Shown: positions 1-64,000 of the stretch, one piece after another | How the letters are laid out: the number at the start of each line of letters is the position of its first letter | Position numbering within the stretch: position 1 is the stretch's first letter | DNA from: Escherichia phage QL01 | Length of the DNA stretch: 64,000 bases | Direction: 5' to 3' (one strand) | Sequence record: NC_028847.1 | Made by a program: the position numbers and the translations under genes | The notes under the pieces: generated by a model | What the model saw: only the letters and a program-made list of their open reading frames with translations | Told to the model about the DNA's origin: nothing | Databases searched by the model: none

Positions 1-166
1 CTTCTTCGCCATAACACGAGCTATTCAGCCAATCTTCGAGACGAACTTCACCGTCATAATCGTCGAGCTCAACACCAAAACTTTGAGCAGAAGCCATATC
101 TTTTACTTTCTTATACAGTGCAGCCAGTTCAAGTGCAGCTTTTTCTAATTCATTAATATCAGACAT
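1..166 (-). CDS. hypothetical small protein, partial (start at 166, 3' end beyond window start)
   Basis: ATG at 166-164 (minus) preceded by AAGGTGA RBS; reads MSDINELEKAALELAALYKK...DWLNSSCYGEE; adjacent to the W-x-SS-x-x-C family. Confidence 0.4.
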   Translation of the reverse strand, partial: MSDINELEKAALELAALYKKVKDMASAQSFGVELDDYDGEVRLEDWLNSSCYGEE

Positions 167-177
167 TTTTTATCACC

Positions 178-390
178 TTAGCAAGACATAGAGGATGTAA
201 ACCAGAAACCTTCACCTTCCGGAATACCGTAGTCATCACGGACCCATTCGTAATCATCATATTCCGGGTTCTTTGGAGAAATGTATTCTCCACGACCAGA
301 AACACGGAACTCTTCACCCGTTTCGTCAGCCACAGACTGGCCTTTACGTACTAATTCACGGATTTGGTTTTCAATTTCATCAATAGTCAT
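178..390 (-). CDS. hypothetical small protein, W-x-SS-x-x-C C-terminal family
   Basis: 70 aa ORF ending ...GFWFTSSMSC; tightly packed with neighbours on same strand. Confidence 0.55.
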   Translation of the reverse strand: MTIDEIENQIRELVRKGQSVADETGEEFRVSGRGEYISPKNPEYDDYEWVRDDYGIPEGEGFWFTSSMSC

Positions 391-399
391 TTTATTTCC

Positions 400-681
400 T
401 TAACATTCAGAAGAAGAGGACACCCAACCACCATTTTCTAGGCTGGTAGTGTAATCATGTTGGTTTACAATAGCGTACTGAGCTTCACCGTATTCTTCCC
501 AGTGGGCAAGGTCGGCTTTCAAGGCGCCAGGAGAATAATAGTCACCGCCCATACCGCGAGCAGGGTATATATTAAAATGAGTCTCATATTTGTTTGCAAT
601 TTCCTCGGCACGACGAATAGCTTTATGGATATCATTTACTGCTTCAGCCAATTCTTTATTTTTATGGTAATCATTCATCAT
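400..681 (-). CDS. hypothetical small protein, W-x-SS-x-x-C C-terminal family
   Basis: 93 aa ORF ending ...GGWVSSSSEC; 9 nt from next gene. Confidence 0.55.
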   Translation of the reverse strand: MMNDYHKNKELAEAVNDIHKAIRRAEEIANKYETHFNIYPARGMGGDYYSPGALKADLAHWEEYGEAQYAIVNQHDYTTSLENGGWVSSSSEC

Positions 682-690
682 AGCGTTTCC

Positions 691-981
691 TTAGCACATT
701 GCCGAAGAGGAGATCCAAGCACCAACTGTAACGACGCCATTTTCAACTTCACCACCGTTGTTTTCAATTTCATCTTTAAACCACTGGGAGCATTCATAAC
801 CGACAGGATAATATGTACGGCCTGAACCATAATCACCAGTACCGAATTGGATACCATACTTATCGGCAATAGCTTCACATTCATGTTCGATGGTATTCAC
901 TTTATTCAGAAGAGCATAGATAGCCTTTTCTGCAGATTTCTCGTCATTGTGTTCCGGGATTTCAATTTCAATTTTATTCAT
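691..981 (-). CDS. hypothetical small protein, W-x-SS-x-x-C C-terminal family
   Basis: 96 aa ORF ending ...GAWISSSAMC. Confidence 0.55.
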   Translation of the reverse strand: MNKIEIEIPEHNDEKSAEKAIYALLNKVNTIEHECEAIADKYGIQFGTGDYGSGRTYYPVGYECSQWFKDEIENNGGEVENGVVTVGAWISSSAMC

Positions 982-1331
982 GATTTACATTCCTTAATAA
1001 AGGTTTCAAGGTCATTACGTTTAGTTTGTTTTACATACTCATTATAATTAGCCATAGCTAAAGCATATCTCTTTTTACGTGGCTTGTTTATTTTATTAGT
1101 TTGGGCAATATCAAAGACCCATGGGATAAAAAATCCTATTAAAGCCGGAACCCAAATCCATGCAAGGCTCATATCTTCAAACGGATGGCGAGGCATACCA
1201 TTAATAATCCCACCGACAAGAAATCCAATTATCCCTGCAGTCATACTAGTAGCAATGCCGAGGAATAAGGAAATAGCTATATCATAATCTGCTAATGCGT
1301 AACCAGGGTCGGTTTTACTAGGCTTATGCAT
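978..1331 (-). CDS. hypothetical membrane protein
   Basis: ORF 978..1418 trimmed to internal ATG (MHKPSK...) that abuts stop of upstream gene; two hydrophobic helices. Confidence 0.45.
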   Translation of the reverse strand: MHKPSKTDPGYALADYDIAISLFLGIATSMTAGIIGFLVGGIINGMPRHPFEDMSLAWIWVPALIGFFIPWVFDIAQTNKINKPRKKRYALAMANYNEYVKQTKRNDLETFIKECKS

Positions 1332-1788
1332 TTTGAACCTCTTTAGCGTATTCGCGACATTCAGTAATAAAACGATTAAGTTTACGTTGTTGTTTACGAA
1401 TCTCTGATGTATACTCATTGGCTAAAATAATAAGCTCATCTTTATCGTAATTTTTAATATCCGAATAACTCGGGCGGCGGTCGACCATACCAAAGTGGTC
1501 ACCATTTTCTAACATCAAATAGCATACTAAATGGTAATCATCGTCGGCATCAACAAGCTGTTTATAATCGCTTGGTTCATTTAAAGAGTATACTGAATAG
1601 CGTAGCTCAGCTAAAGCAAAGATAAAGGGTAATTTGGTAGTATGCTCACGGCTAGATGTTCTGCTTAAGAAATCGTTTGAATAGCCTAGGTCTTGGCGAA
1701 TTCTATAAAGAACTGAATTGGTTTCATGGGAAAGACCACTATTTTTAAACCAATCAATATTTGATATCAGGTCGTCGTATAAACTCAT
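1324..1788 (-). CDS. hypothetical protein
   Basis: 154 aa ORF with GGAGGAGAGGAG RBS upstream. Confidence 0.55.
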   Translation of the reverse strand: MSLYDDLISNIDWFKNSGLSHETNSVLYRIRQDLGYSNDFLSRTSSREHTTKLPFIFALAELRYSVYSLNEPSDYKQLVDADDDYHLVCYLMLENGDHFGMVDRRPSYSDIKNYDKDELIILANEYTSEIRKQQRKLNRFITECREYAKEVQNA

Positions 1789-1836
1789 AATATTCTCCTC
1801 TCCTCCAAATAGGGAGACCGAAGTCTCCCGGTAACA

Positions 1837-2430
1837 TTACTTAAGTGAATTAATGTAGTCTTCGATATCAGCAGAAGTCGTATCCATTCCAACTTGCGGG
1901 CCTTTAAACGTTTCTACGCGCAGTAGGGTGTCTTCAATATCAATCTTGGTCAGTGCAGCGATTTCAACAACATCGTCGGCAGTAGCAATACCAAGGGCAG
2001 CCATATTACGAGTTTCACGGATGTACTCGAGCTTAACAGCCAGTTCCTGACGAGAGTCATCAAGTTCCTTAACCTTCAGTTTAATTTCATTACGCATTTC
2101 GATATAATCATCGGCTTTCTTCCGAAGCTGAGTAGCTGTACGACGATAAAGGAGACCGAGTTTAGCATGTACCTGGACATCAGAGCCTTCGGCAATCAGT
2201 TTACGAATTTCACGTTCTTTAGAAGCAGCGAGCTGGTCCTTTTCATTAGCCAAAGCACGAATACGTTTTTCTTCATTCACAGACTTAACATGAGCAGTCT
2301 GGAGTTCAGTGATTTTATCAATCAGAGTAGAAGCAGCTTTGGTGTATTGGTCTTCGATTGACAGGTTCTGAGTCATTGCGGTGCCCAGTTTAGAACGAAT
2401 GAATTCAACGATTTTCTTTAAAGTGTTCAT
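1837..2430 (-). CDS. coiled-coil protein, possibly PspA/IM30-like
   Basis: 197 aa, long heptad-rich helical sequence; PspA resemblance is by eye only. Confidence 0.5.
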
Positions 2431-2506
2431 AGTATTTCCTTCAGTTGGTTAACGTTTTGTAATCCATGAGGACATTATACCCTGTCCTCTGAGGTTTGTA
2501 AACATT

Positions 2507-2905
2507 TTATTTCATTTTTGCGAGGCAGATTTCATTGGCTTCCCATTGAGCTTGCTTAATAATAGCTTTGGATACAGGAACCCTTTGGCCATAAGTTTTT
2601 GATGTTGAGAGAACAATATGTTTGTTTGCTTCATTATGCCAGCCCCATGATTTTTCGCCATGAGTACCTTTAACTACAGCTGACACCTCAACAGAGCAAC
2701 CACCATCAGAAATCTTGGTTTCGACAACCCATTCATTTCTCTCGACAGCTTCAATTTCCAATCTAGTTTTTTCTTCATACATCGCGGCCCAATCAGTTTT
2801 TGCCAAGTTGAAAGCAAGAGCTTTCTCTAATTCTTTGGCATATTTTTGTTGTTCGGGTGTTAATGAATTATACAACTCTTGCATTTCTTTATCTTCGATA
2901 TTCAT
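2507..2905 (-). CDS. hypothetical protein
   Basis: 132 aa ORF. Confidence 0.5.
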   Translation of the reverse strand: MNIEDKEMQELYNSLTPEQQKYAKELEKALAFNLAKTDWAAMYEEKTRLEIEAVERNEWVVETKISDGGCSVEVSAVVKGTHGEKSWGWHNEANKHIVLSTSKTYGQRVPVSKAIIKQAQWEANEICLAKMK

Positions 2906-2964
2906 TATGTTCTCCTCAAATTATGGGGCTCATAATATCTTAATAATGAGCCCATGTAAACGTT

Positions 2965-3228
2965 TTATTTCATATTATTGAAATAATTTTCTGCATCAAA
3001 ATCACTACCATGGTAAACTTTGGTAGACGATTTGGCGTAACCTTCAGCTGAGAACATATTAATCACAACTTTAATTGTATACCACTGTCCATCTTCATTA
3101 CCCATTACTGCATAGGTTTCATACACCGGGTGTTCAGGACCGATAACCTTAATATCGTTAACTGTGGCACCAAATTCTTCCGGAACACATTTCATAAAGA
3201 AATTAAACACTTCACCATAATTATCCAT
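2965..3228 (-). CDS. hypothetical protein
   Basis: ORF track start is GTG at 3243; ATG at 3228 has GGAGAG RBS; early promoter cassette immediately upstream. Confidence 0.5.
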   Translation of the reverse strand: MDNYGEVFNFFMKCVPEEFGATVNDIKVIGPEHPVYETYAVMGNEDGQWYTIKVVINMFSAEGYAKSSTKVYHGSDFDAENYFNNMK

Positions 3229-3263
3229 TTTACTCTCCTTCACTCTGTTGTTTTGATAGGTCT

Positions 3264-3292
3264 ATAGTATCATGTTCTACGAAAGAGTAAAC
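3264..3292 (-). promoter_or_regulatory. T4-type early promoter cassette (GTTTAC -35, TACTAT -10), copy 1 of 5
   Basis: minus strand reads GTTTAC-N16-TACTAT then agacctatcaaaac leader; same cassette at 6381, 6949, 41601, 57436. Confidence 0.5.
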
Positions 3293-3311
3293 ATCTTTTT
3301 TAAACCTTTTA

Positions 3312-3344
3312 GAAACAAAAAAGGCCCAACCTTTCGGAAGGGCC
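3312..3344 (-). terminator. intrinsic terminator (hairpin with GAAA loop plus U-run), copy 1 of 3 identical hairpins
   Basis: ggcccaacctttcggaagggcc at 3323-3344; A-run on plus strand gives U-run on minus strand. Confidence 0.5.
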
Positions 3345-3349
3345 TAGAA

Positions 3350-3904
3350 TCAGTTCTTGTAGAACCGGAATGGGTTTATGTGGAAGGCTAACATAGCCTT
3401 AGGGATTTTACGAGACAAAAGGCTCTTAAGCTTCCAACCACAGTACACGCGAAGGTAAAAGGTAATCCCACCAACCTTAAGATATGGAACTGAAGCAAAT
3501 ACACCCCAGGCGTCGTCATTCCACATCCATAACCACCCGTGATGAGCTTTATCAGGAGAACCGGATTCCACGTCGGGATTACCTCGATAATGGAATTCCG
3601 AGCTACAATCACGACCGAGTTTATGGTAAGCAAAGTTATAAGCTTTATTTCGCCATAGCCAAGCTACTCTCTGAAGATAAACACCACCCGGCATTTTCCT
3701 GATGTTAGCCCAACGTTTAATATGACCTTTATCACCGTCAATTGGATTATCGTATGTCATCATCCAATCAAAGCCGTACGGTAATTTACCTGTCTTTTTA
3801 TTGTGGAAAGGAACCACAAATGGTGCAAGGATAACAGCCAGAACCATAGAGATAAAATCCAGTGGAACCAACAGAACCCAACTCAAATATTTTAAAAGTT
3901 TCAT
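3350..3904 (-). CDS. hypothetical protein with N-terminal hydrophobic segment
   Basis: ORF 3350..4009 trimmed to ATG at 3904 (MKLLKYLSW...), downstream of terminator hairpin. Confidence 0.45.
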   Translation of the reverse strand: MKLLKYLSWVLLVPLDFISMVLAVILAPFVVPFHNKKTGKLPYGFDWMMTYDNPIDGDKGHIKRWANIRKMPGGVYLQRVAWLWRNKAYNFAYHKLGRDCSSEFHYRGNPDVESGSPDKAHHGWLWMWNDDAWGVFASVPYLKVGGITFYLRVYCGWKLKSLLSRKIPKAMLAFHINPFRFYKN

Positions 3905-3920
3905 ATATTTCTCTAAGTTA

Positions 3921-3943
3921 ACCAAAAAGCCCCAGACGGGGCT
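3921..3943 (-). terminator. terminator hairpin after internal-protein gene
   Basis: gccccagacggggc hairpin at 3929-3942 flanked by A/T runs on both sides. Confidence 0.45.
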
Positions 3944-3947
3944 TTCG

Positions 3948-4412
3948 TTATTTGATTTGTTTAGCAGACCAGATACGGTCTTTGATGATTTTCTGAATAT
4001 CTTCAACATACTCTAAGTCGTGAGCATGTGGATTATCTTTGAAGCTATGTGCTCGTGCCAGTTTCTGGCCTTCTGTTTTGATTACTAAAAGCTCTTTAAG
4101 AATTGCTTCATACTTAGAAATAATTCCTTTGGCGATATTTTTTTCTTGAGCGGCTTTAGGGTCCGCTTTTGACGCAGGTGCTTTACCTGTAGCTTTCTGG
4201 AACAATTCACCTGAGGCAGCTAGGCTTTTAAAAACTCGGCTAACAGTATTGGCATTAGTAAAACCTTCGGCTTTAAAATCTTTAATAAAACGGAAACGTT
4301 CTTCATCAGAGGCGTCTTTGTAAGAATATTTACCTGCTTGAATTGCTGCAATCGCAGCGGCTTTTACATCTGAACTAGATTGTTCAGTCAAAAATTCATT
4401 GTAAGTTTTCAT
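3948..4412 (-). CDS. internal protein (IP-like) with capsid-targeting N-terminus
   Basis: starts MKTYNEFLTE, matching the T4 IP capsid-targeting sequence as recalled (MKTYQEFIAE); own late promoter and terminator. Confidence 0.7.
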   Translation of the reverse strand: MKTYNEFLTEQSSSDVKAAAIAAIQAGKYSYKDASDEERFRFIKDFKAEGFTNANTVSRVFKSLAASGELFQKATGKAPASKADPKAAQEKNIAKGIISKYEAILKELLVIKTEGQKLARAHSFKDNPHAHDLEYVEDIQKIIKDRIWSAKQIK

Positions 4413-4438
4413 ATTATTTCCTAAGTTAGTTTACTACA

Positions 4439-4446
4439 TATTTATA
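4439..4446 (-). promoter_or_regulatory. late promoter TATAAATA
   Basis: exact TATAAATA on minus strand about 27 nt upstream of ATG at 4412. Confidence 0.5.
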
Positions 4447-4476
4447 CAAAAAAAGCCCAACCTTTCGGAAGGGCCT
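4446..4476 (-). terminator. intrinsic terminator, copy 2 of the repeated hairpin
   Basis: gcccaacctttcggaagggcc at 4455-4475 with A-run 4447-4454 (U-run on minus). Confidence 0.5.
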
Positions 4477-4526
4477 TTAACCTAGGGTAACCTTGTCGGG
4501 GTTCCACCTGCTAGGCAAGTGTTTGT

Positions 4527-4618
4527 ACGAAACGCCGGGATTCGAACCCGGTTATTAAGTAGTTGACGCCACTCAATATTTTTAAAAGGCCATATCTCGA
4601 CCATATCCGAACGTTCCG
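4527..4618 (-). tRNA. tRNA-like element (perfect T-arm, atypical body)
   Basis: minus strand CCGGG-TTCGAAT-CCCGG T-arm plus 7-bp acceptor pairing (CGGAACG/CGTTTCG), but no convincing D or anticodon arm. Confidence 0.25.
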
Positions 4619-4857
4619 TCAAAAACGCTACTCGGCTTACGGCAAAGATATTTCCTCGAATCGATAATTCGGTGCGCCGTTTCTGCTGTGATGTAAGGGG
4701 ACGTTAACAGATCGTAAAGATTTGTTAATGCCAGTCCTTACTCAGGGAACATCAGTCCGACGACTTACCGGTAGCGACCCGGTTTCTTGTTTGTTGCGCC
4801 GGTGAATGCTGGTAATCAGTCTTCATACGACGGCTTGACTATATAATAGTCTTCATT

Positions 4858-4932
4858 TGGTATCCCGCCCTGGGATCGAACCAGGACCGCAAACTTAGAA
4901 GGATCGTATGCTATCCATTACACCAGCGGGAC
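4858..4932 (-). tRNA. tRNA-Arg (anticodon UCU)
   Basis: 75 nt cloverleaf folded by hand: acceptor GTCCCGC/GCGGGAT, T-arm CCTGG-TTCGATC-CCAGG, anticodon loop CTTCTAA, encoded CCA. Confidence 0.85.
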
Positions 4933-4937
4933 GTAGT

Positions 4938-5014
4938 TGGTGACCCAGACCAGATTTGAACTGGTAACCTTTCCCTTATGAGGGGACTGCTGCTAACCAT
5001 TGAGCTACAGGGCC
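4938..5014 (-). tRNA. tRNA with CAU anticodon (Ile-lysidine type or Met)
   Basis: 77 nt: acceptor GGCCCTG, T-arm ACCAG-TTCAAAT-CTGGT, anticodon loop CTCATAA, encoded CCA; 5 nt from tRNA-Arg. Confidence 0.75.
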
Positions 5015-5019
5015 TTAAA

Positions 5020-5286
5020 TCAAACTACAAATCCAGCAGGAGCATTATCATCTTTAGCCATGTGCTGAATTGTATGATAAGTCATTTCTTCAGGAGCAAC
5101 CAGATAAGCCGCAGCGTTAACTAGTGGAATTATTTTTGGTTTGGCGAATGTGCTATCGGCAATTGCCATAAAGGGCTCGCCATCAGTCTCAACTTCGCCA
5201 AATTGACATTCATATGAAATAGAACAACGTTTGGTAGTTGTTGTCTTGGTTTCTGGGTCGTAAAAAGCTAATTTTAATACTAACAT
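5020..5286 (-). CDS. hypothetical protein
   Basis: ORF track start is GTG at 5292; first ATG at 5286; stop abuts tRNA 5' end. Confidence 0.4.
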   Translation of the reverse strand: MLVLKLAFYDPETKTTTTKRCSISYECQFGEVETDGEPFMAIADSTFAKPKIIPLVNAAAYLVAPEEMTYHTIQHMAKDDNAPAGFVV

Positions 5287-5460
5287 AAACACCTCAAATA
5301 AAATTAAGTAAAGTAAGTTTGATTAATAGACCTTGTCTATTATGAAAGGTTCTTTGAGGGAAGAACCTTTGGTAATAGAGGGTATTAATGATAGAGTAAT
5401 AATAACACATTACTCTTAAAGCATATTACTATTTTTAGGAATAGTCTGGTCAAATTTGAT

Positions 5461-5751
5461 TCATTGTGGCCACATATTAATGTAATCAAGTTTAATAGAA
5501 GCAATCTTCAAAGGATTTTTAAAGATGTCGTATTCGACCAACCCGTTTTCAGTTGCGGTGTAGAAAGTAAAGTTAACAGAATTATAACGGCGACCATTAA
5601 CTTTTAGTTTAACGTCGCTTGAACTACGACCAATATTAACCTGTTGGACATCAAGCACAGCACCTTTGCCAAAGTTGCGAATCAGTAGCTCTGCTGCAAC
5701 CTGGTCTGAATTATAGCCATTCTCTGGATTAGTAACCTTAACGTATAGCAT
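5461..5751 (-). CDS. hypothetical protein
   Basis: 96 aa ORF, start overlaps stop of upstream gene. Confidence 0.5.
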   Translation of the reverse strand: MLYVKVTNPENGYNSDQVAAELLIRNFGKGAVLDVQQVNIGRSSSDVKLKVNGRRYNSVNFTFYTATENGLVEYDIFKNPLKIASIKLDYINMWPQ

Positions 5752-6159
5752 TTAACCCTCGTCTACAATAGTATGGGTATTAGCATTAACAATCTGCCAC
5801 CAGTCACAGTCAAAACGATTAGAACCGTAACGAGGCTTTTTCTCATTTTCGTTAATAATATCACGTAGTTCGTCTTCAGAAAATGCTTTAGCGATTAAAT
5901 CGGTATAGCCGCCACGTGGATAATAGTTATCACCTGCGAACAGAAGGAAATTTACTTTACCAGAAGGAACATATGCTTCCTTAGGATACTTGTTTCCTGC
6001 TTGGTCTACCACTTCAATATAACGGTAAGGAATATCGGTACTTTCAACCCATTGCCAAGCTGCAGCAGGGGATTCAAAAGCATCTACACCTAAACGGTTA
6101 TCTTCATCTTTAGACGGATTATTTTCATAATCCGCATATACATAATATTCAATGTTCAT
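5752..6159 (-). CDS. hypothetical protein
   Basis: 135 aa ORF. Confidence 0.5.
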   Translation of the reverse strand: MNIEYYVYADYENNPSKDEDNRLGVDAFESPAAAWQWVESTDIPYRYIEVVDQAGNKYPKEAYVPSGKVNFLLFAGDNYYPRGGYTDLIAKAFSEDELRDIINENEKKPRYGSNRFDCDWWQIVNANTHTIVDEG

Positions 6160-6344
6160 TATTCACCTTTAGAGATTTTATCCATAACGAAAGAAATTGA
6201 ACCAATTAAGAATGCCACTACTAAAGAGATTATATTCTCGGAAGTTGAAAGCATATCGAGCATGAATCCTGCAAACATACTAAAGCCAAAAGCAGTAACA
6301 GCGGCCAGTGCAGTAACATTTCTAATTAATTCACAACGTTTCAT
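6159..6344 (-). CDS. small membrane protein
   Basis: ORF track start is TTG at 6356; ATG at 6344 with GGAGA RBS; hydrophobic helices; early promoter cassette upstream. Confidence 0.5.
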   Translation of the reverse strand: MKRCELIRNVTALAAVTAFGFSMFAGFMLDMLSTSENIISLVVAFLIGSISFVMDKISKGE

Positions 6345-6380
6345 TTTATTCTCCAATCACTCATTTGTTTTGATAGGGCT

Positions 6381-6410
6381 ATAGTACCATCACTAAAGCC
6401 CGTTGTAAAC
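6381..6410 (-). promoter_or_regulatory. T4-type early promoter cassette, copy 2
   Basis: GTTTAC ... TACTAT agccctatcaaaac on minus strand. Confidence 0.5.
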
Positions 6411-6412
6411 AA

Positions 6413-6685
6413 TTATTTTAAATAAATTGCATATTTTTTATAACCAGCCGTCTCGTGGCGCAGCCCTTTTTCATTAGCAAAACGTTCAATATTGTTAATT
6501 TGATTCTGGTCGAGTTCTGAAGTATCAAATACAAAAAAGTTTCGCTTATTGCCTAAAGTTACGTGATTAGTCAAATCGATGTTATAGAGATGATTTATAT
6601 TATCAATCATGGTCTTAACAGATTTGTTAATTTTTACTTCTTCATTAAGAATAGATTCAGCGATAAATTCTTGGTATGATTTCAT
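6413..6685 (-). CDS. internal protein (IP-like) with capsid-targeting N-terminus
   Basis: starts MKSYQEFIAE. Confidence 0.65.
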   Translation of the reverse strand: MKSYQEFIAESILNEEVKINKSVKTMIDNINHLYNIDLTNHVTLGNKRNFFVFDTSELDQNQINNIERFANEKGLRHETAGYKKYAIYLK

Positions 6686-6686
6686 T

Positions 6687-6911
6687 TTATTCAGCGCCAG
6701 CGGCTTTCAAAAGTTTTTTAAGATTGGCTATGCCGCCAGCAGAAAACGTGACCTTGCCACCTTTTTCATTGATAGAGCCAGTCAATTTAGCAAGCTTATC
6801 ACTAGGGACTTTTTTAAAATCAGCCAGTGTGCCATCAAAGGTTTTTGTAACAATTGGCAGTTCATCTTCATGTCTTTTAGCTTCGGTGATAAATTCTTGA
6901 TAAGTTTTCAT
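6687..6911 (-). CDS. internal protein (IP-like) with capsid-targeting N-terminus
   Basis: starts MKTYQEFITE; early promoter cassette upstream. Confidence 0.65.
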   Translation of the reverse strand: MKTYQEFITEAKRHEDELPIVTKTFDGTLADFKKVPSDKLAKLTGSINEKGGKVTFSAGGIANLKKLLKAAGAE

Positions 6912-6948
6912 TTTGATTTCCGTTTGGTTAGTTTGTTTTGATAGGTCT

Positions 6949-6977
6949 ATAGTATCATGCCTATAGACCTTGTAAAC
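6949..6977 (-). promoter_or_regulatory. T4-type early promoter cassette, copy 3
   Basis: GTTTAC-N17-TACTAT agacctatcaaaac on minus strand. Confidence 0.5.
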
Positions 6978-6988
6978 AACTTTTTAAA

Positions 6989-7681
<693 letters not shown>

Positions 7682-7689
<8 letters not shown>

Positions 7690-8443
7690 TTTTATTTCCT
7701 AATAATTTATCAATAGTGGTGTATAGTTCAGAAAGAGTGCCGTTATTTTCAACAACAACGTCACCAGGTAAAATTGGTAGACCCGCTTCAGTGATGTGCG
7801 AGTCTTGTACTTGACCGGTTTCAGCGCGAACTACATGAATAATCGTAGCACCCATCGCTCTGAGCGAATCAATTTCGTGTGTTTGACGAACATCAGGTAC
7901 GACATAGTATTTCGCATCAGAGTATATTTTATCAAAATAGTCTAAAGCGAACAACTTAACCCAATACATCTTATCAAATTGGTTAACAATAATATCAGTC
8001 CCAAGGGTCTGCATGAGACGACGTACTGACCAATTGTTATTTTTATTTATTACTTCAAACAGTTGGTCTTTTGTTTCTTCAGACAGATACTGGACTGGGG
8101 TAAGACCATAATGATATGCGGTACGAACATCCATTCCTGGAATAGGAAGGATATTATTCAGTTTGACAATAGCATTTTCAAAGATATCAATCACATCATA
8201 TGGTTTTAAAGGAATGATTTCTTCACGGTCGTAACCGATACCTTCAAAACAGTTAAAATCTAGTTTAGGCATGTAACTACGGTCGAATACAGGGTCATCA
8301 GAGATGTATTCATAGGCTTCAGCCAGATACTTTTTAATAGGACCTGCGAGCTGAAATTTTACCGAATCCATATTTTCGATTACATAGTTAGCAACGGTAT
8401 CCTTACCGCTACGTTTGATTCCTACAATTGATATTAGTTTCAT
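7682..8443 (-). CDS. 1: gp1 deoxynucleoside monophosphate kinase
   Basis: 253 aa with P-loop GIKRSGKDT; T4 order 57A-1-3-2-4. Confidence 0.8.
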
Positions 8444-9033
8444 TATTTTCTCATAGATGGATGCATAGACATACGAGCCACTCGTTGTTCGGCATACGAA
8501 TCAATTTGTGGACGACCTGTAACTATTGTACCATCTATTTCTACAGCAAACGATTTGAAGTTGAATGTTGCTGTGGCGATAATCGCCGGGTCAGAATCCT
8601 CTTTATAAGAGTACTGGATTTCCGAGAGGTCGGATGGCCAACCATCGTAGTAATGAATGCTCATTACGATTTTCTGTTTGTTATTATCAAGGATGTGGAG
8701 GGTGATAGCTTCCGGTTGACCTTTAGGATGCCAGGCTTCTGAATCATGGGTTACATAGTTGTTTAATGACAACATCCACTTATAAACGTCAAGCCACGAT
8801 TTCAATTCACGGTCCACAAGAAAGTTCACAATCAATGGGTCGAATTCTACAGTAGAACCTGGCAGCTTAGCACGATGTATGCCCTGGGTCGATCCTGGGA
8901 CGTCTGAGACCGGAATATGGATACCCGGTAGTGTTACATCTTGTACGTTCAATTTGAATGCCTGTGTCATTCCTGCGTCACTAACCTCTAAGATAAAGTT
9001 AGTAGTGTTAGTTTGGTTAAATAAACCGTTCAT
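8443..9033 (-). CDS. 3: gp3 tail completion / sheath stabiliser
   Basis: 196 aa, synteny between gene 1 and gene 2. Confidence 0.65.
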   Translation of the reverse strand: MNGLFNQTNTTNFILEVSDAGMTQAFKLNVQDVTLPGIHIPVSDVPGSTQGIHRAKLPGSTVEFDPLIVNFLVDRELKSWLDVYKWMLSLNNYVTHDSEAWHPKGQPEAITLHILDNNKQKIVMSIHYYDGWPSDLSEIQYSYKEDSDPAIIATATFNFKSFAVEIDGTIVTGRPQIDSYAEQRVARMSMHPSMRK

Positions 9034-9115
9034 AGGGTTCCTATATTGCTTAAGTCCCAGACAGTGTATAATGGTCCTAGGTCTGTTCCATTCAATAACT
9101 GGCTGGGATAATAGA

Positions 9116-9766
9116 TTATTTTATAAATTCACGTAGTCTTACTGGTGTCATAAAAGGCCATTTGGCTATAGTTGGTTTTATCCAGTATCTTTCGTGGCAT
9201 GTAGCTTTAAATGCCCGAACCATATCCTTGGCCTCTTCTATAGTATCCACACCAAATTGTTCACAAGTTTCCTTTCTGGCTTTATCCCATCTCCGTTTAG
9301 AAAGCTCCGCTTGGAGTTCTTTATTGGCAAAACGGCCATTATTCCTATCATGAGTGGTTCCTTTTGTAGGACTCCATCCTCGTCCCTTTACAAATCCTTC
9401 AGGAATCGGTTCACCCGGAAACAGCTTAATACACTTCTTGCCATTATTATAATAAACCTTTCCTGTTTGGGTTGCTGTGATATTCTCAGAGTGCTTACGT
9501 TTAAGCCAGCCGTAAAGCTTATTAGAACGACGAGGGCCTTGAGTCATTGTCATAGCTGCAAAAGTTAGACCAGGATGTCCTGGATGCATTTTAACTAATA
9601 GTTGATGTGCTAAATAATGTTCTTCAGGAGTTAAATCAACTAAGTTTGTAGATTCATCACCTCCACCCATACATCTAGGTAAAATATGATGAGATTCGGT
9701 ATAACAGGATAGTGCTCGTCCTTGAGCACGTGTAATTAATGAAGAATATATTTTCTGGTAATTCAT
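9116..9766 (-). CDS. HNH homing endonuclease (Mob-like)
   Basis: motif ESHHILPRCMGGGDESTNLVDLTPEEHYLAH; ATG at 9766 overlaps gp2 stop; inserted between genes 2 and 3. Confidence 0.75.
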   Translation of the reverse strand: MNYQKIYSSLITRAQGRALSCYTESHHILPRCMGGGDESTNLVDLTPEEHYLAHQLLVKMHPGHPGLTFAAMTMTQGPRRSNKLYGWLKRKHSENITATQTGKVYYNNGKKCIKLFPGEPIPEGFVKGRGWSPTKGTTHDRNNGRFANKELQAELSKRRWDKARKETCEQFGVDTIEEAKDMVRAFKATCHERYWIKPTIAKWPFMTPVRLREFIK

Positions 9767-10602
9767 TATGCCTTCTTCCAAACTTTCTGAGCTGAATAAC
9801 GCTTACCTTTCGATACAAATTGCTGAAGTGGTAATCCTATTACATTAGCCCAATCAGATGGTTTTATCTCTACTAAAGGTCCCTTAATATTTCCAGGGAT
9901 ATAAGCCTTAATCATCACGTCGGCGCCAGCGAATCCTTTTACCTTACTCCAATCGATTTTTAATTTAGTCGAGTTCGTAATGGTAGGCGTACTCGCGTAT
10001 TGCTTCAGCAATTCTTCCAGAAATTGCTGACGTGCTTTAGGTGGAATATAGTGTAAGTTCAGTCCGTACATTAAATTATGCTTACCTAACCCAAGATAAA
10101 TTATTAAAGGATATTTGTCCCAGTATGGTAGGGTATCCTTATGTTTGGCATCATAGATATAAGCATAAAGCTTACCAGGAGACGGTTTAGATACCTGGTG
10201 TCCACGAATTCCTTTCTTTAATGTTTCTGTAAACCATTTAGCTGATTTATTGTTTACGGCAGCGCCTTCGTTAGCAATCTTATCGCGAATACTCTTTCTA
10301 AAACTATTCACCAAAATTAATTGACGTTCGGCTTTGGTTAATTTATTGCCAGGTTTCTTCTGAAGTTTTTCAACCTGTACAGCAGTTTTAATTCGACTCG
10401 AGTATCGAGACATCGCAGATGTAAAGCTAGAATACTTGATGCCTTTATCTTCAGCGAATTTCTTAGCCGAAACACCTTTAGCCTTAGCGTTGGCATATTC
10501 AACGCCTAAAGTTATCCATTGTTGTTCTGAACGAGTAGGCTTGGAACCTTTTGTAGTTTCAGTAGCCTCGTTGATGTAAGAAAATATACTCATCCTTTCC
10601 AT
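9766..10602 (-). CDS. 2: gp2 DNA end-protector protein
   Basis: 278 aa, synteny and size (T4 gp2 about 274 aa). Confidence 0.7.
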
Positions 10603-11039
10603 CCTAATTTTTTCAGTGAGTTTTCGGTAATCAATCTGAAATTAATTCCCATTTTATCTGCTGTAGCTTTAGCAGCTTTCCATTTATCTTTATTTACACT
10701 CCATGTATAATGTTCGTTGATATATCTCTTTTTAGCAGCTGTAGTCATTTTAGCAGGCGCCGCTGGAGGATGGGTCTCTTTAAAAGGTTTGACTTCGAAA
10801 AAGAATTGTTGACCATTGTCGAACTTCACCCAGAAGTCCATAAAATACCGACGTTTCTTTCCATCAGCGTTACTAAAATATGGAATCACAACCTCTTCCG
10901 AGTTCCACTGGACGACATTAGGATGGTTGTCAAGCCAACGCATAAGCCATGCTTCCCAAGAGGAACGATATTGGATTTTCTTCCAATCACCTTTATATTT
11001 TTGTAAGTTTGTAGGTTTAAATTTCCCTGAGTAGGCCAT
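10590..11039 (-). CDS. 4: gp4 head completion protein
   Basis: 149 aa, synteny and size (T4 gp4 about 150 aa); late promoter upstream. Confidence 0.7.
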
Positions 11040-11049
11040 AGTGCCTCCT

Positions 11050-11057
11050 TATAAATA
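11050..11057 (+). promoter_or_regulatory. late promoter TATAAATA for gp53
   Basis: exact TATAAATA about 28 nt upstream of gp53 ATG. Confidence 0.6.
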
Positions 11058-11064
11058 TTAATAT

Positions 11065-11072
11065 TATTTATA
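11065..11072 (-). promoter_or_regulatory. late promoter TATAAATA for gp4 (divergent)
   Basis: exact TATAAATA on minus strand about 26 nt upstream of gp4 ATG. Confidence 0.6.
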
Positions 11073-11084
11073 CTCGGAGGCACT

Positions 11085-11687
11085 ATGCTCTTCTCATTTT
11101 TCGATCCTATAAATTACGAATCAAAAACAGTCAAGCCAGATTCCGGCTCATTAACTGATGCCGATGTACTGAGCGTACCGATGACTGATATATTTAGAAA
11201 CTATAAAGAATATTTTGATAAAGTGGCTAAAAATTATACACTTAAAACATATTATATCAGTGGGGCCCCTCGTCCAGAAGAATTAGCCCATCAACTTTAT
11301 GGTAACGTGCAATTATATTGGGTTTTATTGATGTGTAATAACGTATATGACCCTTATTACGGCTGGATTACAGGCCAAGAATCTGCGTATCAAGCAGCTA
11401 TTCAACGTTATGCTACTGCAGGCGGAAACCAAGTCCTTTATCATGTCAATGAAAAGGGTGAGAAATTCTGGAATCTAGTAAATACTCCGGAAAATCCTTA
11501 TACTTGGTACGATAAAGGTGATACAGAAAAACGTTATCCTCAATATGAAGGTCCTTTGGCTGCAGTAGATATTTACGAGGACGCCATTCGTAAAAATGAA
11601 TATAAGCGCGAAATAAAGATTATAGACCCTAATGACATCGAGTCCTTTGTTTCCGCTTTAATTAGAGAAATGGAGAAAGCCCTCTAA
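11085..11687 (+). CDS. 53: gp53 baseplate wedge protein
   Basis: 200 aa, MLFSFFDPINYESK..., close to recalled T4 gp53; start of conserved late gene run. Confidence 0.9.
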   Translation: MLFSFFDPINYESKTVKPDSGSLTDADVLSVPMTDIFRNYKEYFDKVAKNYTLKTYYISGAPRPEELAHQLYGNVQLYWVLLMCNNVYDPYYGWITGQESAYQAAIQRYATAGGNQVLYHVNEKGEKFWNLVNTPENPYTWYDKGDTEKRYPQYEGPLAAVDIYEDAIRKNEYKREIKIIDPNDIESFVSALIREMEKAL

Positions 11688-13429
11688 TGATTAACATGTC
11701 TGATAATGTAAGTTGGTTCGTCGGTGTAGTTGAAGACCGAATGGACCCACTCCAACAAGGCCGAGTACGCGTGCGCGTATGGGGTATGCATCCATATGAA
11801 AAAGTACAAGGCCCTGTAAAAGGCCTTCGTACAGAAGATTTACCATGGATGTCGGTATTAATGCCTACATCTTCTGCCTCTGTTTCAGGTATCCAAACCG
11901 CTATGACTGGTATGGTCCCCGGTACACAAGTTTATGGTCACTTTCTTGATAAGTGGAAATTAAACGGACTTGTCCTTGGTACATACGGTTCCGCTTCAAG
12001 ACAGAAGGCTAATCCTAATGAAGGGTTTAGTGACCCTACAGGCCAATATCCGCTTTATTTAGGTAACGATGCTGCTGCTTTAAACCGAGGTGGTGAAGTT
12101 GGATACGATGCCACTTCTAACGTAATACAAGATGCAAACACTGATGTAGGTATTAATCCTGACGGGTTGGATTTAAGTCAAGTCAAACCAGACGATAATC
12201 CTAATTTCACAATAGAAAACATGCTTCATCGTGATGAAGGGCTTAGACTGAAGGTATATTGGGATACCGAAGGTTATCCTACTATAGGTATAGGCCACCT
12301 TATCACACCACAACCTATTAGAGATATGAATCGAATAAACAAAATATTATCTAATCAGGTAGGACGAGAAGTTAAAGGTAACCCTGGTGCAATATCAATG
12401 GATGAGGCTTCTAAATTATTCCAAGAAGACCTTAAAAAAGTCCAAAACGATATAGGTCGGCATAGTGTTGTAGGTCCTGTTTACAATAAAGAAAACCGTT
12501 CAAGACAAATGGCTCTTGAAAACATGGCTTTCCAAATGGGATTAGGTGGATTGGCTAAATTCCGTGGAATGCTTAGTGCAATGCTAATAGGCGATTATAA
12601 AAAGGCATTTGAGGAAGCTCGTAATTCAGTATGGTTTAACCAAACTAAAGGTCGCGCATCAAGGGTGTCAATGATTATCCTCACAGGTAACATGGAATCA
12701 TATGGTATTATGGCCCCTAAAGAAAGGTCATTTAATGGCCGTTCGTATAGAATGATTCAAACCTTTGTGGCCCCTACAAATTCAGACCCTGCCGACCCGT
12801 GGACTCCAGAAGACACAAGGATTCTTTTTAAAGAACCTGATTCTAGTTATAAAGGCGAATATCCATATGTCCAAACCATGCAAACTGAAGGCGGGCATAT
12901 CCAAGAATTCGATAATACCCCAGGGCAAGAACGATACCGTTTAATCCATCCTACCGGTAGTTATGAAGAAGTTGCTCCTGATGGACGTAAAACTTCTAAG
13001 ACGGTAGCCGATGGTTATTATATGACCCAAGGCGATTCAAATACTTATGTTGGTGGTAATAATAAAGTCAACGTTGGTGGCGATGAAACCTATTATAATA
13101 TGGCAAACGTGCGTCGTCAGACTGATGGAAACGAAACCATCCATATTCGCGGTAATGAAGAGAAAACTGTAGAAGGTAATGGCACCCTTCGTGTTAAAGG
13201 TAATGTTACTGTTATTGTTGAAGGAAATGCTGATGTTACTGTTAAGGGTGATGCAACTACCTTAGTTGAAGGTAATGAAACTCGTACGACCAATGGTAAT
13301 TTAAATTGGACAGTAAACGGTACCGTTTCTTGGACTTGTGCAGGTGCGTGGTCCGAGACTATGGCTTCAATGAGTTCTATTGCATCTGGTCAATATACTA
13401 TTGATGGTTCGAGGATTGACATTGGCTAA
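11687..13429 (+). CDS. 5: gp5 baseplate hub / tail lysozyme
   Basis: 580 aa with lysozyme motif EGYPTIGIGHLIT and C-terminal beta-helix VxGxxxV repeats. Confidence 0.9.
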   Translation: MINMSDNVSWFVGVVEDRMDPLQQGRVRVRVWGMHPYEKVQGPVKGLRTEDLPWMSVLMPTSSASVSGIQTAMTGMVPGTQVYGHFLDKWKLNGLVLGTYGSASRQKANPNEGFSDPTGQYPLYLGNDAAALNRGGEVGYDATSNVIQDANTDVGINPDGLDLSQVKPDDNPNFTIENMLHRDEGLRLKVYWDTEGYPTIGIGHLITPQPIRDMNRINKILSNQVGREVKGNPGAISMDEASKLFQEDLKKVQNDIGRHSVVGPVYNKENRSRQMALENMAFQMGLGGLAKFRGMLSAMLIGDYKKAFEEARNSVWFNQTKGRASRVSMIILTGNMESYGIMAPKERSFNGRSYRMIQTFVAPTNSDPADPWTPEDTRILFKEPDSSYKGEYPYVQTMQTEGGHIQEFDNTPGQERYRLIHPTGSYEEVAPDGRKTSKTVADGYYMTQGDSNTYVGGNNKVNVGGDETYYNMANVRRQTDGNETIHIRGNEEKTVEGNGTLRVKGNVTVIVEGNADVTVKGDATTLVEGNETRTTNGNLNWTVNGTVSWTCAGAWSETMASMSSIASGQYTIDGSRIDIG

Positions 13430-13439
13430 TATTTTACCT

Positions 13440-13961
13440 ATGAGCACAGATTTAGGAGACTCCATGGAAGGAGCCTCAATCGATGTTACGTTTACTGCTC
13501 AATTAGAAACAAACGAAACATTAGTTGAAATAAATATAACAGAATATGAGCCTACAGAAGGCATTATTGTCGATGGAGCTCATTTATATGGAACCTACGA
13601 ATCGGTATTTGGATTCTCTGAAGATGCCTTGAAATATCGATTAAACGATGAATTTAAAACAGCCGGTTCATGGAAAGACTTACCAGGCGATAGTAACACT
13701 CAATTATACCTCTGGAAAGCCCCTAGTAATCTCCAGAAGACGTTTTCTTACACAGTCACATTAATCTATGACTTTCAAGAAGAGTCATCAGGAGGTGATA
13801 CAGGGAACTCAGGCGGTAGTAATTCTAGGGCCGGTAGCGAAATAGACCCTCCTCCGGCTCCTGTAAGAAAAACCCTTACTAAGGTTTATACCAAGGTTAT
13901 TGTCGGTAATTGGTCCAAATGGGCAAATCAATTAAGAGAATACGTATATGCGAGGCCATAA
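13440..13961 (+). CDS. 5.1: gp5.1-like protein
   Basis: ORF 13380..13961 trimmed to ATG after gp5 stop; position between gp5 and gp5.4. Confidence 0.55.
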   Translation: MSTDLGDSMEGASIDVTFTAQLETNETLVEINITEYEPTEGIIVDGAHLYGTYESVFGFSEDALKYRLNDEFKTAGSWKDLPGDSNTQLYLWKAPSNLQKTFSYTVTLIYDFQEESSGGDTGNSGGSNSRAGSEIDPPPAPVRKTLTKVYTKVIVGNWSKWANQLREYVYARP

Positions 13962-14255
13962 ATGTCAGGCTTAAGTTATAACCAATGCGTAACAGCAGGT
14001 CATGAAGCGTGGCCTCCTACAGTAATAAATGCCACTCAAGGTAAAGTATTTACAGGTGGTATTCCTGTATTAGTTGCAGGAGACCCTATTACAGAACACA
14101 CAGAAATTAAAAAACCATATGAAACCCATGGTGGGGTAACCCAACCTAGAACATCAAAGGTGTATGTTACAGGCAAAAAGGCTGTCCAGATGGCAGACCC
14201 TATTTCGTGCGGAGATACAGTCGCACAAGCCTCATCTAAAGTATTCATAAAATAG
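13962..14255 (+). CDS. 5.4: gp5.4 PAAR-repeat spike tip protein
   Basis: 97 aa, same size as T4 gp5.4; position after gp5. Confidence 0.7.
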
Positions 14256-14263
14256 GAATTAAA

Positions 14264-16222
14264 ATGGCTACTCCTACGAATTACCAATTAACAAGAACCG
14301 TTAACGCTATCCCAAAAGTATTTGTGGGAGCTACGTTTGAAGAGATTAAAAAGAATATTATCGATTGGCTTTCTAGCCAGGACGAATTTAAGGATTACGA
14401 TTTCGTTGGTTCGCGAATGAATATCCTGATTGACATGCTAGCTTACAACACCCTGTATATGCAGCAGTTTGCTAATACTGCAGTATATGAATCTTTCATC
14501 GGTACTGCTAACTTGCGTTCCTCCGTCGTCCAGGCTGCACAGGATAACGGCTATTTGCCAAGTTCTAAATCAGCAGCCAAAACAAGTATCATGTTGACCT
14601 GTACTCAAGCCCTGAATGAAAAGAATATTCGTATCCCACGTGGTACTAAATTCCTGGCCTATGCTCGTGATACTTCAGCGGACCCATACGCTTTTGTTAC
14701 CACGGAAAACGTTATTGCCGTACGTGATGTTAATAACCAATATCTTCCTATCGTATCTTTAGCACAAGGCCGTATTATTCGTACCGAACTTAAGTATGAC
14801 CCTAAAACTCCTATTCTTATTCGTGACCCGGATATTGATAGACAGGAAGTTAAACTTTATGTCGATGGCGCAGAATGGACTAACTGGACTAATAAATCCA
14901 TGGTTCATGCTGGTAGTACATCAACAATTTACTATATGCGTGAAACCGTAGATGGTAATACTGAATTCTTCTTTGGTGAAGGTGTTGCTGAAAAATCAGT
15001 TGCAGGTGGGGTATTAGAAGCTAATTATATTGGTGGTTTAAAACCTGTTAAAGATGCTACTATTGTTATAGAATATCTTCGTACTGATGGCGAAGTTGCT
15101 AACGGGGCGGTGGACTTTAGTTATGCGGATTCTTTGGCATATATTACGGTTGAAAAAATTACAGAAAACTACGATGAAAATCCGGATTATGTAGGTGCTG
15201 ATGGTGGTGGTGACCCTGAAGATATTGAACGTATTCGCGAATTGGCTGTAGTTAAACGTGAAGCCCAGATGCGTGCTGTAACTGGTACAGATTATGATAC
15301 ATTCGTTTCGGAGCGATTTGGGTCTATTGTACAAGCAGTACAAACCTTTACGGACCCAAATAAACCAGGTTACGCCTTTGTTACCATTAAACCTAAATCA
15401 GGATTGTATTTGACGGCAGTACAACGTGAAGATATCCAAAATTATCTTTCAGAATTTAACTTGGCACCTATTACCCCTTCGGTTATTTCTCCTGACTACT
15501 TGTTCTTGAAGCATAAAATTAAGGTTTCATATGCACTGAACAAATTACAGGAATCCGAACAATGGTTAACGGCTCAAATCCTTTCTCAAATAGACCGTTA
15601 TTATATTAACGAAGTTGAAATATTCAACCATGGATTTGCCAAGTCTAAAATGTTGACTTATATTGATAATGCAGACCACAGTATCCTTGGCTCTTCGGCT
15701 ACGGTAACAATGGTTCGCGAGGTATTAAACTTCTTCAAAACACCTGAAGCGGGTATTAAATACTATAATCAATACACCAACCGTTCTGTAACTTCTAGTG
15801 AATTTGAGTTCGTCCCAACAAACGTATCCGATGTTGTTAAATCTTACAACGTACGTATTGTTGCCACAGATAAAGACGAACGAGGCGATGGTAAAATGGT
15901 TATAGGTCCTTTCCGACCTGGCGATGTAATTGAAAACCAATACATCCAACCTTACACCGGAGATGACTTCGATAAAATGGCAGCGCCTGCAGACCAATCG
16001 GTCTACTATGTTATTGGCGAAATTGATTATTACTCGGACTTTATTTTCTGGGATATCGCCGCAATAGGCCTTACTTCCGACCGTTTTGAAGTCCAGTCTA
16101 TTGAACTTTATGCAGGGCCAGACCAAGACAACATCTTTACCAAAGACGGTTCTTTAATCGTATTTGAAGATGACCTTCGTCCTCAGTACACAACTATAGA
16201 GTTGGAACCAATTACAATATAA
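14264..16222 (+). CDS. 6: gp6 baseplate wedge protein
   Basis: 652 aa, synteny and size. Confidence 0.85.
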   Translation: MATPTNYQLTRTVNAIPKVFVGATFEEIKKNIIDWLSSQDEFKDYDFVGSRMNILIDMLAYNTLYMQQFANTAVYESFIGTANLRSSVVQAAQDNGYLPSSKSAAKTSIMLTCTQALNEKNIRIPRGTKFLAYARDTSADPYAFVTTENVIAVRDVNNQYLPIVSLAQGRIIRTELKYDPKTPILIRDPDIDRQEVKLYVDGAEWTNWTNKSMVHAGSTSTIYYMRETVDGNTEFFFGEGVAEKSVAGGVLEANYIGGLKPVKDATIVIEYLRTDGEVANGAVDFSYADSLAYITVEKITENYDENPDYVGADGGGDPEDIERIRELAVVKREAQMRAVTGTDYDTFVSERFGSIVQAVQTFTDPNKPGYAFVTIKPKSGLYLTAVQREDIQNYLSEFNLAPITPSVISPDYLFLKHKIKVSYALNKLQESEQWLTAQILSQIDRYYINEVEIFNHGFAKSKMLTYIDNADHSILGSSATVTMVREVLNFFKTPEAGIKYYNQYTNRSVTSSEFEFVPTNVSDVVKSYNVRIVATDKDERGDGKMVIGPFRPGDVIENQYIQPYTGDDFDKMAAPADQSVYYVIGEIDYYSDFIFWDIAAIGLTSDRFEVQSIELYAGPDQDNIFTKDGSLIVFEDDLRPQYTTIELEPITI

Positions 16223-16249
16223 ACCTCTTCGGAGGTTTAAGGAGATTTA

Positions 16250-19200
16250 ATGTCTGTACAAGCGCCTTATGTTACTAGTCTGAGAATTGATAAACTCTCG
16301 GCTAACCATGTGAGCATTCTTTGGGATGACGTAGGCGCCAACTTCTATTATTTCGTAGAACTGGCCCAAACGAAGGATGCGGGTGTAGAAATTCCCGACG
16401 ATAGATTATTTTGGAGAAATTTAGGTTACACCCCTAATAACGAATGGTTTGAAGAGGCATTCATTTCTCCTAATTCATTTTATAAAATGCGAGTTGCGGT
16501 GGCCGCCCAGGGGTTTGAGCAGTCTGAATGGGTTTACACTGAAGAATTTGAAACTTTCTCTACCAACGCATATACATTTGAGCATATGCGTGAATTCACT
16601 TTGTCTAATAAATTTATTGAAGAAAAATTCACAAAAAATAATCAGAATTATGTGAACTTTAATACCGATGCCATTATGGCTTCCTTAATGACGGAAGATT
16701 TTAACTTTACGCCGGCGTATTCGCATTTGTCATCTATATCAAATTATGTTTTAAAAGCAGACCGATTCCATGAAATCCAAGGAAGCATCCAAGCGGTTTG
16801 TAAAGACCCTAAACGTTCTATTTTAATGGAACTTGGTGGTGTACTTTACCTTTTAGAAAGATTCCAAAGTACTGCTAAGGTTTCTAATGATAAAGGGCAG
16901 AACTGGCATTATATCCGTTTGTTTAATGACCGAGTAGGTAACCCTGTTTCGCGTACAGCACATTACCAAACTGAAACTACTACGTATGTTCTAGGTTATG
17001 ACCAAATATTTTACGGACGTAAATCAAGTGATATTCGTTGGTCTGCTGATGATGTCCGTTTTAGCTCCCAAGATATAACATTTGCTAAAATAGGTAGTGA
17101 TATCGACCTTCCATTTGAAATCGAGATATTTGGGTCATATGCAAAACTTCCTTTGCCTATTTCCACTATTGCTGAAGCTATATGCGCTTCTGATGATTTC
17201 ATTTATGTTGCAGGTAGAGACAGAGTTTATAAAGCAAAAACATCTGAGGCCCCTATAGACACCGACCCTAGTTCTCCGACTTATGGAGAGAAGATATTTG
17301 AAAGCAGATATTCGACTATCACAGGGAACCCTAAAGCTGTTTGTTATAAATTAGATTCTATCCAAGGCCATACATTTGCTTTAATTACAGGTGAAGTTAA
17401 AGAAGAAAAAATGGACCCTACGGTCGAATCCAATGTGGTTGATTCTGAATCCAAAGGTGTTTATTGGTTAGACACTTCAACTGATACATGGACCCGTGTA
17501 TTTGGAAACACTGAAGAAGAACGTCGTCGTATAGAGCATGGATATACCAGCATGTCTACTGATGGAGAGGAATTATTTTTCAGTTCAAGCAACTTTAGAT
17601 ATGAAGTAGAGGTTGATTCTGAGCTTCCTTTGGAATACCCTGAAATTGTCACCTCCGCCGTTAAATATGTTAAAGATGAACAATGGATTCACGATAAACA
17701 TTATTTGATGATGAGTTTTAGGTCTAACTCTAAATCCGATTTCAAAGAATTTAAACCTGGGCGTATGGCTTATTATGCCGAACCATTCTTTAGTTGGTCT
17801 CGACGCGATGGAACCCGTTCATGGATTACCACTGGTGACCATGCGATGGTTGTTTATAACGATGCTTTATACCAGAAAATTATCGACCTGAACAGTGGTT
17901 CTTCACCTGAACGTATTGTTCATGAGATTTGGAATAAAGGTTTTTGTAAAGTCACATCTCCTAATATAGAGTTCAACGGCTTTAAGAAATATTCTTCTGG
18001 AATGATGATTCACAAATCTACAGGTGAATTGGTTGGATATTTTGAATTCGACTATCGTGTACGCGATGAAGTCCGTGTTATTTGGAAGCCTAAAGAAATT
18101 ATGTTTACGGCTGAATTGCAAAACCAAGAACATGAAATCCCGTGGAAACCTAAAGAGGAAGTTGGTGAGCAAGACCCGGACCTCCAGCCTTTACTGGTTA
18201 AAATGATTCCAGATAGTTATTTGCTTCAAGATAGCAACTTTGAAAAATTCTGTGAATACTATCTCCAATTTATTAGTGATGGCTCAGGTACACACTATAA
18301 TAATTTGTTGAATCTTATTCGTAACCAATACCCACGTGAAGAAGATTCATGGGAATATTTGTGGTCGGAAATCTATAAGCGTAACATCTATTTGTCGAAA
18401 GAAAAACGCGACGAAGTAGTTCGTTTTTTCCAGGCGCGCCAAACCGATTTTTGGTCTACAAAAGGTACCGAGGCTTCATATAAATTCCTGTTTAAATTGC
18501 TTTACAATGAAGATGTAGAAATTGATATCGAGTCCAAGAACTCTATCGAATATGATATCATCGTAGAATCTGATAATATCAGTGAAGATATCGTAGGCCA
18601 AACGATTTATACTCCTACAGGTCGTAGTAATGTTACTTATATAGAACGAAATTACAAAGATGGTAAACTGCAATGGCGTTTAACCATTCATAATCTTTTA
18701 GGTCGTTTTATAGTCGGACAGGAAATTAAATCTGAACGTACTTCGTTCAAGGGTATGATTGTTCAGGGCGTACGTGGTAAAGAGCTTTTGAGTAACAATA
18801 TCGACTATATCAACCGTAACCGTTCTTATTATGTGATGACCATTAAGTCTAATCTCCCTACTTCTCGTTATCGCAACGATGTTTTGAGATTTGTTCATCC
18901 AGTAGGTTTCGGCTTTGTAGGTATAACTTTGCTTTCTATGTTCGTTAACGTAGGTTTAACGCTAAAACATACAGAAACTATTATTAATATCCTTAAGAAC
19001 TACAAATGGGACTCAGGTTTGCCATCTGAATGGTATGATAGAGTTGCTGTAATAGGTTTTGATGGTAATATAGAACGAGACCCTAGAACAGGACTTCCGG
19101 TTTATAACGTTGGACCTAAAGCAGGAGAACCGTTTGATATCCCTGCAGATTATGATGCGGAAAATGATTTCTCTGTATTCCAAGGTCAATTACCACACAA

Positions 19201-19345
19201 ACGTATTAAAAAGCATAGTCCATTGTTTGACCAAAGTGCTGTGACCTTTGCCAATTGGCGTGCACTGGTTGATAAGCGTCTTAAAGACGATATTGGAAAT
19301 CCTAGAGACCCTAAAGTTCCAACTCAGGTAAAAATTAATGATTAA
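16250..19345 (+). CDS. 7: gp7 baseplate wedge protein
   Basis: 1031 aa, synteny and size (T4 gp7 1032 aa). Confidence 0.85.
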   Translation: MSVQAPYVTSLRIDKLSANHVSILWDDVGANFYYFVELAQTKDAGVEIPDDRLFWRNLGYTPNNEWFEEAFISPNSFYKMRVAVAAQGFEQSEWVYTEEFETFSTNAYTFEHMREFTLSNKFIEEKFTKNNQNYVNFNTDAIMASLMTEDFNFTPAYSHLSSISNYVLKADRFHEIQGSIQAVCKDPKRSILMELGGVLYLLERFQSTAKVSNDKGQNWHYIRLFNDRVGNPVSRTAHYQTETTTYVLGYDQIFYGRKSSDIRWSADDVRFSSQDITFAKIGSDIDLPFEIEIFGSYAKLPLPISTIAEAICASDDFIYVAGRDRVYKAKTSEAPIDTDPSSPTYGEKIFESRYSTITGNPKAVCYKLDSIQGHTFALITGEVKEEKMDPTVESNVVDSESKGVYWLDTSTDTWTRVFGNTEEERRRIEHGYTSMSTDGEELFFSSSNFRYEVEVDSELPLEYPEIVTSAVKYVKDEQWIHDKHYLMMSFRSNSKSDFKEFKPGRMAYYAEPFFSWSRRDGTRSWITTGDHAMVVYNDALYQKIIDLNSGSSPERIVHEIWNKGFCKVTSPNIEFNGFKKYSSGMMIHKSTGELVGYFEFDYRVRDEVRVIWKPKEIMFTAELQNQEHEIPWKPKEEVGEQDPDLQPLLVKMIPDSYLLQDSNFEKFCEYYLQFISDGSGTHYNNLLNLIRNQYPREEDSWEYLWSEIYKRNIYLSKEKRDEVVRFFQARQTDFWSTKGTEASYKFLFKLLYNEDVEIDIESKNSIEYDIIVESDNISEDIVGQTIYTPTGRSNVTYIERNYKDGKLQWRLTIHNLLGRFIVGQEIKSERTSFKGMIVQGVRGKELLSNNIDYINRNRSYYVMTIKSNLPTSRYRNDVLRFVHPVGFGFVGITLLSMFVNVGLTLKHTETIINILKNYKWDSGLPSEWYDRVAVIGFDGNIERDPRTGLPVYNVGPKAGEPFDIPADYDAENDFSVFQGQLPHKRIKKHSPLFDQSAVTFANWRALVDKRLKDDIGNPRDPKVPTQVKIND

Positions 19346-20342
19346 TTCTACAGTAGTTTATCGTTCTATTGTTACTTCAAAATTTAGAACGGAAAAAATG
19401 TACAACTTTTACAGAACAATAGGTGATGGTGAAGACCAGAACACCATGTATGTATCTTTCGGAAGGGCCCGACCATGGGCCGATAACGAAAACGACCCTG
19501 GTTTTGCCCCGCCTTATCCTGTAGATGATTCTGAGGGCGTAGAAGACGTCTGGACAAACATGATGGGTTGTGTTAAGGTTTATAAGAGCATGTTGGATTG
19601 TGTTGTCCCGCGCAAAGACTGGGGCGATACCTCTTATCCTAATCCGTTTACTTTCCAGATTGGTGAAATTGTAGTGGCGAACAGCCAGCCGCAAAACCGT
19701 ACTGATGTCGGTGCCGGGTGGATGGTTTATCGTTGTGTAGATATCCCAGAATCAGGTACATGTTCTATTTTGTCCCTTGATAATAAAACCGAGTGTATTA
19801 AACTTGGTGGTAAATGGACCTCAAATGTACAGTCGGTTAAAGCCCCTGCAGGACAAGGCGATACGGAAGGTATGGTTGATACGGGTGATGGGTATCTCTG
19901 GGAATATTTGTATGAGATTCCACCTGATGTAAGTATTAACCGTTGCACTAATGAATATATTGTAGTACCATGGCCAGAAGAAATTGCCGAAGACCCTGAA
20001 CGTTGGGGATACGAGAATAATCTTACTTGGCAGCAAGACGATTATGGATTGATTTATCGTATTAAAGGCAATACCATTCGTTTTAAAGCATTCTTAGATT
20101 CAGTTTACTTCCCTGAATTTAGTCTTCCTGGTAACAAAGGATTTAGACAGCTTTCGATAATTTCTAATCCATTAGAAGCTAAAGCTCACCCATCCGATCC
20201 GATCATTAAAGCCGAAAAAGAGTACTATGATGTTATAGACCTCTCCCGCCATTCAGGTGAAATGATTTATATGGAAAACCGTCCTCCGGTTATTCGTTCC
20301 ATGGACCAAACAGAAGAAATTAACATTATCTTCGAATTCTAA
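19338..20342 (+). CDS. 8: gp8 baseplate wedge protein
   Basis: 334 aa, synteny and size. Confidence 0.85.
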   Translation: MINSTVVYRSIVTSKFRTEKMYNFYRTIGDGEDQNTMYVSFGRARPWADNENDPGFAPPYPVDDSEGVEDVWTNMMGCVKVYKSMLDCVVPRKDWGDTSYPNPFTFQIGEIVVANSQPQNRTDVGAGWMVYRCVDIPESGTCSILSLDNKTECIKLGGKWTSNVQSVKAPAGQGDTEGMVDTGDGYLWEYLYEIPPDVSINRCTNEYIVVPWPEEIAEDPERWGYENNLTWQQDDYGLIYRIKGNTIRFKAFLDSVYFPEFSLPGNKGFRQLSIISNPLEAKAHPSDPIIKAEKEYYDVIDLSRHSGEMIYMENRPPVIRSMDQTEEINIIFEF

Positions 20343-20345
20343 TAA

Positions 20346-20370
20346 GGGCCGCAAGGCCCTTTCGGGTTTA
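20346..20370 (+). terminator. intrinsic terminator after gp8
   Basis: gggccgcaaggccc hairpin (GCAA loop) followed by tttcgggttt; coordinates approximate. Confidence 0.5.
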
Positions 20371-20403
20371 ATAAATACAGTATATCAATAATGAGGCATA
20401 CCT

Positions 20404-21264
20404 ATGATTAAGCAAACTGGTAAAGAACTAATTGACGTCGGTGAAATTGGTAATGCCAGCACCGGCGACATTCTTTATGATGGCGGTGTTAAACTGAACA
20501 CTGACTTAAACAACATATATAATACTTTCGGCGACCAACGCAAAACTGCTTTAACTGGTGAATTAACCGGTCAGAAATTACACGCTACAGGTTATTATCA
20601 AAAATTTGGTGATATGGACCAAGCAAGCTCAGTAGATTTAGGCTCTTTGGTGGATATCGATGCTTCTACCGGTTCTATCGTATTAACCACTGTAAAAGGT
20701 GCAGTCGGTGAAGGAATCGAGATTATCAACTCTAACGGGAGTATTTCTTCCACTAATTATCTTGAAATCCGTATATTGGATACTTTTGCAAGCCATTCAA
20801 CTTCGACTTTGCGTATCGTAACACCCTATACACGGGTTCTTTTATGGTGTGTATCGGATACAAACGGCGTTGCAGTATGGGATTATTCAATTGAAAGTAT
20901 GTTTGGTGATAAACGAGTTCCATTAAATAAGACATATAATATATCTTCTGTCGCTCGTGATATTCCGGTGGTTTATTCCGGCCAGTATTCATTGGTCAAA
21001 CTTTTAGTTACGGCAGTGAATGCCAACGAAACCATTTACAAAGCTTCAGAATATCTTGTGTTTATCGACAACCAAGCTAAAAAGATTTATTCCACCGAAT
21101 ACGCTGTTATTAAACGTGGTCAAACTTCAGATGATGACGAAATTTATTCCCTAGATTTTAAATTCGATACATCAAACTATATTATCGCGACCGCTTCTTC
21201 TGTCAATCCTATGAGGCTTGCAATTAAGGTCGTAGAAACCCAAACTATTGGAGTTCCAGTATAA
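20404..21264 (+). CDS. 9: gp9 baseplate wedge / long tail fibre socket
   Basis: 286 aa, synteny and size. Confidence 0.85.
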   Translation: MIKQTGKELIDVGEIGNASTGDILYDGGVKLNTDLNNIYNTFGDQRKTALTGELTGQKLHATGYYQKFGDMDQASSVDLGSLVDIDASTGSIVLTTVKGAVGEGIEIINSNGSISSTNYLEIRILDTFASHSTSTLRIVTPYTRVLLWCVSDTNGVAVWDYSIESMFGDKRVPLNKTYNISSVARDIPVVYSGQYSLVKLLVTAVNANETIYKASEYLVFIDNQAKKIYSTEYAVIKRGQTSDDDEIYSLDFKFDTSNYIIATASSVNPMRLAIKVVETQTIGVPV

Positions 21265-23075
21265 TGAAACAAGACTTAAAAGTAGGTTCCGCTGTTGATG
21301 ACGGGTCCGGTGATTACCTGCGTGCAGGTGGTCTTAAAATTAATAACAACTTCAATGAGCTTTATTACCAATTAGGTGATGGCAACAACCCTCATGCAGC
21401 AGGCGCTTGGAAACAGCATTCTACTGCAGATGGTGCTTTGTTGAACGCTGTAATGGGTCATAGCTATACCCTTAATACTCAAGGTGGGCGTATTAACGTT
21501 CAGCTTCCTAAAGGCTCTCCTGAAGAATATAACTTTGTTATCCGTGTACGTGATGTGTATTCCTCATGGCAAGCTAACCCTGTAACCCTAATCCCTGCCA
21601 CGGGTGATACCATTAAGGGTTCAGCTACTCAAGTAGAAATTGCTCGCAACTTCTCGGACCTTGAATTAGTTTATTGTGCCCCAGGACGATGGGAATACGT
21701 TGAAAATAAGCAAGTAAACCGTATTCCAAATAACGACCTCGCTACTGTAGCAACTAAGCAGTTTATTGCCACTGAAGGCCAAACAGATTTTCTAGACATT
21801 TTCCCAGGGCTTTCTTATAACGTAGCAAGTTTAAGCGTTTCGCAACGTGGTAACAATTTGTTCTACGGTGTTGATGATATTTTTGATGCGGCTACTGCAG
21901 AGTTCGGTTCTCCGGGTGCTCAACCAGGCGAATTGGTTGCCTTGAATGGTAAAGACATCCGTTTAAAATATCCTTGTGAAGCAGGTGATACTGTTATTAT
22001 CAAATCATATAATGACGGGCTTGCTCAATGGCGCAGTTCTTATAACCGCCGTGATATAACAATCCAAAGTTCAGAATTGACTAAAAACGTTTCTGTTCCT
22101 GGTTCTTCTTTCGTGGCTGATTTGAATACTTCGCATGTTATATCGGCCGCAGATTTGAATATTTCTGTTAACAGCCCTATCAACCCAAATGCTTGTCAAG
22201 TCATGCTTAATAGCACATTACTTCATCAAGCGGGTACAGCAGGACTTCCTTCGTTTTATTGTGAAGGTGCTGATGGTCGTACTGCTACCGAGTGTTTTAA
22301 TGCTGGTGGTCAATGGACCCAATCTAAATCAGATTATATTTTTAATTTGACTCCTGAAGACAAGATTGAATCTATTGAATTTGGACGTAACTTTGAACAC
22401 GGCGATATTCTTACAGTAATTTGGTACAATAATGATATCGGTACCACCATGGAAATTGATGAGATTTTGGATTATACCAACAACATCTATATTTCTAAAG
22501 GGCCTTCTATCGATATAACAGGTCAAGTTCGTATCACTGATGTAGACAATCCTTTTGCACCTAACGTTGAACCGGTCGCCGCGTCCAATATTACAATAGA
22601 TACAGCAGCAACGTTTTTTGATTTGGTTTATCCAATAGGAACCATCTATGAGAATACGGTGAACCCTAATAACCCTAAAACTTATATGGGCTTTGGTTCA
22701 TGGAAGCGTTTATCTGATGTGTTCTTGGTAGGTTGGTCTCCTGACGCTAGTTCTTTGTTTAATGCAAATAACAACGATCTGGATTCTGCCGGTATTCCAC
22801 AGTCAACTGCTGGCGGTACTGGTGGCGCTCATGTGGCTAATTTGAAATATGAGAATATCCCTGAACTTAATACCGATGATAAAGTCCTTATTGCTGATAA
22901 CGATGGCCCTATTTTTGTAGGTGGGTGTTTAGTTGACCCTGATTCACAAGGACCGGCTTATACAAAATATCGTGAAGATAAAGCCAGTATTAATAAGGCT
23001 CAAGGAACCACTCCTATCCCGGTTAATACTCTACCGCCATACTTAACTGTTCATCGCTGGATGAGGATTGCATAA
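21264..23075 (+). CDS. 10: gp10 baseplate wedge protein
   Basis: 603 aa, synteny and size. Confidence 0.85.
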   Translation: MKQDLKVGSAVDDGSGDYLRAGGLKINNNFNELYYQLGDGNNPHAAGAWKQHSTADGALLNAVMGHSYTLNTQGGRINVQLPKGSPEEYNFVIRVRDVYSSWQANPVTLIPATGDTIKGSATQVEIARNFSDLELVYCAPGRWEYVENKQVNRIPNNDLATVATKQFIATEGQTDFLDIFPGLSYNVASLSVSQRGNNLFYGVDDIFDAATAEFGSPGAQPGELVALNGKDIRLKYPCEAGDTVIIKSYNDGLAQWRSSYNRRDITIQSSELTKNVSVPGSSFVADLNTSHVISAADLNISVNSPINPNACQVMLNSTLLHQAGTAGLPSFYCEGADGRTATECFNAGGQWTQSKSDYIFNLTPEDKIESIEFGRNFEHGDILTVIWYNNDIGTTMEIDEILDYTNNIYISKGPSIDITGQVRITDVDNPFAPNVEPVAASNITIDTAATFFDLVYPIGTIYENTVNPNNPKTYMGFGSWKRLSDVFLVGWSPDASSLFNANNNDLDSAGIPQSTAGGTGGAHVANLKYENIPELNTDDKVLIADNDGPIFVGGCLVDPDSQGPAYTKYREDKASINKAQGTTPIPVNTLPPYLTVHRWMRIA

Positions 23076-23740
23076 TGACTTTAACTGAAATGAAAAGCGG
23101 GCTAAAATCCCGCTTAGCCGATTATTTGGAATTATCTTACACTAGTGACAAGCCTACTGCTGTCGCTGACCAACGTCCTATCGGTGGTCCTTCTGCAAAC
23201 CAAACTCAGAAGGGTGTTTATTTTCCTACGGTCCAAAGTGCAATAGATGATATTGCATTTAGAACAGAGCTTCCTGTGAACTCTGTTATTATTACCACAG
23301 AAAACAGAGCACCTGGATTTATCCAGCAATCTGATAAAATTACATTTACCGGTTCTATTTCTTCAGGCGGTGAACTTGGCGACCCGGTTATTATTAAAGT
23401 GTTCGGACTTCCTGTAGAGGTCTTAGTTGGCGATTCATCTGTATTGGTTGCATCTAAAGTAAATGATGTGTTTTTAGACGCTATTGCTAATAGCTATATT
23501 TTAGCCGAAACTGCTATTGATGCCTTAGACCAATCTACCTTGAATATTAAATACAATGACTATCAGAATCATATTTTTTCACCATATAAACAATCGGGTT
23601 GTACAATTTCCCATACTATAGTCCAACAGCCAAGGGCTGGATACGGTAAGTGGGAATACTTAGGTAACTCTACCCAATCGTTAGCAGGTGGTACAGTTAA
23701 CGGCACGATTCCTTTATATTACTATAAGAGATTATATTAA
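23075..23740 (+). CDS. 11: gp11 baseplate wedge / short tail fibre attachment
   Basis: 221 aa, synteny and size. Confidence 0.85.
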   Translation: MTLTEMKSGLKSRLADYLELSYTSDKPTAVADQRPIGGPSANQTQKGVYFPTVQSAIDDIAFRTELPVNSVIITTENRAPGFIQQSDKITFTGSISSGGELGDPVIIKVFGLPVEVLVGDSSVLVASKVNDVFLDAIANSYILAETAIDALDQSTLNIKYNDYQNHIFSPYKQSGCTISHTIVQQPRAGYGKWEYLGNSTQSLAGGTVNGTIPLYYYKRLY

Positions 23741-25266
23741 TGTCAACAAACACACTAAAACACATTAGTGATAAATCGGAATTCAAATCATTCGACCCTA
23801 CTGGGTCGAATTTCCCGCCTGATATTACTAATGTTCAAGAAGCATTGGCAACTATTTCATTAATCGGCGTCACAGGTAATGTTCCTTCAGCTACAGAAAC
23901 GTCCCAAGGCATTATTCGTCTTGCCACAACACAAGAAGTAATGGATGGTCTGGATGCTTATAGTGCAGTGACACCGGCAACTTTAAAAGCCCGTTTAGAT
24001 ATTCCTACTCAGGCAACAGAAACTTATGTAGGTATCACCCGTTATGCTACTAACGCTGAAGCTATAGCAGGCACAGAGCCCCAGGCTGCAATCGTAGCAA
24101 CTTCTTTGAAAGCGGTAATGGATTATACATTTGAGAACCGTTTATCAACAGAGAACGCCACAGGCGTTATCAAGATTTCAACTACACCTGCCGCATTAGC
24201 TGGTACCGATGATACCACAGCAATGACCCCACTTAAAGTATCTCAGGCAATTGGTGCAGCGACGGCCGCGTTACCGGTTTATTCTACAGCAACGACTACA
24301 AATGAAGGTTTAGTTCGTTTAGCGACCAATGCAGAGGTTGGTAATGGAAGTCTTTCGGTAGGTATCGCTATTTCTCCGGCAGGATTAGCCACATTAACTT
24401 CCACCGAAGAACGAAGCGGTATTATTAAACTCGCAGGTTGGGATATGGTATCTAATGGTACCGACCATACCGCCGCAGTTACACCGGCTTCTTTGTTAGC
24501 TCGTACAGGTAATACTGGACGTATTGGGTTGGTTCGTTTATCTACTACTGTAGGCCAAGGCGATGGTAATACGGCGCTGGCTTATAATGCTAACGTTATT
24601 TCTACTTCAGGCGGCGAAATATGGGGTACTTTAAACGTTAATGGAGCATTACGTCGTAATGGTGTTGATGTTGTTACCCATGACCAATTATCAGATAGCG
24701 TTCCGGTGGGTACTATTTGCATGTGGGGTGGCAATGAAGGTAATATACCTGGTAAATGGCGTGCTTGTGTAGGTGGGACTTACACTGGTGGTGCATATTT
24801 AAATGCTGTTGGTGGGCGTTGGGGATGGTGGGGTGCTATTCCAGATTTCCGTGGATTATATCCTCGTGGCGCTAACATGGTCGGTGGATATTCTGAAGGC
24901 GAAGTTAACCCGCATATTGCCGGTAACCGAGGAGAAGACGGTAAAGGTAAAGCCCGTTTAGGTAATGGTGTTGGTTCTTTCCCGCAATCTTCCGTTCAAG
25001 CCCAAGCATTACGTTATCATAAACATGCTGGTGGTTTTGGTGAACATGATAACTATGGCGCTTTTGGTAACACCGCTAACTCCGGATATGTTGGTACTCG
25101 TAAAGGCCTTGACTGGGATAACCGTAGTTATTATACCAACGAAGGTTTTGAGACCACCGATCCTTGGAACCGTGATGGACATACCACATTGAATAGTGAA
25201 GGTCTTATTGCCAACGAAACACGTCCATGGACAATGTCCGTTCTTTTTATTATTAAAGTAGAATAA
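23740..25266 (+). CDS. 12: gp12 short tail fibre
   Basis: 508 aa, repetitive Gly/Thr-rich fibre sequence, synteny. Confidence 0.85.
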   Translation: MSTNTLKHISDKSEFKSFDPTGSNFPPDITNVQEALATISLIGVTGNVPSATETSQGIIRLATTQEVMDGLDAYSAVTPATLKARLDIPTQATETYVGITRYATNAEAIAGTEPQAAIVATSLKAVMDYTFENRLSTENATGVIKISTTPAALAGTDDTTAMTPLKVSQAIGAATAALPVYSTATTTNEGLVRLATNAEVGNGSLSVGIAISPAGLATLTSTEERSGIIKLAGWDMVSNGTDHTAAVTPASLLARTGNTGRIGLVRLSTTVGQGDGNTALAYNANVISTSGGEIWGTLNVNGALRRNGVDVVTHDQLSDSVPVGTICMWGGNEGNIPGKWRACVGGTYTGGAYLNAVGGRWGWWGAIPDFRGLYPRGANMVGGYSEGEVNPHIAGNRGEDGKGKARLGNGVGSFPQSSVQAQALRYHKHAGGFGEHDNYGAFGNTANSGYVGTRKGLDWDNRSYYTNEGFETTDPWNRDGHTTLNSEGLIANETRPWTMSVLFIIKVE

Positions 25267-25275
25267 GGGTAAAAA

Positions 25276-26865
25276 ATGATTAACAAATTGGAACTTAGTG
25301 AGTTACCATTTGTTGACGGCGTACCTGATGCTCCTCAAAAGCGTATCCAATGGATACGCGAGGGTGATTGTATGTCTGCAGCAAAAACAAAATACGGCAA
25401 TGAAGGTAATTTGAACGCTGCTGCTTTAGGAGTTCAGAAAAACGTTGAAGCTCTTGATGCGAATGATTTGAAAACCGCAGATAAAGTTAACGAACTGGTA
25501 GAAAACGTTAATAATATCAATGATGCCTTAGAAATGGCTACGGATATTTCCGTCATCCAACAAATTGAGAAAAACCGTGTTGATATCGTAGAGCTTAAGA
25601 GAGTAGAAGGCGAAACCACTACTGGGCTAAACAATTTAACCATAAATTTAGACCACCTAAAAGAAGACGTTGGTTACCATGACCCTTTACAAGATGGCCC
25701 ATATTTAACTGTACGTGAAAATATTGTTCTTCTTAAAACCGAAATAGGTCATTATGAAAACCAGGATATAAATGGTAATCCGTTGCCTCCTGGTGAAACC
25801 AGCGAAGCCACCGGTATGAAACGTCGCATCATTGATAATACCACTCAATTGGTCGACCATCGTCTTCGCATTGATACCCTTGAAAGGAATTATGAAGATT
25901 CTGACGTCGGGCAACTAGGTATTAAATTAAATGAAATTCGTGCTGAACTCGGGCCCCATTCCGATACGGTAGGTAAACAACAGGCTTATACCCGAATTTC
26001 TGTATTAGAAACGGCTGCAATTAATTTCAATACATCTATCGACGAAATTAAGACTAATATTGATTTCTCCGGTATGCCTATAAAGGACCGAGTAACTACT
26101 TTAGAAAGCAAAACTCTTACCCTAGAAAATTCAGTCAACGTTGATTTAAAACCTCGTGTAACATCAATTGAAACCCAAATAGGTTCTGAATCAACTCCTA
26201 CTTCTATTAATGGACGTTTAAGCGGTCTTCGTACTGATGTAAATGACCTTAAAACCATAGTGGGTGTTAGTTCAAGTGATGGCTTACGTTTCCAAGTTAC
26301 TGATATCAACCGCCGTTTAGGTAGTGAAGTATCTCCGGCAGCTGGGACCATTAATAAGCGTTTAAATGACGTTATTATCCAAGCAAACCAATCTACTTCA
26401 TCTATCCAGGATATTCAAGTAGAAATTGGAAATAACCAATCCGGTATTAAGGGTACTTTACTTAAACTCACCAATAAGGTTGACGGGACAAACCCTAACG
26501 GTACTACTGTAGAAGAACGTGGTCTTATTAACGCGGTTACTTCTTTAGAAACCCAGATGTTAGGTAAGTTGAATGATGCCCCTTCCGATGGTAAGCTTTA
26601 TGCTCGTCGTAATGCTACGTGGACCGAAGTTCCTAACGTTTCTACTGAAATAGGGACCGTTAAAGCTGATTTAGTTGTTACCGATGGTAATGTGGCAGCT
26701 TTAACTTCTAGAGTTACTACAGCAGAAGATAAAATCACTGCATTAGAAACTGAACTTGCTAAACGTCCACCAGTGGCTCCAGTTGCTGATGGACTTCCAT
26801 ATGTTCTTGTTGATAATGCGTGGGTGCTATTGTCAGATTTTGTGACTTTAAACCCAGCACCATAA
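25276..26865 (+). CDS. wac: fibritin (whisker antigen control)
   Basis: 529 aa coiled-coil-rich protein after gp12. Confidence 0.8.
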   Translation: MINKLELSELPFVDGVPDAPQKRIQWIREGDCMSAAKTKYGNEGNLNAAALGVQKNVEALDANDLKTADKVNELVENVNNINDALEMATDISVIQQIEKNRVDIVELKRVEGETTTGLNNLTINLDHLKEDVGYHDPLQDGPYLTVRENIVLLKTEIGHYENQDINGNPLPPGETSEATGMKRRIIDNTTQLVDHRLRIDTLERNYEDSDVGQLGIKLNEIRAELGPHSDTVGKQQAYTRISVLETAAINFNTSIDEIKTNIDFSGMPIKDRVTTLESKTLTLENSVNVDLKPRVTSIETQIGSESTPTSINGRLSGLRTDVNDLKTIVGVSSSDGLRFQVTDINRRLGSEVSPAAGTINKRLNDVIIQANQSTSSIQDIQVEIGNNQSGIKGTLLKLTNKVDGTNPNGTTVEERGLINAVTSLETQMLGKLNDAPSDGKLYARRNATWTEVPNVSTEIGTVKADLVVTDGNVAALTSRVTTAEDKITALETELAKRPPVAPVADGLPYVLVDNAWVLLSDFVTLNPAP

Positions 26866-26888
26866 TAAAAGGGCTTCGGCCCTTTTTT
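26866..26888 (+). terminator. intrinsic terminator after wac
   Basis: gggcttcggccc hairpin (UUCG loop) followed by tttttt. Confidence 0.55.
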
Positions 26889-26890
26889 GC

Positions 26891-26898
26891 TATAAATA
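26891..26898 (+). promoter_or_regulatory. late promoter TATAAATA for gp13
   Basis: exact TATAAATA about 22 nt upstream of gp13 ATG. Confidence 0.55.
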
Positions 26899-26919
26899 CG
26901 GTTATTAGAGGAATAAACC

Positions 26920-27855
26920 ATGGCAAGTGAATCATATAACCCTAAGCAACTCAAGGACGCAATCCTGCGCCGCCTGGGTGCACCGATTACGAATATTGAA
27001 GTAACTACAGACCAAGTGTACGATTGCATCCAGCGCGCCCTGGAGCTCTACGGTGAGTATCATTATAACGGCTATAACAAAGGTTATCAGGCTTTTTATA
27101 TAGGCCATGATGACGAAGAAAAATTCCGTAACGGCGTATTTGACCTTAAAGGCCGTAATATATTTGCAGTAACACAAATTTTAAGAACTAATGTAGGTTC
27201 TTTAACATCTATGGATGGCCAAGCGACTTATCCATGGTTTACTGATTTTGTATTAGGCCTAGCTGGTATTAACGGCGGTCTTGGAACTTCTTGTAACAGC
27301 TTTGGGCCTAATGCCTTTGGTGCTGACCTCGGGTATTTTACACAATTAATGCAATATCGTTCTATGATGCAGGACCTTTTGGTTCCATTGCCTGATTATT
27401 GGTATAACGATGCCACTGAACAGTTGAAGGTAATGGGTAACTTTGTTAAAGGCGATTTTATTGTAATTGAAGTTTATACTCGCTCTTTTAATGGGGTCGA
27501 TTCTATGGTAGGAAATACCGCAGGATATGGATATGCCTCTGGTGGGTGCGACGAAAATGAATGGAGCCCCGGAGCTATTTGGGATAACCCGGCTCGTCGT
27601 ATTTCAGGTATGAGGGCAGGTGAAGACCTTGGTTTGCAAGATGGTTCATATAATAACCGTTGGGTCAAAGATTATGCGACGGCATTGGTTAAAGAAGTCA
27701 ATGGTAATATTTTGGCCAAACACCAAGGCATGCAACTTGCGGGTGGAACCACTGTAGATGGTATTCGATTGATTGAAGAAGCTCGTTTAGAAAAAGAACG
27801 CCTTCGCGAAGAATTAGATTTACTCGACCCACCAACACCTATTTTAATTGGATAA
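26920..27855 (+). CDS. 13: gp13 neck protein
   Basis: 311 aa, strong resemblance to recalled T4 gp13. Confidence 0.9.
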
Positions 27856-27857
27856 TT

Positions 27858-28631
27858 ATGGCTACTTTCGATTCGAGTTTATTTGCCAAGCTGGAAAATA
27901 ATACCGGCTATGCTAACACGAACGAAACTGAAATAATGAATCCGTTCGTCAACTTCTACAAGCATGAGAATACCCAAACATTGGCTGATGCTTTAGTTGC
28001 TGAGTCTATTCAAATGCGTGGTATTGAGCTTTATTATATACCACGTGAATACGTTAATCCAGACCAGCTATTTGGCGAAGACCTTCAGAACAAATTTACT
28101 AAAGCCTGGAAATTTGCAGGTTATTTGGATTCCTTTGAAGGTTATTCCGGTGACAATACTTATTTCAGTAAGTTCGGTATGATGGTTAATGATGAAGTAA
28201 CAATCACAATTAACCCTAACCTTTTTAAACATCAATGCAATGGCACTGAACCTGTTTCAGGTGATTTGATTTATTTCCCAATGGACAACAGCCTATTCGA
28301 AATTAACTGGGTACAACCTTACGACCCATTCTATCAAGTAGGAGCTAACGTCCAGCGGCGCATCACCGCTACCAAGTTCATTTACAATGGTGAAGAACTT
28401 CGCCCTGAATTACAGAGAAATGAAGGTATTAATATCCCTGAGTTTAGTGAGCTTGATTTAATGCCTGTTAAGAATATCGACGGATTGGCTGATATCTCTG
28501 ACATTCAATACGAAGAGGTCAATGAGATTAATGCTGAAGCGGCTGAATTCGTACATCCTTATGTTGTAATTAATGGACGAGGAGAGGATGCTCCTCCTAC
28601 AGCATTTGATGATGCTTTTTTAGATGATTAA
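27858..28631 (+). CDS. 14: gp14 neck protein
   Basis: 257 aa, synteny and size. Confidence 0.85.
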
Positions 28632-28669
28632 ATAATACATGGCGCATGGTGCGCCATTTAGGAGGTTTG

Positions 28670-29532
28670 ATGTTTGGACATTGGTATAATAGTTCGCTAC
28701 GTCGCTATATTGTTTTGATGGGTGATTTATTTTCCCATGTTCAAGTAGCACGTCAAAGAGAAGATACGGGACTTAAATTTATTAAGGTCCCTATTACGTA
28801 TGCTTCTAAAGAAAGATTTATGGCAAATTTGGGTAAATGGACGGCAGTACAGAATATTCCAAATCCTAATATGACAGCTAAAGAACGGGCCGAACAAAAA
28901 GCTAAAGTGGAAACAGTTCTTCCGCGTATGAACCTCCAAATGGTTGATATGCTTTACAACTCACAATATAAAACAGCCCTTCAAAACAGAACACAAATTC
29001 AATTTGAGAATGGCGACCCACGTAAGCGTGTCAGCCAATATTCTCCTACTCCGGTTAAAATGATTTTCGAACTGGGTATTTACACTAGAACCCAAGATGA
29101 TATGTTCCAAATTGTAGAACAGATTATGCCTTATTTCCAACCTCACTTCAATACAACTATCACTGAACTCTATACAAACGAAATTAAATTTGACCGTGAT
29201 ATCCGTATTGTGTTCCAATCTATAGCAATGGATGAACAATTAGAAGGTGATACCACTTCTAGACGTCGCTTAGAGTGGTCTATGATGTTTGAGGTTAATG
29301 GTTGGTTATATCCTCCTGTGAAGGAAATGGAAGGCGAAATTAAAACCATTTATCTTGATTTCTTTGCCAACTCAAAGGAACTCGCTCCTGAAGGTAATTT
29401 CGAATCGGTTGATAGCGAAGTGGTTCCTAGAGGTGTAGAAGAAAAAGAATGGGACGGTAAGTCCATTCAAACATATTCACAAGATATTCCAGTGCCTGTC
29501 GAGCCAGCGCCTCCAGCACCAAGGAGAAACCC

Positions 29533-29536
<4 letters not shown>
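28670..29536 (+). CDS. 15: gp15 tail sheath stabiliser / tail terminator
   Basis: ORF 28646..29536 trimmed to ATG with AGGAGG RBS ([13 protein letters not shown]... matches recalled T4 gp15 N-terminus). Confidence 0.85.
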
Positions 29537-31846
<2,310 letters not shown>

Positions 31847-31875
31847 ACAATAAAGCATAACCAAGAGGATTCAAA

Positions 31876-33858
31876 ATGGCTTTATTATCACCGGGCATTG
31901 AGCTCAAAGAAACGTCCGTACAGAGTACTGTCGTTCGTAACGCAACGGGTCGTGCAGCGCTGGTTGGTAAATTCCAGTGGGGCCCTGCTTTCCAGGTAAC
32001 TCAGATTACTAATGAAGTTGAACTGGTCGACTTATTTGGAGGTCCTAATAACGAAGTTGCTGATTACTTCATGTCGGGTATGAACTTCCTCCAGTATGGT
32101 AACGACCTTCGTACTGTTCGTGTTGTTAACCGTGAATTCGCTAAAAACGCGTCTCCGGTAGCGGGTAACGTCCAAACCACTATTACTACTGCAGGTTCTA
32201 ACTATGCGGTAGGCGATAAAATTAATATCAAATATAACCAGACTGTTGTTGAATCTGAAGGTCGTGTGACTTCTGTAGATACGGATGGTAAAATTCTTTC
32301 CGTGTTTATCCCATCAGCAAAAATTATTGCTTATGCACGTTCTTTAAACCAGTATCCGAACCTCGGCCCGGCATGGACTGCTGAAGTAACTTCTGCCTCT
32401 TCAGGTGTTTCTGGTACTATTACCGTTGGTAAAATCGTAACCGATTCCGGTATTCTTTTGACCGAAGCAGAGAACAGTGAAGAAGCTATTACTTCCCTAG
32501 AATTCCAAGCGTCTCTTAAACAGTTTGGTATGCCTGGCGTGGTCGCTCTTTATCCTGGTGAAATTGGCAGCACCTTAGAAGTAGAAATTGTTTCTAAAGC
32601 AGCTTATGATGTCGGTTCTTCTAAAATGCTGGATATTTATCCTGGCGGTGGTACCCGTGCTTCTATTGCCAAGGCAGTATTTAACTACGGCCCACAAACA
32701 GATGACCAATACGCAATTATTGTTCGTCGTGATGGCGCTATCGTAGAATCTGTCGTACTTTCTACCAAAGAAGGTGAAAAAGACGTTTACGGTAATAACA
32801 TTTATCTTGACGACTATTTCGCTAAAGGTACTTCTAACTATATTTTTGCTACCTCTTTGAATTGGCCTAAAGGCTTCAGTGGTATCATCAATCTTATGGG
32901 TGGTGTATCTGCTAACGATCAGGTTACTGCGAGTGATTTGATGCAGGGTTGGGATTTGTTTGCCGACCGTGAAGCACTCCATATTAACCTTTTGATTGCT
33001 GGTGCTGTTGCCGGTGAAGGTGATGAAGTTGCTTCTACCGTCCAGAAACACGTTGTTAGTATTGCTGATGAACGTCAGGATTGCTTGGCATTTATTTCTC
33101 CTCCTAAAGGACTGTTGGTTAACGTTCCATTGACTCGTGCAGTAGATAATCTTATCGACTGGCGTACCGGTGCAGGTACTTTCGATACCAACAACATGAA
33201 CATTAGCACCACTTATGCTGCTATTGATGGTAACTATAAATATCAGTATGACAAATATAATGACGTAAACCGTTGGGTGCCTCTGGCCGCTGATATGGCT
33301 GGTTTGTGTGCACGTACTGATGATGTTTCTCAGCCTTGGATGTCTCCGGCAGGTTATAACCGTGGCCAGATTCTTAACGTTCTGAAATTGGCAATTGAAC
33401 CGCGCCAAGCTCAACGTGACCGCATGTACCAAGAAGCTATTAACCCAGTTGTTGGTTTTGCTGGTGGCGATGGTTTCGTATTGTTTGGTGATAAGACTGC
33501 AACCAAAGTTCCATCTCCGATGGACCACATTAACGTTCGCCGTCTGTTCAACATGCTTAAGAAAAATATCGGTGATGCCTCTAAATATAAACTGTTTGAA
33601 TTGAACGACAACTTCACTCGTTCAAGCTTCCGTATGGAAGTTTCTCAGTACTTAGATGGTATTAAGGCACTTGGTGGGATTTATGAAGGACGCGTGGTTT
33701 GTGATACTACAGTGAACACCCCTGCGGTTATTGACCGTAACGAGTTTATTGCTAATATATACATCAAACCGGCGAGATCGATAAATTATATCACTCTTAA
33801 TTTCGTGGCTACTTCTACCGGTGCAGATTTTGACGAGTTGATTGGACCACTAGTTTAA
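31876..33858 (+). CDS. 18: gp18 tail sheath protein
   Basis: 660 aa, synteny and size (T4 gp18 659 aa). Confidence 0.9.
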   Translation: MALLSPGIELKETSVQSTVVRNATGRAALVGKFQWGPAFQVTQITNEVELVDLFGGPNNEVADYFMSGMNFLQYGNDLRTVRVVNREFAKNASPVAGNVQTTITTAGSNYAVGDKINIKYNQTVVESEGRVTSVDTDGKILSVFIPSAKIIAYARSLNQYPNLGPAWTAEVTSASSGVSGTITVGKIVTDSGILLTEAENSEEAITSLEFQASLKQFGMPGVVALYPGEIGSTLEVEIVSKAAYDVGSSKMLDIYPGGGTRASIAKAVFNYGPQTDDQYAIIVRRDGAIVESVVLSTKEGEKDVYGNNIYLDDYFAKGTSNYIFATSLNWPKGFSGIINLMGGVSANDQVTASDLMQGWDLFADREALHINLLIAGAVAGEGDEVASTVQKHVVSIADERQDCLAFISPPKGLLVNVPLTRAVDNLIDWRTGAGTFDTNNMNISTTYAAIDGNYKYQYDKYNDVNRWVPLAADMAGLCARTDDVSQPWMSPAGYNRGQILNVLKLAIEPRQAQRDRMYQEAINPVVGFAGGDGFVLFGDKTATKVPSPMDHINVRRLFNMLKKNIGDASKYKLFELNDNFTRSSFRMEVSQYLDGIKALGGIYEGRVVCDTTVNTPAVIDRNEFIANIYIKPARSINYITLNFVATSTGADFDELIGPLV

Positions 33859-33886
33859 GTTTACTTGCTCTAAGCTTTATGGTATA

Positions 33887-34543
33887 ATGCGCGTATACAC
33901 AATACGCGCAAGGATTTCTAAAGTGATTATTACTAAATTTGTTGATGTAAAAATAAATACTAACAATTACAGTTATTTCTTAGACTTAGGGTATGAGTTG
34001 GAACCTCTAGGAGCACCGAAGCATGGGCATAAGTGCCAAACTATTCGAGCAAAAGTTTCTGATTTAAAGGATGGTTCTAATAAAGAAGTTCAATGTATCT
34101 GCGATAAATGTGGCACAGAATTCAAACAAAGGATTGCTAGAAATACCGATGTATGTTATCCTTGTAGGCGTCATGAAGCTCTTATAGGTAACACCAACGG
34201 TAAAGCTAATAAAGGTAAAACTCTACCTCATATGCAAGGTGAAAACCATCCAAGATGGAACCCTAATAAATCTGAATACTTTGCTTATGCATCAAAGGTT
34301 AGAGCTGTTACTTATGCTTGTAAAGACGAGTGGATGGCTTGGGAAAATGCAGATAAAATAGGGTTATGTGGAGTTGAAGGTGCTTACCAATTAGACCATA
34401 AGGTTTCAGTAGCTTATGGATTCTATAACCATATCCCAGCAGAGATAATTGGACAATTATCAAATTTAGAAATAATCACTTGGGAATCCAATAGAGCTAA
34501 AAGTAAGTCTAGTTCAATAGACTTATGGGACTTACTATCCTAA
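33887..34543 (+). CDS. HNH homing endonuclease (start possibly GTG at 33923)
   Basis: C-terminal motif YQLDHKVSVAYGF...NLEIITWESNRAKS plus CxxC...CxxC zinc-finger; inserted between gp18 and gp19. Confidence 0.65.
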   Translation: MRVYTIRARISKVIITKFVDVKINTNNYSYFLDLGYELEPLGAPKHGHKCQTIRAKVSDLKDGSNKEVQCICDKCGTEFKQRIARNTDVCYPCRRHEALIGNTNGKANKGKTLPHMQGENHPRWNPNKSEYFAYASKVRAVTYACKDEWMAWENADKIGLCGVEGAYQLDHKVSVAYGFYNHIPAEIIGQLSNLEIITWESNRAKSKSSSIDLWDLLS

Positions 34544-34687
34544 ATAAATTATATCTCCTTAATCTATTATCCCAGGCTGTAATATAAAGAACCTAAAACC
34601 ATTATACCATGAGTTTGGTTACAGCGTACATCACGCAGAATTGCGCCTGGGGTTGATTATTCTTTAGGAATATGATTTATCAACTGT

Positions 34688-34695
34688 TATAAATA
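34688..34695 (+). promoter_or_regulatory. late promoter TATAAATA for gp19
   Basis: exact TATAAATA about 52 nt upstream of gp19 ATG. Confidence 0.55.
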
Positions 34696-34747
34696 AATTA
34701 ATCAGAACGTTCCTGGTGTGTCCAGGAACTGACTTAAGAGGCATCCC

Positions 34748-35239
34748 ATGGAGTTGACAGATATCACTCGTGCATTTGAGTCAGGTGACTTTGCACGCCC
34801 TAACCTTTTCGAAGTGGAAATTCCATTTCTTGGTAAAAACTTTAGCTTTAAATGTAAAGCAGCACCAATGCCTGCTGGCATTGTAGAAAAAGTACCGGTT
34901 GGCTACATGAACCGTAAAATTAACGTAGCTGGTGACCGTACGTTTGATGATTGGACAATTACCATTTATAACGATGATGCACATGACACCCGTCAAGCAA
35001 TTGTCGATTGGCAGAATCTCTGTCACGGTATGACCAATGAAATTACCGGTGCAGCACCTGCAGAATATAAGAAACAAGCAGTAGTTCGCCAGTTCCATCG
35101 TGACGGCAAGACTGTGACCAAAGAAGTTACAATTTACGGCTTATGGCCTACTAACGTTGGTGAAGTCCAGATGGACTGGGACTCGAATAACGAGGTAGAA
35201 ACATTTGAAAGCACATTTGCTATTGACTGGTGGGAATAA
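34748..35239 (+). CDS. 19: gp19 tail tube protein
   Basis: 163 aa, same size as T4 gp19. Confidence 0.9.
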   Translation: MELTDITRAFESGDFARPNLFEVEIPFLGKNFSFKCKAAPMPAGIVEKVPVGYMNRKINVAGDRTFDDWTITIYNDDAHDTRQAIVDWQNLCHGMTNEITGAAPAEYKKQAVVRQFHRDGKTVTKEVTIYGLWPTNVGEVQMDWDSNNEVETFESTFAIDWWE

Positions 35240-35268
35240 GTTTTTACTTTTATAGCAAATTATGATAG

Positions 35269-35276
35269 TATAAATA
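35269..35276 (+). promoter_or_regulatory. late promoter TATAAATA upstream of GIY-YIG endonuclease gene
   Basis: exact TATAAATA about 30 nt upstream of ATG at 35307. Confidence 0.5.
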
Positions 35277-35306
35277 CATTCAAACAATGAAGTCAAGGAG
35301 TTTAGA

Positions 35307-35888
35307 ATGTATTGTACTTACTTAACCATATACACGGGGTCTAAACTACCCCGTCGTTATATTGGCTCAACATACGTTGAAAGGATTCTCAAAGAAGGAT
35401 ATAATGGTTCTGTATTATCCCAAGCATATAAAAAGATTTGGAATCTAGAACGTAAAGAAAATCCGCACCTTTTCAAAACCAGAATTTTATCTTTATTTGA
35501 AACCGATAAAGAAGCTCGTATAGCTGAGAAAGAGCTTCAAATAAAGTATAATGTAGTTAAATCTAAAAACTATATAAATATGTCATTAGCTCAGCCTGAC
35601 GGGTTCTTTGGAATGTCTCGTAAAGGGATTCCAATGAGTGAACATGCCAAACAGCTACAAAGAGATTGTAGGTTAGGTAAAAAGAGGCCTGAACATTCTA
35701 AAGCTCTAAAAGGACGTAAGCGACCAGACCAAGCCAAAGCTATGTCTGGTGAAGGTAATCCGATGTTTGGTAAAGAACATCCGGCTAAAGGCAAAAAGAT
35801 TAATCAGCCAAGGATGATTTGCCCTATCTGTGGTGTTGAATCAACTCGTTCGGCTATAACACGTTATCACAAACATGAAAATGAATGA
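35307..35888 (+). CDS. GIY-YIG homing endonuclease (Seg-like)
   Basis: N-terminal YLTIYTGSKLPRRYIGST GIY-YIG motif; repeated NUMOD3-like K/R-rich motifs; inserted between gp19 and gp20. Confidence 0.75.
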   Translation: MYCTYLTIYTGSKLPRRYIGSTYVERILKEGYNGSVLSQAYKKIWNLERKENPHLFKTRILSLFETDKEARIAEKELQIKYNVVKSKNYINMSLAQPDGFFGMSRKGIPMSEHAKQLQRDCRLGKKRPEHSKALKGRKRPDQAKAMSGEGNPMFGKEHPAKGKKINQPRMICPICGVESTRSAITRYHKHENE

Positions 35889-35889
35889 G

Positions 35890-35897
35890 TATAAATA
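35890..35897 (+). promoter_or_regulatory. late promoter TATAAATA for gp20
   Basis: exact TATAAATA just after the endonuclease stop codon. Confidence 0.55.
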
Positions 35898-35945
35898 GAA
35901 TTATCAAGGAGCTTCGGCTCCTTATCCCATTCATCGGAGACTCTA

Positions 35946-37520
35946 ATGGCAAACTTTAATACAATATTAAGTTTTCTTAAGCCATGGGCTAATGAAGACG
36001 AAAAAGAATATAAACAACAAATTAATAACAATTTAGAGTCTGTCACCGCACCTAAGCTTGATGATGGCGCTCGCGAAATTGAGACACAAGAGCAAAATAT
36101 TCCTTATAATGCTCTTATGCAACAGATGTTTGGTAGTAATGAGCCTGAAGTTAAAAATACCAGGGAACTTATTGATACCTACCGTAATTTAATGAACAAC
36201 TATGAAGTCGACAACGCCGTACAGGAAATTGTGTCTGACGCTATTGTCTATGAGGATGATAAAGAAGTAGTTGCATTGAATTTAGACGGGACAGAATTTA
36301 GTCAAGCAATTAAAGATAAAATCTTGGCCGAATTCAGTGAAGTTTTAAACCTTTTAAATTTCCAACGTAAAGGTACTGACCATTTCCAACGCTGGTATGT
36401 AGACTCAAGAATTTTCTTTCATAAAATTATAAACCCTAAAAAAATGAAAGATGGCGTACAAGAGCTTCGTCGCTTAGACCCACGCCAAGTCCAATATATT
36501 CGTGAAATCGTTACACGTATGGAAGATGGCGTTAAAGTTGTAGACGGATATCGCGAGTTTTTCGTTTATGATACAGGCCATGAAAGTTATTGCGCTGATG
36601 GACGCATTTATTCAGCCGGGACTAAAGTTAAAATTCCTCGTGCTGCAGTGGTTTATGCTCATTCTGGATTATTAGATTGTTGTGGTAAAAACATCATTGG
36701 CTATTTGCAACGTGCTATTAAGCCTGCAAACCAGCTTAAATTGATGGAAGACGCAATGGTCATCTACCGTATTACACGTGCTCCTGACCGTCGTGTGTTT
36801 TATATCGATACAGGTAATATGCCTTCACGTAAGGCTGCAGCACAAATGCAACATATCATGAACACGATGAAAAACCGTGTGGTGTATGATGCTTCGACAG
36901 GTAAAATTAAAAACCAACAACACAATATGTCCATGACTGAAGACTATTGGTTGCAACGTCGTGATGGTAAAGCGGTAACAGAAGTTGATACAATGCCAGG
37001 TGCTACTGGTATGAGTGATATGGATGACGTTCTTTATTTCCGCACAGCACTTTACCGTGCGTTGCGTGTTCCTGAATCACGTATCCCTAGCGAGTCTAAT
37101 TCTGGTGTTATGTTTGATGCCGGTACAGCAATCACTCGTGACGAATTAAAATTCTCTAAATGGATTCGTCAACTACAAAACAAATTTGAAGAAATTTTCC
37201 TAGACCCGTTAAAAACAAACCTCATTCTTAAAAAGATTATTACAGAAGATGAGTGGGAAAAGGAAATAAATAATATTAAAGTTACGTTTAACCGTGATAG
37301 CTATTTCAGTGAAATGAAAGATGCTGAAATCATGGAACGCAGAATCAATATGCTAACGATGGCTGAACCATTTATTGGTAAGTATATTTCACATCAAACG
37401 GCTATGAAAGATTTCCTCCAAATGACCGACGAAGAAATTAATCAAGAAGCTAAGCAAATTGAAGAAGAGTCTAAAGAGGCTCGTTTCCAAAACCCAGATG
37501 AAGAAGAAGAGGATTTCTAA
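35946..37520 (+). CDS. 20: gp20 portal vertex protein
   Basis: 524 aa, same size as T4 gp20. Confidence 0.9.
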
Positions 37521-37765
37521 TGGAAGATTTAATCGAAGCTATTAAATCAAACGACCTCGTAGCAGTTCGTAAAGCAGCAGCCCCGCTTATCGAATCTCGA
37601 GTAACCGCTTTGATTGAAGCCCGTAAAGCAGAAATTGCTCGCTCCGTTATGATTGAAGGCGAAGAAGCTGACGAAGATGACGAAGACGACGAAAAATCCG
37701 ATAAAGCAGATAAGAAAGACAAAAAAGAATCTGACGATGCGGATGATGACGAGGACGACGAATAA
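37520..37765 (+). CDS. 67: gp67 prohead core protein
   Basis: 81 aa acidic protein between gp20 and gp68. Confidence 0.75.
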
Positions 37766-38193
37766 TGTTCCTTATCCCTGATGATTACGAATTAACTCTA
37801 GAAAGCGTAGAGGCCAAAATTCCAGAAGCACAGGGACGTTTTGCTGCTCTTTCTGAAGCGCTCGAGAAAAGCGATATAAATAATCTTGTAGAGAACATGA
37901 TTGCTGAAGGCGATATCGAATGTGCTATCGCTCTTGGTTCTTTAAATGAATCAATGGCTCTTAACGAATTTATCGTTAAACACGTTTCCTCTAAAGGTGA
38001 GCTTACTCGTACTAAAGATATTAAAACCCGTCAACGTAATGCGTTCCAAACGACAGGTTTATCTAAAGCAAAACGCCGTCAGATTGCTCGTAAAGCATCT
38101 AAAACCAAACGTGCTAATCCGTCTACTCAAGTACGTGCCGAACGTAAGCGTAAGAAAGCCCGTTCTAAACGTAAAGCTTTTGGACTTAACTAA
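37765..38193 (+). CDS. 68: gp68 prohead core protein
   Basis: 142 aa with basic C-terminus. Confidence 0.75.
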
Positions 38194-38828
38194 TGAAACC
38201 TGAATTGCTCATCGAACATTGGGGACAACCAGGTGAAATTATCGATGGGGTTCCTATGTTGGAATCTCATGATGGAAAAAATTCTGGGCTTGCTCCCGGC
38301 CTTTATATAGAAGGCATTTTCATGCAAGCAGAGGTAGTTAACCGTAATAAACGCCTTTACCCAAAACCTATTTTGGAAAAAGCCGTTGCCGATTATATGG
38401 CAGAACAGGTTGCTACTAAACAAGCTTTAGGAGAATTAAACCACCCACCTCGTGCTAACGTTGACCCTATGCAAGCTGCTATCATTATTGAAGATATGTG
38501 GTGGAAAGGTAATGATGTTTATGGACGTGCACGTATCATCGAAGGTGACCATGGCCCTGGTGATAAACTAGCTGCAAATATCCGAGCTGGCTGGGTTCCT
38601 GGTGTTAGTTCTCGCGGTCTTGGTTCTTTAACTGAAACCAATAAAGGATATAAGCGTGTAAACGAAGGTTATAAATTAACCGTCGGTGTTGATGCAGTAT
38701 GGGGACCATCTGCTCCTGATGCTTATGTAACTCCGAAGCAAATTACAGAATCACAAACGGTAGAAACCGATACCAGTGCCGATGACGCCTTTATGGCTCT
38801 CGCAGAGGCCATGAAAAAAGCGTTATAA
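38193..38828 (+). CDS. 21: gp21 prohead core protease
   Basis: 211 aa, synteny and size (T4 gp21 212 aa). Confidence 0.85.
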   Translation: MKPELLIEHWGQPGEIIDGVPMLESHDGKNSGLAPGLYIEGIFMQAEVVNRNKRLYPKPILEKAVADYMAEQVATKQALGELNHPPRANVDPMQAAIIIEDMWWKGNDVYGRARIIEGDHGPGDKLAANIRAGWVPGVSSRGLGSLTETNKGYKRVNEGYKLTVGVDAVWGPSAPDAYVTPKQITESQTVETDTSADDAFMALAEAMKKAL

Positions 38829-38831
38829 ATA
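38824..38831 (+). promoter_or_regulatory. late promoter TATAAATA for gp22
   Basis: exact TATAAATA overlapping gp21 stop. Confidence 0.55.
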
Positions 38832-38858
38832 TTATTATCTAAACAACAGGACTACAAA

Positions 38859-39674
38859 ATGCTTAAAGAACAACTGATCGCCGAAGCACAGAATATTGAT
38901 GCTTCCGTTGCTCTTGACAGTATTTTCGAATCAGTTAATATTTCTCCGGAAGCAAAAGAAACTTTCGGCACTGTATTCGAAGCTACCGTCAAGCAACACG
39001 CCGTGAAACTGGCTGAATCTCACATCGCTAAAATCGCTGAAAAAGCGGAAGAAGAAGTCGAGAAAAATAAAGAAGAAGCTGAAGAAAAAGCCGATAAGAA
39101 AATCCAAGAAGCTGCCGGTCGTTTCCTTGACCACGTTGCTAAAGAATGGATGGCTGAAAACCAGCTGGCTGTTGATAAAGGTATTAAAGCCGAACTGTTC
39201 GAATCCATGTTGATGGGTATGAAAGAACTGTTTGTTGAACACAATGTGGTTGTTCCAGAAGAAGCAGTAGATGTTGTTGCTGAAATGGAAGAAGAACTCC
39301 AAGAGCAGAAAGATGAAACCGCTCGTCTGTTCGAAGAAGTTGGTAAGCGCGACGCGTATATTAATTACGTACAGCGTGAAGTTGCTGTTACGGAAGCAAC
39401 TAAAGACCTGACTGAATCCCAAAAAGAAAAAGTTAGTTCTCTGGTAGAAGGCATGGATTATTCCGATGCATTCGGTAGAAAAATTGGCGCTATTGTTGAA
39501 ATGGTTAAAGGTCAGTCTGACGTTGAAAACCCAATCACCGAAGCCGCTATAAATAAAAATGTAGACGATGCTGCGGCACTGAATTACATTTCAGAAGCAG
39601 TTGAAGAAAAAGGCGCTAAGCCTACCCTGTCCTTCGCGGACCTGTCTGCAATCGCAGCATCACGAATTTCTTAA
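38859..39674 (+). CDS. 22: gp22 prohead core scaffold protein
   Basis: 271 aa, Glu/Lys/Ala-rich helical protein. Confidence 0.85.
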   Translation: MLKEQLIAEAQNIDASVALDSIFESVNISPEAKETFGTVFEATVKQHAVKLAESHIAKIAEKAEEEVEKNKEEAEEKADKKIQEAAGRFLDHVAKEWMAENQLAVDKGIKAELFESMLMGMKELFVEHNVVVPEEAVDVVAEMEEELQEQKDETARLFEEVGKRDAYINYVQREVAVTEATKDLTESQKEKVSSLVEGMDYSDAFGRKIGAIVEMVKGQSDVENPITEAAINKNVDDAAALNYISEAVEEKGAKPTLSFADLSAIAASRIS

Positions 39675-39695
39675 TTTAATAAGGTTATACAACAC

Positions 39696-41255
39696 ATGAA
39701 AAAGAATGCATTAGTTCAAAAATGGTCCGCTCTGCTGGAAAACGAAGCCCTTCCTGAAATCGTGGGTGCTTCTAAACAAGCTATCATCGCTAAAATTTTC
39801 GAAAACCAGGAACAAGACATCCTGACTGCTCCGGAATACCGTGATGAAAAAATCTCTGAAGCATTTGGTTCTTTCCTGACCGAAGCTGAAATTGGTGGTG
39901 ACCACGGTTATGATGCTACCAATATCGCAGCTGGCCAGACTTCTGGTGCTGTAACTCAGATTGGGCCGGCAGTAATGGGTATGGTTCGTCGTGCTATTCC
40001 TCATCTGATTGCTTTTGATATTTGTGGTGTTCAGCCTCTGAATAACCCTACCGGCCAGGTATTTGCCCTTCGTGCAGTTTATGGTAAAGACCCTATCGCT
40101 TCTGGCGCTAAAGAAGCTTTCCATCCGATGTATTCTCCAGACGCTATGTTCTCTGGTCAGGGTGCTGCTGAAACTTTCGAAGCACTGGCTGCAAGCAAAG
40201 TTCTGGAAGTTGGTAAAATTTATTCTCACTTCTTCGAAGCTACCGGTGCTGCACACTTCCAGGCTGTCGAAGCCGTAACCGTTGATGCTGCTGCTACTGA
40301 TGCCGCTAAACTGGATGCTGCTGTTACCGCTTTGATTGAAGCTGGTAAGTTGGCTGAATTGGCTGAAGGTATGGCTACTTCTATCGCTGAACTTCAGGAA
40401 GGCTTTAACGGTTCTACCGATAACCCGTGGAACGAAATGGGCTTCCGCATCGACAAACAAGTTATCGAAGCTAAATCCCGTCAGCTGAAAGCAAGCTACT
40501 CTATCGAACTGGCACAGGACCTTCGTGCAGTACACGGTATGGATGCAGATGCTGAACTGTCCGGTATCCTTGCTACCGAAATTATGCTCGAAATCAACCG
40601 TGAAGTTATCGATTGGATTAACTACTCTGCACAGGTTGGTAAATCTGGTATGACCAACACCGTTGGCGCTAAAGCTGGTGTGTTTGACTTCCAGGACCCG
40701 ATTGATATCCGTGGTGCTCGTTGGGCCGGTGAGAGCTTTAAAGCCCTTCTGTTCCAGATTGATAAAGAAGCAGCCGAAATCGCTCGTCAGACCGGTCGTG
40801 GTGCTGGTAACTTCATCATCGCTTCCCGTAACGTAGTTAACGTACTGGCTGCAGTTGATACTTCTGTAAGTTATGCAGCTCAAGGTCTGGGTCAAGGTTT
40901 CAACGTTGACACAACCAAAGCAGTATTTGCCGGTGTTCTTGGTGGTAAATATCGCGTTTACATCGACCAGTATGCACGTTCCGATTACTTCACCATCGGT
41001 TATAAAGGCGCTAACGAAATGGACGCAGGTATCTACTATGCTCCGTACGTTGCACTGACCCCGCTGCGTGGTTCCGATCCGAAGAACTTCCAACCGGTAA
41101 TGGGCTTCAAAACTCGTTACGGTATCGGTATCAACCCGTTCGCTGACCCTGCTGCTCAGGCTCCTACCAAACGTATCCAGAATGGTATGCCTGACATCGT
41201 TAACAGCCTTGGTCTGAATGGTTACTTCCGTCGCGTATATGTTAAAGGTATCTAA
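39696..41255 (+). CDS. 23: gp23 major capsid protein
   Basis: 519 aa; long stretches match recalled T4 gp23 (e.g. LPEIVGASKQAIIAKIFENQE, GYFRRVYVKGI C-terminus). Confidence 0.95.
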   Translation: MKKNALVQKWSALLENEALPEIVGASKQAIIAKIFENQEQDILTAPEYRDEKISEAFGSFLTEAEIGGDHGYDATNIAAGQTSGAVTQIGPAVMGMVRRAIPHLIAFDICGVQPLNNPTGQVFALRAVYGKDPIASGAKEAFHPMYSPDAMFSGQGAAETFEALAASKVLEVGKIYSHFFEATGAAHFQAVEAVTVDAAATDAAKLDAAVTALIEAGKLAELAEGMATSIAELQEGFNGSTDNPWNEMGFRIDKQVIEAKSRQLKASYSIELAQDLRAVHGMDADAELSGILATEIMLEINREVIDWINYSAQVGKSGMTNTVGAKAGVFDFQDPIDIRGARWAGESFKALLFQIDKEAAEIARQTGRGAGNFIIASRNVVNVLAAVDTSVSYAAQGLGQGFNVDTTKAVFAGVLGGKYRVYIDQYARSDYFTIGYKGANEMDAGIYYAPYVALTPLRGSDPKNFQPVMGFKTRYGIGINPFADPAAQAPTKRIQNGMPDIVNSLGLNGYFRRVYVKGI

Positions 41256-41271
41256 GATATAACCTTATTAT

Positions 41272-41300
41272 GGGAGACTTCGGTCTCCCATTCTTGTTTC
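41272..41300 (+). terminator. intrinsic terminator after gp23
   Basis: gggagacttcggtctccc hairpin (UUCG loop) followed by attcttgtttc. Confidence 0.55.
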
Positions 41301-41304
41301 TGTA

Positions 41305-41571
41305 TTATGCAATCTTAACTCGGCGGTTGATGATATCACGGAAGTCAATACGATTTTCTTGGATTTTCAGCCAGTTACCAGATTTGTCTTTGGTATGGGT
41401 AGAGTATTCACCGTTCCACCAGAAGTCGGTAGCATAAGCCATGGCTTCGTATTTCTTAACTAAGGCATTCACTGCATTACCATTAGGATTGTTACCGAAT
41501 TTTTCTACCAGAGCTTTGATGTCTTTATCAAGAGCGGAAAGAGTAGTACGAATAAAGTTTAACTTGTTCAT
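41305..41571 (-). CDS. hypothetical protein, early-promoter driven, antisense to the late block
   Basis: ORF 41305..41586 trimmed to second ATG with AGGAG RBS; early promoter cassette upstream. Confidence 0.5.
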   Translation of the reverse strand: MNKLNFIRTTLSALDKDIKALVEKFGNNPNGNAVNALVKKYEAMAYATDFWWNGEYSTHTKDKSGNWLKIQENRIDFRDIINRRVKIA

Positions 41572-41600
41572 TTTTAATCTCCTCATGTTTTGATAGGTCT

Positions 41601-41630
41601 ATAGTAACATGTGAGAATCTTGCTGTAAAC
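41601..41630 (-). promoter_or_regulatory. T4-type early promoter cassette, copy 4
   Basis: GTTTAC ... TACTAT agacctatcaaaac on minus strand. Confidence 0.5.
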
Positions 41631-41636
41631 AACTTT

Positions 41637-41644
41637 TATAAATA
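41637..41644 (+). promoter_or_regulatory. late promoter TATAAATA for gp24
   Basis: exact TATAAATA about 29 nt upstream of gp24 ATG. Confidence 0.55.
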
Positions 41645-41672
41645 AACATATACCCTCAATAAGGAAAGCGCA

Positions 41673-42956
41673 ATGGCAAAGATTAACGAATTACTGCGCG
41701 AGTCAACAACTACTTCCAGCAACTCATTGGGTCGCCCTAATCTTGTTGCTTTGACCCGTGCTACAACCAAATTGATTTACCGTGATATTATCGCCGAACA
41801 ACGTACTAGCCAGCCTATTGCTGCACTGTATGGTGTCAAATATCTTACCCCTGATAATGAATTTAGTTTCCAGACAGGTGCCTCTTATGGTGGTGAAGTT
41901 GGTTCTAAAGACCGTGAAACTATCCCAGAACTCACAGATAAGGCCCAGGCGATTGCTCAGGGTGAATATTTCAAGTACCAGAATGTGGTTTATAAGGCTC
42001 TTAAAGCAAGCCCACTCGCGTCCACTAGCGCCACAGAATTGGCTGAGGCTCTTCAAGAAGGTTTAGTGTCATTAACATGTCGTCTGGTTCCTGATGCTGC
42101 CCATACCACTAAATTTGAAGCGAGTGATGTAGAAATCTCTGATGCTGTATTCCAGGTTAATAAATGGAATGCTCCGGTTAAGACCCGTAAATTGAAGACG
42201 GCTTTGACTGTAGAATTAGCGCAGGATATGGAATCAAATGGCTTTGACGCGCCGGCGTTCTTAGAAGACCTCTTGGCTACAGTAATGGCAGATGAAATTA
42301 ATAAAGACGTTCTGCAATCTCTAATAACCGTATCCAAACGTTATAAAGTTACTGGTGTATCTGATAACGGCATCATCGATTTGTCTTATGACAGTGCTCC
42401 TGAATCTGCACGTAAACTTTATGAACTCGTTTGTGAGATGAATTCTGAAATCCAGAAAACTACTTCTTATTCTGGCACGTTTGTTGTGGCTTCAAGTCGT
42501 GTGGCTGCAATGCTTGCAGGTTCTGGCTGGTTAAAACATAAACCCGAAGATAATAATTGGCTTCCGGAAACTGCATACGGATATTTGTTGAATGGGCTGC
42601 CTCTGTTTTGTGACGTTAACAGTCCATTAGATTATGTTACCGTTGGTGTTAAAGAGAATTACGGCGGTAATGAAGTTGTCGGTTCTATTTTCTACGCTCC
42701 CTATACCGAAGGCTTAGATTTAGATGACCAAGAACACGTCGGTGCTTATAAGGTTATTGTTGACCCGGATTCATTACAACCTTCTATTTCTCTGATGGTT
42801 CGTTATGCACTATCAGCTAACCCGTACACCGTGGCTAAAGACGATAAAGAAGCTCGTGTTATCGATGCAACCAATATGGATTTAATGGCTGGGCAGAGCA
42901 ATATGTCTTATCTGGTTGGCGTTAAACTTCCGGCAATTATTTACGAGGCTGATTAA
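41673..42956 (+). CDS. 24: gp24 capsid vertex protein
   Basis: 427 aa, MAKINELLRESTTT..., near-identical in places to recalled T4 gp24. Confidence 0.9.
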   Translation: MAKINELLRESTTTSSNSLGRPNLVALTRATTKLIYRDIIAEQRTSQPIAALYGVKYLTPDNEFSFQTGASYGGEVGSKDRETIPELTDKAQAIAQGEYFKYQNVVYKALKASPLASTSATELAEALQEGLVSLTCRLVPDAAHTTKFEASDVEISDAVFQVNKWNAPVKTRKLKTALTVELAQDMESNGFDAPAFLEDLLATVMADEINKDVLQSLITVSKRYKVTGVSDNGIIDLSYDSAPESARKLYELVCEMNSEIQKTTSYSGTFVVASSRVAAMLAGSGWLKHKPEDNNWLPETAYGYLLNGLPLFCDVNSPLDYVTVGVKENYGGNEVVGSIFYAPYTEGLDLDDQEHVGAYKVIVDPDSLQPSISLMVRYALSANPYTVAKDDKEARVIDATNMDLMAGQSNMSYLVGVKLPAIIYEAD

Positions 42957-44236
42957 TGTCTAAGATTGTAGACCTAATTAAAGAATCCACATTGACGGCT
43001 GCCAGCTCGGTTGGCCGTCCTGCTCTTCTTTCATACACCCAAGCAACTAATAAACGAATCTTTAAAGCCCTAGTTGCTGAACAAAAAACAAATCAACCGG
43101 TTGCTGCTCTGTATGGGGTACGTGTACTGAATCCTGACGACAAAATGACTTATCTTGGTGGAGCAACATTTGCGGGCCAGATTGGTATGACGGAACGTGA
43201 AAATATTCCAGAATTTACTGATTCATCTACAGCTTATGCGGTCGGTGATATGTTCCAGTTTGAAAGCGTAGTGTTTAAAGTTCTAGAAGCATCTCCTTTC
43301 GCCGGAACCACAGAAACCAACCTCAGCGAAGTTATTTCTGAAGCAGTGGCAGCCGGCCATATCCGTATGGTGTCGGATGCTGCTATTACTTCTAAATTTG
43401 AACAGGGCCATCCTGAAATTGCTGAAACCGGATTCCGTATCGACAAATGGCAATCTGAAGTTAAATCACGTAAACTGAAAACTTCATTGACAGTCGAATT
43501 AGCCCAAGACCTAGAATCTAACGGGTTTAATGCTCCTAATTTCGTTGAAAATCTGCTAGGCATTCAAATGGCAGAAGAAATTAATAAGGATGTATTACAG
43601 TCATTAATTACCGTGAGCTCTCGTTTTAAAGTCCAGGGTGTTTCTGAAAAGGGTGTATTAGACCTTACCAACCCTCGCTACGATAATGCCCAGGACCGTG
43701 CTCGCACATTATATTATTATATGTGTGAGATGAACTCTGCCGTCCAACGACAGACTTCTTTTGCCGGGACTTATGCAGTAGCTAGTTCTCGTTGTGCTGC
43801 TATTCTCGCCGCCTCTGGTTGGGTTGAGAAAAAGGAAGACCAGGACGAATTGGCTTATGGTATATTAAAGAATGGCCTACCACTTTATGCTGATATGAAT
43901 AGTCCATGTGATTATGTTATTGTTGGTGTAAATGCCCAGATGGGTGAAGGACAGACGGTCGCATCTTTATATTATGCGCCTTATACGGAAGGTTTGAATG
44001 TGGTTGACGAAGAAGGTGATACTTCAGTTGGTGAATTTAAGGTTATTGTTGACCCGGAAAGCTTACAACCTACAGTAGCATTGCTTGCTCGTTATGCATT
44101 GACTGCAAACCCTTATACCGTCGCTAAGGACGATAAAGAAGCCCGCATTATTGATGGTTCTGATATGGACAAAATGGCTAATCAAAGTCAATTGAGTTCT
44201 TATCTCGGCGTAAAATTACCGCCTTTAGAAAAATAA
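42956..44236 (+). CDS. gp24 paralogue (second vertex-protein-like gene)
   Basis: 426 aa, clearly homologous to the upstream gp24 (shared blocks RKLKTxLTVELAQD, EINKDVLQSLITVS, ANPYTVAKDDKEAR) but diverged; start overlaps gp24 stop. Confidence 0.8.
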   Translation: MSKIVDLIKESTLTAASSVGRPALLSYTQATNKRIFKALVAEQKTNQPVAALYGVRVLNPDDKMTYLGGATFAGQIGMTERENIPEFTDSSTAYAVGDMFQFESVVFKVLEASPFAGTTETNLSEVISEAVAAGHIRMVSDAAITSKFEQGHPEIAETGFRIDKWQSEVKSRKLKTSLTVELAQDLESNGFNAPNFVENLLGIQMAEEINKDVLQSLITVSSRFKVQGVSEKGVLDLTNPRYDNAQDRARTLYYYMCEMNSAVQRQTSFAGTYAVASSRCAAILAASGWVEKKEDQDELAYGILKNGLPLYADMNSPCDYVIVGVNAQMGEGQTVASLYYAPYTEGLNVVDEEGDTSVGEFKVIVDPESLQPTVALLARYALTANPYTVAKDDKEARIIDGSDMDKMANQSQLSSYLGVKLPPLEK

Positions 44237-44238
44237 AA

Positions 44239-44254
44239 GGGACCGTAAGGTCCC
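44239..44254. terminator. bidirectional terminator hairpin between convergent gp24 paralogue and rnlB
   Basis: gggaccgtaaggtccc (GUAA loop) with T-runs on both strands. Confidence 0.5.
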
Positions 44255-44262
44255 TTTATCGT

Positions 44263-45270
44263 TTATTTGGATACTAGTTCAATCCATACATGTCTTAATG
44301 TTTCTTTTACGCACTCAACGAGCTGCTTTTTAACTTCAACGGGATTTTCCGCATCAGTTAATTCCAATTCTTCACGGGCGGCTTCTTCAAGGATATCCTG
44401 GACTGTCAAGCCCATCACCTTTCCGAAATCCTTCGGCGATACTTCGCCAATCTTACTGATGACATTGTTAATGCGGTTAACAGTCACATAATCGGTGAAT
44501 TGCCACATCAAATCCATATCGTCTTGGGACAATACCACTGCAACTTTAATAGGCTTATCAGACTTTTTCTTCTCGCTGAATTTAGAGTTCTTACATTTAA
44601 TCGCCACACGATTTCCGTTTGGAAGCCAGAGCGGATAACAAGGTTTTAATACGTACCCTTCAGCGGTAAATACTTCACCTTTTACTTCAGCATTCCACAC
44701 ATAGGCATTAGCTTCAATTAGCCCGACGTTATCTACCATAAAATTATAATCAGGAAGGACGGAATCTAAATCATTTGGCAATTTAATAAGGTCTTCAAAT
44801 TTACCACGTCCTAAAAGTGGAGCCAGTTTAAATCCAAAGGTCTTACAAAATGATTCCATCATATAATCATCGACATAGGTCACATCACCACTTTCGGTGG
44901 TAACAATAATGTCAAATACATAAAAATCTTTAGCACCGTAATCAACATTCTTCTGAATGCCTGTTCCAGCGAATTCACCGAAAACTTGATAAGATACAGC
45001 TGCCGAAGTTTCCATAATATCTTGTACGGCTTTAATAGAATCGGCATAGTTCTTAAGTACAATTTCATAGCCATAGAAATCTTCAGCAGGGAGGATAGGG
45101 CCAGTGCGCTTGGCGCATGTGACTGCGTCACGTTCTATGATTAAACTAAAGTTGGTTCCATGAATCTTCTCACGTGCTACCCATTCACCACCAGTCAAAC
45201 CATTAGTACGGAGTTTTTCGATAAACTTACTGTTGTAGTGGTTTTCGAGACTGCTATATTTCTTGAACAT
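44263..45270 (-). CDS. rnlB: RNA ligase 2
   Basis: 335 aa, [20 protein letters not shown]...KIHGTNFS ligase motif, matches recalled T4 Rnl2. Confidence 0.9.
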
Positions 45271-45384
45271 AAATCACCATAATAAATATAATTAAATAGA
45301 AGAGCTAGTAGTCTTCTGTCACCAAGCCAAATGGTTTAACGGAAGGACCTAGACCCATTATATCACACCTAAATTTAAAGCATA

Positions 45385-45633
45385 TTACTTTGAACTAGAA
45401 CGCGCTTTGCGCCGAACCTTGTTGTTCAATCTTTTACGATAAACAACCTTTTCTTTCGCTTTAAATTTGGCCTTGGCTTGTTCTACATCAACCCATGCTT
45501 TGGCCATGTCCTTAGCGGTCCCGCCCATTTTTTTAGCAATTTCTATAAAATTCAACCCAGATTCGTGTAAAAAATGTACTTTAACCTTATCCATAACAAT
45601 TCTCTCGTTGAGTTGGTAAACCCATCTTAACAT
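45385..45633 (-). CDS. hypothetical small basic protein, possibly DNA-binding (true start may be internal)
   Basis: 82 aa ORF with helix-turn-helix-like segment and Lys/Arg-rich tail. Confidence 0.4.
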   Translation of the reverse strand: MLRWVYQLNERIVMDKVKVHFLHESGLNFIEIAKKMGGTAKDMAKAWVDVEQAKAKFKAKEKVVYRKRLNNKVRRKARSSSK

Positions 45634-45697
45634 AGAATTTTTAACTTGTAAACAGGAATTTTGTACTTTAATGCAAAATGGGCCTTGCGGCCCATTA

Positions 45698-46546
45698 TTA
45701 ATAAATGTAATCGTATATAATACCAGCTTCTAAAGCGGTGCGATGAATAATTCGACCATTACGAGATTCTTGTACATCAACCTCTGAATAGTCGGTAATC
45801 ATTTTTTGAAGTGTATATCGGTGCAAATAATACGGGCTATCCGGGTCATCTGTTTTCCAGTCTTTGCCTTCAAGAGTCATTTTCTGGATTTCATCCATAA
45901 CCCACCAACCAACCCAAATATATGCTGAATTACGAACAGGGAGTGGATGAACGTAAGGTAATTCGCCATCCAGAACCGGTGCGACTTTAGCCGTGACTGT
46001 TACATTACCGGTTTTTGTGACAGTCGCCGGGTTATAATCAGTCGCCGAAACCACAACAGAAACTTCAATAACCTGTGAACCTTCAGTGCTTGTATCGATT
46101 GCTAGAGTATCCGTGGTGCCAACTACAGGAGAACCGTCTTTCTTCCAAGAATAGGCAAAAGTAGCACCAGCAGGAGCGCCGACCACATCCGCTTTAAAAG
46201 AAGCTGGAGTGCCTTCCGGAACATTAATCGAAGCTGGGGTTAATGTCACAGAAACACCAGTCATAGTTTTATTCTGGATAGTTAAAGTCGTCTCAGCTTC
46301 AGCAGTTTCCGGTTCGCCGTCCGCTGGTGTAGTTGTTGCAACAACTTTAATAGTCTTGCTGCCTGCTGGACCAACAGCAACATAATCCATTGCAGCAGTC
46401 ACAGAAGATTGAGGAACGCCATCAACAGTCCAGACAAATGATTCAGTACCTTCAGCTGCAGCACCGGAACCGGTCGCAGTGAAATTGGTTGTTGCTCCAA
46501 TAACGGCCGTAGCCGCCGAAGGAGAAATATCTACGGTATAAGCCAT
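45698..46546 (-). CDS. hoc: Hoc-like outer capsid protein with Ig-like domains
   Basis: 282 aa, Thr/Val/Gly-rich beta-domain repeats; position between rnlB and inh as in T4. Confidence 0.65.
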   Translation of the reverse strand: MAYTVDISPSAATAVIGATTNFTATGSGAAAEGTESFVWTVDGVPQSSVTAAMDYVAVGPAGSKTIKVVATTTPADGEPETAEAETTLTIQNKTMTGVSVTLTPASINVPEGTPASFKADVVGAPAGATFAYSWKKDGSPVVGTTDTLAIDTSTEGSQVIEVSVVVSATDYNPATVTKTGNVTVTAKVAPVLDGELPYVHPLPVRNSAYIWVGWWVMDEIQKMTLEGKDWKTDDPDSPYYLHRYTLQKMITDYSEVDVQESRNGRIIHRTALEAGIIYDYIY

Positions 46547-46555
46547 AATAAACCC

Positions 46556-47227
46556 TTATTTTAAAGTGACAAAAGATGAGTTACGAGTTTCTCGTACTAG
46601 AACAGACCCATTACGATTGATGTAATAAATCAAGCTGAATAGTGTTTGGTGTGCGGTAGGATGTTGGAAACTGGTTGGACGTTCTTTCCAATCCGGAGTC
46701 TCAGAAATCCATTGGTAAATCCACCAAGGAACGGTGCAATAACCTGGGTTCTTACCGATAAGCAAAAGATTAGGACTGAAGTTTTCAGGTAAAGAGAATA
46801 CAGGTTTTTCAGATTCAACAACCTTGGCTATAGCCCCTTTGAATTTCTCTTCGTCAAATGGAACATCCTCTTCGATAATCTCTACCTTAGGAAGTTCGGC
46901 TACCTCAACGACTTCTACTGCAGCCTCAGGGGCATCGAACAACAGGGTGGCTTCTTCTTTAGCTGGTTCAGCACCATCAACAAATTCGTTAGCACCTGTA
47001 AGTTCGTCGGCAGCATCAATCAAATCAGAAATGGACAACCCTTCGGTTTCTGGGAGTGGTTCGTCAGCCAAGGCTTTAAGGCCTTCAGAGATATCGATAA
47101 TCAAATTATCAAACGAACGGGTTTTCTTAAGTTTTAAACCGAACTGTTCGCCGTATTCGATTAACTTAGCTTTAGCTTCTTTTTTATCTTCGAGTGCACG
47201 AAGCTCTTCAATATATTGAGTATCCAT
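46556..47227 (-). CDS. inh: Inh-like protein (inhibitor of prohead protease)
   Basis: 223 aa, acidic; position between hoc and uvsW as in T4 (synteny only). Confidence 0.5.
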   Translation of the reverse strand: MDTQYIEELRALEDKKEAKAKLIEYGEQFGLKLKKTRSFDNLIIDISEGLKALADEPLPETEGLSISDLIDAADELTGANEFVDGAEPAKEEATLLFDAPEAAVEVVEVAELPKVEIIEEDVPFDEEKFKGAIAKVVESEKPVFSLPENFSPNLLLIGKNPGYCTVPWWIYQWISETPDWKERPTSFQHPTAHQTLFSLIYYINRNGSVLVRETRNSSFVTLK

Positions 47228-47246
47228 AATTAGTCTCTTGTTGGTG

Positions 47247-47254
47247 TATAAATA
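47247..47254 (+). promoter_or_regulatory. late promoter TATAAATA for uvsW
   Basis: exact TATAAATA about 28 nt upstream of uvsW ATG. Confidence 0.5.
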
Positions 47255-47260
47255 TAACTA

Positions 47261-47268
47261 TATTTATA
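47261..47268 (-). promoter_or_regulatory. late promoter TATAAATA for inh (divergent)
   Basis: exact TATAAATA on minus strand about 34 nt upstream of inh ATG. Confidence 0.5.
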
Positions 47269-47282
47269 ACTGAGAATTACTT

Positions 47283-48779
47283 ATGCAAATTCAAGTACAT
47301 TTTGATAATTTTAGTCATGTCCGTATTGAATGCGATGAATCTACATTCTACGAACTCAGAGACTATTTTAGCTTTGAAGCTGATGGATATAAATTCAACC
47401 CTAAATTTCGTTATGGTCAATGGGACGGACGTATTCGCCTTCTGGATTACAACCGTAAACTTCCTTATGGATTGGTCCCTCAAATTAAAAAGTTCGCTGA
47501 ACAATTTGAATACTCTCTGTGGATTGACCCACGTATTCTTGAACAGGAAGATATTTCTCGTGAAGATTTTGATTCATGGGTGGCTTCTCAAGAAATTTAT
47601 TCAGGGTCTACCAAGATTGAGCCTCATTGGTATCAGAATGAAGCCGTATACAACGGCCTGACAAAACGTCGCGCAATTCTGAATTTACCTACATCTGCAG
47701 GTAAATCATTAATCCAGGCACTCCTGAGTCGATATTACGTTGAGAACTATGAAGGTAAAATCCTCATCTTAGTTCCTACTACTGCACTTGTCGACCAGAT
47801 GATTAACGACTTCATCGATTATCGTCTGTTCCCTAAAGCCGCAATGCTTGGTATTCGTTCAGGTACTGCTCGTGATTCCGATGCAATGATTTATGTTTCA
47901 ACTTATCAAACCGCTATCAAGCAACCTAAAGAATGGTTTGCTCAGTTCGGTATGTTTATGAACGACGAATGCCATTTGGCTACAGGTAAATCTATTTCTA
48001 CTATCATCGAAGGCCTAACCAACTGTATGTTTAAATTCGGTTTGTCTGGTTCTTTAAAAGATGGTAAAGCTAATTTAATGCAATATATGGGTTTGTTTGG
48101 TGATGTGTTTAAGCCAGTATCCACCTCCCAGTTAATGGAAGAAGGACAGGTTACTGACCTTAAAATCAACAGTATTTTCCTTCGATACCCAGACGAATTC
48201 ACGGTTAAAATGAAAGGTAAAGATTACCAATCAGAAATCAAGGTCATTACTAAGGCTACTCGTCGTAATAAATGGGTTGCTAATTTAGCTGTTAAACTCG
48301 CTAAGAAAGAAGAGAACGTATTCCTGATGTTTAAAAACATCGAACACGGTAAAACTCTTTTTGAAATGGTTAAAGAGCAACATAAAGAAGTTTATTACGT
48401 ATCAGGTGAAGTTAATACCGAAACGCGTAATGCTCTGAAAGTAATGGCGGAAAATGGTAAGGGTATTATTGTTGTGGCAAGTTATGGTGTGTTCTCTACT
48501 GGTATTTCCGTTAAGAACCTTCACCACGTTGTATTTGCCCATCCAGTAAAATCTAAAATCATTGTACTCCAGACAATTGGTCGTGTACTCCGTAAACATG
48601 CCTCTAAATCAACAGCACAGGTGTGGGATATCATCGACGACATGGGTGTTAAGCCTAAATCAGCTACGGCTAAAAAGAAATATGTTCATTTGAACTATGC
48701 CCTCAAACACGCTTTAGAACGTATTCAACGTTATGCTGATGAGAAATTTAATTACGTAATGAAACAGGTGGATTTATGA
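47283..48779 (+). CDS. uvsW: UvsW RNA-DNA and DNA-DNA helicase
   Basis: 498 aa with Walker A LPTSAGKS and DECH box. Confidence 0.85.
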   Translation: MQIQVHFDNFSHVRIECDESTFYELRDYFSFEADGYKFNPKFRYGQWDGRIRLLDYNRKLPYGLVPQIKKFAEQFEYSLWIDPRILEQEDISREDFDSWVASQEIYSGSTKIEPHWYQNEAVYNGLTKRRAILNLPTSAGKSLIQALLSRYYVENYEGKILILVPTTALVDQMINDFIDYRLFPKAAMLGIRSGTARDSDAMIYVSTYQTAIKQPKEWFAQFGMFMNDECHLATGKSISTIIEGLTNCMFKFGLSGSLKDGKANLMQYMGLFGDVFKPVSTSQLMEEGQVTDLKINSIFLRYPDEFTVKMKGKDYQSEIKVITKATRRNKWVANLAVKLAKKEENVFLMFKNIEHGKTLFEMVKEQHKEVYYVSGEVNTETRNALKVMAENGKGIIVVASYGVFSTGISVKNLHHVVFAHPVKSKIIVLQTIGRVLRKHASKSTAQVWDIIDDMGVKPKSATAKKKYVHLNYALKHALERIQRYADEKFNYVMKQVDL

Positions 48780-49003
48780 AAACCTTTAAAGAAGTTATTC
48801 AAGAAGCATCTATTGAAAGCTTCATGGCTAAAATTGGTTCTTGTCAGACTATGGATGGTCTGAAGGAATTGGAAAAGTATTACAAAACTCGTAGTAAGGA
48901 AGCCGAACTTCGTGATTCGGATGATATTAGCGTGCGTGATGCATTGGCTGGTAAGAGAGCTGAATTGGAGTCGATGGACGACGAGGAAGAGGAAGATTTC
49001 TAA
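48776..49003 (+). CDS. uvsW.1: UvsW.1-like small acidic protein
   Basis: 75 aa immediately after uvsW, overlapping its stop. Confidence 0.6.
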   Translation: MKTFKEVIQEASIESFMAKIGSCQTMDGLKELEKYYKTRSKEAELRDSDDISVRDALAGKRAELESMDDEEEEDF

Positions 49004-49011
49004 ACAAAAAA

Positions 49012-49033
49012 GGCCCAACCTTTCGGAAGGGCC
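49012..49033 (-). terminator. intrinsic terminator, copy 3 of the repeated hairpin
   Basis: ggcccaacctttcggaagggcc with A-run 49005-49011 (U-run on minus). Confidence 0.45.
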
Positions 49034-49062
49034 AATAACCATAAATGGCTATACACACTAGA

Positions 49063-49230
49063 CTAAAGTAGTAATTGGGTTTCGTTCAGCTGTTCTTCAG
49101 TGTTTTCCGTAACCGGCAAGCTTTGAACGTAATTATAGCATGAGCCCGGATGAACCGGACCTTTTTCTGTTTCAACAACCAATGCAGCATCGATTGGAGT
49201 TTTACAGACAACGCAAATCTTATCTGACAT
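49063..49230 (-). CDS. small CxxC protein (not in ORF track, under 60 aa)
   Basis: hand translation MSDKICVVCKTPIDAALVVETEKGPVHPGSCYNYVQ...; GGAGA RBS upstream; downstream of uvsY. Confidence 0.4.
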   Translation of the reverse strand: MSDKICVVCKTPIDAALVVETEKGPVHPGSCYNYVQSLPVTENTEEQLNETQLLL

Positions 49231-49356
49231 GATTGTCTCCTTAGTTTAACTTACATACCTATTTATTACTTGCTAAAGCAGCATTAATGAATTCTTGGAG
49301 AAGTTTCATCTTATCGGCATCTACTTTAATGGGTTTGGTATTTTTAGTACGTCTCA

Positions 49357-49791
49357 TTATTTACCCGCCTCAAATTGTCTCATCTCATGCATGGTCTTAA
49401 GGTTAAAACCACGCGCCTTAATAGCATCAAGTGCTGAACTACAAAAGTCTTGTAATAAAGCCCAATACTGAATTGATGTGTCGATTTTAATTACACTAGA
49501 ATCCGCAGCCATAACGGTCTTTAATTCAGATTTCTCATATTGGTCCATACAAACCTCATCACCAGGCTCTCCACGTCCCGTGTAGAAATCTAATCGCTTC
49601 TTAAGTGAGGTCTTTTTCTGGATTTCTAATCTCATTATTTCTTTCTTACAATTCGTATACAGCCTTAGCCATTTGCTGTGCAGCAAAACGTTGTTCTGTA
49701 CTTCATATTGTAAACGAGTTCCATCAATCTTTAAATCCTCGTCTAATGCGTCCTGGAATGATTCTAACTTATATTCAATCTCTTTACTCAT
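49357..49791 (-). CDS. uvsY: UvsY recombination mediator
   Basis: ORF 49357..49824 trimmed to internal ATG; matches recalled T4 UvsY (RLQYEVQNNVLLHSKWL, MRQFEAGK C-terminus). Confidence 0.85.
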   Translation of the reverse strand: MSKEIEYKLESFQDALDEDLKIDGTRLQYEVQNNVLLHSKWLRLYTNCKKEIMRLEIQKKTSLKKRLDFYTGRGEPGDEVCMDQYEKSELKTVMAADSSVIKIDTSIQYWALLQDFCSSALDAIKARGFNLKTMHEMRQFEAGK

Positions 49792-49849
49792 CGCATGTTT
49801 CCTGTGTAATAACCATAGGACCATTATACACTATTCATTTGAACAGCAA

Positions 49850-50239
49850 TTAACCACTCTGTGAGAGCTGGATTCTAATTTGCTCTAATGTATCTGGGTC
49901 ATCAACGATACTAAACTGAACGGTCACGATAATCGAGTTATCATCGTACACAGGTGTCACACCTACAGCTAGAGCAGAAATTCTGGGTTCGAAGTTCCGC
50001 ACTGCGGAAACTATATTACGCTTAATGGTATCCGTGATTAATGGAGTAATATTCTCAAACAATTGGTTGCTGATGTCACAACCGAATTCAGGCATAAAAG
50101 GGCGCGAACCCTTGCGAGTAGTAATAATGCCTAACAAACTATTTTTTACTGCGCGAGCACCTGTAGCTTTAGCGACGTCTCTATTCCAAGACGTCCTCAT
50201 TTCAGGGTCTAAATCTGAATACATTTTATTGATATTCAT
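49850..50239 (-). CDS. 25: gp25 baseplate wedge protein
   Basis: 129 aa, MNINKMYSDLDPEM...GIITTRKGSRPF, matches recalled T4 gp25. Confidence 0.85.
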   Translation of the reverse strand: MNINKMYSDLDPEMRTSWNRDVAKATGARAVKNSLLGIITTRKGSRPFMPEFGCDISNQLFENITPLITDTIKRNIVSAVRNFEPRISALAVGVTPVYDDNSIIVTVQFSIVDDPDTLEQIRIQLSQSG

Positions 50240-50862
50240 TACATCACCTTAAAGAACTCTTTAAGTCCCTCAATAACGTGGACGGTGTGTTCACCACATT
50301 CACAAGAAATAGGTATAGCCAAAATAGGCTTAGGGGCGACTAGTGCATCATAAACTTCTTTTATATCTTTTTCTGTTATCACAGAATAAAGGTCATCAAG
50401 TTCCGCATCGCTTAAATCGGAAAGAAAAAGCTTTTCACCTGCAGAAGTTAAAATATAATCGATACACCCGGCGACCATCATAGCTCTATTTTTATCTTCA
50501 AAGAGTTTAGGATATCTGAAAACAATTTTAAAGTTGCCAAAGTCTTTAATAACATCCGGCTCTTTACCCAATGTTGCTCGAGTTAGTGTCATAGGGACAA
50601 CCTGTGAGCGACCACAACTACAACTCCACTCACGTTCTATATTCACTTCAGCTAATGAATGGGCCCACAGGTTTATCACCAGGAGCTCAGATTCTTGCTT
50701 GTTTAAATCACGGGCATCTGTGCAATTCGAAATGAGTTCATTGATAAAGGACTCTATTCTGCCTTCTAATTTAGCTTGGAGCAAGTCCTTATATTCTCTG
50801 AGGGTAAATGCTCTGCATTTTATGGTTTTGTTTTTAATTTTTACGTCAAAAGTATAATTCAT
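50239..50862 (-). CDS. 26: gp26 baseplate hub protein
   Basis: 207 aa, synteny and size. Confidence 0.75.
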   Translation of the reverse strand: MNYTFDVKIKNKTIKCRAFTLREYKDLLQAKLEGRIESFINELISNCTDARDLNKQESELLVINLWAHSLAEVNIEREWSCSCGRSQVVPMTLTRATLGKEPDVIKDFGNFKIVFRYPKLFEDKNRAMMVAGCIDYILTSAGEKLFLSDLSDAELDDLYSVITEKDIKEVYDALVAPKPILAIPISCECGEHTVHVIEGLKEFFKVM

Positions 50863-50880
50863 TGTCTTCTCCTTTAAGCT

Positions 50881-50888
50881 TATTTATA
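50881..50888 (-). promoter_or_regulatory. late promoter TATAAATA for gp26
   Basis: exact TATAAATA on minus strand overlapping the plus-strand one by 4 nt. Confidence 0.5.
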
Positions 50889-50892
50889 AATA
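50885..50892 (+). promoter_or_regulatory. late promoter TATAAATA for gp51
   Basis: exact TATAAATA about 21 nt upstream of ATG at 50913. Confidence 0.5.
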
Positions 50893-50912
50893 CATCAATA
50901 AGAGGACACCCT

Positions 50913-51665
50913 ATGGCTAATATAGTACGTTGTGAAATGCCTGATGGAGTCCACCGATTTAAACCTTTTACAGTAGCTGATTATCGTGATTTTATTTTGA
51001 TTCGAAATGACATGAATAATAAATCGCCTGAAGAGCAAAAACAAATTTTAGATGAGTTACTGGAAGAATACTTCGGTGAATATCCTATGTCATGGCGCCC
51101 ATATATGTTCATTGAACTTTATACGTCATCACTCGGCAAGACCAAAATTCCTATCCGATACACTTGTAGTAAGTGTGAAAAGGATAGACAAGTTTTATTC
51201 AATTTGAAACAGACCAAGTTAGATAATCCCACAATTGAAGTGGCCGGCTTGAAGCTAACATTCAAATTTCCGGAAATAGAATATCAAGACAAATCCGAAT
51301 TGATTCTGAACACCCTCCAAACCGTGGAAGATGAAAACGGGAAATATAATTGGACTGACCTTTCTGAAGAAGACCAATTAGCCGTAATAGATGCTATAGA
51401 CTTATCCACTTTAGAGGATATAGTCAAACAAACTAGCCCTATTAATTTTGAACTAAAATATGGATGCTGTAATCGTAGAACAATTACGTATACCGATATT
51501 TTAGAGGTGTTTAAGCTTATAGTCAACCCGGATGAGATATTTTTATTTTACCAAATAAACCATTTATTGGTAAAGAACAATTATTCATTAGAAAGCATTA
51601 TGCAGATGATTCCAATCGAACGCGGTATTGCTTTGTCTTTGGTTGAAAAGGACCTTAAGAAATGA
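50913..51665 (+). CDS. 51: gp51 baseplate hub assembly protein
   Basis: ORF 50862..51665 trimmed to ATG with AAGAGGA RBS; 250 aa (T4 gp51 249 aa). Confidence 0.7.
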
Positions 51666-52831
51666 GTTCAAAAACTATGCAACGTGAAGGCTTTCCTAAT
51701 ATTAGTATACGCCTTTACGAAGATTATGACGCCTGGTTAGAGCATCGTTTTGTTGAACTAGGCGCGACATTTACTACTCTAACAATGCGAGATGGGCTTT
51801 ACGGTAGTAATGAAGGGTTGCTTCAGTTTTATGATGCAAAGAACCTTCATACTAAAATGGATGGTGAGCAGATTATTCAAATTTCTGTTAAGAATGCTAA
51901 CTCTGAACGTACCCAATCAAGAATTTATGGAAGTAAACACTTTGCTGTAGGAGTGGATTCGAAGGGCGACAATATCATAACAATACAACTCGCCCCAATC
52001 CACTTTTTAGAGAATCTTAAATTTAGTCGTATGTTCTTCCCGAGTGTTCAAGAAACATTAACTGAAATGATTGGTGTTATTTATCAAGACCGTCCGCTTC
52101 TTGCTCCTCCTTTGAACGGGATAAACGTTTACGTTCCTAATGTTCCTTGGTGTGATTCAATGGACCGTTATATGGAATTTGTACGAGAAGTAGGTATGGC
52201 CGTTGAATCTGATAAATTTGTATTTGTCTGGGAAGATATAGATGGTATTTCTATCATGGACTACGAATTTATGGTTAACCAAGAGCCTATTAATTTTGTA
52301 GTGGGTGAACCGCGATTAATAGGTCAATACGTTCAAGATATGGATACACCTATCGCATTTGATTTTGAATGGTTAACTAAAGCCAACCAACATTCCAGAA
52401 AACCATATGAAAACGCTACTGTATACGCCCACTCTTTCTTAGACAAAAACGCCACACGAATTACTTTTGGTGACGGGCAAAACAGTATATTGGTTTCTCG
52501 CTCCGGTGGATATTCTGATTATACCTACCGAAACGGTTTTGAAGAAGCCGATAGATTAGTTACTATGGCCCAATACGATGGATACGCTCATTGTAAGGTA
52601 TATGGTAACTTTGAACTAACTCCAGGCGATAAGATTAATTTCTATGACCCTAAAAACCAATTCCAGTACGATTTTTATGTAGACGAAGTTATTCATGAAG
52701 TGAGTAACAATACATCAATTACAAACCTTTATATGTTTACTAATGGTAAGCCTATTAAGATTGAAGAACCGCCGAAGGTTAAAAATGAACTTAAAACTGA
52801 TACTCCCGATCAAGAAAATAACGCTGGGTGA
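51662..52831 (+). CDS. 27: gp27 baseplate hub protein
   Basis: 389 aa, synteny and size (T4 gp27 391 aa). Confidence 0.85.
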
Positions 52832-53312
52832 CAAAGAGATTTCCATTCCTAAATTGGGTCTTAAACACCAGAAATTGGTTAAAGATGAAAAGGACCCTTA
52901 CAAGGCCCTCTATATGACAATGGAATCTATTTGTAAAGGACTGTCTGCAGCAGAAACAGATTTTGCTGCTTTACACCTTTTAGAATTCAACGGACGATTA
53001 AAAGAAAAAGTAACTAAAGATGGATTCACATATAATTTAAATGACCTTTATATTTGCCAACGACTTGAATTCCAGTTCCAAGGTAAAACGTTTAAATTTA
53101 AATCACATGAACCATTTCAAACATTTGGTCCTGTTGATAGTGTACTACAATCTCTTTATCTTGGTGATGATGTACCAGATTTTCTGGATATGCCTGCCTT
53201 TGTTGCTACATGGGCCGACGATATAACTTCTACTGTAGCTATCCCTGGTCCTAATGGTCCTATCAAAGGATTGCTTAAAATCATGGATATCTTAAATGAA
53301 GAACGAATCTAA
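52785..53312 (+). CDS. 28: gp28 baseplate hub distal protein
   Basis: ORF 52743..53312 trimmed to second ATG; overlaps gp27 3' end in another frame. Confidence 0.65.
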
Positions 53313-55032
53313 TCAGAATAGTTTTCGTCGCAATAAACTGATTGAAGAAATGGCTCCTCAGCGTCGTGCTGAGGCGCTAGCCCAAACTCAGAACGACGAA
53401 TTAGGAAATATATCAGATGTTTTATCCGATTCCCAGGCGGCGTCTGAATTGCTCTCTGAAGTTGTTGAGACAAAGTCTAACCAGATTATTAATTCTGTAG
53501 ACCGAGTAGACAAAAGCGTCCAAGATGTTGTCGCTGGAACAGAATTAACGGCCGAAGCCATATCAGAACAAACCCAACAGTCTAAAGCTCTTTCGGATGC
53601 ATTAAACGAAAAGATTAATAAGCTTTCTAATATGTTGGAGGCTAAATTTTCTGGTATTTCTATTCCACCGGAAGGGAGCTCATTAAAGGTTATTGAAGAC
53701 TCTATTCCAGAAGAACCTAAGGCCGAAACTCCTAAAGTTCCTGCTGTTGTTGAAGATATTCTTCCACCTGAAGATAATAAACCTGACGCCGAATTTATGC
53801 CTGAGCCTCCTAAAAATTCAGATGAAGGTAAAGAAGGTGATAAGACTTCTCTTTCCGAGAAAATCGAAGCCCTTACTAAAATAACTGAAAAGGGATTTAA
53901 AGCTTCTATAGGCGTCGCTGATAGAATTTCAGGCATGCTTTTTAAGTATACCATTACCGCTGCCGCTGAAGCTGCTAAACTCGCAGCAGGTTTAGTCCTT
54001 TTAATATTTGGTATAGATGCCATTCGCGTATACTTCCAATATTTCATGGACCAATTTGAGTCAGGGTGGAAAGAATTTAACGATAAGTTTAAAGAGTGGG
54101 GACCATTACTTGAAGGGCTAATGACATGGGCCAAGAATGCTGAAGCCATGTTTAGTGAAGGAAACTGGTTAGGTCTGGCTGAAGCTATTATTCGTGGTAT
54201 GGTTAATCTTACCAAAAATATGGCACAACTTTTAATGCTTGGTATTTCTAAGTTGATTTCTGCTATTTTAAGTAAAATACCTGGTATGGGTGATTTAGCT
54301 GAAAACGTAGAGGCTTCTGCTTTAATGTCATATCAGCAAAATACCGGAGCCACTTTGGACGATGAAGACCAAACTAAAGTGGCCAAGTACCATGATAGAC
54401 GTTCAGCCGAGGCTTTAGAAACAGCCGAGAAAATGAATAAGAAGTATAAGGATAAACCTGAGCTTATAAACCAGGCAGAGAAATACGGTAATCTTACTAA
54501 AGAACAAGCCGACCAATTACGCGCAGGTGGAATTGACACAAGCTTCCGTGACCTCCCTGAAGAAGAACGTTTAGAGTATTTCAAGAAACGTGATAAAGCT
54601 CAGGCTGATATTATTCGTTTGACACAAACCGCTGATAATATAATGAAGCCAGATTCTAAAGATATCGAAAATGCTAAAGCATTTAAAGCTGATATCGAGA
54701 AACAATTGGCAGACCCTATTATGGCTAAAGGTGGGGCACCGAAAGACCTTAATATCCAGCAATTACTCGATAAGATGAATAAATCTTTAGAGAAATTTAA
54801 TGAAGCTGAAAAGCCTAAACCTGCTTCTGTAGCGGAATCTCCTGAAAATACCCAGGTTAAAAAGGTTGATGAGCAAATGAGAGCAAAGGAAAATGCTAAA
54901 TATAGTCAGCAAGCTCCAACTCAAATAAATCAGCAAACGAATATCAAGAAAACGAGTAAGACAAGCTATAATATGCCCCCACAGTCCTCTACTCCGGCCC
55001 CTGGTATGCGTCAAGCTACTAAAGTTAATTAG
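53296..55032 (+). CDS. 29: gp29 tail tape-measure / baseplate hub protein
   Basis: 578 aa, synteny and size. Confidence 0.8.
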   Translation: MKNESNQNSFRRNKLIEEMAPQRRAEALAQTQNDELGNISDVLSDSQAASELLSEVVETKSNQIINSVDRVDKSVQDVVAGTELTAEAISEQTQQSKALSDALNEKINKLSNMLEAKFSGISIPPEGSSLKVIEDSIPEEPKAETPKVPAVVEDILPPEDNKPDAEFMPEPPKNSDEGKEGDKTSLSEKIEALTKITEKGFKASIGVADRISGMLFKYTITAAAEAAKLAAGLVLLIFGIDAIRVYFQYFMDQFESGWKEFNDKFKEWGPLLEGLMTWAKNAEAMFSEGNWLGLAEAIIRGMVNLTKNMAQLLMLGISKLISAILSKIPGMGDLAENVEASALMSYQQNTGATLDDEDQTKVAKYHDRRSAEALETAEKMNKKYKDKPELINQAEKYGNLTKEQADQLRAGGIDTSFRDLPEEERLEYFKKRDKAQADIIRLTQTADNIMKPDSKDIENAKAFKADIEKQLADPIMAKGGAPKDLNIQQLLDKMNKSLEKFNEAEKPKPASVAESPENTQVKKVDEQMRAKENAKYSQQAPTQINQQTNIKKTSKTSYNMPPQSSTPAPGMRQATKVN

Positions 55033-55040
55033 GATTAATA

Positions 55041-56129
55041 ATGAAAGTAAAAGAACTTGACTTTGATGTAGCCTCCTTGTTTAAAGGAGGTTCAAAGACC
55101 TCCGCAGGTCAATCTAAAACACCAGCAATAAAAACCACGGTAACCGCTCAGTATCCAGCTGAGCGTGCTTCAGGTAATGATACCTCAACCGATATGGTAT
55201 TAAACGACCTCTATAAAAACGGATTGCTTTTTACTGCATATAATTTTAGTTCTCGTGTATCTCCGGATTTGCGTAACGACCGTTCGAGTCAAATGACTAA
55301 AAAGTTCTCAAGTGCAGCCAACAAATTAACAGGCAATAGTGGAACATATAGTGCTGTTAAAAACTTATTTGGTGGAAATACTAAGGGCGTTAAATTTGAT
55401 ACCCAAGCCTTAGCTAATATCCTTTTACCTCGTTCTAAATCTGATGTGGATTCCGTATCACACAAATTTAATGATGTTGGTGAGTCCTTAATTACTAAAG
55501 GCGGTGGTACTGCTACAGGTATTTTAAGTAACGTTGCTAGTACCGCGGTATTTGGTGCATTAGAATCTGTGACTAACGGCGTAATGGCTGATTCAGGCGA
55601 ACAGATATACACTACAGCTCGTAGTATGTACGCCGGTCCGGATAACCGTACTAAGGTATTCACTTGGGAAATGACTCCACGAAATGCCCAAGACCTTATC
55701 CAGATTATTAAAATATACGAAATCTTCAACTATTATTCTTACGGCGAAACGGGTAATTCGGCTTTCGCAGGTGAATTAAAAGAGAAGATTGATACTTGGT
55801 ATCGTTCTACATTTAAAAAAGAAGCTATTGACAAGTTTGATGGTAAGCTATTAGGGGAAAGTATTACAAGCTTCCTTTCTAATGTTATTGTGGTAAGTAA
55901 CCCAACCATTTGGTATATCCGAAACTTTGGTGATAGCAGTTCATATGATGGTCGTGAAGATATTTTTGGCCCATGCCAAATCCAGAGTATCCGTTTTGAT
56001 AAAACTCCGGACGGCCATTTTAACGGATTGGCTATTGCTCCTAACTTACCATCTACGTTTAGTTTAGAAGTTACTTTCCGTGAAATTATTACTCTGAACC
56101 GTGGCTCACTTTATACGGAAGGATTCTAA
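55041..56129 (+). CDS. 48: gp48 baseplate tail-tube cap
   Basis: 362 aa, synteny and size. Confidence 0.85.
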   Translation: MKVKELDFDVASLFKGGSKTSAGQSKTPAIKTTVTAQYPAERASGNDTSTDMVLNDLYKNGLLFTAYNFSSRVSPDLRNDRSSQMTKKFSSAANKLTGNSGTYSAVKNLFGGNTKGVKFDTQALANILLPRSKSDVDSVSHKFNDVGESLITKGGGTATGILSNVASTAVFGALESVTNGVMADSGEQIYTTARSMYAGPDNRTKVFTWEMTPRNAQDLIQIIKIYEIFNYYSYGETGNSAFAGELKEKIDTWYRSTFKKEAIDKFDGKLLGESITSFLSNVIVVSNPTIWYIRNFGDSSSYDGREDIFGPCQIQSIRFDKTPDGHFNGLAIAPNLPSTFSLEVTFREIITLNRGSLYTEGF

Positions 56130-57082
56130 TGTATACTTTACAAGAATTTCAGAATCAGGCAATTAATATTGACCTACAAAGGAATAACCTGTTTAGTGTG
56201 GTATTTGCCACAGTTCCTTCTTCTAAATCTCAGACGCTCCTCGACCAGTTCGGTGGAGCTTTATTTAACAATATCCCATTGAATAGCGATTTGTTTGGTA
56301 TTACACAAGGAGAGTTGACCCAAGGTGTTACGACATTAGTGACAGCGGGCACTCAGAAGTTGATTCGTAAGTCAGGCATAAGTAAATATTTGATTGGAGC
56401 TATGTCATCCAGGGTTGTGCAGAGCTTACTAGGAGAGTTTGAAGTAGGTACATATCTGATGGATTTTTTCAATATGGCCTATCCTACGGCAGGTCTTTTA
56501 GTCCACGCCGTTAAAATCCCGGATAATACTTTGAACTATGAAATGGATTTGAACCACAACTCACCTAACATCAAAATTACCGGAAGAGAATATTCTCCAT
56601 TAGTATTAAGCTTCCGTATGGATTCTGAAGCTGCTAACTACCGTGCTTTTAATGATTGGGTTAATAGTGTTCAAGACCCTATTACACAATTAAGAGCATT
56701 ACCCGAGGATGTTGAAGCCGACATTCAAGTCAACCTTCATTCTCGTAATGGATTACCCCATACAGTAGTAATGCTTAATGGTTGTGTTCCTGTTGGTGTT
56801 TCGTCACCGGAATTATCCTACGACGGTGATAACCAAATTGCTTCATTTGATGTTACATTTGCTTATAGAAGTGTACAGACGGGTGCAGTTGGTAAACAAG
56901 CTGCTTATGAGTGGTTGGAAGATAAGATTATTAAAGGCGTCGCTGGGCTAAGTGAGAGCAATTCGCTGAGTTCTTCAGTGGCCAAATTAAGTAGACTTTC
57001 AGGAGCTTCTAGTGGATTAACAGGATTGGTTAATACATTTGGTGGGCGTGCTATTAATAATGGAATATCGAGGCTGTTATAA
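56129..57082 (+). CDS. 54: gp54 baseplate tail-tube initiator
   Basis: 317 aa, synteny and size. Confidence 0.85.
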   Translation: MYTLQEFQNQAINIDLQRNNLFSVVFATVPSSKSQTLLDQFGGALFNNIPLNSDLFGITQGELTQGVTTLVTAGTQKLIRKSGISKYLIGAMSSRVVQSLLGEFEVGTYLMDFFNMAYPTAGLLVHAVKIPDNTLNYEMDLNHNSPNIKITGREYSPLVLSFRMDSEAANYRAFNDWVNSVQDPITQLRALPEDVEADIQVNLHSRNGLPHTVVMLNGCVPVGVSSPELSYDGDNQIASFDVTFAYRSVQTGAVGKQAAYEWLEDKIIKGVAGLSESNSLSSSVAKLSRLSGASSGLTGLVNTFGGRAINNGISRLL

Positions 57083-57089
57083 CAAAAAA

Positions 57090-57107
57090 GGAGAGCATAT
57101 GCTCTCC
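57090..57107. terminator. bidirectional terminator hairpin between gp54 and minus-strand ORF
   Basis: ggagagcatatgctctcc perfect palindrome flanked by A-run upstream and T-rich run downstream. Confidence 0.5.
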
Positions 57108-57116
57108 TTTAGGGGT

Positions 57117-57407
57117 TTATTTACGGAACGAAATGAAACCTGCTGCAGTCATTAATGGCTGCTTTTTAACAAAGACCGTGATAGAAATAGGAGCTTCAGA
57201 TTCGAGTTGTCCTGTCACTACACCGTTAAAAATGTTTTCGGTTTGTTCTGGATAAGAAAAATTCTCAACAGGTCGGATATCAAACTGTTTGTCTTCACCG
57301 AAAACTCGACGTAATTCATTACCTACGGCACTGTCAAACTCTTCGGAAGCAGGGATAACGTTTTCAACTACCAGTTCTTGACCATTAAAACGGAATGCAG
57401 ATTTCAT
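57117..57407 (-). CDS. hypothetical protein with its own early promoter
   Basis: 96 aa; early promoter cassette copy 5 and GAGGAG RBS upstream. Confidence 0.5.
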   Translation of the reverse strand: MKSAFRFNGQELVVENVIPASEEFDSAVGNELRRVFGEDKQFDIRPVENFSYPEQTENIFNGVVTGQLESEAPISITVFVKKQPLMTAAGFISFRK

Positions 57408-57435
57408 AATGTTCTCCTCATGTTTGTGTAAGGTA

Positions 57436-57465
57436 ATAGTACCACATCCTTGTGGTGTTGTAAAC
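57436..57465 (-). promoter_or_regulatory. T4-type early promoter cassette, copy 5
   Basis: GTTTAC ... TACTAT taccttacacaaac on minus strand, overlapping the stop of the upstream alt-like gene. Confidence 0.5.
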
Positions 57466-59588
57466 TACATTTTGAATTTATTTGATAAAGAAGAGATATC
57501 CAAAGACGCGGCAAGGATTTCCATAGCTTCGTTGCTTTCAGAAACGGATTCATTAACCAAGAATTGACTAAATCCATCCATCAGGCGAACTTCACCAGTT
57601 TCCATCAAATGGTCACCATCGTAAACAGATTCGCTGAGCTCTGAAGGAGGCGTTACGGTAGCTTCCATAAGGTATTTGTGAGATACTCTATCATTCATGG
57701 CAAAAGCCGCTACTTTATCAACCTTCAACAATAATCCACGCGGAAGGATAATTTCTGCTTCTTCGGCATATTCTGTAAGGTCACCAGGAGCGATAACTTT
57801 AACTGCTTCAGCACCTCGAATAACCATACCAATTTCAGCAATTCTATCTGCAGGACCTTCAGGTGCAATTGGATTACCAAACTCGTCTTCTTCCCATTCT
57901 ACCTCTTCGTCATCGACTTCACCCACATCAGATGAACTACCACTAGCCAATTTAAACAACTCATCAGCGGAGGACAAAGAACCTTCACCACCAACAAAAA
58001 CGGCTTGGTTGTCGAGGGCCATATAATTTTTACCGAATTCACCAAAGATGTTAGGCTTTAATGAGGCTGACACAAAGTTCTTAAAGTAAAATGTTTTGTT
58101 ATCGATATTATGGCGCAGAATTTTGTATGGCAAATCCTGACCACGATACAAAATAGTACCCTTAGGAAGTTTAATACCCTTAGTAAATGCTGAGTCTAAA
58201 TCCTTAATCAATTTAATAGCCGTTGTATTGTTTTCGGATTCAGGTTTACCTAAAAGGAATAAGTTCATAGGAGCATATTCAGCCGCGCAATATTCAATAA
58301 TAGCATTGCTTTCGTCTTTGGTTAGGTCCTTAGGTTTAATGAGCTCGCCTGAATAAGCATATGCATCACTAATAGAATCGTTAACCAGTTTATAAACGGC
58401 TTCCATAGCGAAAGCAATTCTAGATGCTTTCTCTGAAGGGGAACCCTTAAAACGGGTACTCAGGTTATTAACAATTTTCTTAATAATATCCAGACTATTG
58501 GTTGTATTGATTTGCGAAAGGCCACTTAAAAGTCTATCGACTTCTGTATTAAAAAATGCCATATTATTAGAGTAAATTTCAAACCCTTGTTTATCTCTAT
58601 TAGCATAATTTAGTTTAAATTTACTATCAGTCATTAAAGCGTGTGTGAGAGCAATAGTGTATCTAAAGTTGGCAAGGTCCTCGCTCTTAGATTTAAACTG
58701 AGAAGCCTGACGCATTTTAGTAATGGCACCTTTTTTAAAGTTCTGACTAATCTGTTCAATACCTTCGTTCTCAGGGCCTTCAGCCGTGTGAACCGGTACA
58801 GAAGCTTCAAACTCGTTATAAACCTGCAATTCTTTAGGGGACAAAGTTTCAGGCTCAGCAGTAGAATACTGCGCGGCCGCAGCCATACGACGCGAAATCT
58901 TAGTACGAGAGATAACGGCCTTATCAGTACGTTTCTCTTCAACTTGTGCAATAGATGCCGCTACGGCTTCTACTTTACTTACGGCCTGGCCTGTTTTCTT
59001 AGAAACATACACTTCGCCAACTTTAGACTCAACTTTAGTATAAAGATCGGCATTAATTTCAGGCATACCCTTGATATCTTCAATATTAGCACCGCGACGT
59101 ACTAAAAGAACGTAGGTATGTTTTCCGCTGAATTGGAACATGTCGTCAACAACTTTAAACTTACCACCGGTACGAGCCATAGCCAAACGAGCTAATACGC
59201 GCTGAACGGTAGGACCTTTACCTTTCATTTTCTTAGTAGGGAAACGGAATAAAACCGCGTCCATTTTAAGTTTGATTATTTGTTCATATATGGTATCGAA
59301 AATGGTGTTCAGTGTACCGAGTGGATCGGTACCCAAACCACCCTTGAGTTCTGCCGGAGCGCCTTTAGCAGATAAACTCATTAAGATAACATGGACGTAC
59401 TTATCGCCATTTTTAACCATCTTAATAGCGTCGCCTTCGGACGCATAAGATACCATACGTGCTACTAAATTGTCATTACCAGGAGCATGTACCGCAAAAA
59501 TCTGCGGTACGCCTGAGCCAGGTTTAAGATTTGTTACCGGATAGTTTTTAGCGGAATCGCTATCAAAAACTTCGTTTAAATTTTCCAT
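57465..59588 (-). CDS. Alt-like ADP-ribosyltransferase, copy 1
   Basis: 707 aa; N-terminal about 235 aa near-identical to copy 2; C-terminal R (YRG), STS-like (SASL) and E (EAEIILPRG) ART motifs. Confidence 0.8.
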   Translation of the reverse strand: MENLNEVFDSDSAKNYPVTNLKPGSGVPQIFAVHAPGNDNLVARMVSYASEGDAIKMVKNGDKYVHVILMSLSAKGAPAELKGGLGTDPLGTLNTIFDTIYEQIIKLKMDAVLFRFPTKKMKGKGPTVQRVLARLAMARTGGKFKVVDDMFQFSGKHTYVLLVRRGANIEDIKGMPEINADLYTKVESKVGEVYVSKKTGQAVSKVEAVAASIAQVEEKRTDKAVISRTKISRRMAAAAQYSTAEPETLSPKELQVYNEFEASVPVHTAEGPENEGIEQISQNFKKGAITKMRQASQFKSKSEDLANFRYTIALTHALMTDSKFKLNYANRDKQGFEIYSNNMAFFNTEVDRLLSGLSQINTTNSLDIIKKIVNNLSTRFKGSPSEKASRIAFAMEAVYKLVNDSISDAYAYSGELIKPKDLTKDESNAIIEYCAAEYAPMNLFLLGKPESENNTTAIKLIKDLDSAFTKGIKLPKGTILYRGQDLPYKILRHNIDNKTFYFKNFVSASLKPNIFGEFGKNYMALDNQAVFVGGEGSLSSADELFKLASGSSSDVGEVDDEEVEWEEDEFGNPIAPEGPADRIAEIGMVIRGAEAVKVIAPGDLTEYAEEAEIILPRGLLLKVDKVAAFAMNDRVSHKYLMEATVTPPSELSESVYDGDHLMETGEVRLMDGFSQFLVNESVSESNEAMEILAASLDISSLSNKFKM

Positions 59589-59591
59589 TAT

Positions 59592-61637
59592 TTACCCTTG
59601 GATGAATTTTTCTGGCGTTTCGTCAAAATTAATACATGAAGCTAAAATAGGCATTATATCCACCTTGGTCGATTTGACGAATGAATCAAAAGACACAGGG
59701 TTGTCGGTCTCTGTTTCTACGCCTTGGTAAACAACCAATTCGCCGGTTTCCATCAATGCATCACCATCATAGATAACCGCATTTTCTGCTAGTTGGTCTG
59801 TGGTCTGGATATCAGCTTCCAATAATTTGGTGTTGTAGTTTCCTTTATATGAGGCATCTGTAATTTTAGTAATCTTAACAGTAGTTCCACGTGGAAGAAT
59901 AACCTCTTGTTCTGTTGGAGAACCTGACAATTTACCTGGCACAATTACGTTAATAGAGTCTGCACCGGAAATTTTCCAACCGATGTTCATCATTGTATTT
60001 TCGGAACTCGTCAGCATACTTGGAAGAACAATTTCATTATCGCCTTGGAAAGATGTCCCAGCGCGATAGTCCTGATGAACTGCGGCCATTGCGACGTTTG
60101 ATACCCAGCCGCCAAAGATAATCGGCTTAAGGGACGTTGATACATAGTTCCTGAAATAAAACAATTTTGAGTGTTTGATTTTATCAAAAGTGTTAACATT
60201 TAAATATTGACCACGCCAAAGTGTAATATCAGGTGGCAATTTATGGCCAATTTCAAATGCTGCATCCATATCATTAATTACTTCAATTACACGATAACTA
60301 TCAATAAATTCTGCATCCTCTTCATAATAATTACCCAACAAATAATTATTAACATCGGTATAATATTGGCCACAATAAGAAGAAATAGCCTCACGCTGCT
60401 CATACTCAAATCGATTATCGCTATAACTGGCTGTAAAATGCATAACACTTTCTGACGCTTCATTAGCAAAGTCGGTAACAGCAGCACTTATACGTTGAGC
60501 ATACTCTTGTTCCCAAAGCTCTGCTGCATATTCTGCCGCATCCATATTAGGAGGAGCCTCATTCATTTTTCTTTCAATAAATGCAGCTTTGCGAAGGTTA
60601 AGAACCTCTGCACATGATTCGGCAAAAATCTGCATCTGCTTCATACTGCCGACAGGAGCACGTTTAAGTTCACGATGCATACGGTTAAAAATTGGGTCAG
60701 AGTCTTCGACTCGAATTTCTTCTTTCCAAACACCGTTTGCTCGCATAGCCATATCTGCCGCGCGCATACGCTCCATAGTATTCGTTTCAGAAGGTTGAAT
60801 AAAAATTTCTAGTTCTTCATAATCATCGATAAGTTCCGCTGTTGCTGGGGCACTAAATTTTGATGCCTCTGCATCAATCTCATTCCAACCTTCCGGAACT
60901 TCATCTCGAGGAGAATACTGGGCTGCGGCTACAGCACGCCTAGAAATCTTAGTAGTAGTAATAACGGCCTTATCCGTACGTTTTTCTTCGACTGCCGCTA
61001 TACTAGCAGATAGTGCTTCTATTTTGGTTACCGATTGGCCTGTTTTCTTGGATACATAAACCTCACCAACTTTAGACTCAACCTTAGTGTAAAGGTCTGC
61101 ATCAATTTCAGGCATACCTTTTATGTCCTCAATATTAGCTTGTTTACGGACCAGTAAAACGTATGTATGTTTGCCTGTAAATTGATACATATCATCGACA
61201 ACTTTAAACTTGCCGCCAGTACGAGCCATCGCCAAACGTGCCAATACACGTTGAACAGTAGGACCCTTACCTTTCATTTTCTTGGTAGGGAACCGGAAAA
61301 GAACTGCATCCATTTTAAGTTTGTTTACTTGTTCGTATACAGTATCAAAAATGGTATTCAGCGTACCAAGTGGGTCAGAACCTAACCCACCTTTCAACTC
61401 GGCTGGGCTACCCTTAGCAGACAAACTCATCAAAATAACATGAACATATTTGTCGCCCGGCTTAACCATTTTAATAGCGTCTCCTTGAGACGCATAAGAT
61501 ACCATACGAGCAACCAGATTATCATTACCTGGTGCTTGGATAGAGAAAATCTGTGGAATACCGGAACCCGGTTTAAGATTTGTTACTGGATAGTTTTTAG
61601 CGGAATCACTATCAAAAACCTCATTTAAATTTTCCAT
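59592..61637 (-). CDS. Alt-like ADP-ribosyltransferase, copy 2
   Basis: 681 aa; conserved N-terminus MENLNEVFDSDSAKNYPVTNLKPGSG; WRG, STSL, QEVILPRG motifs. Confidence 0.8.
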   Translation of the reverse strand: MENLNEVFDSDSAKNYPVTNLKPGSGIPQIFSIQAPGNDNLVARMVSYASQGDAIKMVKPGDKYVHVILMSLSAKGSPAELKGGLGSDPLGTLNTIFDTVYEQVNKLKMDAVLFRFPTKKMKGKGPTVQRVLARLAMARTGGKFKVVDDMYQFTGKHTYVLLVRKQANIEDIKGMPEIDADLYTKVESKVGEVYVSKKTGQSVTKIEALSASIAAVEEKRTDKAVITTTKISRRAVAAAQYSPRDEVPEGWNEIDAEASKFSAPATAELIDDYEELEIFIQPSETNTMERMRAADMAMRANGVWKEEIRVEDSDPIFNRMHRELKRAPVGSMKQMQIFAESCAEVLNLRKAAFIERKMNEAPPNMDAAEYAAELWEQEYAQRISAAVTDFANEASESVMHFTASYSDNRFEYEQREAISSYCGQYYTDVNNYLLGNYYEEDAEFIDSYRVIEVINDMDAAFEIGHKLPPDITLWRGQYLNVNTFDKIKHSKLFYFRNYVSTSLKPIIFGGWVSNVAMAAVHQDYRAGTSFQGDNEIVLPSMLTSSENTMMNIGWKISGADSINVIVPGKLSGSPTEQEVILPRGTTVKITKITDASYKGNYNTKLLEADIQTTDQLAENAVIYDGDALMETGELVVYQGVETETDNPVSFDSFVKSTKVDIMPILASCINFDETPEKFIQG

Positions 61638-61640
61638 TAT

Positions 61641-63725
61641 TTACCCTTGGATGAATTTTTCTGGGATGTCATAGAGGTCTATGCATGAAGCCAAAAGAGG
61701 CAGTACATCAAACCGTGTAGATTTAACAAATGAATCAAAAGATAAGGGGCTTTCGGAAGTATCGAAGTCATCTTGATATACGACCAACTCGCCGGTTTCC
61801 ATTAGTACATCACCATCATATACCACAGATTCTTGAAGCTCATCTGTTGTCATAACTTCAGCTTGAATGAGTTTTGTATTACTAGATGTTGTTCCATCAT
61901 TATTAGAAGCATCTGTTATTTTATTAACTTTGACCATTAATCCACGCGGTAGAATAACTTCGGCTTCAGTTGCTATTCCGAGATTTCCTGGATATACGAC
62001 ATTAACTTTATGGGCCCCATCAATAGCCCATCCTATTTGAACTTTAACATAATCAGGATTTTCTTTATATGCTCTTATTTCATTAGGATTAATAGTTATT
62101 CCTTCTTCATTTTTATCGACTGTCAATTCATTGCGAACTTCAGGTTCTAAAAGACCGATACCAGCGTGCGTAACACCAAAACGTCCGAAAATTATAGGGG
62201 TCAATGAAGTGGATACAAAATTTCTAAAATAAAACACTTTATTTTTAACTAGTGCTTCGTATATAGGAGCAGTCATACTCTGGGCACGATAAACTGTGAT
62301 GCCCTCTGGTATACGGTCGCCATTTTCAAAAGCAGAATCCAAATTATTAACTGCAGATTCGATATCTTTTTCGCTCATAACCTCATAGTTCTGAGGATTA
62401 TAACGTCCTAAAAGAAGATTATTTATGTCTGTATATCCTGAACCACAATATTCTCTGATACCACGCTTTTGTGATGGAGTATATTTAGAACCCTCACGAG
62501 CAATAGTAATATCGACCATAATACCGCCACCTACACCAGCAAAACTATACACGCGTTTTTTAATGAACTTGGTCTTGGCCGCTTTCCACTTGGCCTCTGT
62601 CAATTCGTTCCAAAGGTCATCAGGTTGGCCTTTACGGGTTCTGTTATGAATAGCCAGCCACTCGCCTTTGTATTCTTCGAAAATGGTATTAATAGTAGAG
62701 GCATATTTTTCTAGGGCTTTAACAGATGTCAAAGGTTCGTTTTTGATGGCCGTAAGGATTTTCTCTTTAATTTTCTCTTGGATTTCGCCAATACCGTGAA
62801 GTGGGAACAATTTGTAATCGTAATGCAATTCTTCAGCAGTGCCTTCAGCCACTATATTAGCAACCTTATTTTTAGCCGCAGGAGAATTGTTATTAGTAAC
62901 CATTTCCTGAGCCTCAGGGATTAATGGAACTGTTGCCGGTTTATTAAAATCTACTGCAGTAGCTTCATATTTCTTAAACAGCTCACTTTCATTACGATAA
63001 GATTCTAACGATTGACTTGCTGCAATGGCACGTCGAGAAATCTTAGTCTTGGTTATAACCATTTTATCAGTGCGACGTTCTTCAACCTTAGCAATACTAC
63101 CGGCAATAGCAGTTTCTTTAGTAACCTGCATGCCTTCTTTTTTGGAAATATAAACTTCGCCGACATCAGAATCTACCTTAGTATACAATTCAGCATTAAT
63201 TCCAGGCATACCTTTGATATCTTCTATATCAGCTTGTTTACGAACTACCAGGATGTAAGTATGTTTACCGGTAAATTGGTACATAGCCGGAACTACTTTA
63301 AAACGTCCACCTGTTTTCTGTGCTACCAAACGTTGGATAATCCGTTGAACGATAGGGCCTTGACCTTTCATTTTCTTAGTAGGGAAACGGAACATCACGG
63401 CATCCATACGAAGCTTTTTAACTTGGTCATAAACCACATCAAAAATAGTATTAATCGCATCTACGGGAGTAGGGCCTAGGCCACCTTTAAGTTCGGCAGG
63501 CGAACCTTTAGCTGAAAGGCTCATAAGGATAACGTGGGCATATTTATCACCCATCTTAACCTGTTTAATAGCATCACCTTCAGAAGCGTAGGATACCATA
63601 CGCGCCACTAATTGGGATTCTGCGTCACCAATCTTCCAAATCTGGGGTACTTTAAGTTTTGGGTTCAAGTTTACTGTAGGCAGTGTGCCTTCGGACTCAA
63701 ACACTTCATTTAATTGTTCGGTCAT
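61641..63725 (-). CDS. Alt-like ADP-ribosyltransferase, copy 3
   Basis: 694 aa; N-terminus MTEQLNEVFESEG more diverged; YRA, STSL, EAEVILPRG motifs; C-terminal tail PEKFIQG shared with copy 2. Confidence 0.8.
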   Translation of the reverse strand: MTEQLNEVFESEGTLPTVNLNPKLKVPQIWKIGDAESQLVARMVSYASEGDAIKQVKMGDKYAHVILMSLSAKGSPAELKGGLGPTPVDAINTIFDVVYDQVKKLRMDAVMFRFPTKKMKGQGPIVQRIIQRLVAQKTGGRFKVVPAMYQFTGKHTYILVVRKQADIEDIKGMPGINAELYTKVDSDVGEVYISKKEGMQVTKETAIAGSIAKVEERRTDKMVITKTKISRRAIAASQSLESYRNESELFKKYEATAVDFNKPATVPLIPEAQEMVTNNNSPAAKNKVANIVAEGTAEELHYDYKLFPLHGIGEIQEKIKEKILTAIKNEPLTSVKALEKYASTINTIFEEYKGEWLAIHNRTRKGQPDDLWNELTEAKWKAAKTKFIKKRVYSFAGVGGGIMVDITIAREGSKYTPSQKRGIREYCGSGYTDINNLLLGRYNPQNYEVMSEKDIESAVNNLDSAFENGDRIPEGITVYRAQSMTAPIYEALVKNKVFYFRNFVSTSLTPIIFGRFGVTHAGIGLLEPEVRNELTVDKNEEGITINPNEIRAYKENPDYVKVQIGWAIDGAHKVNVVYPGNLGIATEAEVILPRGLMVKVNKITDASNNDGTTSSNTKLIQAEVMTTDELQESVVYDGDVLMETGELVVYQDDFDTSESPLSFDSFVKSTRFDVLPLLASCIDLYDIPEKFIQG

Positions 63726-63779
63726 AATAATTCCTCTTTAATAACCTTATTTATGCCAGAAAAGGCCCGAAGGCCTTTA

Positions 63780-63998
63780 TTAAAGTACTAACAGCGTACG
63801 GTACACTTCAAATTTAGGACCCTTTTCATAGCGGTCGAAATTATCTTTAAAATCAGCGAACGCGATTTCATTTTCAAATTCAAGGACAATTTGGGACACT
63901 GCAGTGGAGACATCCCCACCTTCTTTATATCCAATAACCACGGTTTCTAAATAAGCTTTCATATTATAGACCAGTTTGAGACCAATCACCGAATACAT
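63780..63998 (-). CDS. hypothetical protein (may extend beyond window end)
   Basis: 72 aa ORF upstream of the alt array; terminator-like hairpin ggcccgaaggcc between it and alt copy 3. Confidence 0.4.
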   Translation of the reverse strand: MYSVIGLKLVYNMKAYLETVVIGYKEGGDVSTAVSQIVLEFENEIAFADFKDNFDRYEKGPKFEVYRTLLVL

Positions 63999-64000
63999 CT

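Follow-up and report, generated by a model that had tools for sequence, protein, structure and literature searches.

Cys-tailed small proteins encoded in tandem in Escherichia phage QL01 belong to a conserved phage module with a nucleotidyltransferase-fold partner

Enzymes of the pol-beta fold transfer nucleotidyl or phosphoryl groups to hydroxyls, among them the tRNA 3'-OH, the hydroxyls of aminoglycosides and those of Ser or Thr side chains. In HEPN-MNT type VII systems, and in GlnE, GlnD and DrrA, enzymes of this fold attach NMP covalently to a hydroxyl on their own dedicated partner protein. Among RiPPs, the residues of an S-x-x-C-COOH terminus, as in epidermin, are spaced for the formation of lanthionine or aminovinyl-cysteine rings. 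The MenT toxins transfer NMP or nucleotides onto tRNA 3' ends (PMC7450476), and MenT enzymes also phosphorylate Ser or Thr residues of their own active site (PMC7450476, PMC11375011). The MenT1 gene lies downstream of the gene for the 68-aa antitoxin MenA1 (PMC7450476), and the N-terminal helix of MenA1 triggers autophosphorylation of MenT1 at an active-site Thr (PMC11375011). A comparable layout, with small genes upstream of an enzyme of this fold, is described here for large virulent phages, starting from a tandem array of short genes in Escherichia phage QL01.

The window, that is, the whole stretch of DNA analysed, comprises 64,000 nt of Escherichia phage QL01 (NC_028847.1). Its first 3 kb are 98% identical to PSD2002 and LHE83 and 97.6% identical to MX01, all of them Dhakavirus phages (T4-like Straboviridae), with PSD2002 as the nearest relative. 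The array sits in a minus-strand accessory block, with e/nudE/e.2 on one side and e.6/e.8/tRNA genes on the other. A sequence-only reading of the window had pointed to three consecutive minus-strand ORFs of 70, 93 and 96 aa with similar tails, and these are found exactly as it described them. Paralogue 1 (691..981, minus strand, 96 aa) ends in GAWISSSAMC and matches phrog_899 with an E-value of 2.8e-23; its AF2 model (pLDDT 91.4) has a long helix at the N-terminus, a loop of sequence DYGSGRTYYP and a small beta domain. Paralogue 2 (400..681, minus strand, 93 aa; phrog_899 E 2.4e-20) ends in GGWVSSSSEC, carries the loop as RGMGGDYYSP and has its terminal Cys as its sole Cys, as does paralogue 3 (178..390, minus strand, 70 aa; phrog_899 E 6.2e-14), a protein of pI 4.2 with the tail GFWFTSSMSC and a diverged loop, GRGEYISP. 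The same reading had noted a partial fourth ORF starting at 166 and containing WLNSSC. That motif is present, in the internal segment DWLNSSCYGE, but the description of the locus as three genes plus a fragment does not hold: there are four genes, and the fourth also ends in the family motif. Paralogue 4 occupies 1..166 (minus strand) with its first 55 codons before the window edge cuts it; PSD2002 is identical to the window over positions 1-166, and in PSD2002 and MX01 the full-length protein has 74 aa and the tail IWYPSSC. Paralogue 4 thereby represents a double-motif subfamily that also occurs in phage ukendt and in locus L031. All four array genes match phrog_899, the weakest match being that of the full fourth gene (E 1.4e-9). 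Phage IME08 carries five copies, the fifth a 65-aa protein with the tail SWVSSSYEC that belongs to phrog_4882.

The genes had been described as spaced about 9 nt apart in the manner of an operon, and the measured intergenic gaps of 9, 9 and 11 nt agree with this. At the junction of paralogues 1 and 2 (682..690, minus strand), the TAA stop of paralogue 1 (691-693) plus 9 nt reads TAAGGAAACGCT and is followed by ATG; the junction of paralogues 2 and 3 (391..399, minus strand) reads TAAGGAAATAAA, and that of paralogues 3 and 4 (167..177, minus strand) reads TAAGGTGATAAAAA, each again followed by ATG. The array start codons are preceded by TAAGGA or TAAGGTG, in which TAA is the stop codon of the gene before, and at the 682..690 junction the putative Shine-Dalgarno sequence overlaps the stop codon of paralogue 1, an arrangement that looks typical of translational coupling. 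The candidate Shine-Dalgarno sequence of paralogue 1 itself, AAGGAA (990..995, minus strand), lies inside the 3' end of an upstream membrane-protein gene, the TGA stop of which overlaps the paralogue 1 ATG. A scan for sigma-70-type matches found no strong promoter-like site inside the array; the best match of this type, TTTACA-17-TATAAT (2502-2474, minus strand), lies upstream of e.6.

Genes of this size might be chance ORFs or annotation artefacts, and their small size is the one point in favour of that explanation. Whether the C-terminal similarity rises above chance once composition is controlled was addressed with 500 composition-preserving shuffles: pairwise local alignments of the three full ORFs give z-scores of 5.8-7.4, and 0 of the 500 shuffles reach the observed score. 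The window has 570 stop-to-stop segments, among which 0.0012 occurrences of the terminal motif would be expected; there are three. Relative to the orthologues in IME08 and MX01, pN/pS ranges from 0.03 to 0.36 overall (0.03-0.11 for paralogue 1 and 0.13-0.36 for paralogue 2). The paralogy is significant, homologue clusters number in the hundreds, and there are signs of purifying selection as well as Shine-Dalgarno sites; together these refute the artefact explanation, the probability of which is virtually nil, and the array ORFs are, to judge from alignment and substitution pattern, genuine paralogous genes.

The small proteins were initially taken for an unrecognised family, and curated libraries bear this out: Pfam, NCBIfam, PADLOC and PDB sequence profiles return no match, and the only assignment is to PHROG 899 (phrog_899), a cluster labelled 'unknown function'. 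A tblastn search finds paralogue 2 in 282 phage records, annotated as hypothetical in every one, with matches in Dhakavirus, in Mosigvirus/RB69 and in T4-like phages of Klebsiella, Enterobacter, Citrobacter, Serratia and Edwardsiella. Searched with HMMER against 1.84 billion representatives (E<=1e-3), the family comprises 372 clusters at 50% identity. The conserved terminal Cys after a Ser run, singled out from the window ORFs alone, proves to be the most conserved feature across these 372 clusters. Of the 148 listed representatives outside the query set, 136 have Cys as their last residue, and in eight more it is followed by one residue; within a 129-sequence alignment that took only members ending in Cys, no sequence departs from the W, S and S of the W-x-[S/A/P]-S-S-x-x-C tail. 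Next in conservation come an N-terminal helix, A-E-x-I-A-D-E-x-G-x-x-F, and a loop, Y-G-M-G-G-T-Y-Y-P, of which the Gly-Asp/Glu-Tyr segment noted earlier in the window ORFs is the local form; all three full ORFs have the tail and, in diverged form, the Y-G-x-G-G-x-Y-Y-P loop. The region between loop and tail is variable and acidic; members have a median pI of 4.45, and 70 of 126 contain no Cys other than the terminal one. The proteins are folded domains of 60-140 aa, and paralogues that share an enzyme, one to five in number, are strongly diverged (25-30% identity). As delimited by these searches, they constitute a large, phage-only, uncharacterised family with a W-x-[S/A/P]-S-S-x-x-Cys end.

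In the AF2 monomer model a strand is followed by a short, packed helical turn made up of the last residues (H92-95, pLDDT ~81), so that the terminal tail is not obviously free in the modelled monomer. No fold relative was found for the small-protein model, nor any likeness to a known RNA or DNA mimic, and long family members carry no informative N-terminal domain of the kind expected of Rosetta-stone fusions. Named relatives are RB69 ORF136c, ORF137c and ORF139c (IME08 annotation, BFVD); PHROG 899 and these RB69 ORFs are the same family as that described here, and the database clusters record neither a function nor the terminal motif nor a link to a nucleotidyltransferase. A relationship to the T4-type internal proteins, which carry an N-terminal capsid-targeting sequence, was considered and set aside, the conserved element here being C-terminal and the enzyme linkage a better lead. 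Decarboxylation of the terminal Cys by a host LanD/CoaC-type enzyme was likewise considered and rejected, no evidence for it having been found.

Clustering of same-strand neighbours around members of the family groups the small proteins in 12 loci, a protein of ~300 aa in nine and the next cluster in five, the first two being the only families that recur widely in these otherwise unrelated loci. The loci were collected with a degenerate DNA pattern for YGMGGTYYP, which picks up consensus-like members only; it gives 13 matches on viral contigs, several of them in 355-389-kb jumbo phages, and none in 185,579 bacterial and archaeal genomes, a null that is weak alone, given its restriction to consensus-like members. 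A scan of the same 185,579 genomes with a profile of the ~300-aa partner, the better test, gives two matches, both on MAG contigs of phage size. When loci are approached from the small-protein motif, the partner is found downstream on the same strand in nine of nine with enough downstream DNA, the gap between array and partner being -38 to 99 nt in L005, L008, L009, L011, L013 and L016, with a few inserted genes elsewhere. When they are approached from the partner, one to four motif genes lie upstream in 14 of 14 further long-form loci. A Cys-tailed gene with a YGWSSSSSHC end precedes the partner by 12 nt on a 576-kb megaphage contig, and the family also stands upstream of it on a TARA marine contig, in Acinetobacter phage phi1_092060, in Pseudomonas phiPsa267 and in the jumbo Salmonella phage 7t3; L020 has a four-gene array in this position, and Phapecoctavirus ukendt has three copies, of which one is of the double-motif type. 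Cys-tailed genes are also found upstream of all five partner proteins chosen blind to their upstream DNA, and on both MAG contigs from the genome collection. The linkage totals 23 of 23 loci, in 17 of which the array adjoins the partner directly with no other gene between, and no locus with small genes and enough downstream DNA but without the partner was met among those examined. In PSD2002, a 319-aa partner lies 943 nt past window position 1, with three small unrelated genes between, and the QL01 partner would thus be expected about 0.94 kb beyond the left edge of the window; the Dhakavirus partner corresponds to MX01 ORF122/phrog_2141.

The small genes and the partner are hence a conserved module, with tight and ancient genomic coupling. 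Because the linkage holds in 23 of 23 loci although the linked partners are only 36-55% identical to one another and the other neighbours differ between phages, the two families are very probably coupled in function as well. The partner family extends to more than 2,300 clusters at 90% identity and 732 phage records. No T4 orthologue of either family was found in positions 1-50,000 and 60,000-75,000 of T4 (65 kb, including the syntenic region). Gordonia, Streptomyces and KVP40-like Vibrio phages have short-form relatives of the partner (~250 aa, phrog_6944), which lack Cys-tailed genes and adjoin a different small protein; homology of these neighbours to the Cys-tailed family was rejected (hhalign probability 1.25%). 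Other genes near the module include an RNA ligase in Faust and L020, Pnkp in 7t3 and Thg1/RNase T/MazG in L019, and tRNA genes lie near it in Bachita and the Dhakaviruses. The literature searched contains nothing on PHROG 899, on DUF7275/DUF7277 or on the pairing of the two, and a comparative paper on jumbo phages that discusses RlaP, the CCA-adding enzyme and Thg1 does not contain the small-protein/partner pair. Array and nucleotidyltransferase together suggest an undescribed two-part system.

The partner, of ~300 aa, is described by sequence methods only as a 'DUF', consisting of Pfam DUF7277 followed by DUF7275. In its alignment G5-S6 and D24-x-D26 are invariant, an acidic residue recurs in a later strand, and the very conserved helical domain adds invariant K124, H127, R128, H173, H193-D194 and H197, together with E239-E240, E247-R248, C271 and W278. 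The fold and the G-S...D-x-D...E signature are those of a minimal pol-beta nucleotidyltransferase of the MenT/AbiEii toxin and ANT/Lnu type, and the partner combines a MenT-like fold with motif I in the form hG[GS]x9-13Dh[DE]h. At the level of sequence profiles, DUF1814/AbiEii (PF08843) gives marginal matches only, with E 0.051 for Faust gp204 and E 0.061 in one of 43 partners, and PF10127 (RlaP) gives none, Pfam scans of the partner returning DUF7277 and DUF7275 only. The phospho-acceptor Ser/Thr that precedes D-x-D in MenT is not conserved in the partner.

In the explanation favoured here, the small proteins would be dedicated protein partners of the enzyme, presenting their invariant Ser-Ser-x-x-Cys end to its catalytic centre. 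They would be true acceptor substrates, nucleotidylylated or phosphorylated on an invariant Ser hydroxyl, and the Cys thiol or carboxylate might help to bind the catalytic metal or join in a second step. One enzyme could in this way mature several diverged paralogues that act early in infection as effectors of host takeover or counter-defence. What does not vary in the small proteins is a pair of hydroxyls and a terminal thiol/carboxylate, and by analogy with known chemistry the suggestion that the terminal Ser and Cys form a modification or metal/thiol site is plausible; modification of the tail gains in plausibility because an enzyme of a fold that transfers groups to hydroxyls is encoded downstream in every phage examined. 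The substrate reading is favoured because each enzyme is accompanied by one to five diverged copies and carries the additional, highly conserved DUF7275 domain: diverged paralogues fit a scheme of many substrates for one enzyme better than that of a 1:1 antitoxin, and the conservation of DUF7275 suggests something more than plain nucleotidyl transfer. Several observations count against it, namely the packed tail of the monomer model, the partner's lack of sequence-level membership in DUF1814/AbiEii, the recurrence of RNA and tRNA genes near the partner, the separation of the Dhakavirus array from the partner by three unrelated genes, and the short-form relatives of the partner that work without any Cys-tailed protein. 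There is about an even chance that the tail engages the active site, and covalent modification of the tail is somewhat unlikely; true substrates are slightly favoured, with a pseudosubstrate, inhibitory form of this contact close behind in likelihood. The acceptor-substrate explanation as a whole is advanced tentatively, its probability falling a little short of even.

A more specific elaboration, and a very improbable one, is that the module constitutes a phage protein-maturation system of a new chemical type, in which virulent phages would apply RiPP-like logic to whole proteins. The MenT-fold enzyme would activate a tail Ser by O-nucleotidylylation or phosphorylation, elimination to dehydroalanine would be promoted by DUF7275 through its invariant His, Asp, Glu, Arg and Cys, and the terminal Cys would then attack. 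Small folded effectors would in this way acquire a lanthionine-like thioether ring at the C-terminus or some other covalent warhead.

The same gene layout might also be that of a toxin and its regulators. The partner would in that case be a MenT-like translation poison, serving host shut-off or competitor exclusion, and the small proteins would restrain it as MenA1 restrains MenT1, through the N-terminal helix, through a Ser-Ser-x-x-Cys tail that plugs the active site as a pseudosubstrate or metal chelator, or through both. The one to five strongly diverged paralogues per enzyme are unlike 1:1 TA pairs, however, and cellular genomes and prophages, the home of TA and Abi modules, are practically devoid of the module, with no loop match and two partner matches, both on phage-like MAG contigs, in the 185,579 genomes. 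Furthermore, the small proteins show no similarity to MenA, AbiEi or MazE-type antitoxins and the MenT phospho-acceptor before D-x-D is not conserved in the partner, so that restraint of a toxin is, on balance, unlikely to be the main role of the small proteins. Third, and also to be taken seriously, the activity of the enzyme might centre on tRNA. The partner would repair or remodel tRNA 3' ends, and the small proteins would be specificity adaptors that steer it to different RNAs, or nucleic-acid mimics of the acceptor end that block host attackers of tRNA 3' ends, with the paralogues diversified through an arms race. RNA ligase, Pnkp, Thg1, RNase T and tRNA neighbours suggest that the substrate is RNA or tRNA and not a protein, and the recurrence of RNA- and tRNA-repair genes and tRNA clusters by the module speaks for such a role, as does the action of MenT-type enzymes on tRNA CCA ends (PMC7450476); the median pI of 4.45, the variable acidic middle region and the arrays of paralogues would suit adaptors or mimics. 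The neighbourhood signal is nevertheless anecdotal, the regions concerned being gene-dense and accessory, the small-protein model resembles no known RNA or DNA mimic, and mimicry would leave the invariant Ser-Ser...Cys end unexplained, which makes this option improbable. The packed tail of the monomer model counts against all three readings, substrate, regulator and tRNA-centred alike.

Finally, the small proteins might function independently of the enzyme, as stand-alone thiol- or metal-dependent accessories, for instance oligomers whose terminal Cys residues bind a common metal or form a disulfide, or anti-defence binders, and adjacency would then reflect shared regulation only. A thiol- or metal-dependent function is what the sequence-only reading had suggested. 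A single conserved Cys at an exposed terminus, a confident autonomous fold in the AF2 model and the three other genes that part the Dhakavirus array from its partner agree with such independence. Linkage in all 23 loci is hard to explain without coupling, and the partner is present in every locus that has small genes and enough downstream DNA, so that independent function appears quite improbable. The reading of the small proteins as acceptor substrates of the partner stays the preferred one, at the tentative level given above.

If this inference is true, large virulent phages, from T4-like coliphages to jumbo phages and 576-kb megaphages, carry a widespread and overlooked two-component system that unites a toxin-type nucleotidyltransferase with a new class of Cys-terminated small proteins. 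It would give a testable role to two large blocks of phage 'dark matter', PHROG 899 and the more than 2,300 clusters of DUF7277/DUF7275, and it would extend MenT/AbiEii biology from bacterial TA systems and abortive infection to the phage side of the conflict. The system could reveal a new Ser-Ser-x-x-Cys protein modification or a new mode of nucleotidyltransferase regulation, and the invariant eight-residue tail offers a ready handle for mutagenesis and mass spectrometry. The two-gene module is widespread and unannotated, and not the curiosity of one phage.

Compared with the described systems, the module shares with MenAT and AbiE its layout, a small partner encoded upstream, and the fold of the enzyme. 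It differs from them in that the enzyme is not PF08843/DUF1814 by sequence and, relative to MenT1, is ~100 aa longer, with the extra and very conserved helical DUF7275 and its invariant His, Asp, Glu, Arg and Cys. The small proteins, unlike MenA and AbiEi, are folded and unrelated to these, come in one to five diverged copies and end in the Cys tail; no antitoxin of known type (MenA1/MazE-like, COG5340 AbiEi) was met upstream of the partner in Pfam, NCBIfam, PADLOC and PDB searches or by fold. The module, moreover, resides in large virulent phages and not in bacterial chromosomes. With HEPN-MNT and GlnE-type enzymes the likeness would lie only in the proposed chemistry. The acceptor in those systems is a Tyr, of HEPN or of PII/GS/Rab, whereas the candidate here is a Ser of the C-terminal tail; the small proteins contain neither a HEPN domain nor an Rx4-6H motif (Pfam), and the HEPN-MNT nucleotidyltransferase is an MNT of ~100-130 aa, compared with a partner of ~300 aa to which DUF7275 is added. 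Precursors of lanthipeptides and AviCys peptides have the same Ser-x-x-Cys end with a free carboxylate (S93-x-x-C96 here), and precursor-like paralogues are likewise found in tandem upstream of one enzyme gene, but the small proteins are folded domains of 60-140 aa and not leader-core peptides, and no LanB, LanC, LanM, LanKC, LanL or LanD Pfam domain occurs in the array neighbours or in the partner. The layout of a nucleotidyltransferase with a small upstream partner is thus already known, and it is the small-partner family itself that is new and uncharacterised.

The number of Cys-tailed genes in the array differs among close Dhakaviruses. IME08 carries an extra gene of 65 aa (phrog_4882; L001 5396-5593) between the 70-aa-type and 93-aa genes, and this copy is not present in the window, in MX01 or in PSD2002. 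A double-motif subfamily can also be distinguished, in which an internal DW-x-[NS]-S-[SD]-C-Y-G-E is followed some 20 residues on by a terminal W-x-x-S-S-C (window 1-166 and comparison loci L026 2413-2631 and L031 2318-2542). Conserved in Dhakavirus, in Phapecoctavirus ukendt and in one metagenomic phage, this form gives the impression of a duplicated tail.

Consecutive genes upstream of the array share a second C-terminal motif, (N/D)x(L/E)xF(I/V)xEC(R/K), exemplified by FIKECKS and FITECREYAKEVQNA. It is found in two minus-strand genes of the window (978-1418 and 1324-1788), in comparison locus L002 (1511-2104) and in T4 (L003 7958-9271), where e.3 ends in FVIDCRKIK, e.4 in FVKESRCKSQS and e.5 in FVKECREY; e.2 of MX01 ends in FIEECRK. 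The AAG GAA that encodes K-E within the motif also acts as Shine-Dalgarno sequence for the gene that follows. The motif may be the sign of an e.2-e.5 paralogue family, or it may reflect constraint by overlapping translation signals.

The models of both upstream window genes call for comment. The mechanical ORF of 146 aa at 978-1418 is probably overlong, since its phrog_2330 match begins at residue 30 and its counterpart in the MX01 and PSD2002 annotation is a 117-aa protein starting at an ATG near 1331 (MHKPSKTDPG...), which falls within the end of the gene upstream. The phrog_8788 gene (154 aa; 1324-1788) is missing 24 aa, DLSFAEALEIIDLNLGIQRVEFAG, found in its MX01 (178 aa) and IME08 (180 aa) orthologues; the loss is an in-frame deletion and accounts for the two pieces into which megablast breaks the 3-kb query. 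Further upstream, the minus strand has two strong matches to sigma-70-like promoters, TTTACA-17-TATAAT (11/12; 2474-2502) upstream of e.6 and TTTACA-17-TATTAT (10/12; 2932-2960) upstream of a 132-aa gene, and both are candidate early promoters of a transcription unit running through the array; the total of such matches in the region is no higher than expected from shuffles.

In unrelated phages, RNA- and tRNA-repair genes (Thg1, MazG-like and RNase T; RNA ligase; polynucleotide kinase-phosphatase) and tRNA clusters lie repeatedly no more than a few kb from the module of Cys-tailed genes and partner (L019 1738-5540, L020 1-373, L022 4846-6111, L023 1857-2504 and L027 1-804).

The partner also has short-form relatives (~250 aa; phrog_6944), from which the DUF7277 sheet is mostly missing; next to them is encoded another kind of small beta-rich protein (phrog_16046/18295/13591), in Gordonia phage Bachita (gp17-18; L022 2809-3890), Streptomyces phage Faust (gp204-205; L023 2878-3968) and Vibrio phage V09 (L024 2705-3762). 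This neighbour is not a homologue of the Cys-tailed proteins (1.25% probability in hhalign); possibly it could provide in trans the portion of the nucleotidyltransferase domain that the short forms lack. The only label other than 'hypothetical' seen for the partner family is 'DefenseFinder protein', given to the homologue in the record of Acinetobacter phage phi1_092060 (L021 2662-3615); the label presumably comes from automated structural matching to a defence nucleotidyltransferase of the AbiEii/MenT type.

Follow-up and report, generated by a model that had tools for sequence, protein, structure and literature searches.

What is the function of a sequence element that recurs five times on the minus strand of a 64,000-nucleotide stretch (the window) of Escherichia phage QL01 (NC_028847.1)? 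The initial annotation took the repeats for T4-type early promoters placed before small minus-strand genes, and this view was borne out by the sequence and by comparison, namely by the promoter architecture, the WG01 genome and the T4 denV block. The five elements are very probably early promoters of the T-even type, read by the host polymerase (sigma-70), with their activity and timing predicted. A pattern search of the window for GTTTAC-N15-19-TACTAT gave exactly five matches, all on the minus strand and all at the positions previously assigned. The number of matches expected from shuffles of the 64-kb window was 0.08, and five were reached in 0 of 100 shuffles. The 20-mer TACTATAGACCTATCAAAAC occurred with one mismatch at most in four of the five copies, against an expected 0.00 in the window. 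The copies and their genes are as follows.

3264-3292, minus strand: predicted early promoter copy 1; -35 at 3287-3292, TGa and -10 TACTAT at 3264-3269; would drive the e.8 homologue; 50.8 bits.
3250-3263, minus strand: copy 1 discriminator and leader, AGACCTATCAAAAC.
3235-3238 and 3226-3228, minus strand: copy 1 Shine-Dalgarno (SD) sequence GGAG and ATG of ORF 2965-3228 (87 aa, phrog_2678).
3313-3345, minus strand: terminator-like hairpin AGGCCC...GGGCCT with a T-run, just upstream of copy 1, giving a terminator-promoter module.
6381-6410, minus strand: predicted early promoter copy 2; -35 at 6405-6410, -10 at 6381-6386; 48.9 bits.
6159-6344, minus strand: copy 2 gene, trna.4 homologue (phrog_1692).
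6949-6977, minus strand: predicted early promoter copy 3; -35 at 6972-6977, -10 at 6949-6954; 54.3 bits.
6687-6911 and 6413-6685, minus strand: copy 3 genes, internal-protein genes (phrog_8765, internal virion protein; phrog_7673, internal head protein).
41601-41630, minus strand: predicted early promoter copy 4; -35 at 41625-41630, -10 at 41601-41606, leader at 41587-41600.
41579-41582 and 41569-41571, minus strand: copy 4 SD GGAG and ATG of ORF 41305-41571 (88 aa, phrog_6003).
57436-57465, minus strand: predicted early promoter copy 5; -35 at 57460-57465, -10 at 57436-57441, divergent leader; 42.3 bits.
57414-57417 and 57405-57407, minus strand: copy 5 SD GGAG and ATG of ORF 57117-57407 (DUF5498).

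The -35 hexamer GTTTAC was exact in all five copies. Each -10 conforms to TAnnAT (A2 and T6) and is extended immediately 5′ by TGn (TGa, TGg, TGa, TGt and TGg in copies 1 to 5). The hexamers are spaced by ∼17 bp in every copy, and each copy has an A-rich, UP-like element (-40 to -44) in the form of an A-tract that reaches from about -38 to -43. The spacer, earlier given as 16–18 nt, measures 17 or 18 nt from GTTTAC to TACTAT, and 16–17 nt when the -35 is taken as TTTACA. Every copy faces an ORF in the early direction, and the ribosome-binding site and ATG that had been announced within about 35 nt are present in all five, with 28–37 nt between the -10 and the ATG. The conserved core of the proposed ∼45-bp element was recovered, but the conserved span reaches ∼65 bp when the A-tract and TGn are counted. 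Sharing of the leader holds for four copies; copy 5 (57436) lacks it and has TACTATTACCTTACACAAAC instead. The variable leader position was misplaced as (a/g)gacc, since the copies read AGACCT or AGCCCT. Counted against the promoter assignment were a TACTAT that equals TATAAT at four of six positions (the key A2 and T6 are kept and TGn is present), the lack of the AGACCTATCAA block in copy 5, which is otherwise equivalent, and GGAA in place of GGAG in copy 3.

Elements of this kind are already known and are a well-described T4-like feature. T4 is said to have a sigma-70 "uber" class of early promoters (Wilkens & Rueger 1996; Miller et al. 2003). Its early promoters are UP/-35/TGn/-10 promoters with additional consensus regions (Hinton 2010, PMC2988021). 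Logos from T4-like genomes display GTTTAC at -36 to -31 and an A-rich stretch at -40 to -44, C is preferred at -3 to -1, and many early promoters of these genomes lie upstream of novel ORFs (Nolan 2006, PMC1524935). The window copies share with T4 early promoters GTTTAC, the A-rich UP region, TGn, TAnnAT, the 17/18 spacing and a C-rich -3 to -1 region, and they likewise lie directly upstream of small early ORFs in a uniform early orientation. They differ in the discriminator (AGACCT in Dhakavirus, commonly ACAACT in T4), in the UP region (TTTAAAAAGTT here vs. TTTCACAAAGTT in T4) and in the motif CAAAAC, present in four window copies, vs. CAACTA in most WG01 and T4 copies. These differences are a lineage-level shift of the consensus alone. 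The T4 denV promoter reads GTTTAC-ATCTCCTGTAGGTATGA-TACTAT-AGACCTATCAACTACAGGAG, with an N17 spacer, and its -10/downstream block TACTATAGACCTATCAAC is identical to that of the window. The first 100 kb of T4 contain 21 promoters of the class, with ACAACTATCAACTAC common after a TACTAT -10, and T4 early-type promoters are found upstream of e.8, trna.4 and ipI, the orthologous positions of copies 1–3.

In the mechanism that we propose, host sigma-70 RNA polymerase would read each element as soon as infection has begun. The UP element would be the A-rich tract near -40, the -35 would be GTTTAC(A), and TGn with TACTAT would form the extended -10. Transcription would start ∼7 nt past the -10, so that AGACCT would be the discriminator and the RNA 5′ end would lie near AUCAAAAC; with such a start, the "leader" of the repeat would be mostly discriminator (-6 to -1) plus the ∼8 first transcribed bases. 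The resulting RNA leader of ∼22–31 nt would close with a strong GGAG SD and the ATG, and a RegB cut at such an SD context, as in T4, would keep the gene product from being made beyond the early period. The near-identical -35/UP and -10/leader halves may, in addition, provide short homology patches between copies, and recombination at these patches would add, remove or re-promote small genes. What the sequences show is the architecture of the elements, the statistics, their distribution in the family, their conservation and the exchange junctions; the start site, the timing, cutting by RegB and the mechanism of recombination are inferred.

The RegB target is reportedly GG*AGRAYARAA (Durand et al. 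2006). A GGAG SD with a RegB context was found in four of the five leaders (copies 1, 2, 4 and 5); the seven RegB positions after GGAG were matched 7/7 in copy 2, 6/7 in copies 1 and 4, and 5/7 in copy 5. The RegB context of copy 1 is GGAGAGTAAAA, and the SD context of copy 2 is GGAGAATAAAA. In T4 early mRNAs, GGAGRAYARAA defines strong RegB cleavage sites (PMC3014915), and a regB homologue is annotated in WG01. With their GGAG SD and A-rich context, the four leaders resemble the T4 targets and hold candidate sites by sequence; copy 3, whose SD is GGAA with no GGAG, differs from them. Each unit looks like a promoter, a short leader, a RegB-type SD and an ORF.

The elements had also been described as a distinct five-copy cassette. 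The matrix ranking and the WG01 set argue otherwise: five is the share of the window in a general early-promoter class, and the "five copies" are a subset because TACTAT was chosen as the -10. A weight matrix derived from 36 WG01 promoters, with aAAAAa.tGTTTAC as the upstream part of its consensus, was applied to the window. Its top five sites were the five copies, at 42–54 bits, and three more minus-strand members with other -10 hexamers were retrieved.

2474-2503, minus strand: further class member; -10 TATAAT, hairpin GAGGAC/GTCCTC around the -10.
2932-2961, minus strand: further class member; -10 TATTAT, hairpin ATGGGCTCAT/ATGAGCCCCAT around the -10.
45624-45653, minus strand: further class member; -10 TAAGAT, upstream of the 24.3 homologue.

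Judged by these scores, the five copies are the strongest members in the window of a genome-wide class, with ∼40 members per genome, that is common to T4. A plus-strand GTTTAC-N18-TATAAT was found at 33859-33888, and the late block contains two plus-strand promoter-like sites on inserted genes, one of which overlaps a late-promoter motif.

The window belongs to a T4-like phage of the genus Dhakavirus (Bp7/WG01/JS98 group), with 96–99% identity to WG01 over shared parts and 100% identity to Bp7 over the 701 bases tested. According to the WG01/Bp7 annotation, it opens on the minus strand with the e.x genes, after which come the tRNA region, the locus of the internal proteins, and genes 57, 1, 3, 2 and 4; genes 53 to 24 and 25 to 54 follow, interrupted by some blocks on the minus strand, and the alt genes close the window. 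A search of the complete WG01 genome for GTTTAC-N16-18-TAnnAT gave 40 sites, every one of them on the minus strand; in 36 an SD and an ATG follow within 60 nt. A 35-nt consensus (-10, block and SD) matched 1037 phage records, which come essentially from T4-like phages that infect many different hosts. An exact scan of public viral contigs for GTTTAC-N16-18-TACTAT-N6-TATCAA gave only 9 loci, too few for a covariation census, so covariation was followed in the full genome of WG01 and in 100 kb of T4. At gathering thresholds Rfam found two tRNAs only in the window and no match at the leaders, and Pfam found no domain in four of the five downstream proteins. The main value of the analysis is in annotation: at least eight predicted early transcription units are marked in a Dhakavirus genome, in records without promoter features. 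The current understanding of T4-type transcription is unchanged.

The elements might instead be mainly mobile regulatory cassettes or recombination linkers whose promoter activity is secondary, with near-identical halves and inverted repeats that direct homologous exchange of small genes. This reading is complementary to the promoter reading, and we rate it slightly below an even chance. The first 11 kb of the window were compared with five Dhakavirus genomes. In ABTNLsp5 window positions 2518-2955 are missing and a single hybrid promoter is found there; the crossover lies within ATGAAATAAAAyGTTTACA, which is common to the promoters at 2932-2961 and 2474-2503. At the place of copy 2 (6381-6410), WG01 has two cassettes instead of one, with an additional gene, ip7, between them. 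In IME281 an extra gene is located 12–26 nt upstream of copy 1, between copy 1 and the terminator hairpin (3313-3345 in the window), which is kept; copy 1 of IME281 retains the -10 and the leader, and its UP element, -35 flank and spacer differ. An extra ORF ends 14–20 nt upstream of copy 3 in both WG01 and IME281. Copies 1–3 are thus all at gene gain/loss junctions among relatives. Endpoints inside cassettes were seen in the ABTNLsp5 hybrid promoter, the ip7 cassette of WG01 and the exchanged upstream half of copy 1 in IME281, and recombination inside cassettes is directly attested by the hybrid promoters.

Two lines of evidence from other phages and from folding favor the same reading. In the PeSLs (promoter-early stem-loops) of RB49/phi1, too, a strong early promoter is accompanied by a stem-loop that lies over the -35 and the -10 or between them; these elements likewise precede small ORFs to which no function is assigned, and related genomes differ by genes gained or lost from one cassette to the next (Arbiol et al. 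2010, PMC2839356). PeSL subclasses have their stem-loops between or over the two hexamers, and PeSL-like sequences in JS98 and elements of the IP locus in T-evens were noted (PMC2839356); copies 2 and 3 of the window have spacer-specific hairpins. The PeSLs differ in having E. coli-consensus promoters and stems with G/C runs, whereas the window has T4-type GTTTAC and more A/T-rich stems, and Arbiol et al. call such T-even elements analogues, not homologues, of PeSLs (PMC2839356). Against a primary role in exchange, copies 1, 4 and 5 have no hairpin beyond chance, neither a dedicated recombinase nor circular intermediates are shown here, and promoter features are kept where no exchange is seen, for example in copy 4 across four genera. 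About nine junctions were counted, four of them near cassettes, which is not significant alone; enrichment of junctions at cassettes is unproven because viable indels must fall between genes anyway, and the junction positions could simply reflect that need. We keep the promoter reading as the primary one, and there is good precedent for a secondary role of the promoters, as patches of homology through which genes are shuffled. Promoter-mediated shuffling of genes would operate in this lineage as it does in T-even internal-protein loci and in RB49/phi1, and it helps to explain the turnover of small accessory genes in therapeutic coliphages.

The stem-loops themselves could be read in another way. 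Inverted repeats cover the promoter in two copies.

6376-6401, minus strand: copy 2 inverted repeat GGGCTtTAGTG / TACTAtAGCCC, spanning the spacer, the -10 and the discriminator.
6943-6970, minus strand: copy 3 inverted repeat, AGGTCTATAG (6961-6970) with CTATAGACCT (6943-6952), overlapping the -10.

The copy 3 hairpin has a folding energy of -19.1 kcal/mol (z -6.19; 0 of 200 shuffles were as stable) and that of copy 2 -16.0 kcal/mol (z -2.49). An A-to-C change in the copy 2 discriminator is matched by a T-to-G change in the spacer, giving AGCCC/GGGCT vs. AGACC/GGTCT elsewhere. When each spacer was exchanged for the spacers of other promoters and the folding energies were ranked, the native spacer came first for copy 2 (1/36) and for copy 3 (1/35). 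Copies 1, 4 and 5 had no hairpin beyond chance in the shuffle and spacer-swap tests, and spacer-to-SD pairing was at chance level in copy 1 (z 0.10, rank 23/35) and copy 4 (z -1.52, rank 19/35). A stem-loop over the promoter, as in the elements of Repoila or in PeSLs, is thus found in copies 2 and 3 alone; the hairpin of copy 1 lies instead upstream.

Early-promoter plus inverted-repeat elements flank T-even internal-protein genes (Repoila et al. 1994, via PMC2839356). By sequence and setting, copies 2 and 3 correspond to these elements of ∼70 bp reported in 1994 (PMC2839356): they lie in the 57B-ipI-trna.4 internal-protein locus, they flank MKTYQEFI(A/T)EA ORFs (ORF 6687-6911 begins with the internal-protein leader MKTYQEFITEA) and carry an inverted repeat over the promoter, and the gene content of the locus differs among close relatives, with junctions inside the elements. 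Nothing essential sets copies 2 and 3 apart from them, and the arms are allele-specific (AGGTCTATAG, GGGCTTTAGT). Copies 1, 4 and 5 differ in being outside internal-protein loci and without the repeat. As to the flanking genes, copy 3 leads to internal proteins and the other copies to ORFs of unknown function.

Possibly, although we consider it unlikely, the stem-loops act at the RNA level on read-through transcripts from upstream promoters, in the copies that have them. With the native spacer, 11 of 36 WG01 promoters had the lowest or next-to-lowest energy of their set, and 7 of 21 T4 promoters ranked 0 of 20; the spacer partners in such promoters were the -10 and discriminator, or the SD region. 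Paired arms change together (AGGTCT/AGACCT, GGGCT/AGCCC, AGGCT/AGCCT, and GGGAGC/GCTCC vs. GGGACC/GGTCC), as do spacer-to-SD pairs (ATCTCCTGTAGT/ACTACAGGAGAT, ATCTCCAGTAG/CTACTGGAG and TTCTCCTCATG/CATGAGGAGAA), and the T4 denV and regB promoters have the same pairing. For T4 e, soc, 49 and I-TevI, helices that hide the SD together with an internal promoter are established (PMC3014915), and PeSL stem-loops lowered downstream lacZ expression (PMC2839356). Several WG01 and T4 early spacers resemble these helices in being complementary to their own SD, and the SD would be free only in RNA started at that promoter; the known internal promoters, however, are late or middle ones, and in the five copies the pairing is weak or absent (PMC3014915 for the known cases). 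An action on RNA is also disfavored by the presence of hairpins in only 2 of the 5 window copies, where the pairing involves the -10 and discriminator and not the SD, and by the lack of a following U-run, which sets them apart from classic intrinsic terminators. In DNA these inverted repeats would form as well, which makes the RNA and DNA levels inseparable by sequence. As a general observation, the non-conserved spacer is often complementary to the downstream sequence of its own promoter.

The block from the -10 to about +8 (TGATACTATAGACCTATCAAC) was present in about half of the WG01 GTTTAC sites, and six further copies of this downstream block were located behind WG01 promoters with a degenerate -35. 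Non-coding CCTATCA was always behind promoters (18 with GTTTAC and 6 with a degenerate -35), and the downstream block was absent from non-coding WG01 DNA away from promoters. The block contains the dyad TGATA-N9-TATCA. The strong conservation of AGACCTATCAA is unexplained by known sigma-70 contacts. A sigma-dependent pause element, a -10-like sequence in the initial transcribed region, was considered and set aside, as TATCAA is without the final T.

It is very improbable that a phage factor uses this block as its operator and so silences early promoters a few minutes after infection. The block is as conserved as the hexamers in contact with polymerase, more than the known sigma-70 contacts account for; it is common to Dhakavirus, Mosigvirus, Tequatrovirus and others, it is never free-standing, and reviews describe the mechanism of early-promoter shut-off as not understood (PMC2988021; PMC3014915). 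However, no binding protein is known or indicated, and the TATAAT-class promoters of the same genomes and copy 5 are without the block, yet they would need shut-off too. The n of TGnTA varies while TATCA shows no compensating change, and selection for promoter strength or escape, or homogenisation via recombination, are alternative causes of the block. Nothing beyond conservation supports the block as a shut-off target.

Promoters of phage RNA polymerases were also considered. T7, SP6 and K11 promoters contain ACTATAG, and to our knowledge T4-like phages encode no single-subunit RNA polymerase. The likeness of TACTATAG to such a promoter is taken as a coincidence, the hexamer being exactly at the expected sigma-70 -10. 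The T4 middle promoter, with a MotA box (a/t)(a/t)TGCTT(t/c)a centred at -30, 11–13 bp upstream of the -10 and in place of the -35, was rejected, GTTTAC being present in all five copies. There is next to no probability that the elements serve as middle promoters (dependent on MotA/AsiA) or as late ones, or that the repeats arose by chance: the copy 2 spacer includes GCTTTA, which resembles a MotA-box core, and the late motif TATAAATA is abundant in the window (19 vs. 8 expected), but the -35 is GTTTAC with no MotA box there in 5/5 copies, the copy 2 GCTTTA is 7 nt from the -10 vs. the 11–13 nt required (PMC1524935), none of the five copies has TATAAATA on its own strand, and chance is ruled out by the pattern count (5 vs. 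0.08) and the 20-mer count (4 vs. 0.00).

Copies 4 and 5 had been placed as two islands within the plus-strand late block. This stands for copy 4 (41601), between genes 23 and 24, but copy 5 (57436) is at the boundary of the block, behind alt. The features around them are as follows.

41271-41290, no strand assigned: hairpin TGGGAGAC-TTCG-GTCTCCCA, between the gene 23 stop and the stop of the island ORF (41305-41307).
41637-41644, plus strand: late-promoter motif TATAAATA for gene 24, 29 nt before the ATG at 41673 and 6 nt from the copy 4 -35.
57090-57107, no strand assigned: perfect palindrome GGAGAGCATATGCTCTCC with A-run and T-run flanks, between gene 54 (plus strand) and ORF 57117-57407 (minus strand).

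The copy 4 ORF (41305-41571) occupies the gap that separates the stop codon of gene 23 (41253-41255) from the start of gene 24 (41673). Its predicted promoter marks it as a putative early gene, antisense and embedded between late genes 23 and 24. TATAAATA is the T4 late-promoter motif (PMC1524935), and the copy 4 early promoter and the gene 24 late promoter are back-to-back, 6 nt apart, with the gene 24 motif within the would-be UP-like A/T tract of copy 4. Copy 4 has an invariant GTTTACA and upstream A/T block in Dhakavirus, Mosigvirus, Gaprivervirus and a Tequatrovirus, in part because the block also holds the late motif on the plus strand, and the spacer varies; TACTAT and AGAC(C/T)TATCAA are kept in 4/5 sequences from these four genera. 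The content of the 23-24 intergenic site varies among phages: most Tequatrovirus have no gene there, T4 has segD, and elsewhere the site contains the copy 4 ORF with or without a homing endonuclease. A terminator was predicted after gene 23 in 6/6 genomes compared (Nolan 2006, PMC1524935), and the hairpin at 41271-41290 probably ends both convergent transcripts.

The copy 5 -35 begins 12 nt past the stop codon (57478-57480) of the minus-strand alt. Copy 5 precedes the last gene of the alt minus-strand block, which is convergent with gene 54, and the palindrome at 57090-57107 between the two looks like a bidirectional terminator. In both copies of the late region the unit closes with a hairpin that is common to the convergent late gene.

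When ABTNLsp5 (positions 2720-2830) was compared with positions 2518-2955 of the window, ORF 2507-2905 was precisely missing from ABTNLsp5, which carries a single hybrid promoter formed by the upstream part of the minus-strand early promoter at 2932-2961 and the downstream part of the one at 2474-2503. IME281 harbors an extra gene (3495-4340) between the terminator hairpin and the counterpart of the early promoter at 3264-3292 (copy 1). This gene has its own T4 late-promoter motif, TATAAATA, and its own terminator, and its ORF begins with MKTYN, resembling the internal-protein leader MKTYQEFITEA. The upstream half of the IME281 copy 1 promoter is T4-like (TTTCACAAAGTTGTTTAC).

Two plus-strand insertions were found in the late block, one of 702 bp relative to WG01 (33858-34560), immediately 3′ of gene 18, and one of 642 bp (35241-35883), 3′ of gene 19. 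Their features are:

33859-33888, plus strand, early-type promoter GTTTAC-N18-TATAAT at the exact start of the 702-bp insertion
33887-34543, plus strand, ORF of 218 aa carried by the 702-bp insertion (phrog_5104, unknown function)
35307-35888, plus strand, ORF for a homing-endonuclease-like protein (phrog_314 and phrog_10820 matches, weak SegE GIY-YIG match)

The segment 33858-34560 looks like a promoter-plus-gene unit that was inserted among the late genes and reads in the late direction. The 642-bp insertion begins with TTTTAC-N18-TAGTAT, and this promoter-like sequence is overlapped by TATAAATA (35269-35276), so that the insertion carrying ORF 35307-35888 may use a late promoter. A third insertion, of 640 bp (9119-9759), lies between genes 3 and 2 and is absent in all five Dhakavirus genomes compared:

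9116-9781, minus strand, ORF for a homing-endonuclease-like protein (phrog_655, E 2e-56)

Early and late promoters also adjoin each other at gene 24:

41637-41644, plus strand, gene 24 late-promoter motif TATAAATA, adjoining the -35 hexamer of early promoter copy 4 (41625-41630, minus strand)

Only 6 nt separate the two elements, and TATAAATA sits inside the UP-like A/T tract of the early promoter; the early promoter and the late promoter thus stand back-to-back and point away from each other. No variation was seen across four genera in the block containing this TATAAATA.

Seven early promoters have a -35/-10 spacer with complementarity to the Shine-Dalgarno (SD) region of their own gene, ∼35 nt downstream:

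WG01: 58172-58200, 55571-55599, 47056-47084, 7817-7845 and 139276-139304
T4: 65413 (denV) and 62797 (regB)

The two pairing arms covary from promoter to promoter in this set. The SD would be free only in RNA started at the promoter itself. No description of such complementarity in early promoters was found in the literature searched.

Other differences from relatives were observed. At 385-427 an indel junction has a 43-nt overlap, and three relatives have an extra ORF of ∼198 nt there; at 1607-1614 the window is without a ∼65-bp segment. Neither junction lies at a recognised promoter. The region 3′ of gene 5 (13243-14253) is unlike that of WG01 (1.0 vs. 2.3 kb), and is similar to the gp5.1/5.4 arrangement in PSD9, UGJNEcP4 and IME281.

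The window contains two gene 24 copies (42081-42932 and 43364-44221, ∼64% DNA identity) and multiple alt paralogues (58894-59480, 60909-61556 and 63027-64000, 67-77% identity), in agreement with the WG01 and Bp7 annotation. The only Rfam matches within the window are two tRNA genes, located where the annotation of relatives has tRNA-Arg and tRNA-Met:

4861-4932, minus strand, tRNA gene
4941-5014, minus strand, tRNA gene

Follow-up and report, generated by a model that had tools for sequence, protein, structure and literature searches.

A family of hypothetical proteins of T4-like phages, PHROG 2280, as probable T4-type internal head proteins encoded in a hairpin-bounded accessory slot

Host immunity encounters the injected internal proteins before any other phage molecule. 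It was shown in 2022-2025 that the internal proteins of bacteriophage T4 are specific inhibitors of GmrSD-type restriction (PMC9391042; PMC12373910). Ip1, Ip2 and Ip3 have nothing but their tag in common, and their targets are three different GmrSD-type type IV restriction enzymes; two Ip loci and at least ten internal proteins have been described in related phages (PMC12373910; PMC9391042). In the tag of IPIII, residues 4 and 7 serve capsid targeting and residues 8 and 10 serve processing, the prohead protease gp21 cuts after (L/I)-X-E, and the documented T4 cleavage is at a glutamyl-alanyl bond (PMC9026906). A second described system is that of the PeSL (promoter-early stem-loop) cassettes, through which T4-like phages shuffle genome modules (Arbiol et al. 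2010; PMC2839356).

Here we describe a gene that resembles both systems. It lies in a 64-kb stretch of DNA (the window, meaning the whole stretch analysed), which we assign to a Dhakavirus-type T4-like phage; the gene surroundings are 96-98% identical to those of T4-like coliphages of this type, e.g. vB_EcoM-E33, WG01 and UGJNEcP3. The ORF given in the preliminary description is present as a complete CDS (3948-4412, minus strand) whose 154-aa product starts with MKTYNEFLTE and belongs to PHROG 2280. It is a real gene under strong purifying selection: compared with five alleles from other phages, dN/dS was 0.06-0.22 over the whole length and 0.00-0.06 in the C-terminal half. We consider it probable that its product is the precursor form of a T4-type internal head protein whose family, PHROG 2280, has gone unrecognised as such; the protein would be injected and, by analogy, would most likely act against host defence. 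For packaging and processing as such our confidence is, if anything, slightly higher. The best-supported reading is that PHROG 2280 is a new T4-type internal head protein family at a third genomic place.

The first ten codons (4383-4412, minus strand) specify the predicted capsid targeting sequence, which ends in an L-T-E prohead protease site. Y4 and F7 are identical to the targeting residues of IPIII, and L8-T9-E10 agrees with the cleavage motif, where L or I is allowed at position 8 and E, not D, stands at position 10. A strict tag search of all six frames of the window returned exactly three ORFs, at 3948-4412, 6413-6685 and 6687-6911, the latter two being further internal-protein genes on the minus strand. 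The gene had been described as carrying the same tag with two substitutions, and these are Q5N and I8L relative to MKTYQEFITE, the tag of the 74-aa product of 6687-6911. It had also been counted as the third tagged gene; this is right for the window and not for the genome, since the e-denV locus of a phage closely related to that of the window holds another four tagged genes, of which one is unannotated. In UGJNEcP3, a 132-aa ORF by the endolysin gene (locus tag 00232; L015, 2992-3390, minus strand) starts with MKTYNEFIAE and is annotated as "hypothetical"; judged by this start it is another unrecognised tagged gene, outside the window.

The tag is a property of the family. All 25 of the full-length members read, which came from Tequatro-, Dhaka-, Mosig-, Teguna- and Marfavirus and from metagenomes, start with M-x(1-2)-[Y/F]-x-[E/D/Q]-[F/I/V/L]-L-x-E, with the other tag residues varying, and an outlying relative, P0030, is without the tag. 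Position 8 is L throughout PHROG 2280, whereas it is mostly I in canonical internal proteins. After the L-x-E of the tag comes A, G, S, Q or L, which precedes a conserved S-[D/E]-V-K-A-A-A. The residue after the predicted cut is Q in the window allele, which counts against the processing reading because the documented T4 cleavage is glutamyl-alanyl. In several alleles a second L-x-E stands a few residues beyond the tag (LNEAVLNE, LKESLISE). Co-variation of the tag with the internal proteins by genus was uninformative, as the canonical internal proteins of all genera examined have the same pattern, MK[T/S]Y.EF[I/L].E.

A tag-like start was also seen elsewhere in the window, on a UvsW.1-like protein (PHROG 1143; 48776-49003, plus strand) that begins with MKTFKEVIQE, which resembles a capsid targeting tag with an I-Q-E cut site, and continues with ASI; its T4 counterpart begins with MLLEFKQFLYE, again followed by ASI. 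UvsW.1 is, to our knowledge, not known as a packaged protein, and tag resemblance alone is therefore not proof of packaging. The UvsW.1 start may be a coincidence or something overlooked.

These observations bear on the alternative that the 154-aa product is a late cytoplasmic protein that never enters the head, and that its N-terminal likeness is a by-product of a shared, recombination-prone gene-start module in hyperplastic regions. Such a module would be in keeping with the UvsW.1 start and with a 22-nt initiation region (repeat D4) that is found at the start of the 154-aa gene (4407-4428) and again, with 82% identity, before the untagged DUF7338 gene (3899-3920); furthermore, recombination at promoter, stem-loop and start modules is documented in T4-like phages (PMC2839356). 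The tag is, however, kept at the protein level across genera, with the targeting and cleavage positions retained and the residues between them varying. In addition, the second L-x-E of several alleles resembles the redundant propeptide cleavage sites of giant-phage head maturation (PMC9026906), and in the AlphaFold model residues 1-9 have no structure and stand apart from the folded part. We regard this alternative as very improbable.

The protein would find the partners that packaging calls for in the same genome, which encodes both a prohead protease and a scaffold. The prohead core serine protease, a gp21 homolog (38193-38828, plus strand; Pfam Peptidase_S77, E = 6e-103), is predicted to cut after E10, and the scaffolding core protein, a gp22 homolog (38859-39674, plus strand; Pfam T4_CASP, E = 7e-90), is the predicted docking partner of the tag. 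Homologs of gp23 (capsid) and gp20 (portal) are in the window as well. The likeness to T4 IPI, IPII and IPIII covers a 10-residue tag with matching functional residues and (L/I)-X-E as its cut site, the size range, Lys/Ala richness and a pI of about 9.5, as well as non-essential genes of lineage-variable presence in a hyperplastic region of a phage that also carries gp21 and gp22.

The predicted mature product comprises residues 11-154 (144 residues, coded by 3951-4382), with a mass of 15.9 kDa and a pI of 9.5, and is very close to T4 IPII and IPIII in composition and pI. With 14.3% K and 14.9% A in the 154-aa protein, the earlier characterisation of its body as Lys/Ala-rich is borne out, as is that of a body unlike the other two tagged proteins, likeness to which ends after the first 10 residues. 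The AlphaFold model (pLDDT 79.7) has a disordered segment at residues 1-9 and an N-domain of three helices (13-67), which a disordered linker rich in K, A and P (72-84) connects to a C-domain (85-151) that is a generic antiparallel helical hairpin. Two domains joined by a disordered linker set the protein apart from the T4 internal proteins; outside the tag, neither sequence nor profile comparison detected any similarity to these. Searches of Pfam and NCBIfam with the 154-aa protein gave nothing above threshold, and the mature part had no detectable match to solved or predicted folds of known function, nor a link by fold or sequence to a known inhibitor. A BLAST hint of homology between the mature part and T4 IPII (residues 1-43 only) failed in hhalign, where the probability was 23% and only the tag region aligned.

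An anti-defence role is plausible by analogy with the T4 proteins, and analogy is its whole basis, because the mature part is without homology to IPII or to folds of known function. A domain engaged in an arms race would not be expected to have a dN/dS as low as that of the C-terminal half (0.00-0.06), which counts against such a role. This value fits better with a structural partner, as does a generic helical hairpin under very strong purifying selection, and it speaks for the alternative that the protein is packaged and processed and works inside the head, either in DNA charge neutralisation or condensation or in core and head morphogenesis as proposed for IPIII. A Lys/Ala-rich, basic protein of pI 9.5 would suit such work; lysines of internal proteins contact DNA phosphates by NMR (PMC3012670), and IPIII mutants show head-assembly aberrations (PMC9026906). 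This alternative has to contend with a gene that is dispensable at the lineage level, being absent from T4 by a clean indel, and with frameshifted or truncated alleles at or near an A7 run; moreover, an anti-restriction target is now known for each of the three T4 internal proteins (PMC12373910). On balance we think a purely in-head function unlikely.

A homology search, which the preliminary description had called for, led to PHROG 2280 and to 510 phage records and attached no function to the gene. The PHROG 2280 match ("unknown function") extended over the full length of the protein (E = 6e-53), and relatives from Yersinia and Klebsiella phages and from metagenomes fell into the same PHROG; the PHROG record gives no function, and the tag and what it implies are absent from it. 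By tblastn the family was found in 510 phage records, and the matches listed were "hypothetical" or unannotated. All but one of the named cluster members are called "hypothetical", "uncharacterized" or "Phage protein", the sole informative name being that of a UniRef entry for a Klebsiella phage homolog, "Internal head protein". A HMMER search of 1.8 billion representative proteins returned only 16, and those that could be traced were all from T4-like phages. Members were found in Tequatro-, Dhaka-, Mosig-, Teguna- and Marfavirus; the RB18 ortholog is "RB32ORF132c", the gene is absent from T4, and in Yersinia phage fHe-Yen9-01 it directly follows a tagged paralog, in tandem at the same locus. 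Literature searches for virion proteomics, N-terminal sequence, a transcript map or naming gave none for any family member. A tagged family whose products are almost all "hypothetical" and which about 500 sequenced phages carry, including many candidates for therapy, is a candidate for a new anti-defence protein, and the tag provides a simple annotation rule.

Late expression of the gene is predicted from a consensus promoter that is conserved in relatives. The exact minus-strand late promoter claimed for it was found at 4439-4446, where the T4-type element TATAAATA lies 26 nt upstream of the ATG and is one of 4 minus-strand matches in the 64 kb. Both strands together hold 19 matches, compared with 8.0 +/- 3.0 in shuffled sequences (0 of 100 shuffles reached 19), and 14 of the 19 are intergenic with an ATG 18-52 nt downstream. 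The gap of 26 nt is of the same spacing class as that of the sites before the scaffold and gp24-like genes. A Shine-Dalgarno sequence, AGGA (4419-4422, minus strand), stands 6 nt before the ATG, inside the repeated initiation region. In the E. coli-type loci examined (Tequatrovirus, Dhakavirus and Mosigvirus), a GC-rich hairpin with a T-run is directly followed by TATAAATA or AATAAATA, 34-48 nt before the ATG, and in the Klebsiella phage loci the hairpin is followed by CATAAATA. Among 50 T4 late promoters, A at -13 is the commonest natural variant (9 sites vs 32 exact; PMC2988020). The consensus late promoter is peculiar to 3948-4412 among the three tagged genes, as 6687-6911 and 6413-6685 are without TATAAATA and sit behind a sigma-70-type promoter at 6949-6976 (minus strand; TTTACA, a 16-nt spacer and TACTAT, with TG).

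The locus itself differs from those of ipI (57B-side) and ipII-ipIII (e-denV) in lying downstream of tRNA, rnaD and rnaC genes. On the minus strand the order is as in T4, with gene 1, 57A and 57B, the two other tagged genes, trna.x-like ORFs, and tRNA-Met and tRNA-Arg (4858-5014), continuing with the homologs of rnaD (4671-4787; 88% identity to T4 by alignment) and rnaC (4526-4664; 98.6% identity), the 154-aa gene, the DUF7338 gene and an e.8 homolog. Between 3000 and 7000, Rfam recognised only the two tRNAs, having no model for rnaC or rnaD. A 46-aa ORF (4482-4622) that overlaps with the homolog of rnaC is probably not a real gene.

Both hairpins that had been described as flanking the gene are present and conserved in relatives. 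The upstream one (4451-4478, core 4455-4475, minus strand) folds with -15.2 kcal/mol (z = -1.9), is followed by seven T (4448-4454), and is copy 1 of a 31-nt direct repeat (D1, 4446-4476). Its T4 homolog is a hairpin that lies some 50 nt past rnaC, and it is probably the terminator of the tRNA/stable-RNA unit; by this homology we read it as the end of that unit and not as an element specific to the 154-aa gene. The downstream hairpin (3926-3945, minus strand), AAAGCCCC-GUCU-GGGGCUUU followed by UUGG, folds with -15.8 kcal/mol (z = -4.3), as well as which no shuffle folds. It is related to the RB18/T4-type hairpin but has a short loop, and a hairpin was found 3' of the gene in all relative loci examined. 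A consensus scan listed 3926-3945 on the plus strand only, the U-tract on the minus strand being short (UUGG after paired U's) and below threshold. We predict that it is a terminator, probably a leaky one.

Copy 2 of the 31-nt repeat (3315-3345, minus strand; 97% identity) closes the slot and is followed by an early, sigma-70-type promoter, TTTACT...TACTAT, for the e.8 homolog. The window slot thus holds two genes, the 154-aa gene and that for DUF7338, bracketed by 4446-4476 and 3315-3345. In RB18, the remainder of the promoter, the gene and the hairpin lie between 35-bp direct repeats, TTAGCCCCGACC(G/A)AAAGGTTGGGGCTTTTTGGTAT, and T4 has exactly one copy of this repeat with the same outer flanks and no gene. 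Homology between T4 and the window takes in rnaD, rnaC and the hairpin and breaks off within the promoter, at position 4444 of the window. Because RB18 has direct repeats where T4 has a single copy, and because the window slot is bracketed by the 31-nt repeat, we take the gene to be an accessory, cassette-like module in a hairpin-bounded slot downstream of tRNA/rnaD/rnaC, a slot that by these alignments is empty in T4. Its presence and absence at a repeated hairpin make it a concrete example of the gain and loss of a cargo gene.

The likeness to PeSL cassettes lies in an accessory ORF between repeated stem-loop terminators whose stems are of the GGGG...CCCC type, in a precise indel that leaves a single element (RB18 vs T4, as in RB49 vs phi1), and in a module that carries its own promoter and terminator. 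In contrast to PeSL, the upstream stem-loop is accompanied by the late TATAAATA and not by a sigma-70-type early promoter, which occurs only at the downstream copy, 3315-3345. The window contains three exact copies of the 21-nt hairpin core, GGCCCTTCCGAAAGGTTGGGC, on the minus strand (3324-3344, 4455-4475 and 49013-49033), whereas shuffled sequences contain none. The copy at 49013-49033 follows closely on the end of the UvsW.1-like gene, and the element looks like a dispersed, reused terminator.

The gene had also been described as a self-contained cassette with an insulated monocistronic late transcript. The cassette nature agrees with the RB18 repeats and the single T4 copy; insulation, on the other hand, is doubtful, as the upstream hairpin ends the tRNA/stable-RNA unit and the start codon of the DUF7338 gene lies 21 nt past the downstream hairpin with no recognisable promoter before it. 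Strict insulation of the 154-aa transcript is therefore probably wrong. The DUF7338 gene (184 aa; 3350-3904, minus strand; Pfam PF24027, E = 6e-63), for which the same start is annotated in UGJNEcP3, would most likely need read-through of the 3926-3945 hairpin for its expression, because a promoter scan between this hairpin and the start codon found none.

In an alternative account of the architecture, which would fit any function of the protein, the late transcript covers more than one gene: much of it would continue past 3926-3945 into the DUF7338 gene and end at 3315-3345, and read-through from tRNA/rnaC would add to it. The only promoter-scan match upstream of DUF7338 within the 154-aa gene is a weak 9-of-12 site (4032-4061), DUF7338 shares the ribosome-binding region, the minus-strand U-tract of the hairpin is short, and copies of the 31-nt repeat enclose both genes of the slot together. 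Yet the hairpin is strong and conserved, and DUF7338 could have a MotA-dependent middle promoter that is invisible to a simple scan. We hold these considerations to be evenly balanced.

In some relatives, such as fDHCT2 (L016, 1990-2080) and L006, the DUF7338 gene is internally deleted, leaving MKLLK and a stop together with the original 3' end, and the tagged gene is the sole intact occupant of the slot. Loss of DUF7338 through the hairpins was considered for these relatives and rejected, as the deletion in fDHCT2 is internal and both ends of the gene remain.

Returning to the reading that we favour, a packaged and processed internal head protein, the course of events can be outlined as follows. 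Late in infection, RNA polymerase loaded with gp55 would start at TATAAATA, and the mRNA would be translated from the AGGA site. The first ten residues, with Y4 and F7 as targeting residues, would dock the precursor on the gp22 scaffolding core of the assembling prohead, where gp21 would cut after L8-T9-E10. The 144-residue, basic, two-domain helical product would then stay in the head with the DNA, be injected with it into the next host and, if the analogy with T4 Ip1, Ip2 and Ip3 applies, disarm a first-line host defence. We infer late transcription, packaging, cleavage, injection and the anti-defence role alike, the last being the weakest step. More tentatively, and as a reading less likely than not, we suggest that PHROG 2280 marks a third internal-protein locus at the tRNA/rnaC-e.8 junction, that its product is an injected inhibitor of a defence without a matched counter-measure, and that the unit of hairpin and TATAAATA is the late-promoter counterpart of PeSL, moving head-targeted cargo genes between phages.

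Several observations concern the history of the gene. An A7 run (4138-4144, minus strand) lies at the border between linker and C-domain. The database relatives P0007, P0008 and P0010 are frameshifted exactly at this run and encode the tag, N-domain and linker only, through either sequencing error or real truncation; the cluster members P0049 and P0078, known by length and not by sequence, are also short, with 97 aa each. Compared with the window gene, the allele of vB_EcoM_005 (L009) has a dS of 1.32 in the N-terminal half and of 0.13 in the C-terminal half. The gene is a mosaic, and the data point to a recombination breakpoint near the disordered linker. Finally, a metagenomic protein of 94 aa, P0009, is chimeric, with an N-terminal part homologous to the product of window ORF 5752-6159 (minus strand) joined to the last 30 residues of the PHROG 2280 family, which implies that in some phage a deletion of about 1.5 kb, as read from this protein, fused the counterparts of ORF 5752-6159 and of the 154-aa gene.

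Follow-up and report, generated by a model that had tools for sequence, protein, structure and literature searches.

The distal half of a T4-type tRNA operon in Escherichia phage QL01 and a comparative four-arm model of its small RNA rnaC

Bacteriophage T4 encodes eight tRNAs and, next to them, two small stable RNAs, rnaD (species 2 RNA; T4s002) and rnaC (species 1 RNA; T4s001, NC_000866 70908-71046, X03016 4741-4877), an inventory that a preliminary description of the present locus had given correctly. Both RNAs have been known in T4 since the 1970s and are among the oldest orphan RNAs of molecular biology. T4 RNAC and RNAD are classed as late RNAs and were confirmed by Northern blot (PMC9697503), a middle promoter has been reported just upstream of the T4 tRNA cluster, and the number of tRNAs at related loci ranges from 2 to 11 (PMC2330249). 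The function of T4 rnaC and rnaD is stated to be unknown (PMC3014915, PMC9697503, PMC12685909), and such statements were all that we found on the function or structure of species 1 and species 2 RNA in a literature search that did not extend to Miller et al. 2003 or the classical papers. Non-tRNA substrates of RNase P include phage phi80 M3 RNA and P1/P7 C4 RNA (PMC11143913). Here we describe the corresponding locus of Escherichia phage QL01, where rnaC and rnaD, themselves already known from T4, are present as unannotated copies.

Layout of the operon half in QL01

Judged by its sequence, the window (the whole stretch of 64,000 nucleotides of record NC_028847.1 that was analysed) is that of a WG01-like T4-type phage (Dhakavirus). 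The match to phage WG01 is 100%, and T4 matches with 86-87% coverage and ~94% identity, rnaC, rnaD, tRNA-Arg and tRNA-Ile all falling under the match. Alignment with T4 shows that nucleotides 4447-5014 of the minus strand correspond to the distal (3') half of a T4-type tRNA operon (Table 1). As a whole, the locus is very probably best explained as such an operon half with rnaD and rnaC orthologues, a four-arm rnaC and a tRNA-like maturation.

Table 1 Features of the QL01 locus, with positions in the window
Feature	Position	Strand	Basis or remark
Probable T4-type middle promoter: MotA-box-like ATATGCTTTA, 12-nt spacer, TATTAT	5399..5426	-	Homology only
90-aa ORF (WG01 ORF140), probably co-transcribed	5020..5292	-	ORF list, WG01 annotation; T4 has six further tRNA genes there
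Operon half: tRNA-Ile-type(CAU), tRNA-Arg(UCU), 66-nt insert, rnaD, rnaC, trailer hairpin, terminator	4447-5014	-	
CAU-anticodon tRNA, T4 tRNA-Ile orthologue, CCA encoded	4938..5014	-	ARAGORN, Rfam; body identical to T4 tRNA-Ile T4t002
tRNA-Arg(UCU), CCA encoded	4858..4932	-	ARAGORN (tct), Rfam; 75/75 identical to T4 tRNA-Arg
66-nt lineage-specific insert, two predicted hairpins	4788..4853	-	Absent from T4
rnaD (species 2 RNA) orthologue, ends ...GGCGCACC	4671..4787	-	107/119 identical to T4 rnaD
rnaC (species 1 RNA) orthologue	4526..4664 (core by X03016 boundaries 4527-4663)	-	137/139 identical to T4 rnaC
rnaC acceptor stem, 5' strand (positions 2-8), partner 4528-4534	4657..4663	-	Covariation
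rnaC long arm (positions 9-78), in the place of a D arm	4587..4656	-	20/27 pairs compensatory (helices 2-5)
rnaC apical loop UUGACG (positions 43-48), candidate kissing partner of 4563-4568	4617..4622	-	Paired in 29/29 sequences
rnaC "anticodon-like" arm: 10-bp stem, 6-nt loop CGUCAA (4563-4568)	4553..4578	-	8/10 pairs compensatory
rnaC T arm: 5-bp stem, loop UUCGAAU	4535..4551	-	2/5 pairs covary, 100% of cells paired
rnaC acceptor stem, 3' strand (positions 131-137)	4528..4534	-	Covariation, RNAalifold
3'-trailer hairpin CACUUGC-CUA-GCAGGUG	4505..4521	-	Fold; kept in all T4-type loci examined
Intrinsic terminator GCCCUUCC-GAAA-GGUUGGGC then U7	4447..4478	-	Sequence, fold

The two clean tRNAs lying 5 nt apart on the minus strand, which had been noticed before, were both called by ARAGORN and scored 48.8 (tRNA-Arg) and 53.9 bits (CAU tRNA) with the Rfam tRNA model, for which the gathering score is 29. 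The 64-kb window contains no further tRNAs. A cluster "reduced" in this sense (two tRNAs vs eight in T4) falls within the ordinary variation of T-even phages.

The preliminary description had treated a tRNA-like element and an adjacent gap free of ORFs as separate items and had suggested small RNAs or tRNA remnants as possible contents of the gap. Small RNAs are indeed what it holds: the T4 record places rnaD and rnaC directly 3' of tRNA-Arg, and the window aligns with both at the identities given in Table 1. The separation into two items was not borne out, since rnaC consists of the element together with 45 nt of the gap, while rnaD fills 4671-4787. The T-arm element noticed earlier represents the 3' two-thirds of rnaC. 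Because 4450-4790 is ~94% identical to the rnaD-rnaC-terminator region of T4, element and gap are far from a chance occurrence.

The QL01 locus represents a gap in annotation and not a discovery. The RefSeq record of WG01 leaves 607 nt blank across the two tRNAs and the two known small RNAs, and elsewhere rnaC is mislabelled, in records or by tRNA finders, as a hypothetical protein, tRNA-Phe, tRNA-Lys or suppressor tRNA. In the Rfam scan that had been proposed for this region, only the two tRNAs passed the gathering threshold, the T-arm element giving noise-level matches. With E-values of up to 10 admitted, the element matched tRNA-Sec (16.6 bits), isrK and mascRNA only, and RF00005 was not among the matches; therefore, no curated family covers it. 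Because Rfam has no model for them, annotation pipelines will keep missing rnaC and rnaD.

Upstream of the CAU tRNA, the 90-aa ORF belongs to phrog_14864 (function unknown) and has no Pfam match; the three neighbouring ORFs, searched against PHROGs and Pfam, are all of unknown function. The block 5399..5426 has a conserved counterpart in T4 immediately 5' of the tRNA cluster and is, by this homology, probably the middle promoter of the operon. A scan of 4300-5700 for the sigma-70 consensus found no promoter. At the downstream end, X03016 lists the T4 site homologous to the intrinsic terminator as a potential terminator. The consensus scan did not list the QL01 site, probably because of two U.U mismatches in its stem.

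The rnaD orthologue shares with T4 rnaD the conserved 5' hairpin, the basal stem and the place between tRNA-Arg and rnaC. It differs from it in the apical part, as is the case among many T-even phages, and at the 3' end, which is ...CACCG in the window and ...CACCA, with CCA encoded, in T4. After the 5' hairpin (RCCGG/CCGGY stem, 7-nt loop GUCGCUA) comes a long, irregular one whose tip is hypervariable. Across 11 phages the 5' 45 nt and the 3' 22 nt are nearly invariant, and RNAalifold found compensatory change in 9 of 31 pairs (11 sequences): A5-U21 alternates with G-C and U37-A109 with A-U, and the apical stem covaries.

While T4 rnaD starts 1-2 nt past the CCA of tRNA-Arg, a 66-nt insert lies between the two in the window. 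In other relatives an ORF precedes rnaD; therefore, adjacency to tRNA-Arg does not define the wider rnaD family. The insert was found in 25 Dhakavirus-type records only. Neither a tRNA nor an Rfam signal was obtained for it, and it lacks an exact T4 late-promoter motif. In a gap-tolerant alignment with rnaD it scored 27.8 compared with a shuffle mean of 17.3 (sd 3.3; score reached by 6/2000 shuffles), and in a plain local alignment the match was not significant (109/1000 shuffles). The insert could extend rnaD at its 5' end or could represent a truncated copy resembling rnaD, and as such a copy it may be a third small RNA. Since only the alignment that tolerates long gaps is significant, the idea of a "mini-rnaD" is tentative.

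Conservation and fold of rnaC

The rnaC of the window has the length and fold of T4 rnaC and differs from it by two substitutions only, which corresponds to 98.6% identity (137/139) compared with 79% (66/84) for the adjacent trailer. In both phages it is the last gene of the operon before the terminator, on the same strand as the tRNAs and 3' of tRNA-Arg and rnaD. A published oligonucleotide for the template of the T4 RNAC Northern probe (PMC9697503) matches 4607-4664 exactly. We found rnaC in 738 phage records, with an identity of at least 95% in 679 of them, including RB69 at 97.8%. It always lies within or at the end of a same-strand tRNA cluster with tRNA-like spacing and starts 5-6 nt past the previous 3' end; in Karamvirus, which lacks rnaD, it stands mid-cluster between tRNA-Trp and tRNA-Gly. 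Clean loss of rnaC was seen in MX01 and vB_EcoM_005, and rnaC is therefore dispensable, at least in some settings.

BLAST searches with the divergent copies from Kosakonia and phiR1-RT phages added Marfavirus, Karamvirus and Cronobacter phages and gave no rnaC beyond enterobacterial T4-type phages. More distant homologues were sought with two degenerate, structure-anchored patterns and the hits were checked by a family-specific covariance model, to which rnaC of the window scores 159.3 bits. Scanning of IMG/VR returned 20 and then 35 stretches, and of the 18 new loci of the second scan one was real according to the covariance model. The metagenome scan returned 32 stretches, 11 of which were real and came from already sampled clades.

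Covariation in five phage genera shows rnaC to be a four-arm RNA of 137-139 nt and supports a tRNA-like but non-decoding fold. The 29 distinct sequences analysed came from phages of the Tequatro-, Dhaka-, Gapriver-, Karam-, Kanagawa-, Teguna- and Marfavirus types; one alignment was fitted to the fold model and a second was not. Under the model, 93.1% of the cells are paired compared with 38-50% when the partners are slid, and both sides have changed in 32 of the 49 pairs, a number reached by 0 of 500 shuffles. RNAalifold, applied to an independent MAFFT alignment, recovered the four arms with compensatory changes in 27 of 39 pairs. The minimum free energy is -49.9 kcal/mol (z = -4.25).

The acceptor stem comprises 7 bp and directly abuts the T arm. 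It contains two tandem U.U mismatches in most phages (two non-pairs in 25-26 of the 29 sequences); these positions are U-A and C-G in Tegunavirus, and A4-U135 is exchanged for G-C in 19/29 sequences. The discriminator is the U at 4527, where X03016 ends species 1 RNA, and it is followed by ACAAAC, so that CCA is not encoded. An 8-nt A/U linker joins the long arm, a 70-nt irregular hairpin, to the 10-bp anticodon-like stem. The helix 9-11/76-78 and the proposed G75-C121 contact are invariant and lack covariation support because they never vary. Of the 41 unpaired positions, 15 do not vary between genera, those of both loops and the linker among them. The T loop of Kanagawavirus is non-canonical (UGCAUGC); thus, the tRNA-like elbow is not universal in rnaC. 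An element of ~60 nt located 5' of rnaC in Marfavirus folded no better than its shuffles (z = -0.18).

With canonical tRNAs (RF00005), rnaC shares the 7-bp acceptor abutting a 5-bp T stem, the UUCGAAU loop, the place in tRNA clusters and the tRNA-like spacing, and its discriminator is followed by a non-encoded CCA as in some T4 tRNAs. Unlike them, it has the 70-nt hairpin and no D arm, a stem of 10 bp and a loop of 6 nt where tRNAs have 5 bp and 7 nt, the 8-nt linker, a variable region of 1 nt and the tandem U.U mismatches in the acceptor, and its score is under every Rfam tRNA threshold. The tRNA-like domain of tmRNA, phi80 M3 RNA and P1/P7 C4 RNA are likewise non-decoding, possess a module resembling an acceptor and T arm and undergo maturation by tRNA enzymes, but the likeness to rnaC is one in principle only. 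In contrast to tmRNA, rnaC has no tag reading frame, and it has G3-C136 and no G3.U70 pair. ARAGORN and Rfam found no tmRNA in the window, and Rfam detected no sequence relationship of rnaC to tmRNA, phi80 M3 or P1/P7 C4.

Earlier inspection had correctly recognised the T arm CCGGG-TTCGAAT-CCCGG, which is a real arm of rnaC, and had found no normal D and anticodon arms in the intervening sequence, which indeed forms none. It had further described a pairing acceptor stem. An 8-bp pairing of ACGGAACG with CGUUUCGU (4612-4619 with 4527-4534) can be drawn and is also drawn by the Rfam tRNA-Sec model, but it is not the pairing kept by evolution. We rejected this acceptor stem on covariation: its 3' strand pairs with the true 5' end of rnaC, 45 nt further upstream.

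A rival reading takes the element as an atypical decoding tRNA of 93-96 nt extending from 4527 to 4619, whether selenocysteine-like, intron-containing or a suppressor. It could appeal to the tRNA-Sec alignment over 4527-4619 with an 8-bp acceptor and a 5-bp T arm, to public records annotating the homologous stretch as tRNA-Phe(gaa) or tRNA-Lys, to an ARAGORN call of tRNA-Stop(tta) in L030 and to the 84.5% of cells of the 8-bp stem that can pair. However, the tRNA-Sec match (RF01852) has 16.6 bits compared with a gathering score of 47 (E=2.4), ARAGORN made no call for the element in the window, and the three pipeline calls disagree over the anticodon. Compensatory changes are absent from the 8-bp stem, whose score lies below those of all 500 shuffles; three mismatches occur in it in Tegunavirus and an A.C in 18/29 sequences, and each of its strands covaries with a partner outside the stem. 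Moreover, the actual loop is one of 6 nt, with complementarity to a second loop. We regard a decoding tRNA as extremely improbable.

A further rival concerns the tRNA remnants that had been suggested for the gap. That rnaC and rnaD are decaying tRNA genes or pseudogenes without a function of their own would agree with two tRNAs here compared with eight in T4, with the widely varying tRNA content of relatives, with the clean rnaC deletion in MX01 and with the resemblance of the rnaC T arm to a tRNA relic. Decay is nevertheless very hard to reconcile with two RNAs that are conserved above their flanks and show compensatory base-pair changes: rnaC stands at 98.6% identity to T4 next to a trailer at 79%, is at least 95% identical in 679 records and has 32/49 pairs kept by compensatory substitutions across genera, and the T4 orthologues accumulate as discrete RNAs (PMC9697503).

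Small proteins, as implied by the "hypothetical protein" features that many GenBank records carry over rnaC and rnaD, have next to no probability. Open reading frames do exist, and the longest across 4619-4857 have 46 aa (4482-4622, minus strand, TTG start), 34 aa and 27 aa (both plus strand), but, as had been stated before, none there reaches 60 aa. The substitutions are paired and compensatory, as expected of an RNA. In Karamvirus the next tRNA begins 6-8 nt past rnaC; thus, the 46-aa frame cannot be conserved.

Candidate kissing loop and proposed maturation of rnaC

Kissing complexes are known from ColE1 RNA I/RNA II and HIV TAR/TAR*. Like these, rnaC contains two hairpin loops, here of 6 nt, that are fully Watson-Crick complementary; unlike these, both loops belong to one molecule of 139 nt. 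The complementarity between the apical loop of the long arm and the anticodon-like loop amounts to 6/6 pairs in all 29 distinct sequences. The loop pair is UUGGCG/CGCCAA in Marfavirus and UUGAUG/CAUCAA in Tegunavirus, that is, two double changes in two clades with no single-sided change, and the predicted mutational intermediates are G.U wobbles. The pattern scans of IMG/VR and metagenomes gave no third independent change. We therefore consider the CGUCAA and UUGACG loops a candidate kissing interaction, suggested by these two independent events; it could also be intermolecular. Due to the complementarity and covariation of the two loops, the anticodon-like loop is probably sequestered and cannot decode.

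The proposed true acceptor stem and the loop-loop complementarity both derive from the comparative analysis presented here. No earlier description of the complementarity was found in the literature, the papers of the 1970s-80s being outside the scope of the search. The comparative model leads to concrete testable mutations in the true acceptor stem, the non-decoding 6-nt loop, the covarying loops and the invariant nucleotides of linker and elbow.

We propose that rnaC and rnaD are co-transcribed with the tRNAs from the conserved upstream middle promoter and that rnaC would be excised like a tRNA, its acceptor/T-arm minihelix being recognised by RNase P and by 3'-end and CCA enzymes. An elbow formed by the invariant G75 and the T-loop C121 would probably be part of this recognition. 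rnaD would be released between the 3' end of tRNA-Arg and the 5' cut of rnaC, and both RNAs would then accumulate as stable species, as shown in T4. The boundaries of species 1 RNA in X03016, C2 to U138, enclose exactly the 7-bp stem plus the discriminator with no encoded CCA, which fits CCA addition by the host. Processing of rnaC by RNase P and CCA addition is what we infer from its structure and from the classical T4 work.

Possible roles of rnaC and rnaD

As our preferred, though tentative and rather doubtful, possibility, rnaC might mimic a tRNA without decoding and so occupy a protein that recognises tRNAs, either a host processing enzyme or a defence nuclease.

A role purely in cis is unlikely. 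rnaC and rnaD would then be real processed RNAs that serve as spacers, guiding RNase entry and protecting the 3' end of the operon, and would be inert once released. Their place in T4-type phages at the operon's 3' end, immediately ahead of the terminator, the hypervariable, spacer-like tip of rnaD and the tolerated natural loss of rnaC would suit such a role. However, rnaC lies mid-cluster between tRNA-Trp and tRNA-Gly in Karamvirus with rnaD absent, and the invariance of 15 of its 41 unpaired positions, loops and linker included, exceeds the needs of a spacer. In addition, a convergent adaptive SNP has been reported in rnaD of a T4-like phage after its evolution on a semi-permissive host (PMC12685909).

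One transcriptomics paper terms the two RNAs "small regulatory RNAs" (PMC9697503). Trans-acting small RNAs that regulate host or phage mRNAs by base pairing could make use of the conserved single-stranded stretches of rnaC (UUUAAAAA and the loops), and the rnaD tip varies between phages in the manner of a targeting module. We judge this decidedly improbable: no target is known, the conserved loops of rnaC are complementary to each other and not free, and the architecture is tRNA-like with no evident features of Hfq-type small RNAs.

For the tRNA mimic, we can imagine, with some reserve, that the anticodon loop is locked by a 6-bp kissing interaction with the tip of the folded-back 70-nt arm while only the acceptor/T-arm face stays exposed, and that the RNA acts in trans by occupying a protein that recognises tRNAs, be it a tRNA-processing or CCA enzyme or a defence nuclease of the host directed against tRNAs; this specific form is itself unlikely. 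If mimicry were true, an RNA that has been without a function for about 50 years would gain a testable one, and the patchy presence of rnaC, with its clean loss in MX01 and vB_EcoM_005, would then reflect host-specific selection. The natural rnaC deletion variants provide material for a comparison of host ranges.

T4 rnaC and rnaD downstream of two tRNA genes

By megablast, the region 4440-5020 is 100% identical to the Dhakavirus Escherichia phage WG01 (window position 4440 is 68481 in the WG01 record), and T4 records match it with ~94% identity over 86-87% of its length. The T4 features beneath this match are rnaC, rnaD, tRNA-Arg, tRNA-Ile and segB, and the T4 annotation gives the order tRNA-Arg, rnaD ("species 2 RNA", 119 nt), rnaC ("species 1 RNA", 139 nt) and terminator on one strand. 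Because the T4 alignment places rnaC as listed in the table, the T-arm-bearing element at 4527-4619, which the preliminary description had regarded as tRNA-like, represents the 3' two-thirds of rnaC. Homology, synteny and fold all place it in the T4 rnaC family. The ORF-free gap at 4619-4857 does encode small RNAs, as had been supposed, and comprises by the same alignment the remaining part of rnaC, rnaD and a 66-nt insert; no ORF of at least 60 aa overlaps it, the longest having 46, 34 and 27 aa. The trailer past rnaC is just 66/84 identical to T4.

Features of the RNA cluster and predicted arms of rnaC
Feature	Position	Strand	Basis
Operon terminator	4447-4478	-	
rnaC orthologue	4526-4664	-	137/139 identical to T4 (alignment, coordinate mapping)
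rnaD body	4671-4787	-	107/119 identical to T4 (alignment, coordinate mapping)
66-nt insert between tRNA-Arg and rnaD	4788-4853	-	absent from T4
tRNA-Arg(tct)	4858-4932	-	ARAGORN; Rfam tRNA model 48.8 bits (gathering score 29)
CAT-anticodon tRNA	4938-5014	-	ARAGORN; Rfam tRNA model 53.9 bits (gathering score 29)
rnaC terminal stem	rnaC 2-8 with 131-137		MFE fold
rnaC 70-nt irregular hairpin	rnaC 9-78		MFE fold
rnaC 8-nt linker, UUUAAAAA	between 9-78 hairpin and 87-112 stem		MFE fold
rnaC 10-bp stem with 6-nt loop	rnaC 87-112		MFE fold
rnaC T arm	rnaC 114-130		MFE fold

The biology here is already known and simply goes unannotated in this genome; what may be new is limited to the revised fold and the complementarity of the two covarying loops. 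A scan of the region with Rfam 15 returned no family for rnaC or rnaD. The WG01 RefSeq record (NC_031928) holds zero features in 68454-69060 (607 nt, window 4413-5019), leaving both tRNAs, rnaD and rnaC unannotated, and in many other records "hypothetical protein" CDS features are laid over rnaC and rnaD.

ARAGORN and Rfam both call the two minus-strand tRNAs lying 5 nt apart, and ARAGORN found no others in the 64-kb window. The tRNA-Arg is identical to its T4 counterpart at 75/75 positions (alignment, coordinate mapping). Since the body of the CAU tRNA is identical to that of T4 tRNA-Ile, it most likely reads AUA as an isoleucine tRNA; unlike in T4, its CCA is encoded. ARAGORN and most GenBank records label it tRNA-Met(CAT). 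The cluster had been called reduced, but this is ordinary variation: the related loci compared have 2 to 11 tRNAs, with rnaD and rnaC at the end in every one. Among T-even phages tRNA content varies partly via SegB homing (PMC2330249).

Upstream of the ORF at 5020-5292 lies the block ATATGCTTTA-N12-TATTAT, which T4 carries upstream of its tRNA cluster; at that T4 site a middle promoter was reported whose transcripts span the entire cluster and end after species I RNA (PMC2330249). In T4 no ORF separates the cluster from e.8, the next gene downstream; here two minus-strand ORFs intervene (3350-4412; 219 aa, DUF7338/phrog_2143, and 154 aa, phrog_2280), another sign of a plastic neighbourhood. 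An exact T4 late-promoter motif, TATAAATA, is located at 4439-4446 (minus strand), directly past the operon terminator and before the 154-aa ORF (3948-4412); 19 motifs of that kind occur in the window compared with 8 expected.

Fold of rnaC and rejected tRNA readings

The MFE fold of the 139-nt rnaC (-49.9 kcal/mol, z = -4.25) contains the arms listed in the table. By blastn, 738 phage records carry rnaC, with ≥95% identity in 679 (RB69, 97.8%), and searches with divergent queries together with pattern scans of IMG/VR and metagenomes added copies from Karamvirus, Kanagawavirus, Tegunavirus and Marfavirus. All true copies score 70-161 bits with a covariance model built from six sequences and the four-arm structure. 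Across 29 distinct sequences, standard pairs occupy 93.1% of cells, compared with 38-50% when partners are slid by 1-3 columns, and two-sided changes occur at 32 of the 49 pairs; none of 500 shuffles reached the observed values. As this alignment was fitted to the model, the test was repeated on a plain MAFFT alignment of 23 sequences, from which RNAalifold recovered the four arms again with compensatory change at 27/39 pairs.

Within the terminal stem, A4-U135 alternates with G-C (10 versus 19 sequences), and U.U stands at 5/134 and 6/133 in 25-26 of the 29 sequences; Tegunavirus has U-A and C-G there and a perfect acceptor stem (CAGUCCG/CGGACUG). In the T4 record X03016, species 1 RNA extends from C2 to U138. 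This span corresponds exactly to the 7-bp stem plus one discriminator nucleotide, and CCA is not encoded. Species 1 RNA is reportedly 140 nt long, which would equal 137 nt plus CCA.

The T arm CCGGG-TTCGAAT-CCCGG noticed earlier is present and perfect (4535-4551, minus strand). Around it, the 8-bp acceptor stem originally proposed (ACGGAACG/CGUUUCGU, 4612-4619 with 4527-4534) can be drawn, but it is not maintained by compensatory change: such changes are zero, its score lies below every shuffle, and it is broken by A.C in 18 sequences and by three mismatches in Tegunavirus. Its 5' strand covaries instead with rnaC positions 37-43 (helix 5). The Rfam tRNA-Sec model draws the same 8-bp pairing but scores 16.6 bits (E = 2.4; gathering score 47). 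ARAGORN, Rfam and the missing covariation of this stem rule out the element as tRNA, tRNA-Sec or tmRNA. Depending on the genome, pipelines annotate the same stretch as tRNA-Phe, tRNA-Lys or tRNA-Stop; examples are tRNA-Phe(gaa) or tRNA-Lys for the 3' part of rnaC in KKP_3262 (locus L005, 746-841), OQ599310 and MK327946, and an ARAGORN tRNA-Stop(tta) in locus L030 (980-1073), a genome differing by a 1-nt deletion.

The loop capping the long arm, 5'-UUGACG (positions 43-48, window 4617-4622), and the "anticodon-like" loop, 5'-CGUCAA (97-102, 4563-4568), are exact complements. Both loops are unpaired in the predicted secondary structure, and the complementarity ends at the loop edges. All six pairs are kept in 29/29 sequences (slid controls 17-50%), with two double changes in two clades, Marfavirus (UUGGCG/CGCCAA) and Tegunavirus (UUGAUG/CAUCAA), and no single-sided change. 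Intermediates one step away would carry G.U wobbles, as is usual in compensatory evolution. Broader IMG/VR and metagenome scans revealed no third independent loop change. These two events are suggestive of a kissing interaction, intramolecular or intermolecular, that would sequester the would-be anticodon loop; for the intramolecular form, the long A/U linker would supply slack. No description of this candidate kissing loop was found in the searchable literature. Invariant unpaired positions (15/41) include loops, linker A's, G75 and the T-loop C121; G75 and C121 could form a tRNA-like elbow pair, although one without covariation support. The T loop of Kanagawavirus rnaC is non-canonical.

T4 rnaC contains two copies of the 9-mer GAGUAGCGU, at positions 32-40 and 91-99 (window 4625-4633 and 4566-4574), and each runs into one of the complementary loops; in the window, the second of them is GAGUGGCGU. 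Both hairpins may have arisen by duplication.

rnaD and the 66-nt insert

The eleven rnaD sequences compared hardly vary in their 5'-terminal 45 nt and 3'-terminal 22 nt. The 5' hairpin (loop GUCGCUA) differs in its closing pair, A-U or G-C, the basal stem GUCGUCG/CGGCG(C)AC is invariant, and an internal pair flips from U-A to A-U. The apical hairpin (window about 4695-4745) is hypervariable or wholly replaced (compare loci L022 and L025), in some phages by an unrelated but likewise hairpin-forming sequence. At its 3' end, rnaD reads ...GCGCACCA in T4 and ...CACCG in the window. No rnaD was found in Karamvirus loci, where rnaC directly follows tRNA-Trp.

The 66-nt insert is confined to 25 Dhakavirus-type records (≥95% identity) and is predicted to form two hairpins. 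It shares with rnaD three ordered blocks, GYCGUCG, GACUGAU and CGGCGCA; a gap-tolerant alignment of the two scores 27.8 (shuffles 17.3 ± 3.3; reached by 6/2000), and a plain local alignment is not significant. Possible readings of the insert are a truncated rnaD-like copy and an extension of rnaD at its 5' end. Within the insert, two direct copies of the 9-mer ATGAAGACT lie 32 nt apart, and GACUAU-UAU-AUAGUC forms a small, perfect hairpin.

Marfavirus loci (L009, 543-593; L010, L017-L019) carry a ~50-60-nt element between tRNA-Met and rnaC with a terminal stem GGGGUGG/CCCACUC and the end ...CCA. This element may represent an rnaD analogue or else a mini tRNA-like RNA, but shuffled sequences fold just as stably.

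Maturation and possible function

rnaC is always found in tRNA clusters with tRNA-like spacing. In T4, rnaC and rnaD are discrete, late-accumulating species on Northern blots, and the sequence of one oligonucleotide from which the probe template was made recurs unchanged at window 4607-4664 (PMC9697503). Both RNAs would share a transcript with the tRNAs, one that begins at the middle promoter upstream and stops at the terminator. RNase P, whose substrates include several non-tRNA phage RNAs and dimeric T4 tRNA precursors (PMC11143913), would cut rnaC out at the base of its acceptor stem, followed by 3' trimming and CCA addition, and rnaD would be freed between the two cuts.

The trans function of rnaC and rnaD is called unknown in PMC3014915, PMC9697503 and PMC12685909. 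The reading we favour, albeit a doubtful one, is that rnaC is a tRNA mimic engaging a tRNA-recognising protein, because its decoding loop would be unavailable and only the acceptor/T-arm face is tRNA-like. Its main functional rival, a purely cis role in operon processing, we consider similarly doubtful. A bearing on function comes from MX01 (locus L039, NC_031934) and vB_EcoM_005, in which a clean 146-nt deletion takes out rnaC, the spacer 5' of it and two trailer nucleotides (MX01 versus window 4519-4670); tRNA-Ile, tRNA-Arg, the 66-nt insert, rnaD, the trailer hairpin and the terminator are nearly identical despite the deletion. These Dhakavirus phages are natural rnaC knock-outs that can be compared with WG01 for host range. 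Also bearing on function, when a T4-like phage was evolved on a semi-permissive host, all lines fixed one and the same rnaD SNP (PMC12685909).

Follow-up and report, generated by a model that had tools for sequence, protein, structure and literature searches.

Ip8 and Ip9, predicted T4-type internal proteins at the ipI locus of a Dhakavirus phage

Gene content of the ip locus

The window analysed here is the whole 64,000-nt stretch of the Escherichia phage QL01 genome (NC_028847.1). Between gene 57B and trna.4 we detected two small genes, ip8 and ip9, that lie on the minus strand with a gap of 1 nt from the ip8 stop to the ip9 start (Table 1). Both are present at the positions where the initial annotation had recognised two adjacent open reading frames (ORFs) with a T4-type tag. 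The region shares 99.9% identity with Enterobacteria phage vB_EcoM_IME540 and 93-99% with further Dhakavirus genomes (T4-like coliphages of the JS98/IME08 group); on these identities, the phage is a Dhakavirus and a JS98/IME08-like relative of T4. A 221-aa ORF at 9116-9781 was compared with the annotated homing endonuclease of IME540, and the two are not the same.

The gene order is that of T4 (trna.2-trna.3-trna.4-ip-57B-57A-1-3-2-4) and also agrees with IME08, IME281, VR5 and WG01. As in T4, where ipI lies between trna.4 and 57B and is flanked by the same promoter/stem-loop cassettes, the ip genes thus occupy a syntenic position. The location beside 57B had been likened to that of T4 ipI, which the synteny bears out; the "tRNA cluster" named alongside it consists of only two tRNA genes, situated approximately 1.4 kb away.

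The content of the locus varies among relatives. T4 encodes only ipI and Klebsiella phage Mineola only ip8, while the QL01 window and VR5 have ip8-ip9 (in VR5 as 57B-ip8-ip9-trna.4). IME281 encodes a 69-aa tagged ORF, ip8 and ip9, and WG01 has these three together with ip7. Repoila et al. 1994 had already described this polymorphism of tagged ip genes at the locus, according to PMC4122927, PMC9026906 and PMC12373910, which cite that work.

Table 1. Features of the ip locus and of the predicted packaging and processing machinery in the window. The arrow marks the predicted cleavage site.
Feature	Coordinates	Strand	Description and evidence
ip8	6687..6911	minus	74-aa internal-protein precursor, start MKTYQEFITEAKRHED; ORF call, phrog_8765, VR5 ip8
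ip8 capsid-targeting sequence	6882..6911	minus	codons 1-10, MKTYQEFITE; predicted gp21 cut after Glu10 (FITE↓A)
ip9	6413..6685	minus	90-aa internal-protein precursor, start MKSYQEFIAESILNEE; ORF call, phrog_7673, RB15 Ip9
ip9 capsid-targeting sequence	6656..6685	minus	codons 1-10, MKSYQEFIAE; predicted gp21 cut after Glu10 (FIAE↓S)
Upstream PeSL-type cassette	6932..6991	minus	-35 TTTACA at 6976-6971, -10 TACTAT at 6954-6949 with TG
Downstream PeSL-type cassette	6364..6424	minus	-35 TTTACA at 6409-6404, -10 TACTAT at 6386-6381 with TG
Gene 57B	6989..7444	minus	conserved left neighbour; Pfam PF23474 Acb1 (anti-CBASS), E 8.9e-59; 85% to T4 57B
trna.4	6159..6356	minus	conserved right neighbour; phrog_1692, E 3.9e-33; 67% to T4 trna.4
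tRNA-Met	4938-5014		
tRNA-Arg	4858-4932		
orf154	3948..4412	minus	154 aa, MKTYNEFLTE↓Q; capsid-targeting motif scan, absent from the initial annotation
gp21 prohead protease	38193..38828	plus	Pfam Peptidase_S77, E 6.4e-103; predicted to remove the capsid-targeting sequence
gp22 scaffolding core protein	38859..39674	plus	Pfam T4_CASP, E 7.2e-90; predicted docking partner of the capsid-targeting sequence

Capsid-targeting sequences and the processing machinery

The N-termini of both proteins match the capsid-targeting sequence (CTS) of T4. On alignment with T4 ipII and ipIII, the tag of ip8 is identical at 9/10 amino acids and 27/30 nucleotides and that of ip9 at 9/10 amino acids and 26/30 nucleotides, so the decapeptide similarity claimed from the letters alone held against the real T4 sequences. 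The T4 decapeptide had been given as MKTYQEFIAE; this is correct for IPII and IPIII, both of which begin MKTYQEFIAE↓A, and incorrect for IPI, which begins MKTFKEFTSTTTPVSTITE↓A (NC_000866). According to Mullaney & Black 1996, as cited in PMC9026906, the first 10 residues of IPIII are sufficient for packaging, and residues 4 and 7 act in targeting and residues 8 and 10 in cleavage. Tyr4, Phe7, Ile8 and Glu10 are retained in the tags of both Ip8 and Ip9.

All six reading frames of the window were translated and searched for a loose form of the motif, MK[ST][YF].[EQ]F[ILV].E. The motif occurs three times (in ip8, ip9 and orf154, see below), against approximately 4e-5 expected from composition and none in 200 shuffles, and the match is far above chance.

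The window encodes the gp21 prohead protease and the gp22 scaffolding core protein, and also gp23, gp24 and the portal protein. The I/L-x-E cleavage motif is found at the expected places in the phage's own gp24 (MAKINELLRE↓S) and gp23 (SFLTE↓AEIGG), and gp22 itself has such sites (QLIAE↓A and NPITE↓A). An I-x-E↓(A/S) site is present in both Ip8 and Ip9, in agreement with the proposed gp21 cleavage after the Glu. The predicted mature forms are residues 11-74 of Ip8 (6.7 kDa, pI 9.6) and residues 11-90 of Ip9 (9.4 kDa, pI 8.0, weakly basic and near neutral). The two proteins combine the sequence-level features of T4-type internal proteins: a CTS with its key residues, gp21 and gp22 in the same genome and a polymorphic ip locus.

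Identity and distribution of Ip8 and Ip9

Using profile and database searches, we assigned both proteins to named families. The product of ip9 matches phrog_7673, annotated as internal head protein, over its whole length (E 6.5e-56, aligned 1-90 of 90). It is 77% identical to Ip9 of RB15 (UniProt Q38376; 100% coverage, E 8.5e-39) and 99% identical to the IME08 protein annotated as "Ip9 (similar to RB15 and K3 Ip9)", and the name ip9 is used in the annotations of IME08, VR5, VR7, VR26 and WG01. Like RB15/K3 Ip9, it has 90 residues and a tag of the same type and adjoins trna.4; residue 3 of the tag is Thr in RB15 and Ser here, and the remaining differences are ordinary allelic variation. The product of ip8 matches phrog_8765, annotated as internal virion protein (E 8.1e-27), and is 89% identical to the VR5 protein described as "ip8, similar to Ip8 of Enterobacteria phage RB15"; the link to RB15 runs through this VR5 annotation note and not through a direct alignment. 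The VR5 gene has the same length (74 aa), tag and position, between 57B on its upstream side and ip9, without substantial difference from ip8 of QL01. Judged by these matches, the 90-aa protein is Ip9 and the 74-aa protein is Ip8.

There are 106 phage records with a homologue of Ip8 (Klebsiella phages account for 52) and 198 with one of Ip9; RefSeq genomes of Dhakavirus and Jiaodavirus label the Ip8 homologues as internal virion protein. Both proteins are conserved over their full length, with 72-100% amino acid identity across records and with many invariant columns throughout both alignments, and they are also present in metagenome clusters. The initial annotation had regarded them as candidates for novel effectors. 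They are in fact already known, as they were named in 1994, are annotated in RefSeq and PHROGs and have been screened against GmrSD enzymes, and finding them here is thus a matter of routine annotation.

Searches of Pfam and NCBIfam gave no match for Ip8, Ip9 or the third tagged protein, and a word-indexed homologue search gave close relatives only. Nothing meaningful was found for Ip8 and Ip9 in a PDB sequence search; the best match of Ip8 was Csm5, at an E value of 0.018 that we took as noise.

Flanking promoter/stem-loop repeats and cassette exchange

Direct repeats of approximately 60 nt (D2 and D7), 82-84% identical to each other, lie on either side of ip8 and ip9, and a third copy is located at 3247-3284. 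Both bracketing copies contain a TTTACA-N16/17-TACTAT promoter (with the 16-nt spacer in the upstream copy), in line with the consensus of the promoter early stem-loop elements (PeSLs) in their T4/PST form, TTTACW-N17-TAYWAT (PMC4122927). In each copy a hairpin overlaps the promoter (for example AGGTCTATAG...CTATAGACCT; at 6943-6970 in the upstream cassette), and the downstream cassette serves as the trna.4 promoter. T4 ipI is flanked by equivalent elements. A promoter scan found no perfect late promoter (TATAAATA) upstream of ip8-ip9, so that late synthesis would presumably proceed from the early-type promoter or by read-through; T4 ipI shares this arrangement of an early-type promoter and no perfect late promoter.

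PeSLs have been proposed to mediate modular shuffling and were explicitly tied to the IP locus (Arbiol et al. 2010; Comeau et al. 2014, PMC4122927). The elements described here are likewise repeated T-even early promoters with a stem-loop, arranged as direct repeats that flank variable genes, and the locus content varies among relatives exactly there. For QL01, in which no recombination event or mini-circle was seen, we infer the same process: recombination between PeSL-type elements would exchange ip genes among related phages.

Sequence divergence is consistent with such exchange. Ip8 of QL01 is 89% identical to that of Klebsiella phage Mineola, whereas the neighbouring core proteins are far more divergent (gp1 50%, gp3 57% and 57A only 36%), which indicates that the cassette moved between genera recently. 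The metagenomic protein P0040, in which the middle of Ip7 is joined to the C-terminus of Ip9, points to recombination inside the ip locus.

A third tagged gene at a separate locus

The third occurrence of the motif marks orf154. A perfect late promoter (TATAAATA) is located at 4439-4446, 27 nt upstream of the start codon, and terminator hairpins flank the gene on both sides. The protein belongs to phrog_2280, to which no function is assigned and which corresponds to the RB32ORF132c family. We found homologues in 510 phage records, and among the matches listed all are hypothetical or unannotated. A tag-like N-terminus is kept even in distant homologues, such as those of RB51 (MKSYTQFLNEAVLNEA) and of a Klebsiella phage (MKFKEFLAEA). 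Its tag, promoter and conservation suggest that orf154 probably encodes an unannotated internal protein, at a locus apart from the two that are usually cited for Ips.

Cargo domains and tag-less relatives of Ip9

Beyond residue 10, Ip8, Ip9 and T4 IPI, IPII and IPIII have no detectable similarity (all pairwise E >= 0.06 in a six-sequence database), which confirms that the cargos are unrelated to each other and to those of T4. In comparison with T4 IPII and IPIII, the design of the tag, the gp21 motif and the small size are alike, and Ip8 is comparably basic (pI 9.6-9.7 for IPII and IPIII); the cargo is different, as is the locus, which in T4 lies beside gene e. AlphaFold2 (AF2) predicted an alpha-beta-beta-alpha-beta-beta arrangement for residues 21-88 of Ip9 (pLDDT 81; an additional unlabelled figure is 7.6) and a small alpha/beta domain for Ip8 (pLDDT 76.5; unlabelled figure 5.0). 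Using Foldseek against BFVD, we obtained one significant match, a nameless 535-aa protein with 30% identity. The predicted folds yielded no functional lead, and neither sequence nor fold comparison revealed a likeness of Ip8 or Ip9 to proven GmrSD inhibitors.

A tblastn search with Ip9 also matched phages that are not T4-like, in alignments that begin at approximately residue 17-19. Stand-alone homologues of the Ip9 domain are encoded by the 43-kb phage Bas70 (72 aa, 53% identity) and by Seuratvirus KS_S4 (74 aa, 46% identity), and in-frame stops just upstream of their start codons show that they genuinely lack the tag. The Bas70 gene is the first after a sigma-70-type promoter (TTGCAC-N17-TACTAT) and heads a run of small genes; position and promoter are consistent with early expression of the siphophage homologues. 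In Kuttervirus, an Ip9-like domain lies within a protein of 861-983 aa (32% identity; phrog_7673, E 3e-8).

An exhaustive HMMER search with the mature Ip9 domain against 1.84 billion representatives returned only nine clusters, which comprise tagged proteins (MKFNEFLTEA... and MKSFKEYLTES...), untagged proteins of 66-74 aa and the large Kuttervirus type. No bacterial homologue that might hint at a target was found among these representatives. The cluster set thus describes the Ip9 cargo as a small, phage-restricted domain that occurs with and without a packaging tag. This distribution fits a picture in which the tag would allow effectors that already existed to be loaded into the heads of T4-like phages.

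Proposed function and alternative explanations

In T4, IPII and IPIII have been shown experimentally to be packaged, injected and active against GmrSD (PMC12373910, PMC9026906), and the number of recognised Ips has reached ten or more (Silas et al. 2025, PMC12373910). The same study showed that T4 Ip1, Ip2 and Ip3 block three different GmrSD enzymes of the type IV restriction class, one enzyme per protein. Ip1 (IPI, IPI*) is the inhibitor of GmrSD CT596. By analogy, the Ip8 and Ip9 precursors would be synthesised with the 10-residue CTS, which would dock them on the gp22 scaffolding core during prohead assembly. After cleavage behind Glu10 by gp21, the mature proteins (~6.7 kDa for Ip8 and ~9.4 kDa for Ip9) would remain in the head with the DNA and would enter the host together with it. 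We propose that, being injected with the DNA, they would be active ahead of all phage gene expression, and their likeliest task would be to disarm a factor of host defence.

The tag, the cleavage motif, the genes for protease and scaffold, the family membership, the locus, its flanking repeats and its variable content can all be read directly from the DNA. Together with the T4 precedent, they make it very probable that ip8 and ip9 encode polymorphic T4-type internal proteins of the Dhakavirus ipI locus that would be packaged, injected and directed against host defences. Of the earlier description as candidate novel injected anti-defence effectors, the class agrees with the standard view of Ips, by analogy, and the novelty falls away with the earlier naming of both families. 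Plating against type IV restriction had been suggested as a check, and the published screen bears on it unfavourably: none of the ip4-10 set reproducibly inhibited any of the 15 GmrSD groups (PMC12373910 Supplementary Fig. 9), a study in whose supplements the exact alleles of ip8 and ip9 were not found. A literature search for Dhakavirus virion proteomics or for the function of Ip8 or Ip9 found nothing usable.

That the two ORFs might be chance frames, or decaying remnants that keep a conserved DNA leader, could be suspected from their shortness and from the missing Pfam and NCBIfam matches. The conservation data already refute this idea, which can be set aside with near certainty: amino acid identity of 72-100% extends over the full length in 106 (Ip8) and 198 (Ip9) records and in metagenome clusters, many alignment columns are invariant, AF2 gives confident folds for the cargo parts, and the expectation for the motif is approximately 4e-5. 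Ip8 and Ip9 might also be packaged in a mainly physical capacity, as basic counter-ions or as spacers that aid the condensation and ejection of the DNA, rather than as inhibitors of defence, and the pI of mature Ip8, which is similar to that of T4 IPII and IPIII, would suit such a role, as would the predicted folds without a functional lead and the ip4-10 set without a GmrSD target in the published screen (PMC12373910). However, mature Ip9 is nearly neutral, and its domain cannot serve head packing in siphophages where it lacks the packaging tag. Neither the exchange of unrelated cargos as cassettes between phages nor the near-identical Ip8 of genera with divergent core genes would be explained, and all three T4 IPs proved to be specific inhibitors (PMC12373910). 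We therefore consider a mainly physical role improbable and retain the anti-defence interpretation.

Within the anti-defence interpretation, the tag-less relatives raise the possibility that the cargo of Ip9 is a general module for early host takeover or anti-defence to which T4-like phages added the tag, and that its target is not a type IV enzyme specific for sugar-modified cytosine; a rule by which every Ip blocks some GmrSD variant would then not extend to Ip9. The untagged homologues of Bas70 and KS_S4, with stops upstream of their starts, the leading position of the Bas70 copy behind its promoter and the domain within the Kuttervirus protein all speak for this possibility. The phages with tag-less Ip9-domain homologues are not known to carry glucosyl-hmC DNA. 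The occurrence of these homologues weakly suggests that Ip9 has a target without specificity for DNA that contains glucosylated hydroxymethylcytosine, in agreement with the negative GmrSD screen, in which ip9 was part of the ip4-10 set without reproducible inhibition (PMC12373910). The family is small, however, with nine clusters only, and the early timing in siphophages is deduced from position and promoter. A target of GmrSD type also stays compatible with the data, since GmrSD-family enzymes, BrxU among them, accept many modifications (PMC13390438). We regard the early-module origin of the Ip9 cargo as conceivable, though somewhat less likely than its converse. The same tentative standing applies to the joint reading in which the Ip9 cargo would be an autonomous early effector, expressed by Bas70-like siphophages and Seuratvirus as an immediate-early gene and captured by T4-like phages via the tag, and orf154 would widen the Ip repertoire.

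Implications for the internal proteins of T4-like phages

The additions made here to the known Ip8 and Ip9 are the bracketing repeats, the intergenus mobility of Ip8, the tag-less relatives of Ip9 and the third tagged ORF. The last of these suggests that Ip genes in T4-like phages are currently undercounted; if orf154 is indeed an internal protein, the widely conserved phrog_2280 would enlarge the repertoire with a member outside the two recognised Ip loci. The tag-less relatives of Ip9 provide a handle for a search for its target outside modification-dependent restriction, using the untagged domain expressed from a plasmid. If the Ip9 cargo is an early effector captured by T4-like phages, its target would be a host factor common to phages of very different DNA chemistries, and fusion to the tag would have converted a counter-defence expressed early in infection into one that is loaded beforehand. 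Among phage effectors, internal proteins alone are already in place when the DNA enters the cell, and this property makes them both a first line of counter-defence and a proven means of delivering foreign proteins.

Distribution of the Ip9 cargo domain

The cargo domain of Ip9, which follows the ten-residue packaging tag, was also found in other phages (see table), without the tag in stand-alone genes of 72-74 aa in two siphophages (Bas70 and KS_S4) and within a larger protein in Kuttervirus. In Bas70, it is encoded by the first gene behind a sigma-70-type promoter. The Kuttervirus carriers (861-983 aa; unknown function) belong to phrog_3867 and show a weak VWA-like match. Two further proteins look like recombinants between ip genes. 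These are P0040, a metagenome protein of 77 aa composed of the middle part of Ip7 and the C-terminal half of the Ip9 domain, and the OLB35 protein labelled 'ip7', which aligns with residues 39-90 of Ip9.

Coordinates of the features described in this section
Feature	Sequence	Position	Strand	Remark
Stand-alone tag-less Ip9 cargo domain	Bas70	3007-3225
Stand-alone tag-less Ip9 cargo domain	KS_S4	2992-3216
Ip9 cargo domain in larger protein (gp71)	SilasIsHot (Kuttervirus)	307-3258
31-nt direct repeat	Window	3315-3345, 4446-4476		97% identical copies; terminator-like hairpins
154-aa tagged ORF	Window	3948-4412	-	N-terminus MKTYNEFLTE/Q, capsid-targeting-like
T4 late promoter, perfect	Window	4439-4446	-	TATAAATA; 27 nt upstream of 154-aa ORF
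PeSL-type early-promoter/stem-loop cassette	Window	6364-6424, 6932-6991, 3247-3284		TTTACA-N16/17-TACTAT
ip8	Window	6687-6911	-
ip8	Mineola	2501-2725
Gene 57B	Window	6989-7444	-	Pfam Acb1, E 8.9e-59
221-aa ORF	Window	9116-9781	-	Between genes 3 and 2

Additional open reading frames

The 154-aa ORF is probably an unannotated internal protein encoded at a third locus. Besides its tag-like N-terminus and late promoter, it is flanked on both sides by terminator hairpins. It falls into phrog_2280, a family without an assigned function, and is present in 510 phage records. In all of those listed, the homologue is 'hypothetical' or unannotated; the homologues of RB51 and of a Klebsiella phage keep the N-terminal motif. 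The two copies of the 31-nt repeat enclose this ORF together with a DUF7338 gene, and a comparable feature, a '34 bp imperfect direct repeat', is described around the homologue in the RB51 record.

The 221-aa ORF may be a mobile endonuclease insertion. It is missing from this position in the otherwise 99.9% identical phage IME540, and inspection by eye showed an HNH-like motif (HHILPR...N...EH..AH); a Pfam search with the ORF returned no match. Identity with the annotated homing endonuclease of IME540 was rejected, the two proteins being unrelated.

Probable mobility of the ip cassette

RefSeq and PHROGs list gene 57B as an 'RNA ligase', but it scores in Pfam as the anti-CBASS nuclease Acb1, so the ip cassette directly adjoins a known anti-defence gene. 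Two of the three PeSL-type copies bracket ip8-ip9 as direct repeats. Ip8 is 89% identical to its counterpart in Mineola (a Klebsiella Jiaodavirus), whereas the flanking gp1, gp3, and 57A share 36-57% identity, which implies recent horizontal transfer of the ip cassette between coliphage and Klebsiella phage. The 57B proteins of the two phages are 75% identical, and this gene was perhaps transferred along with the cassette.
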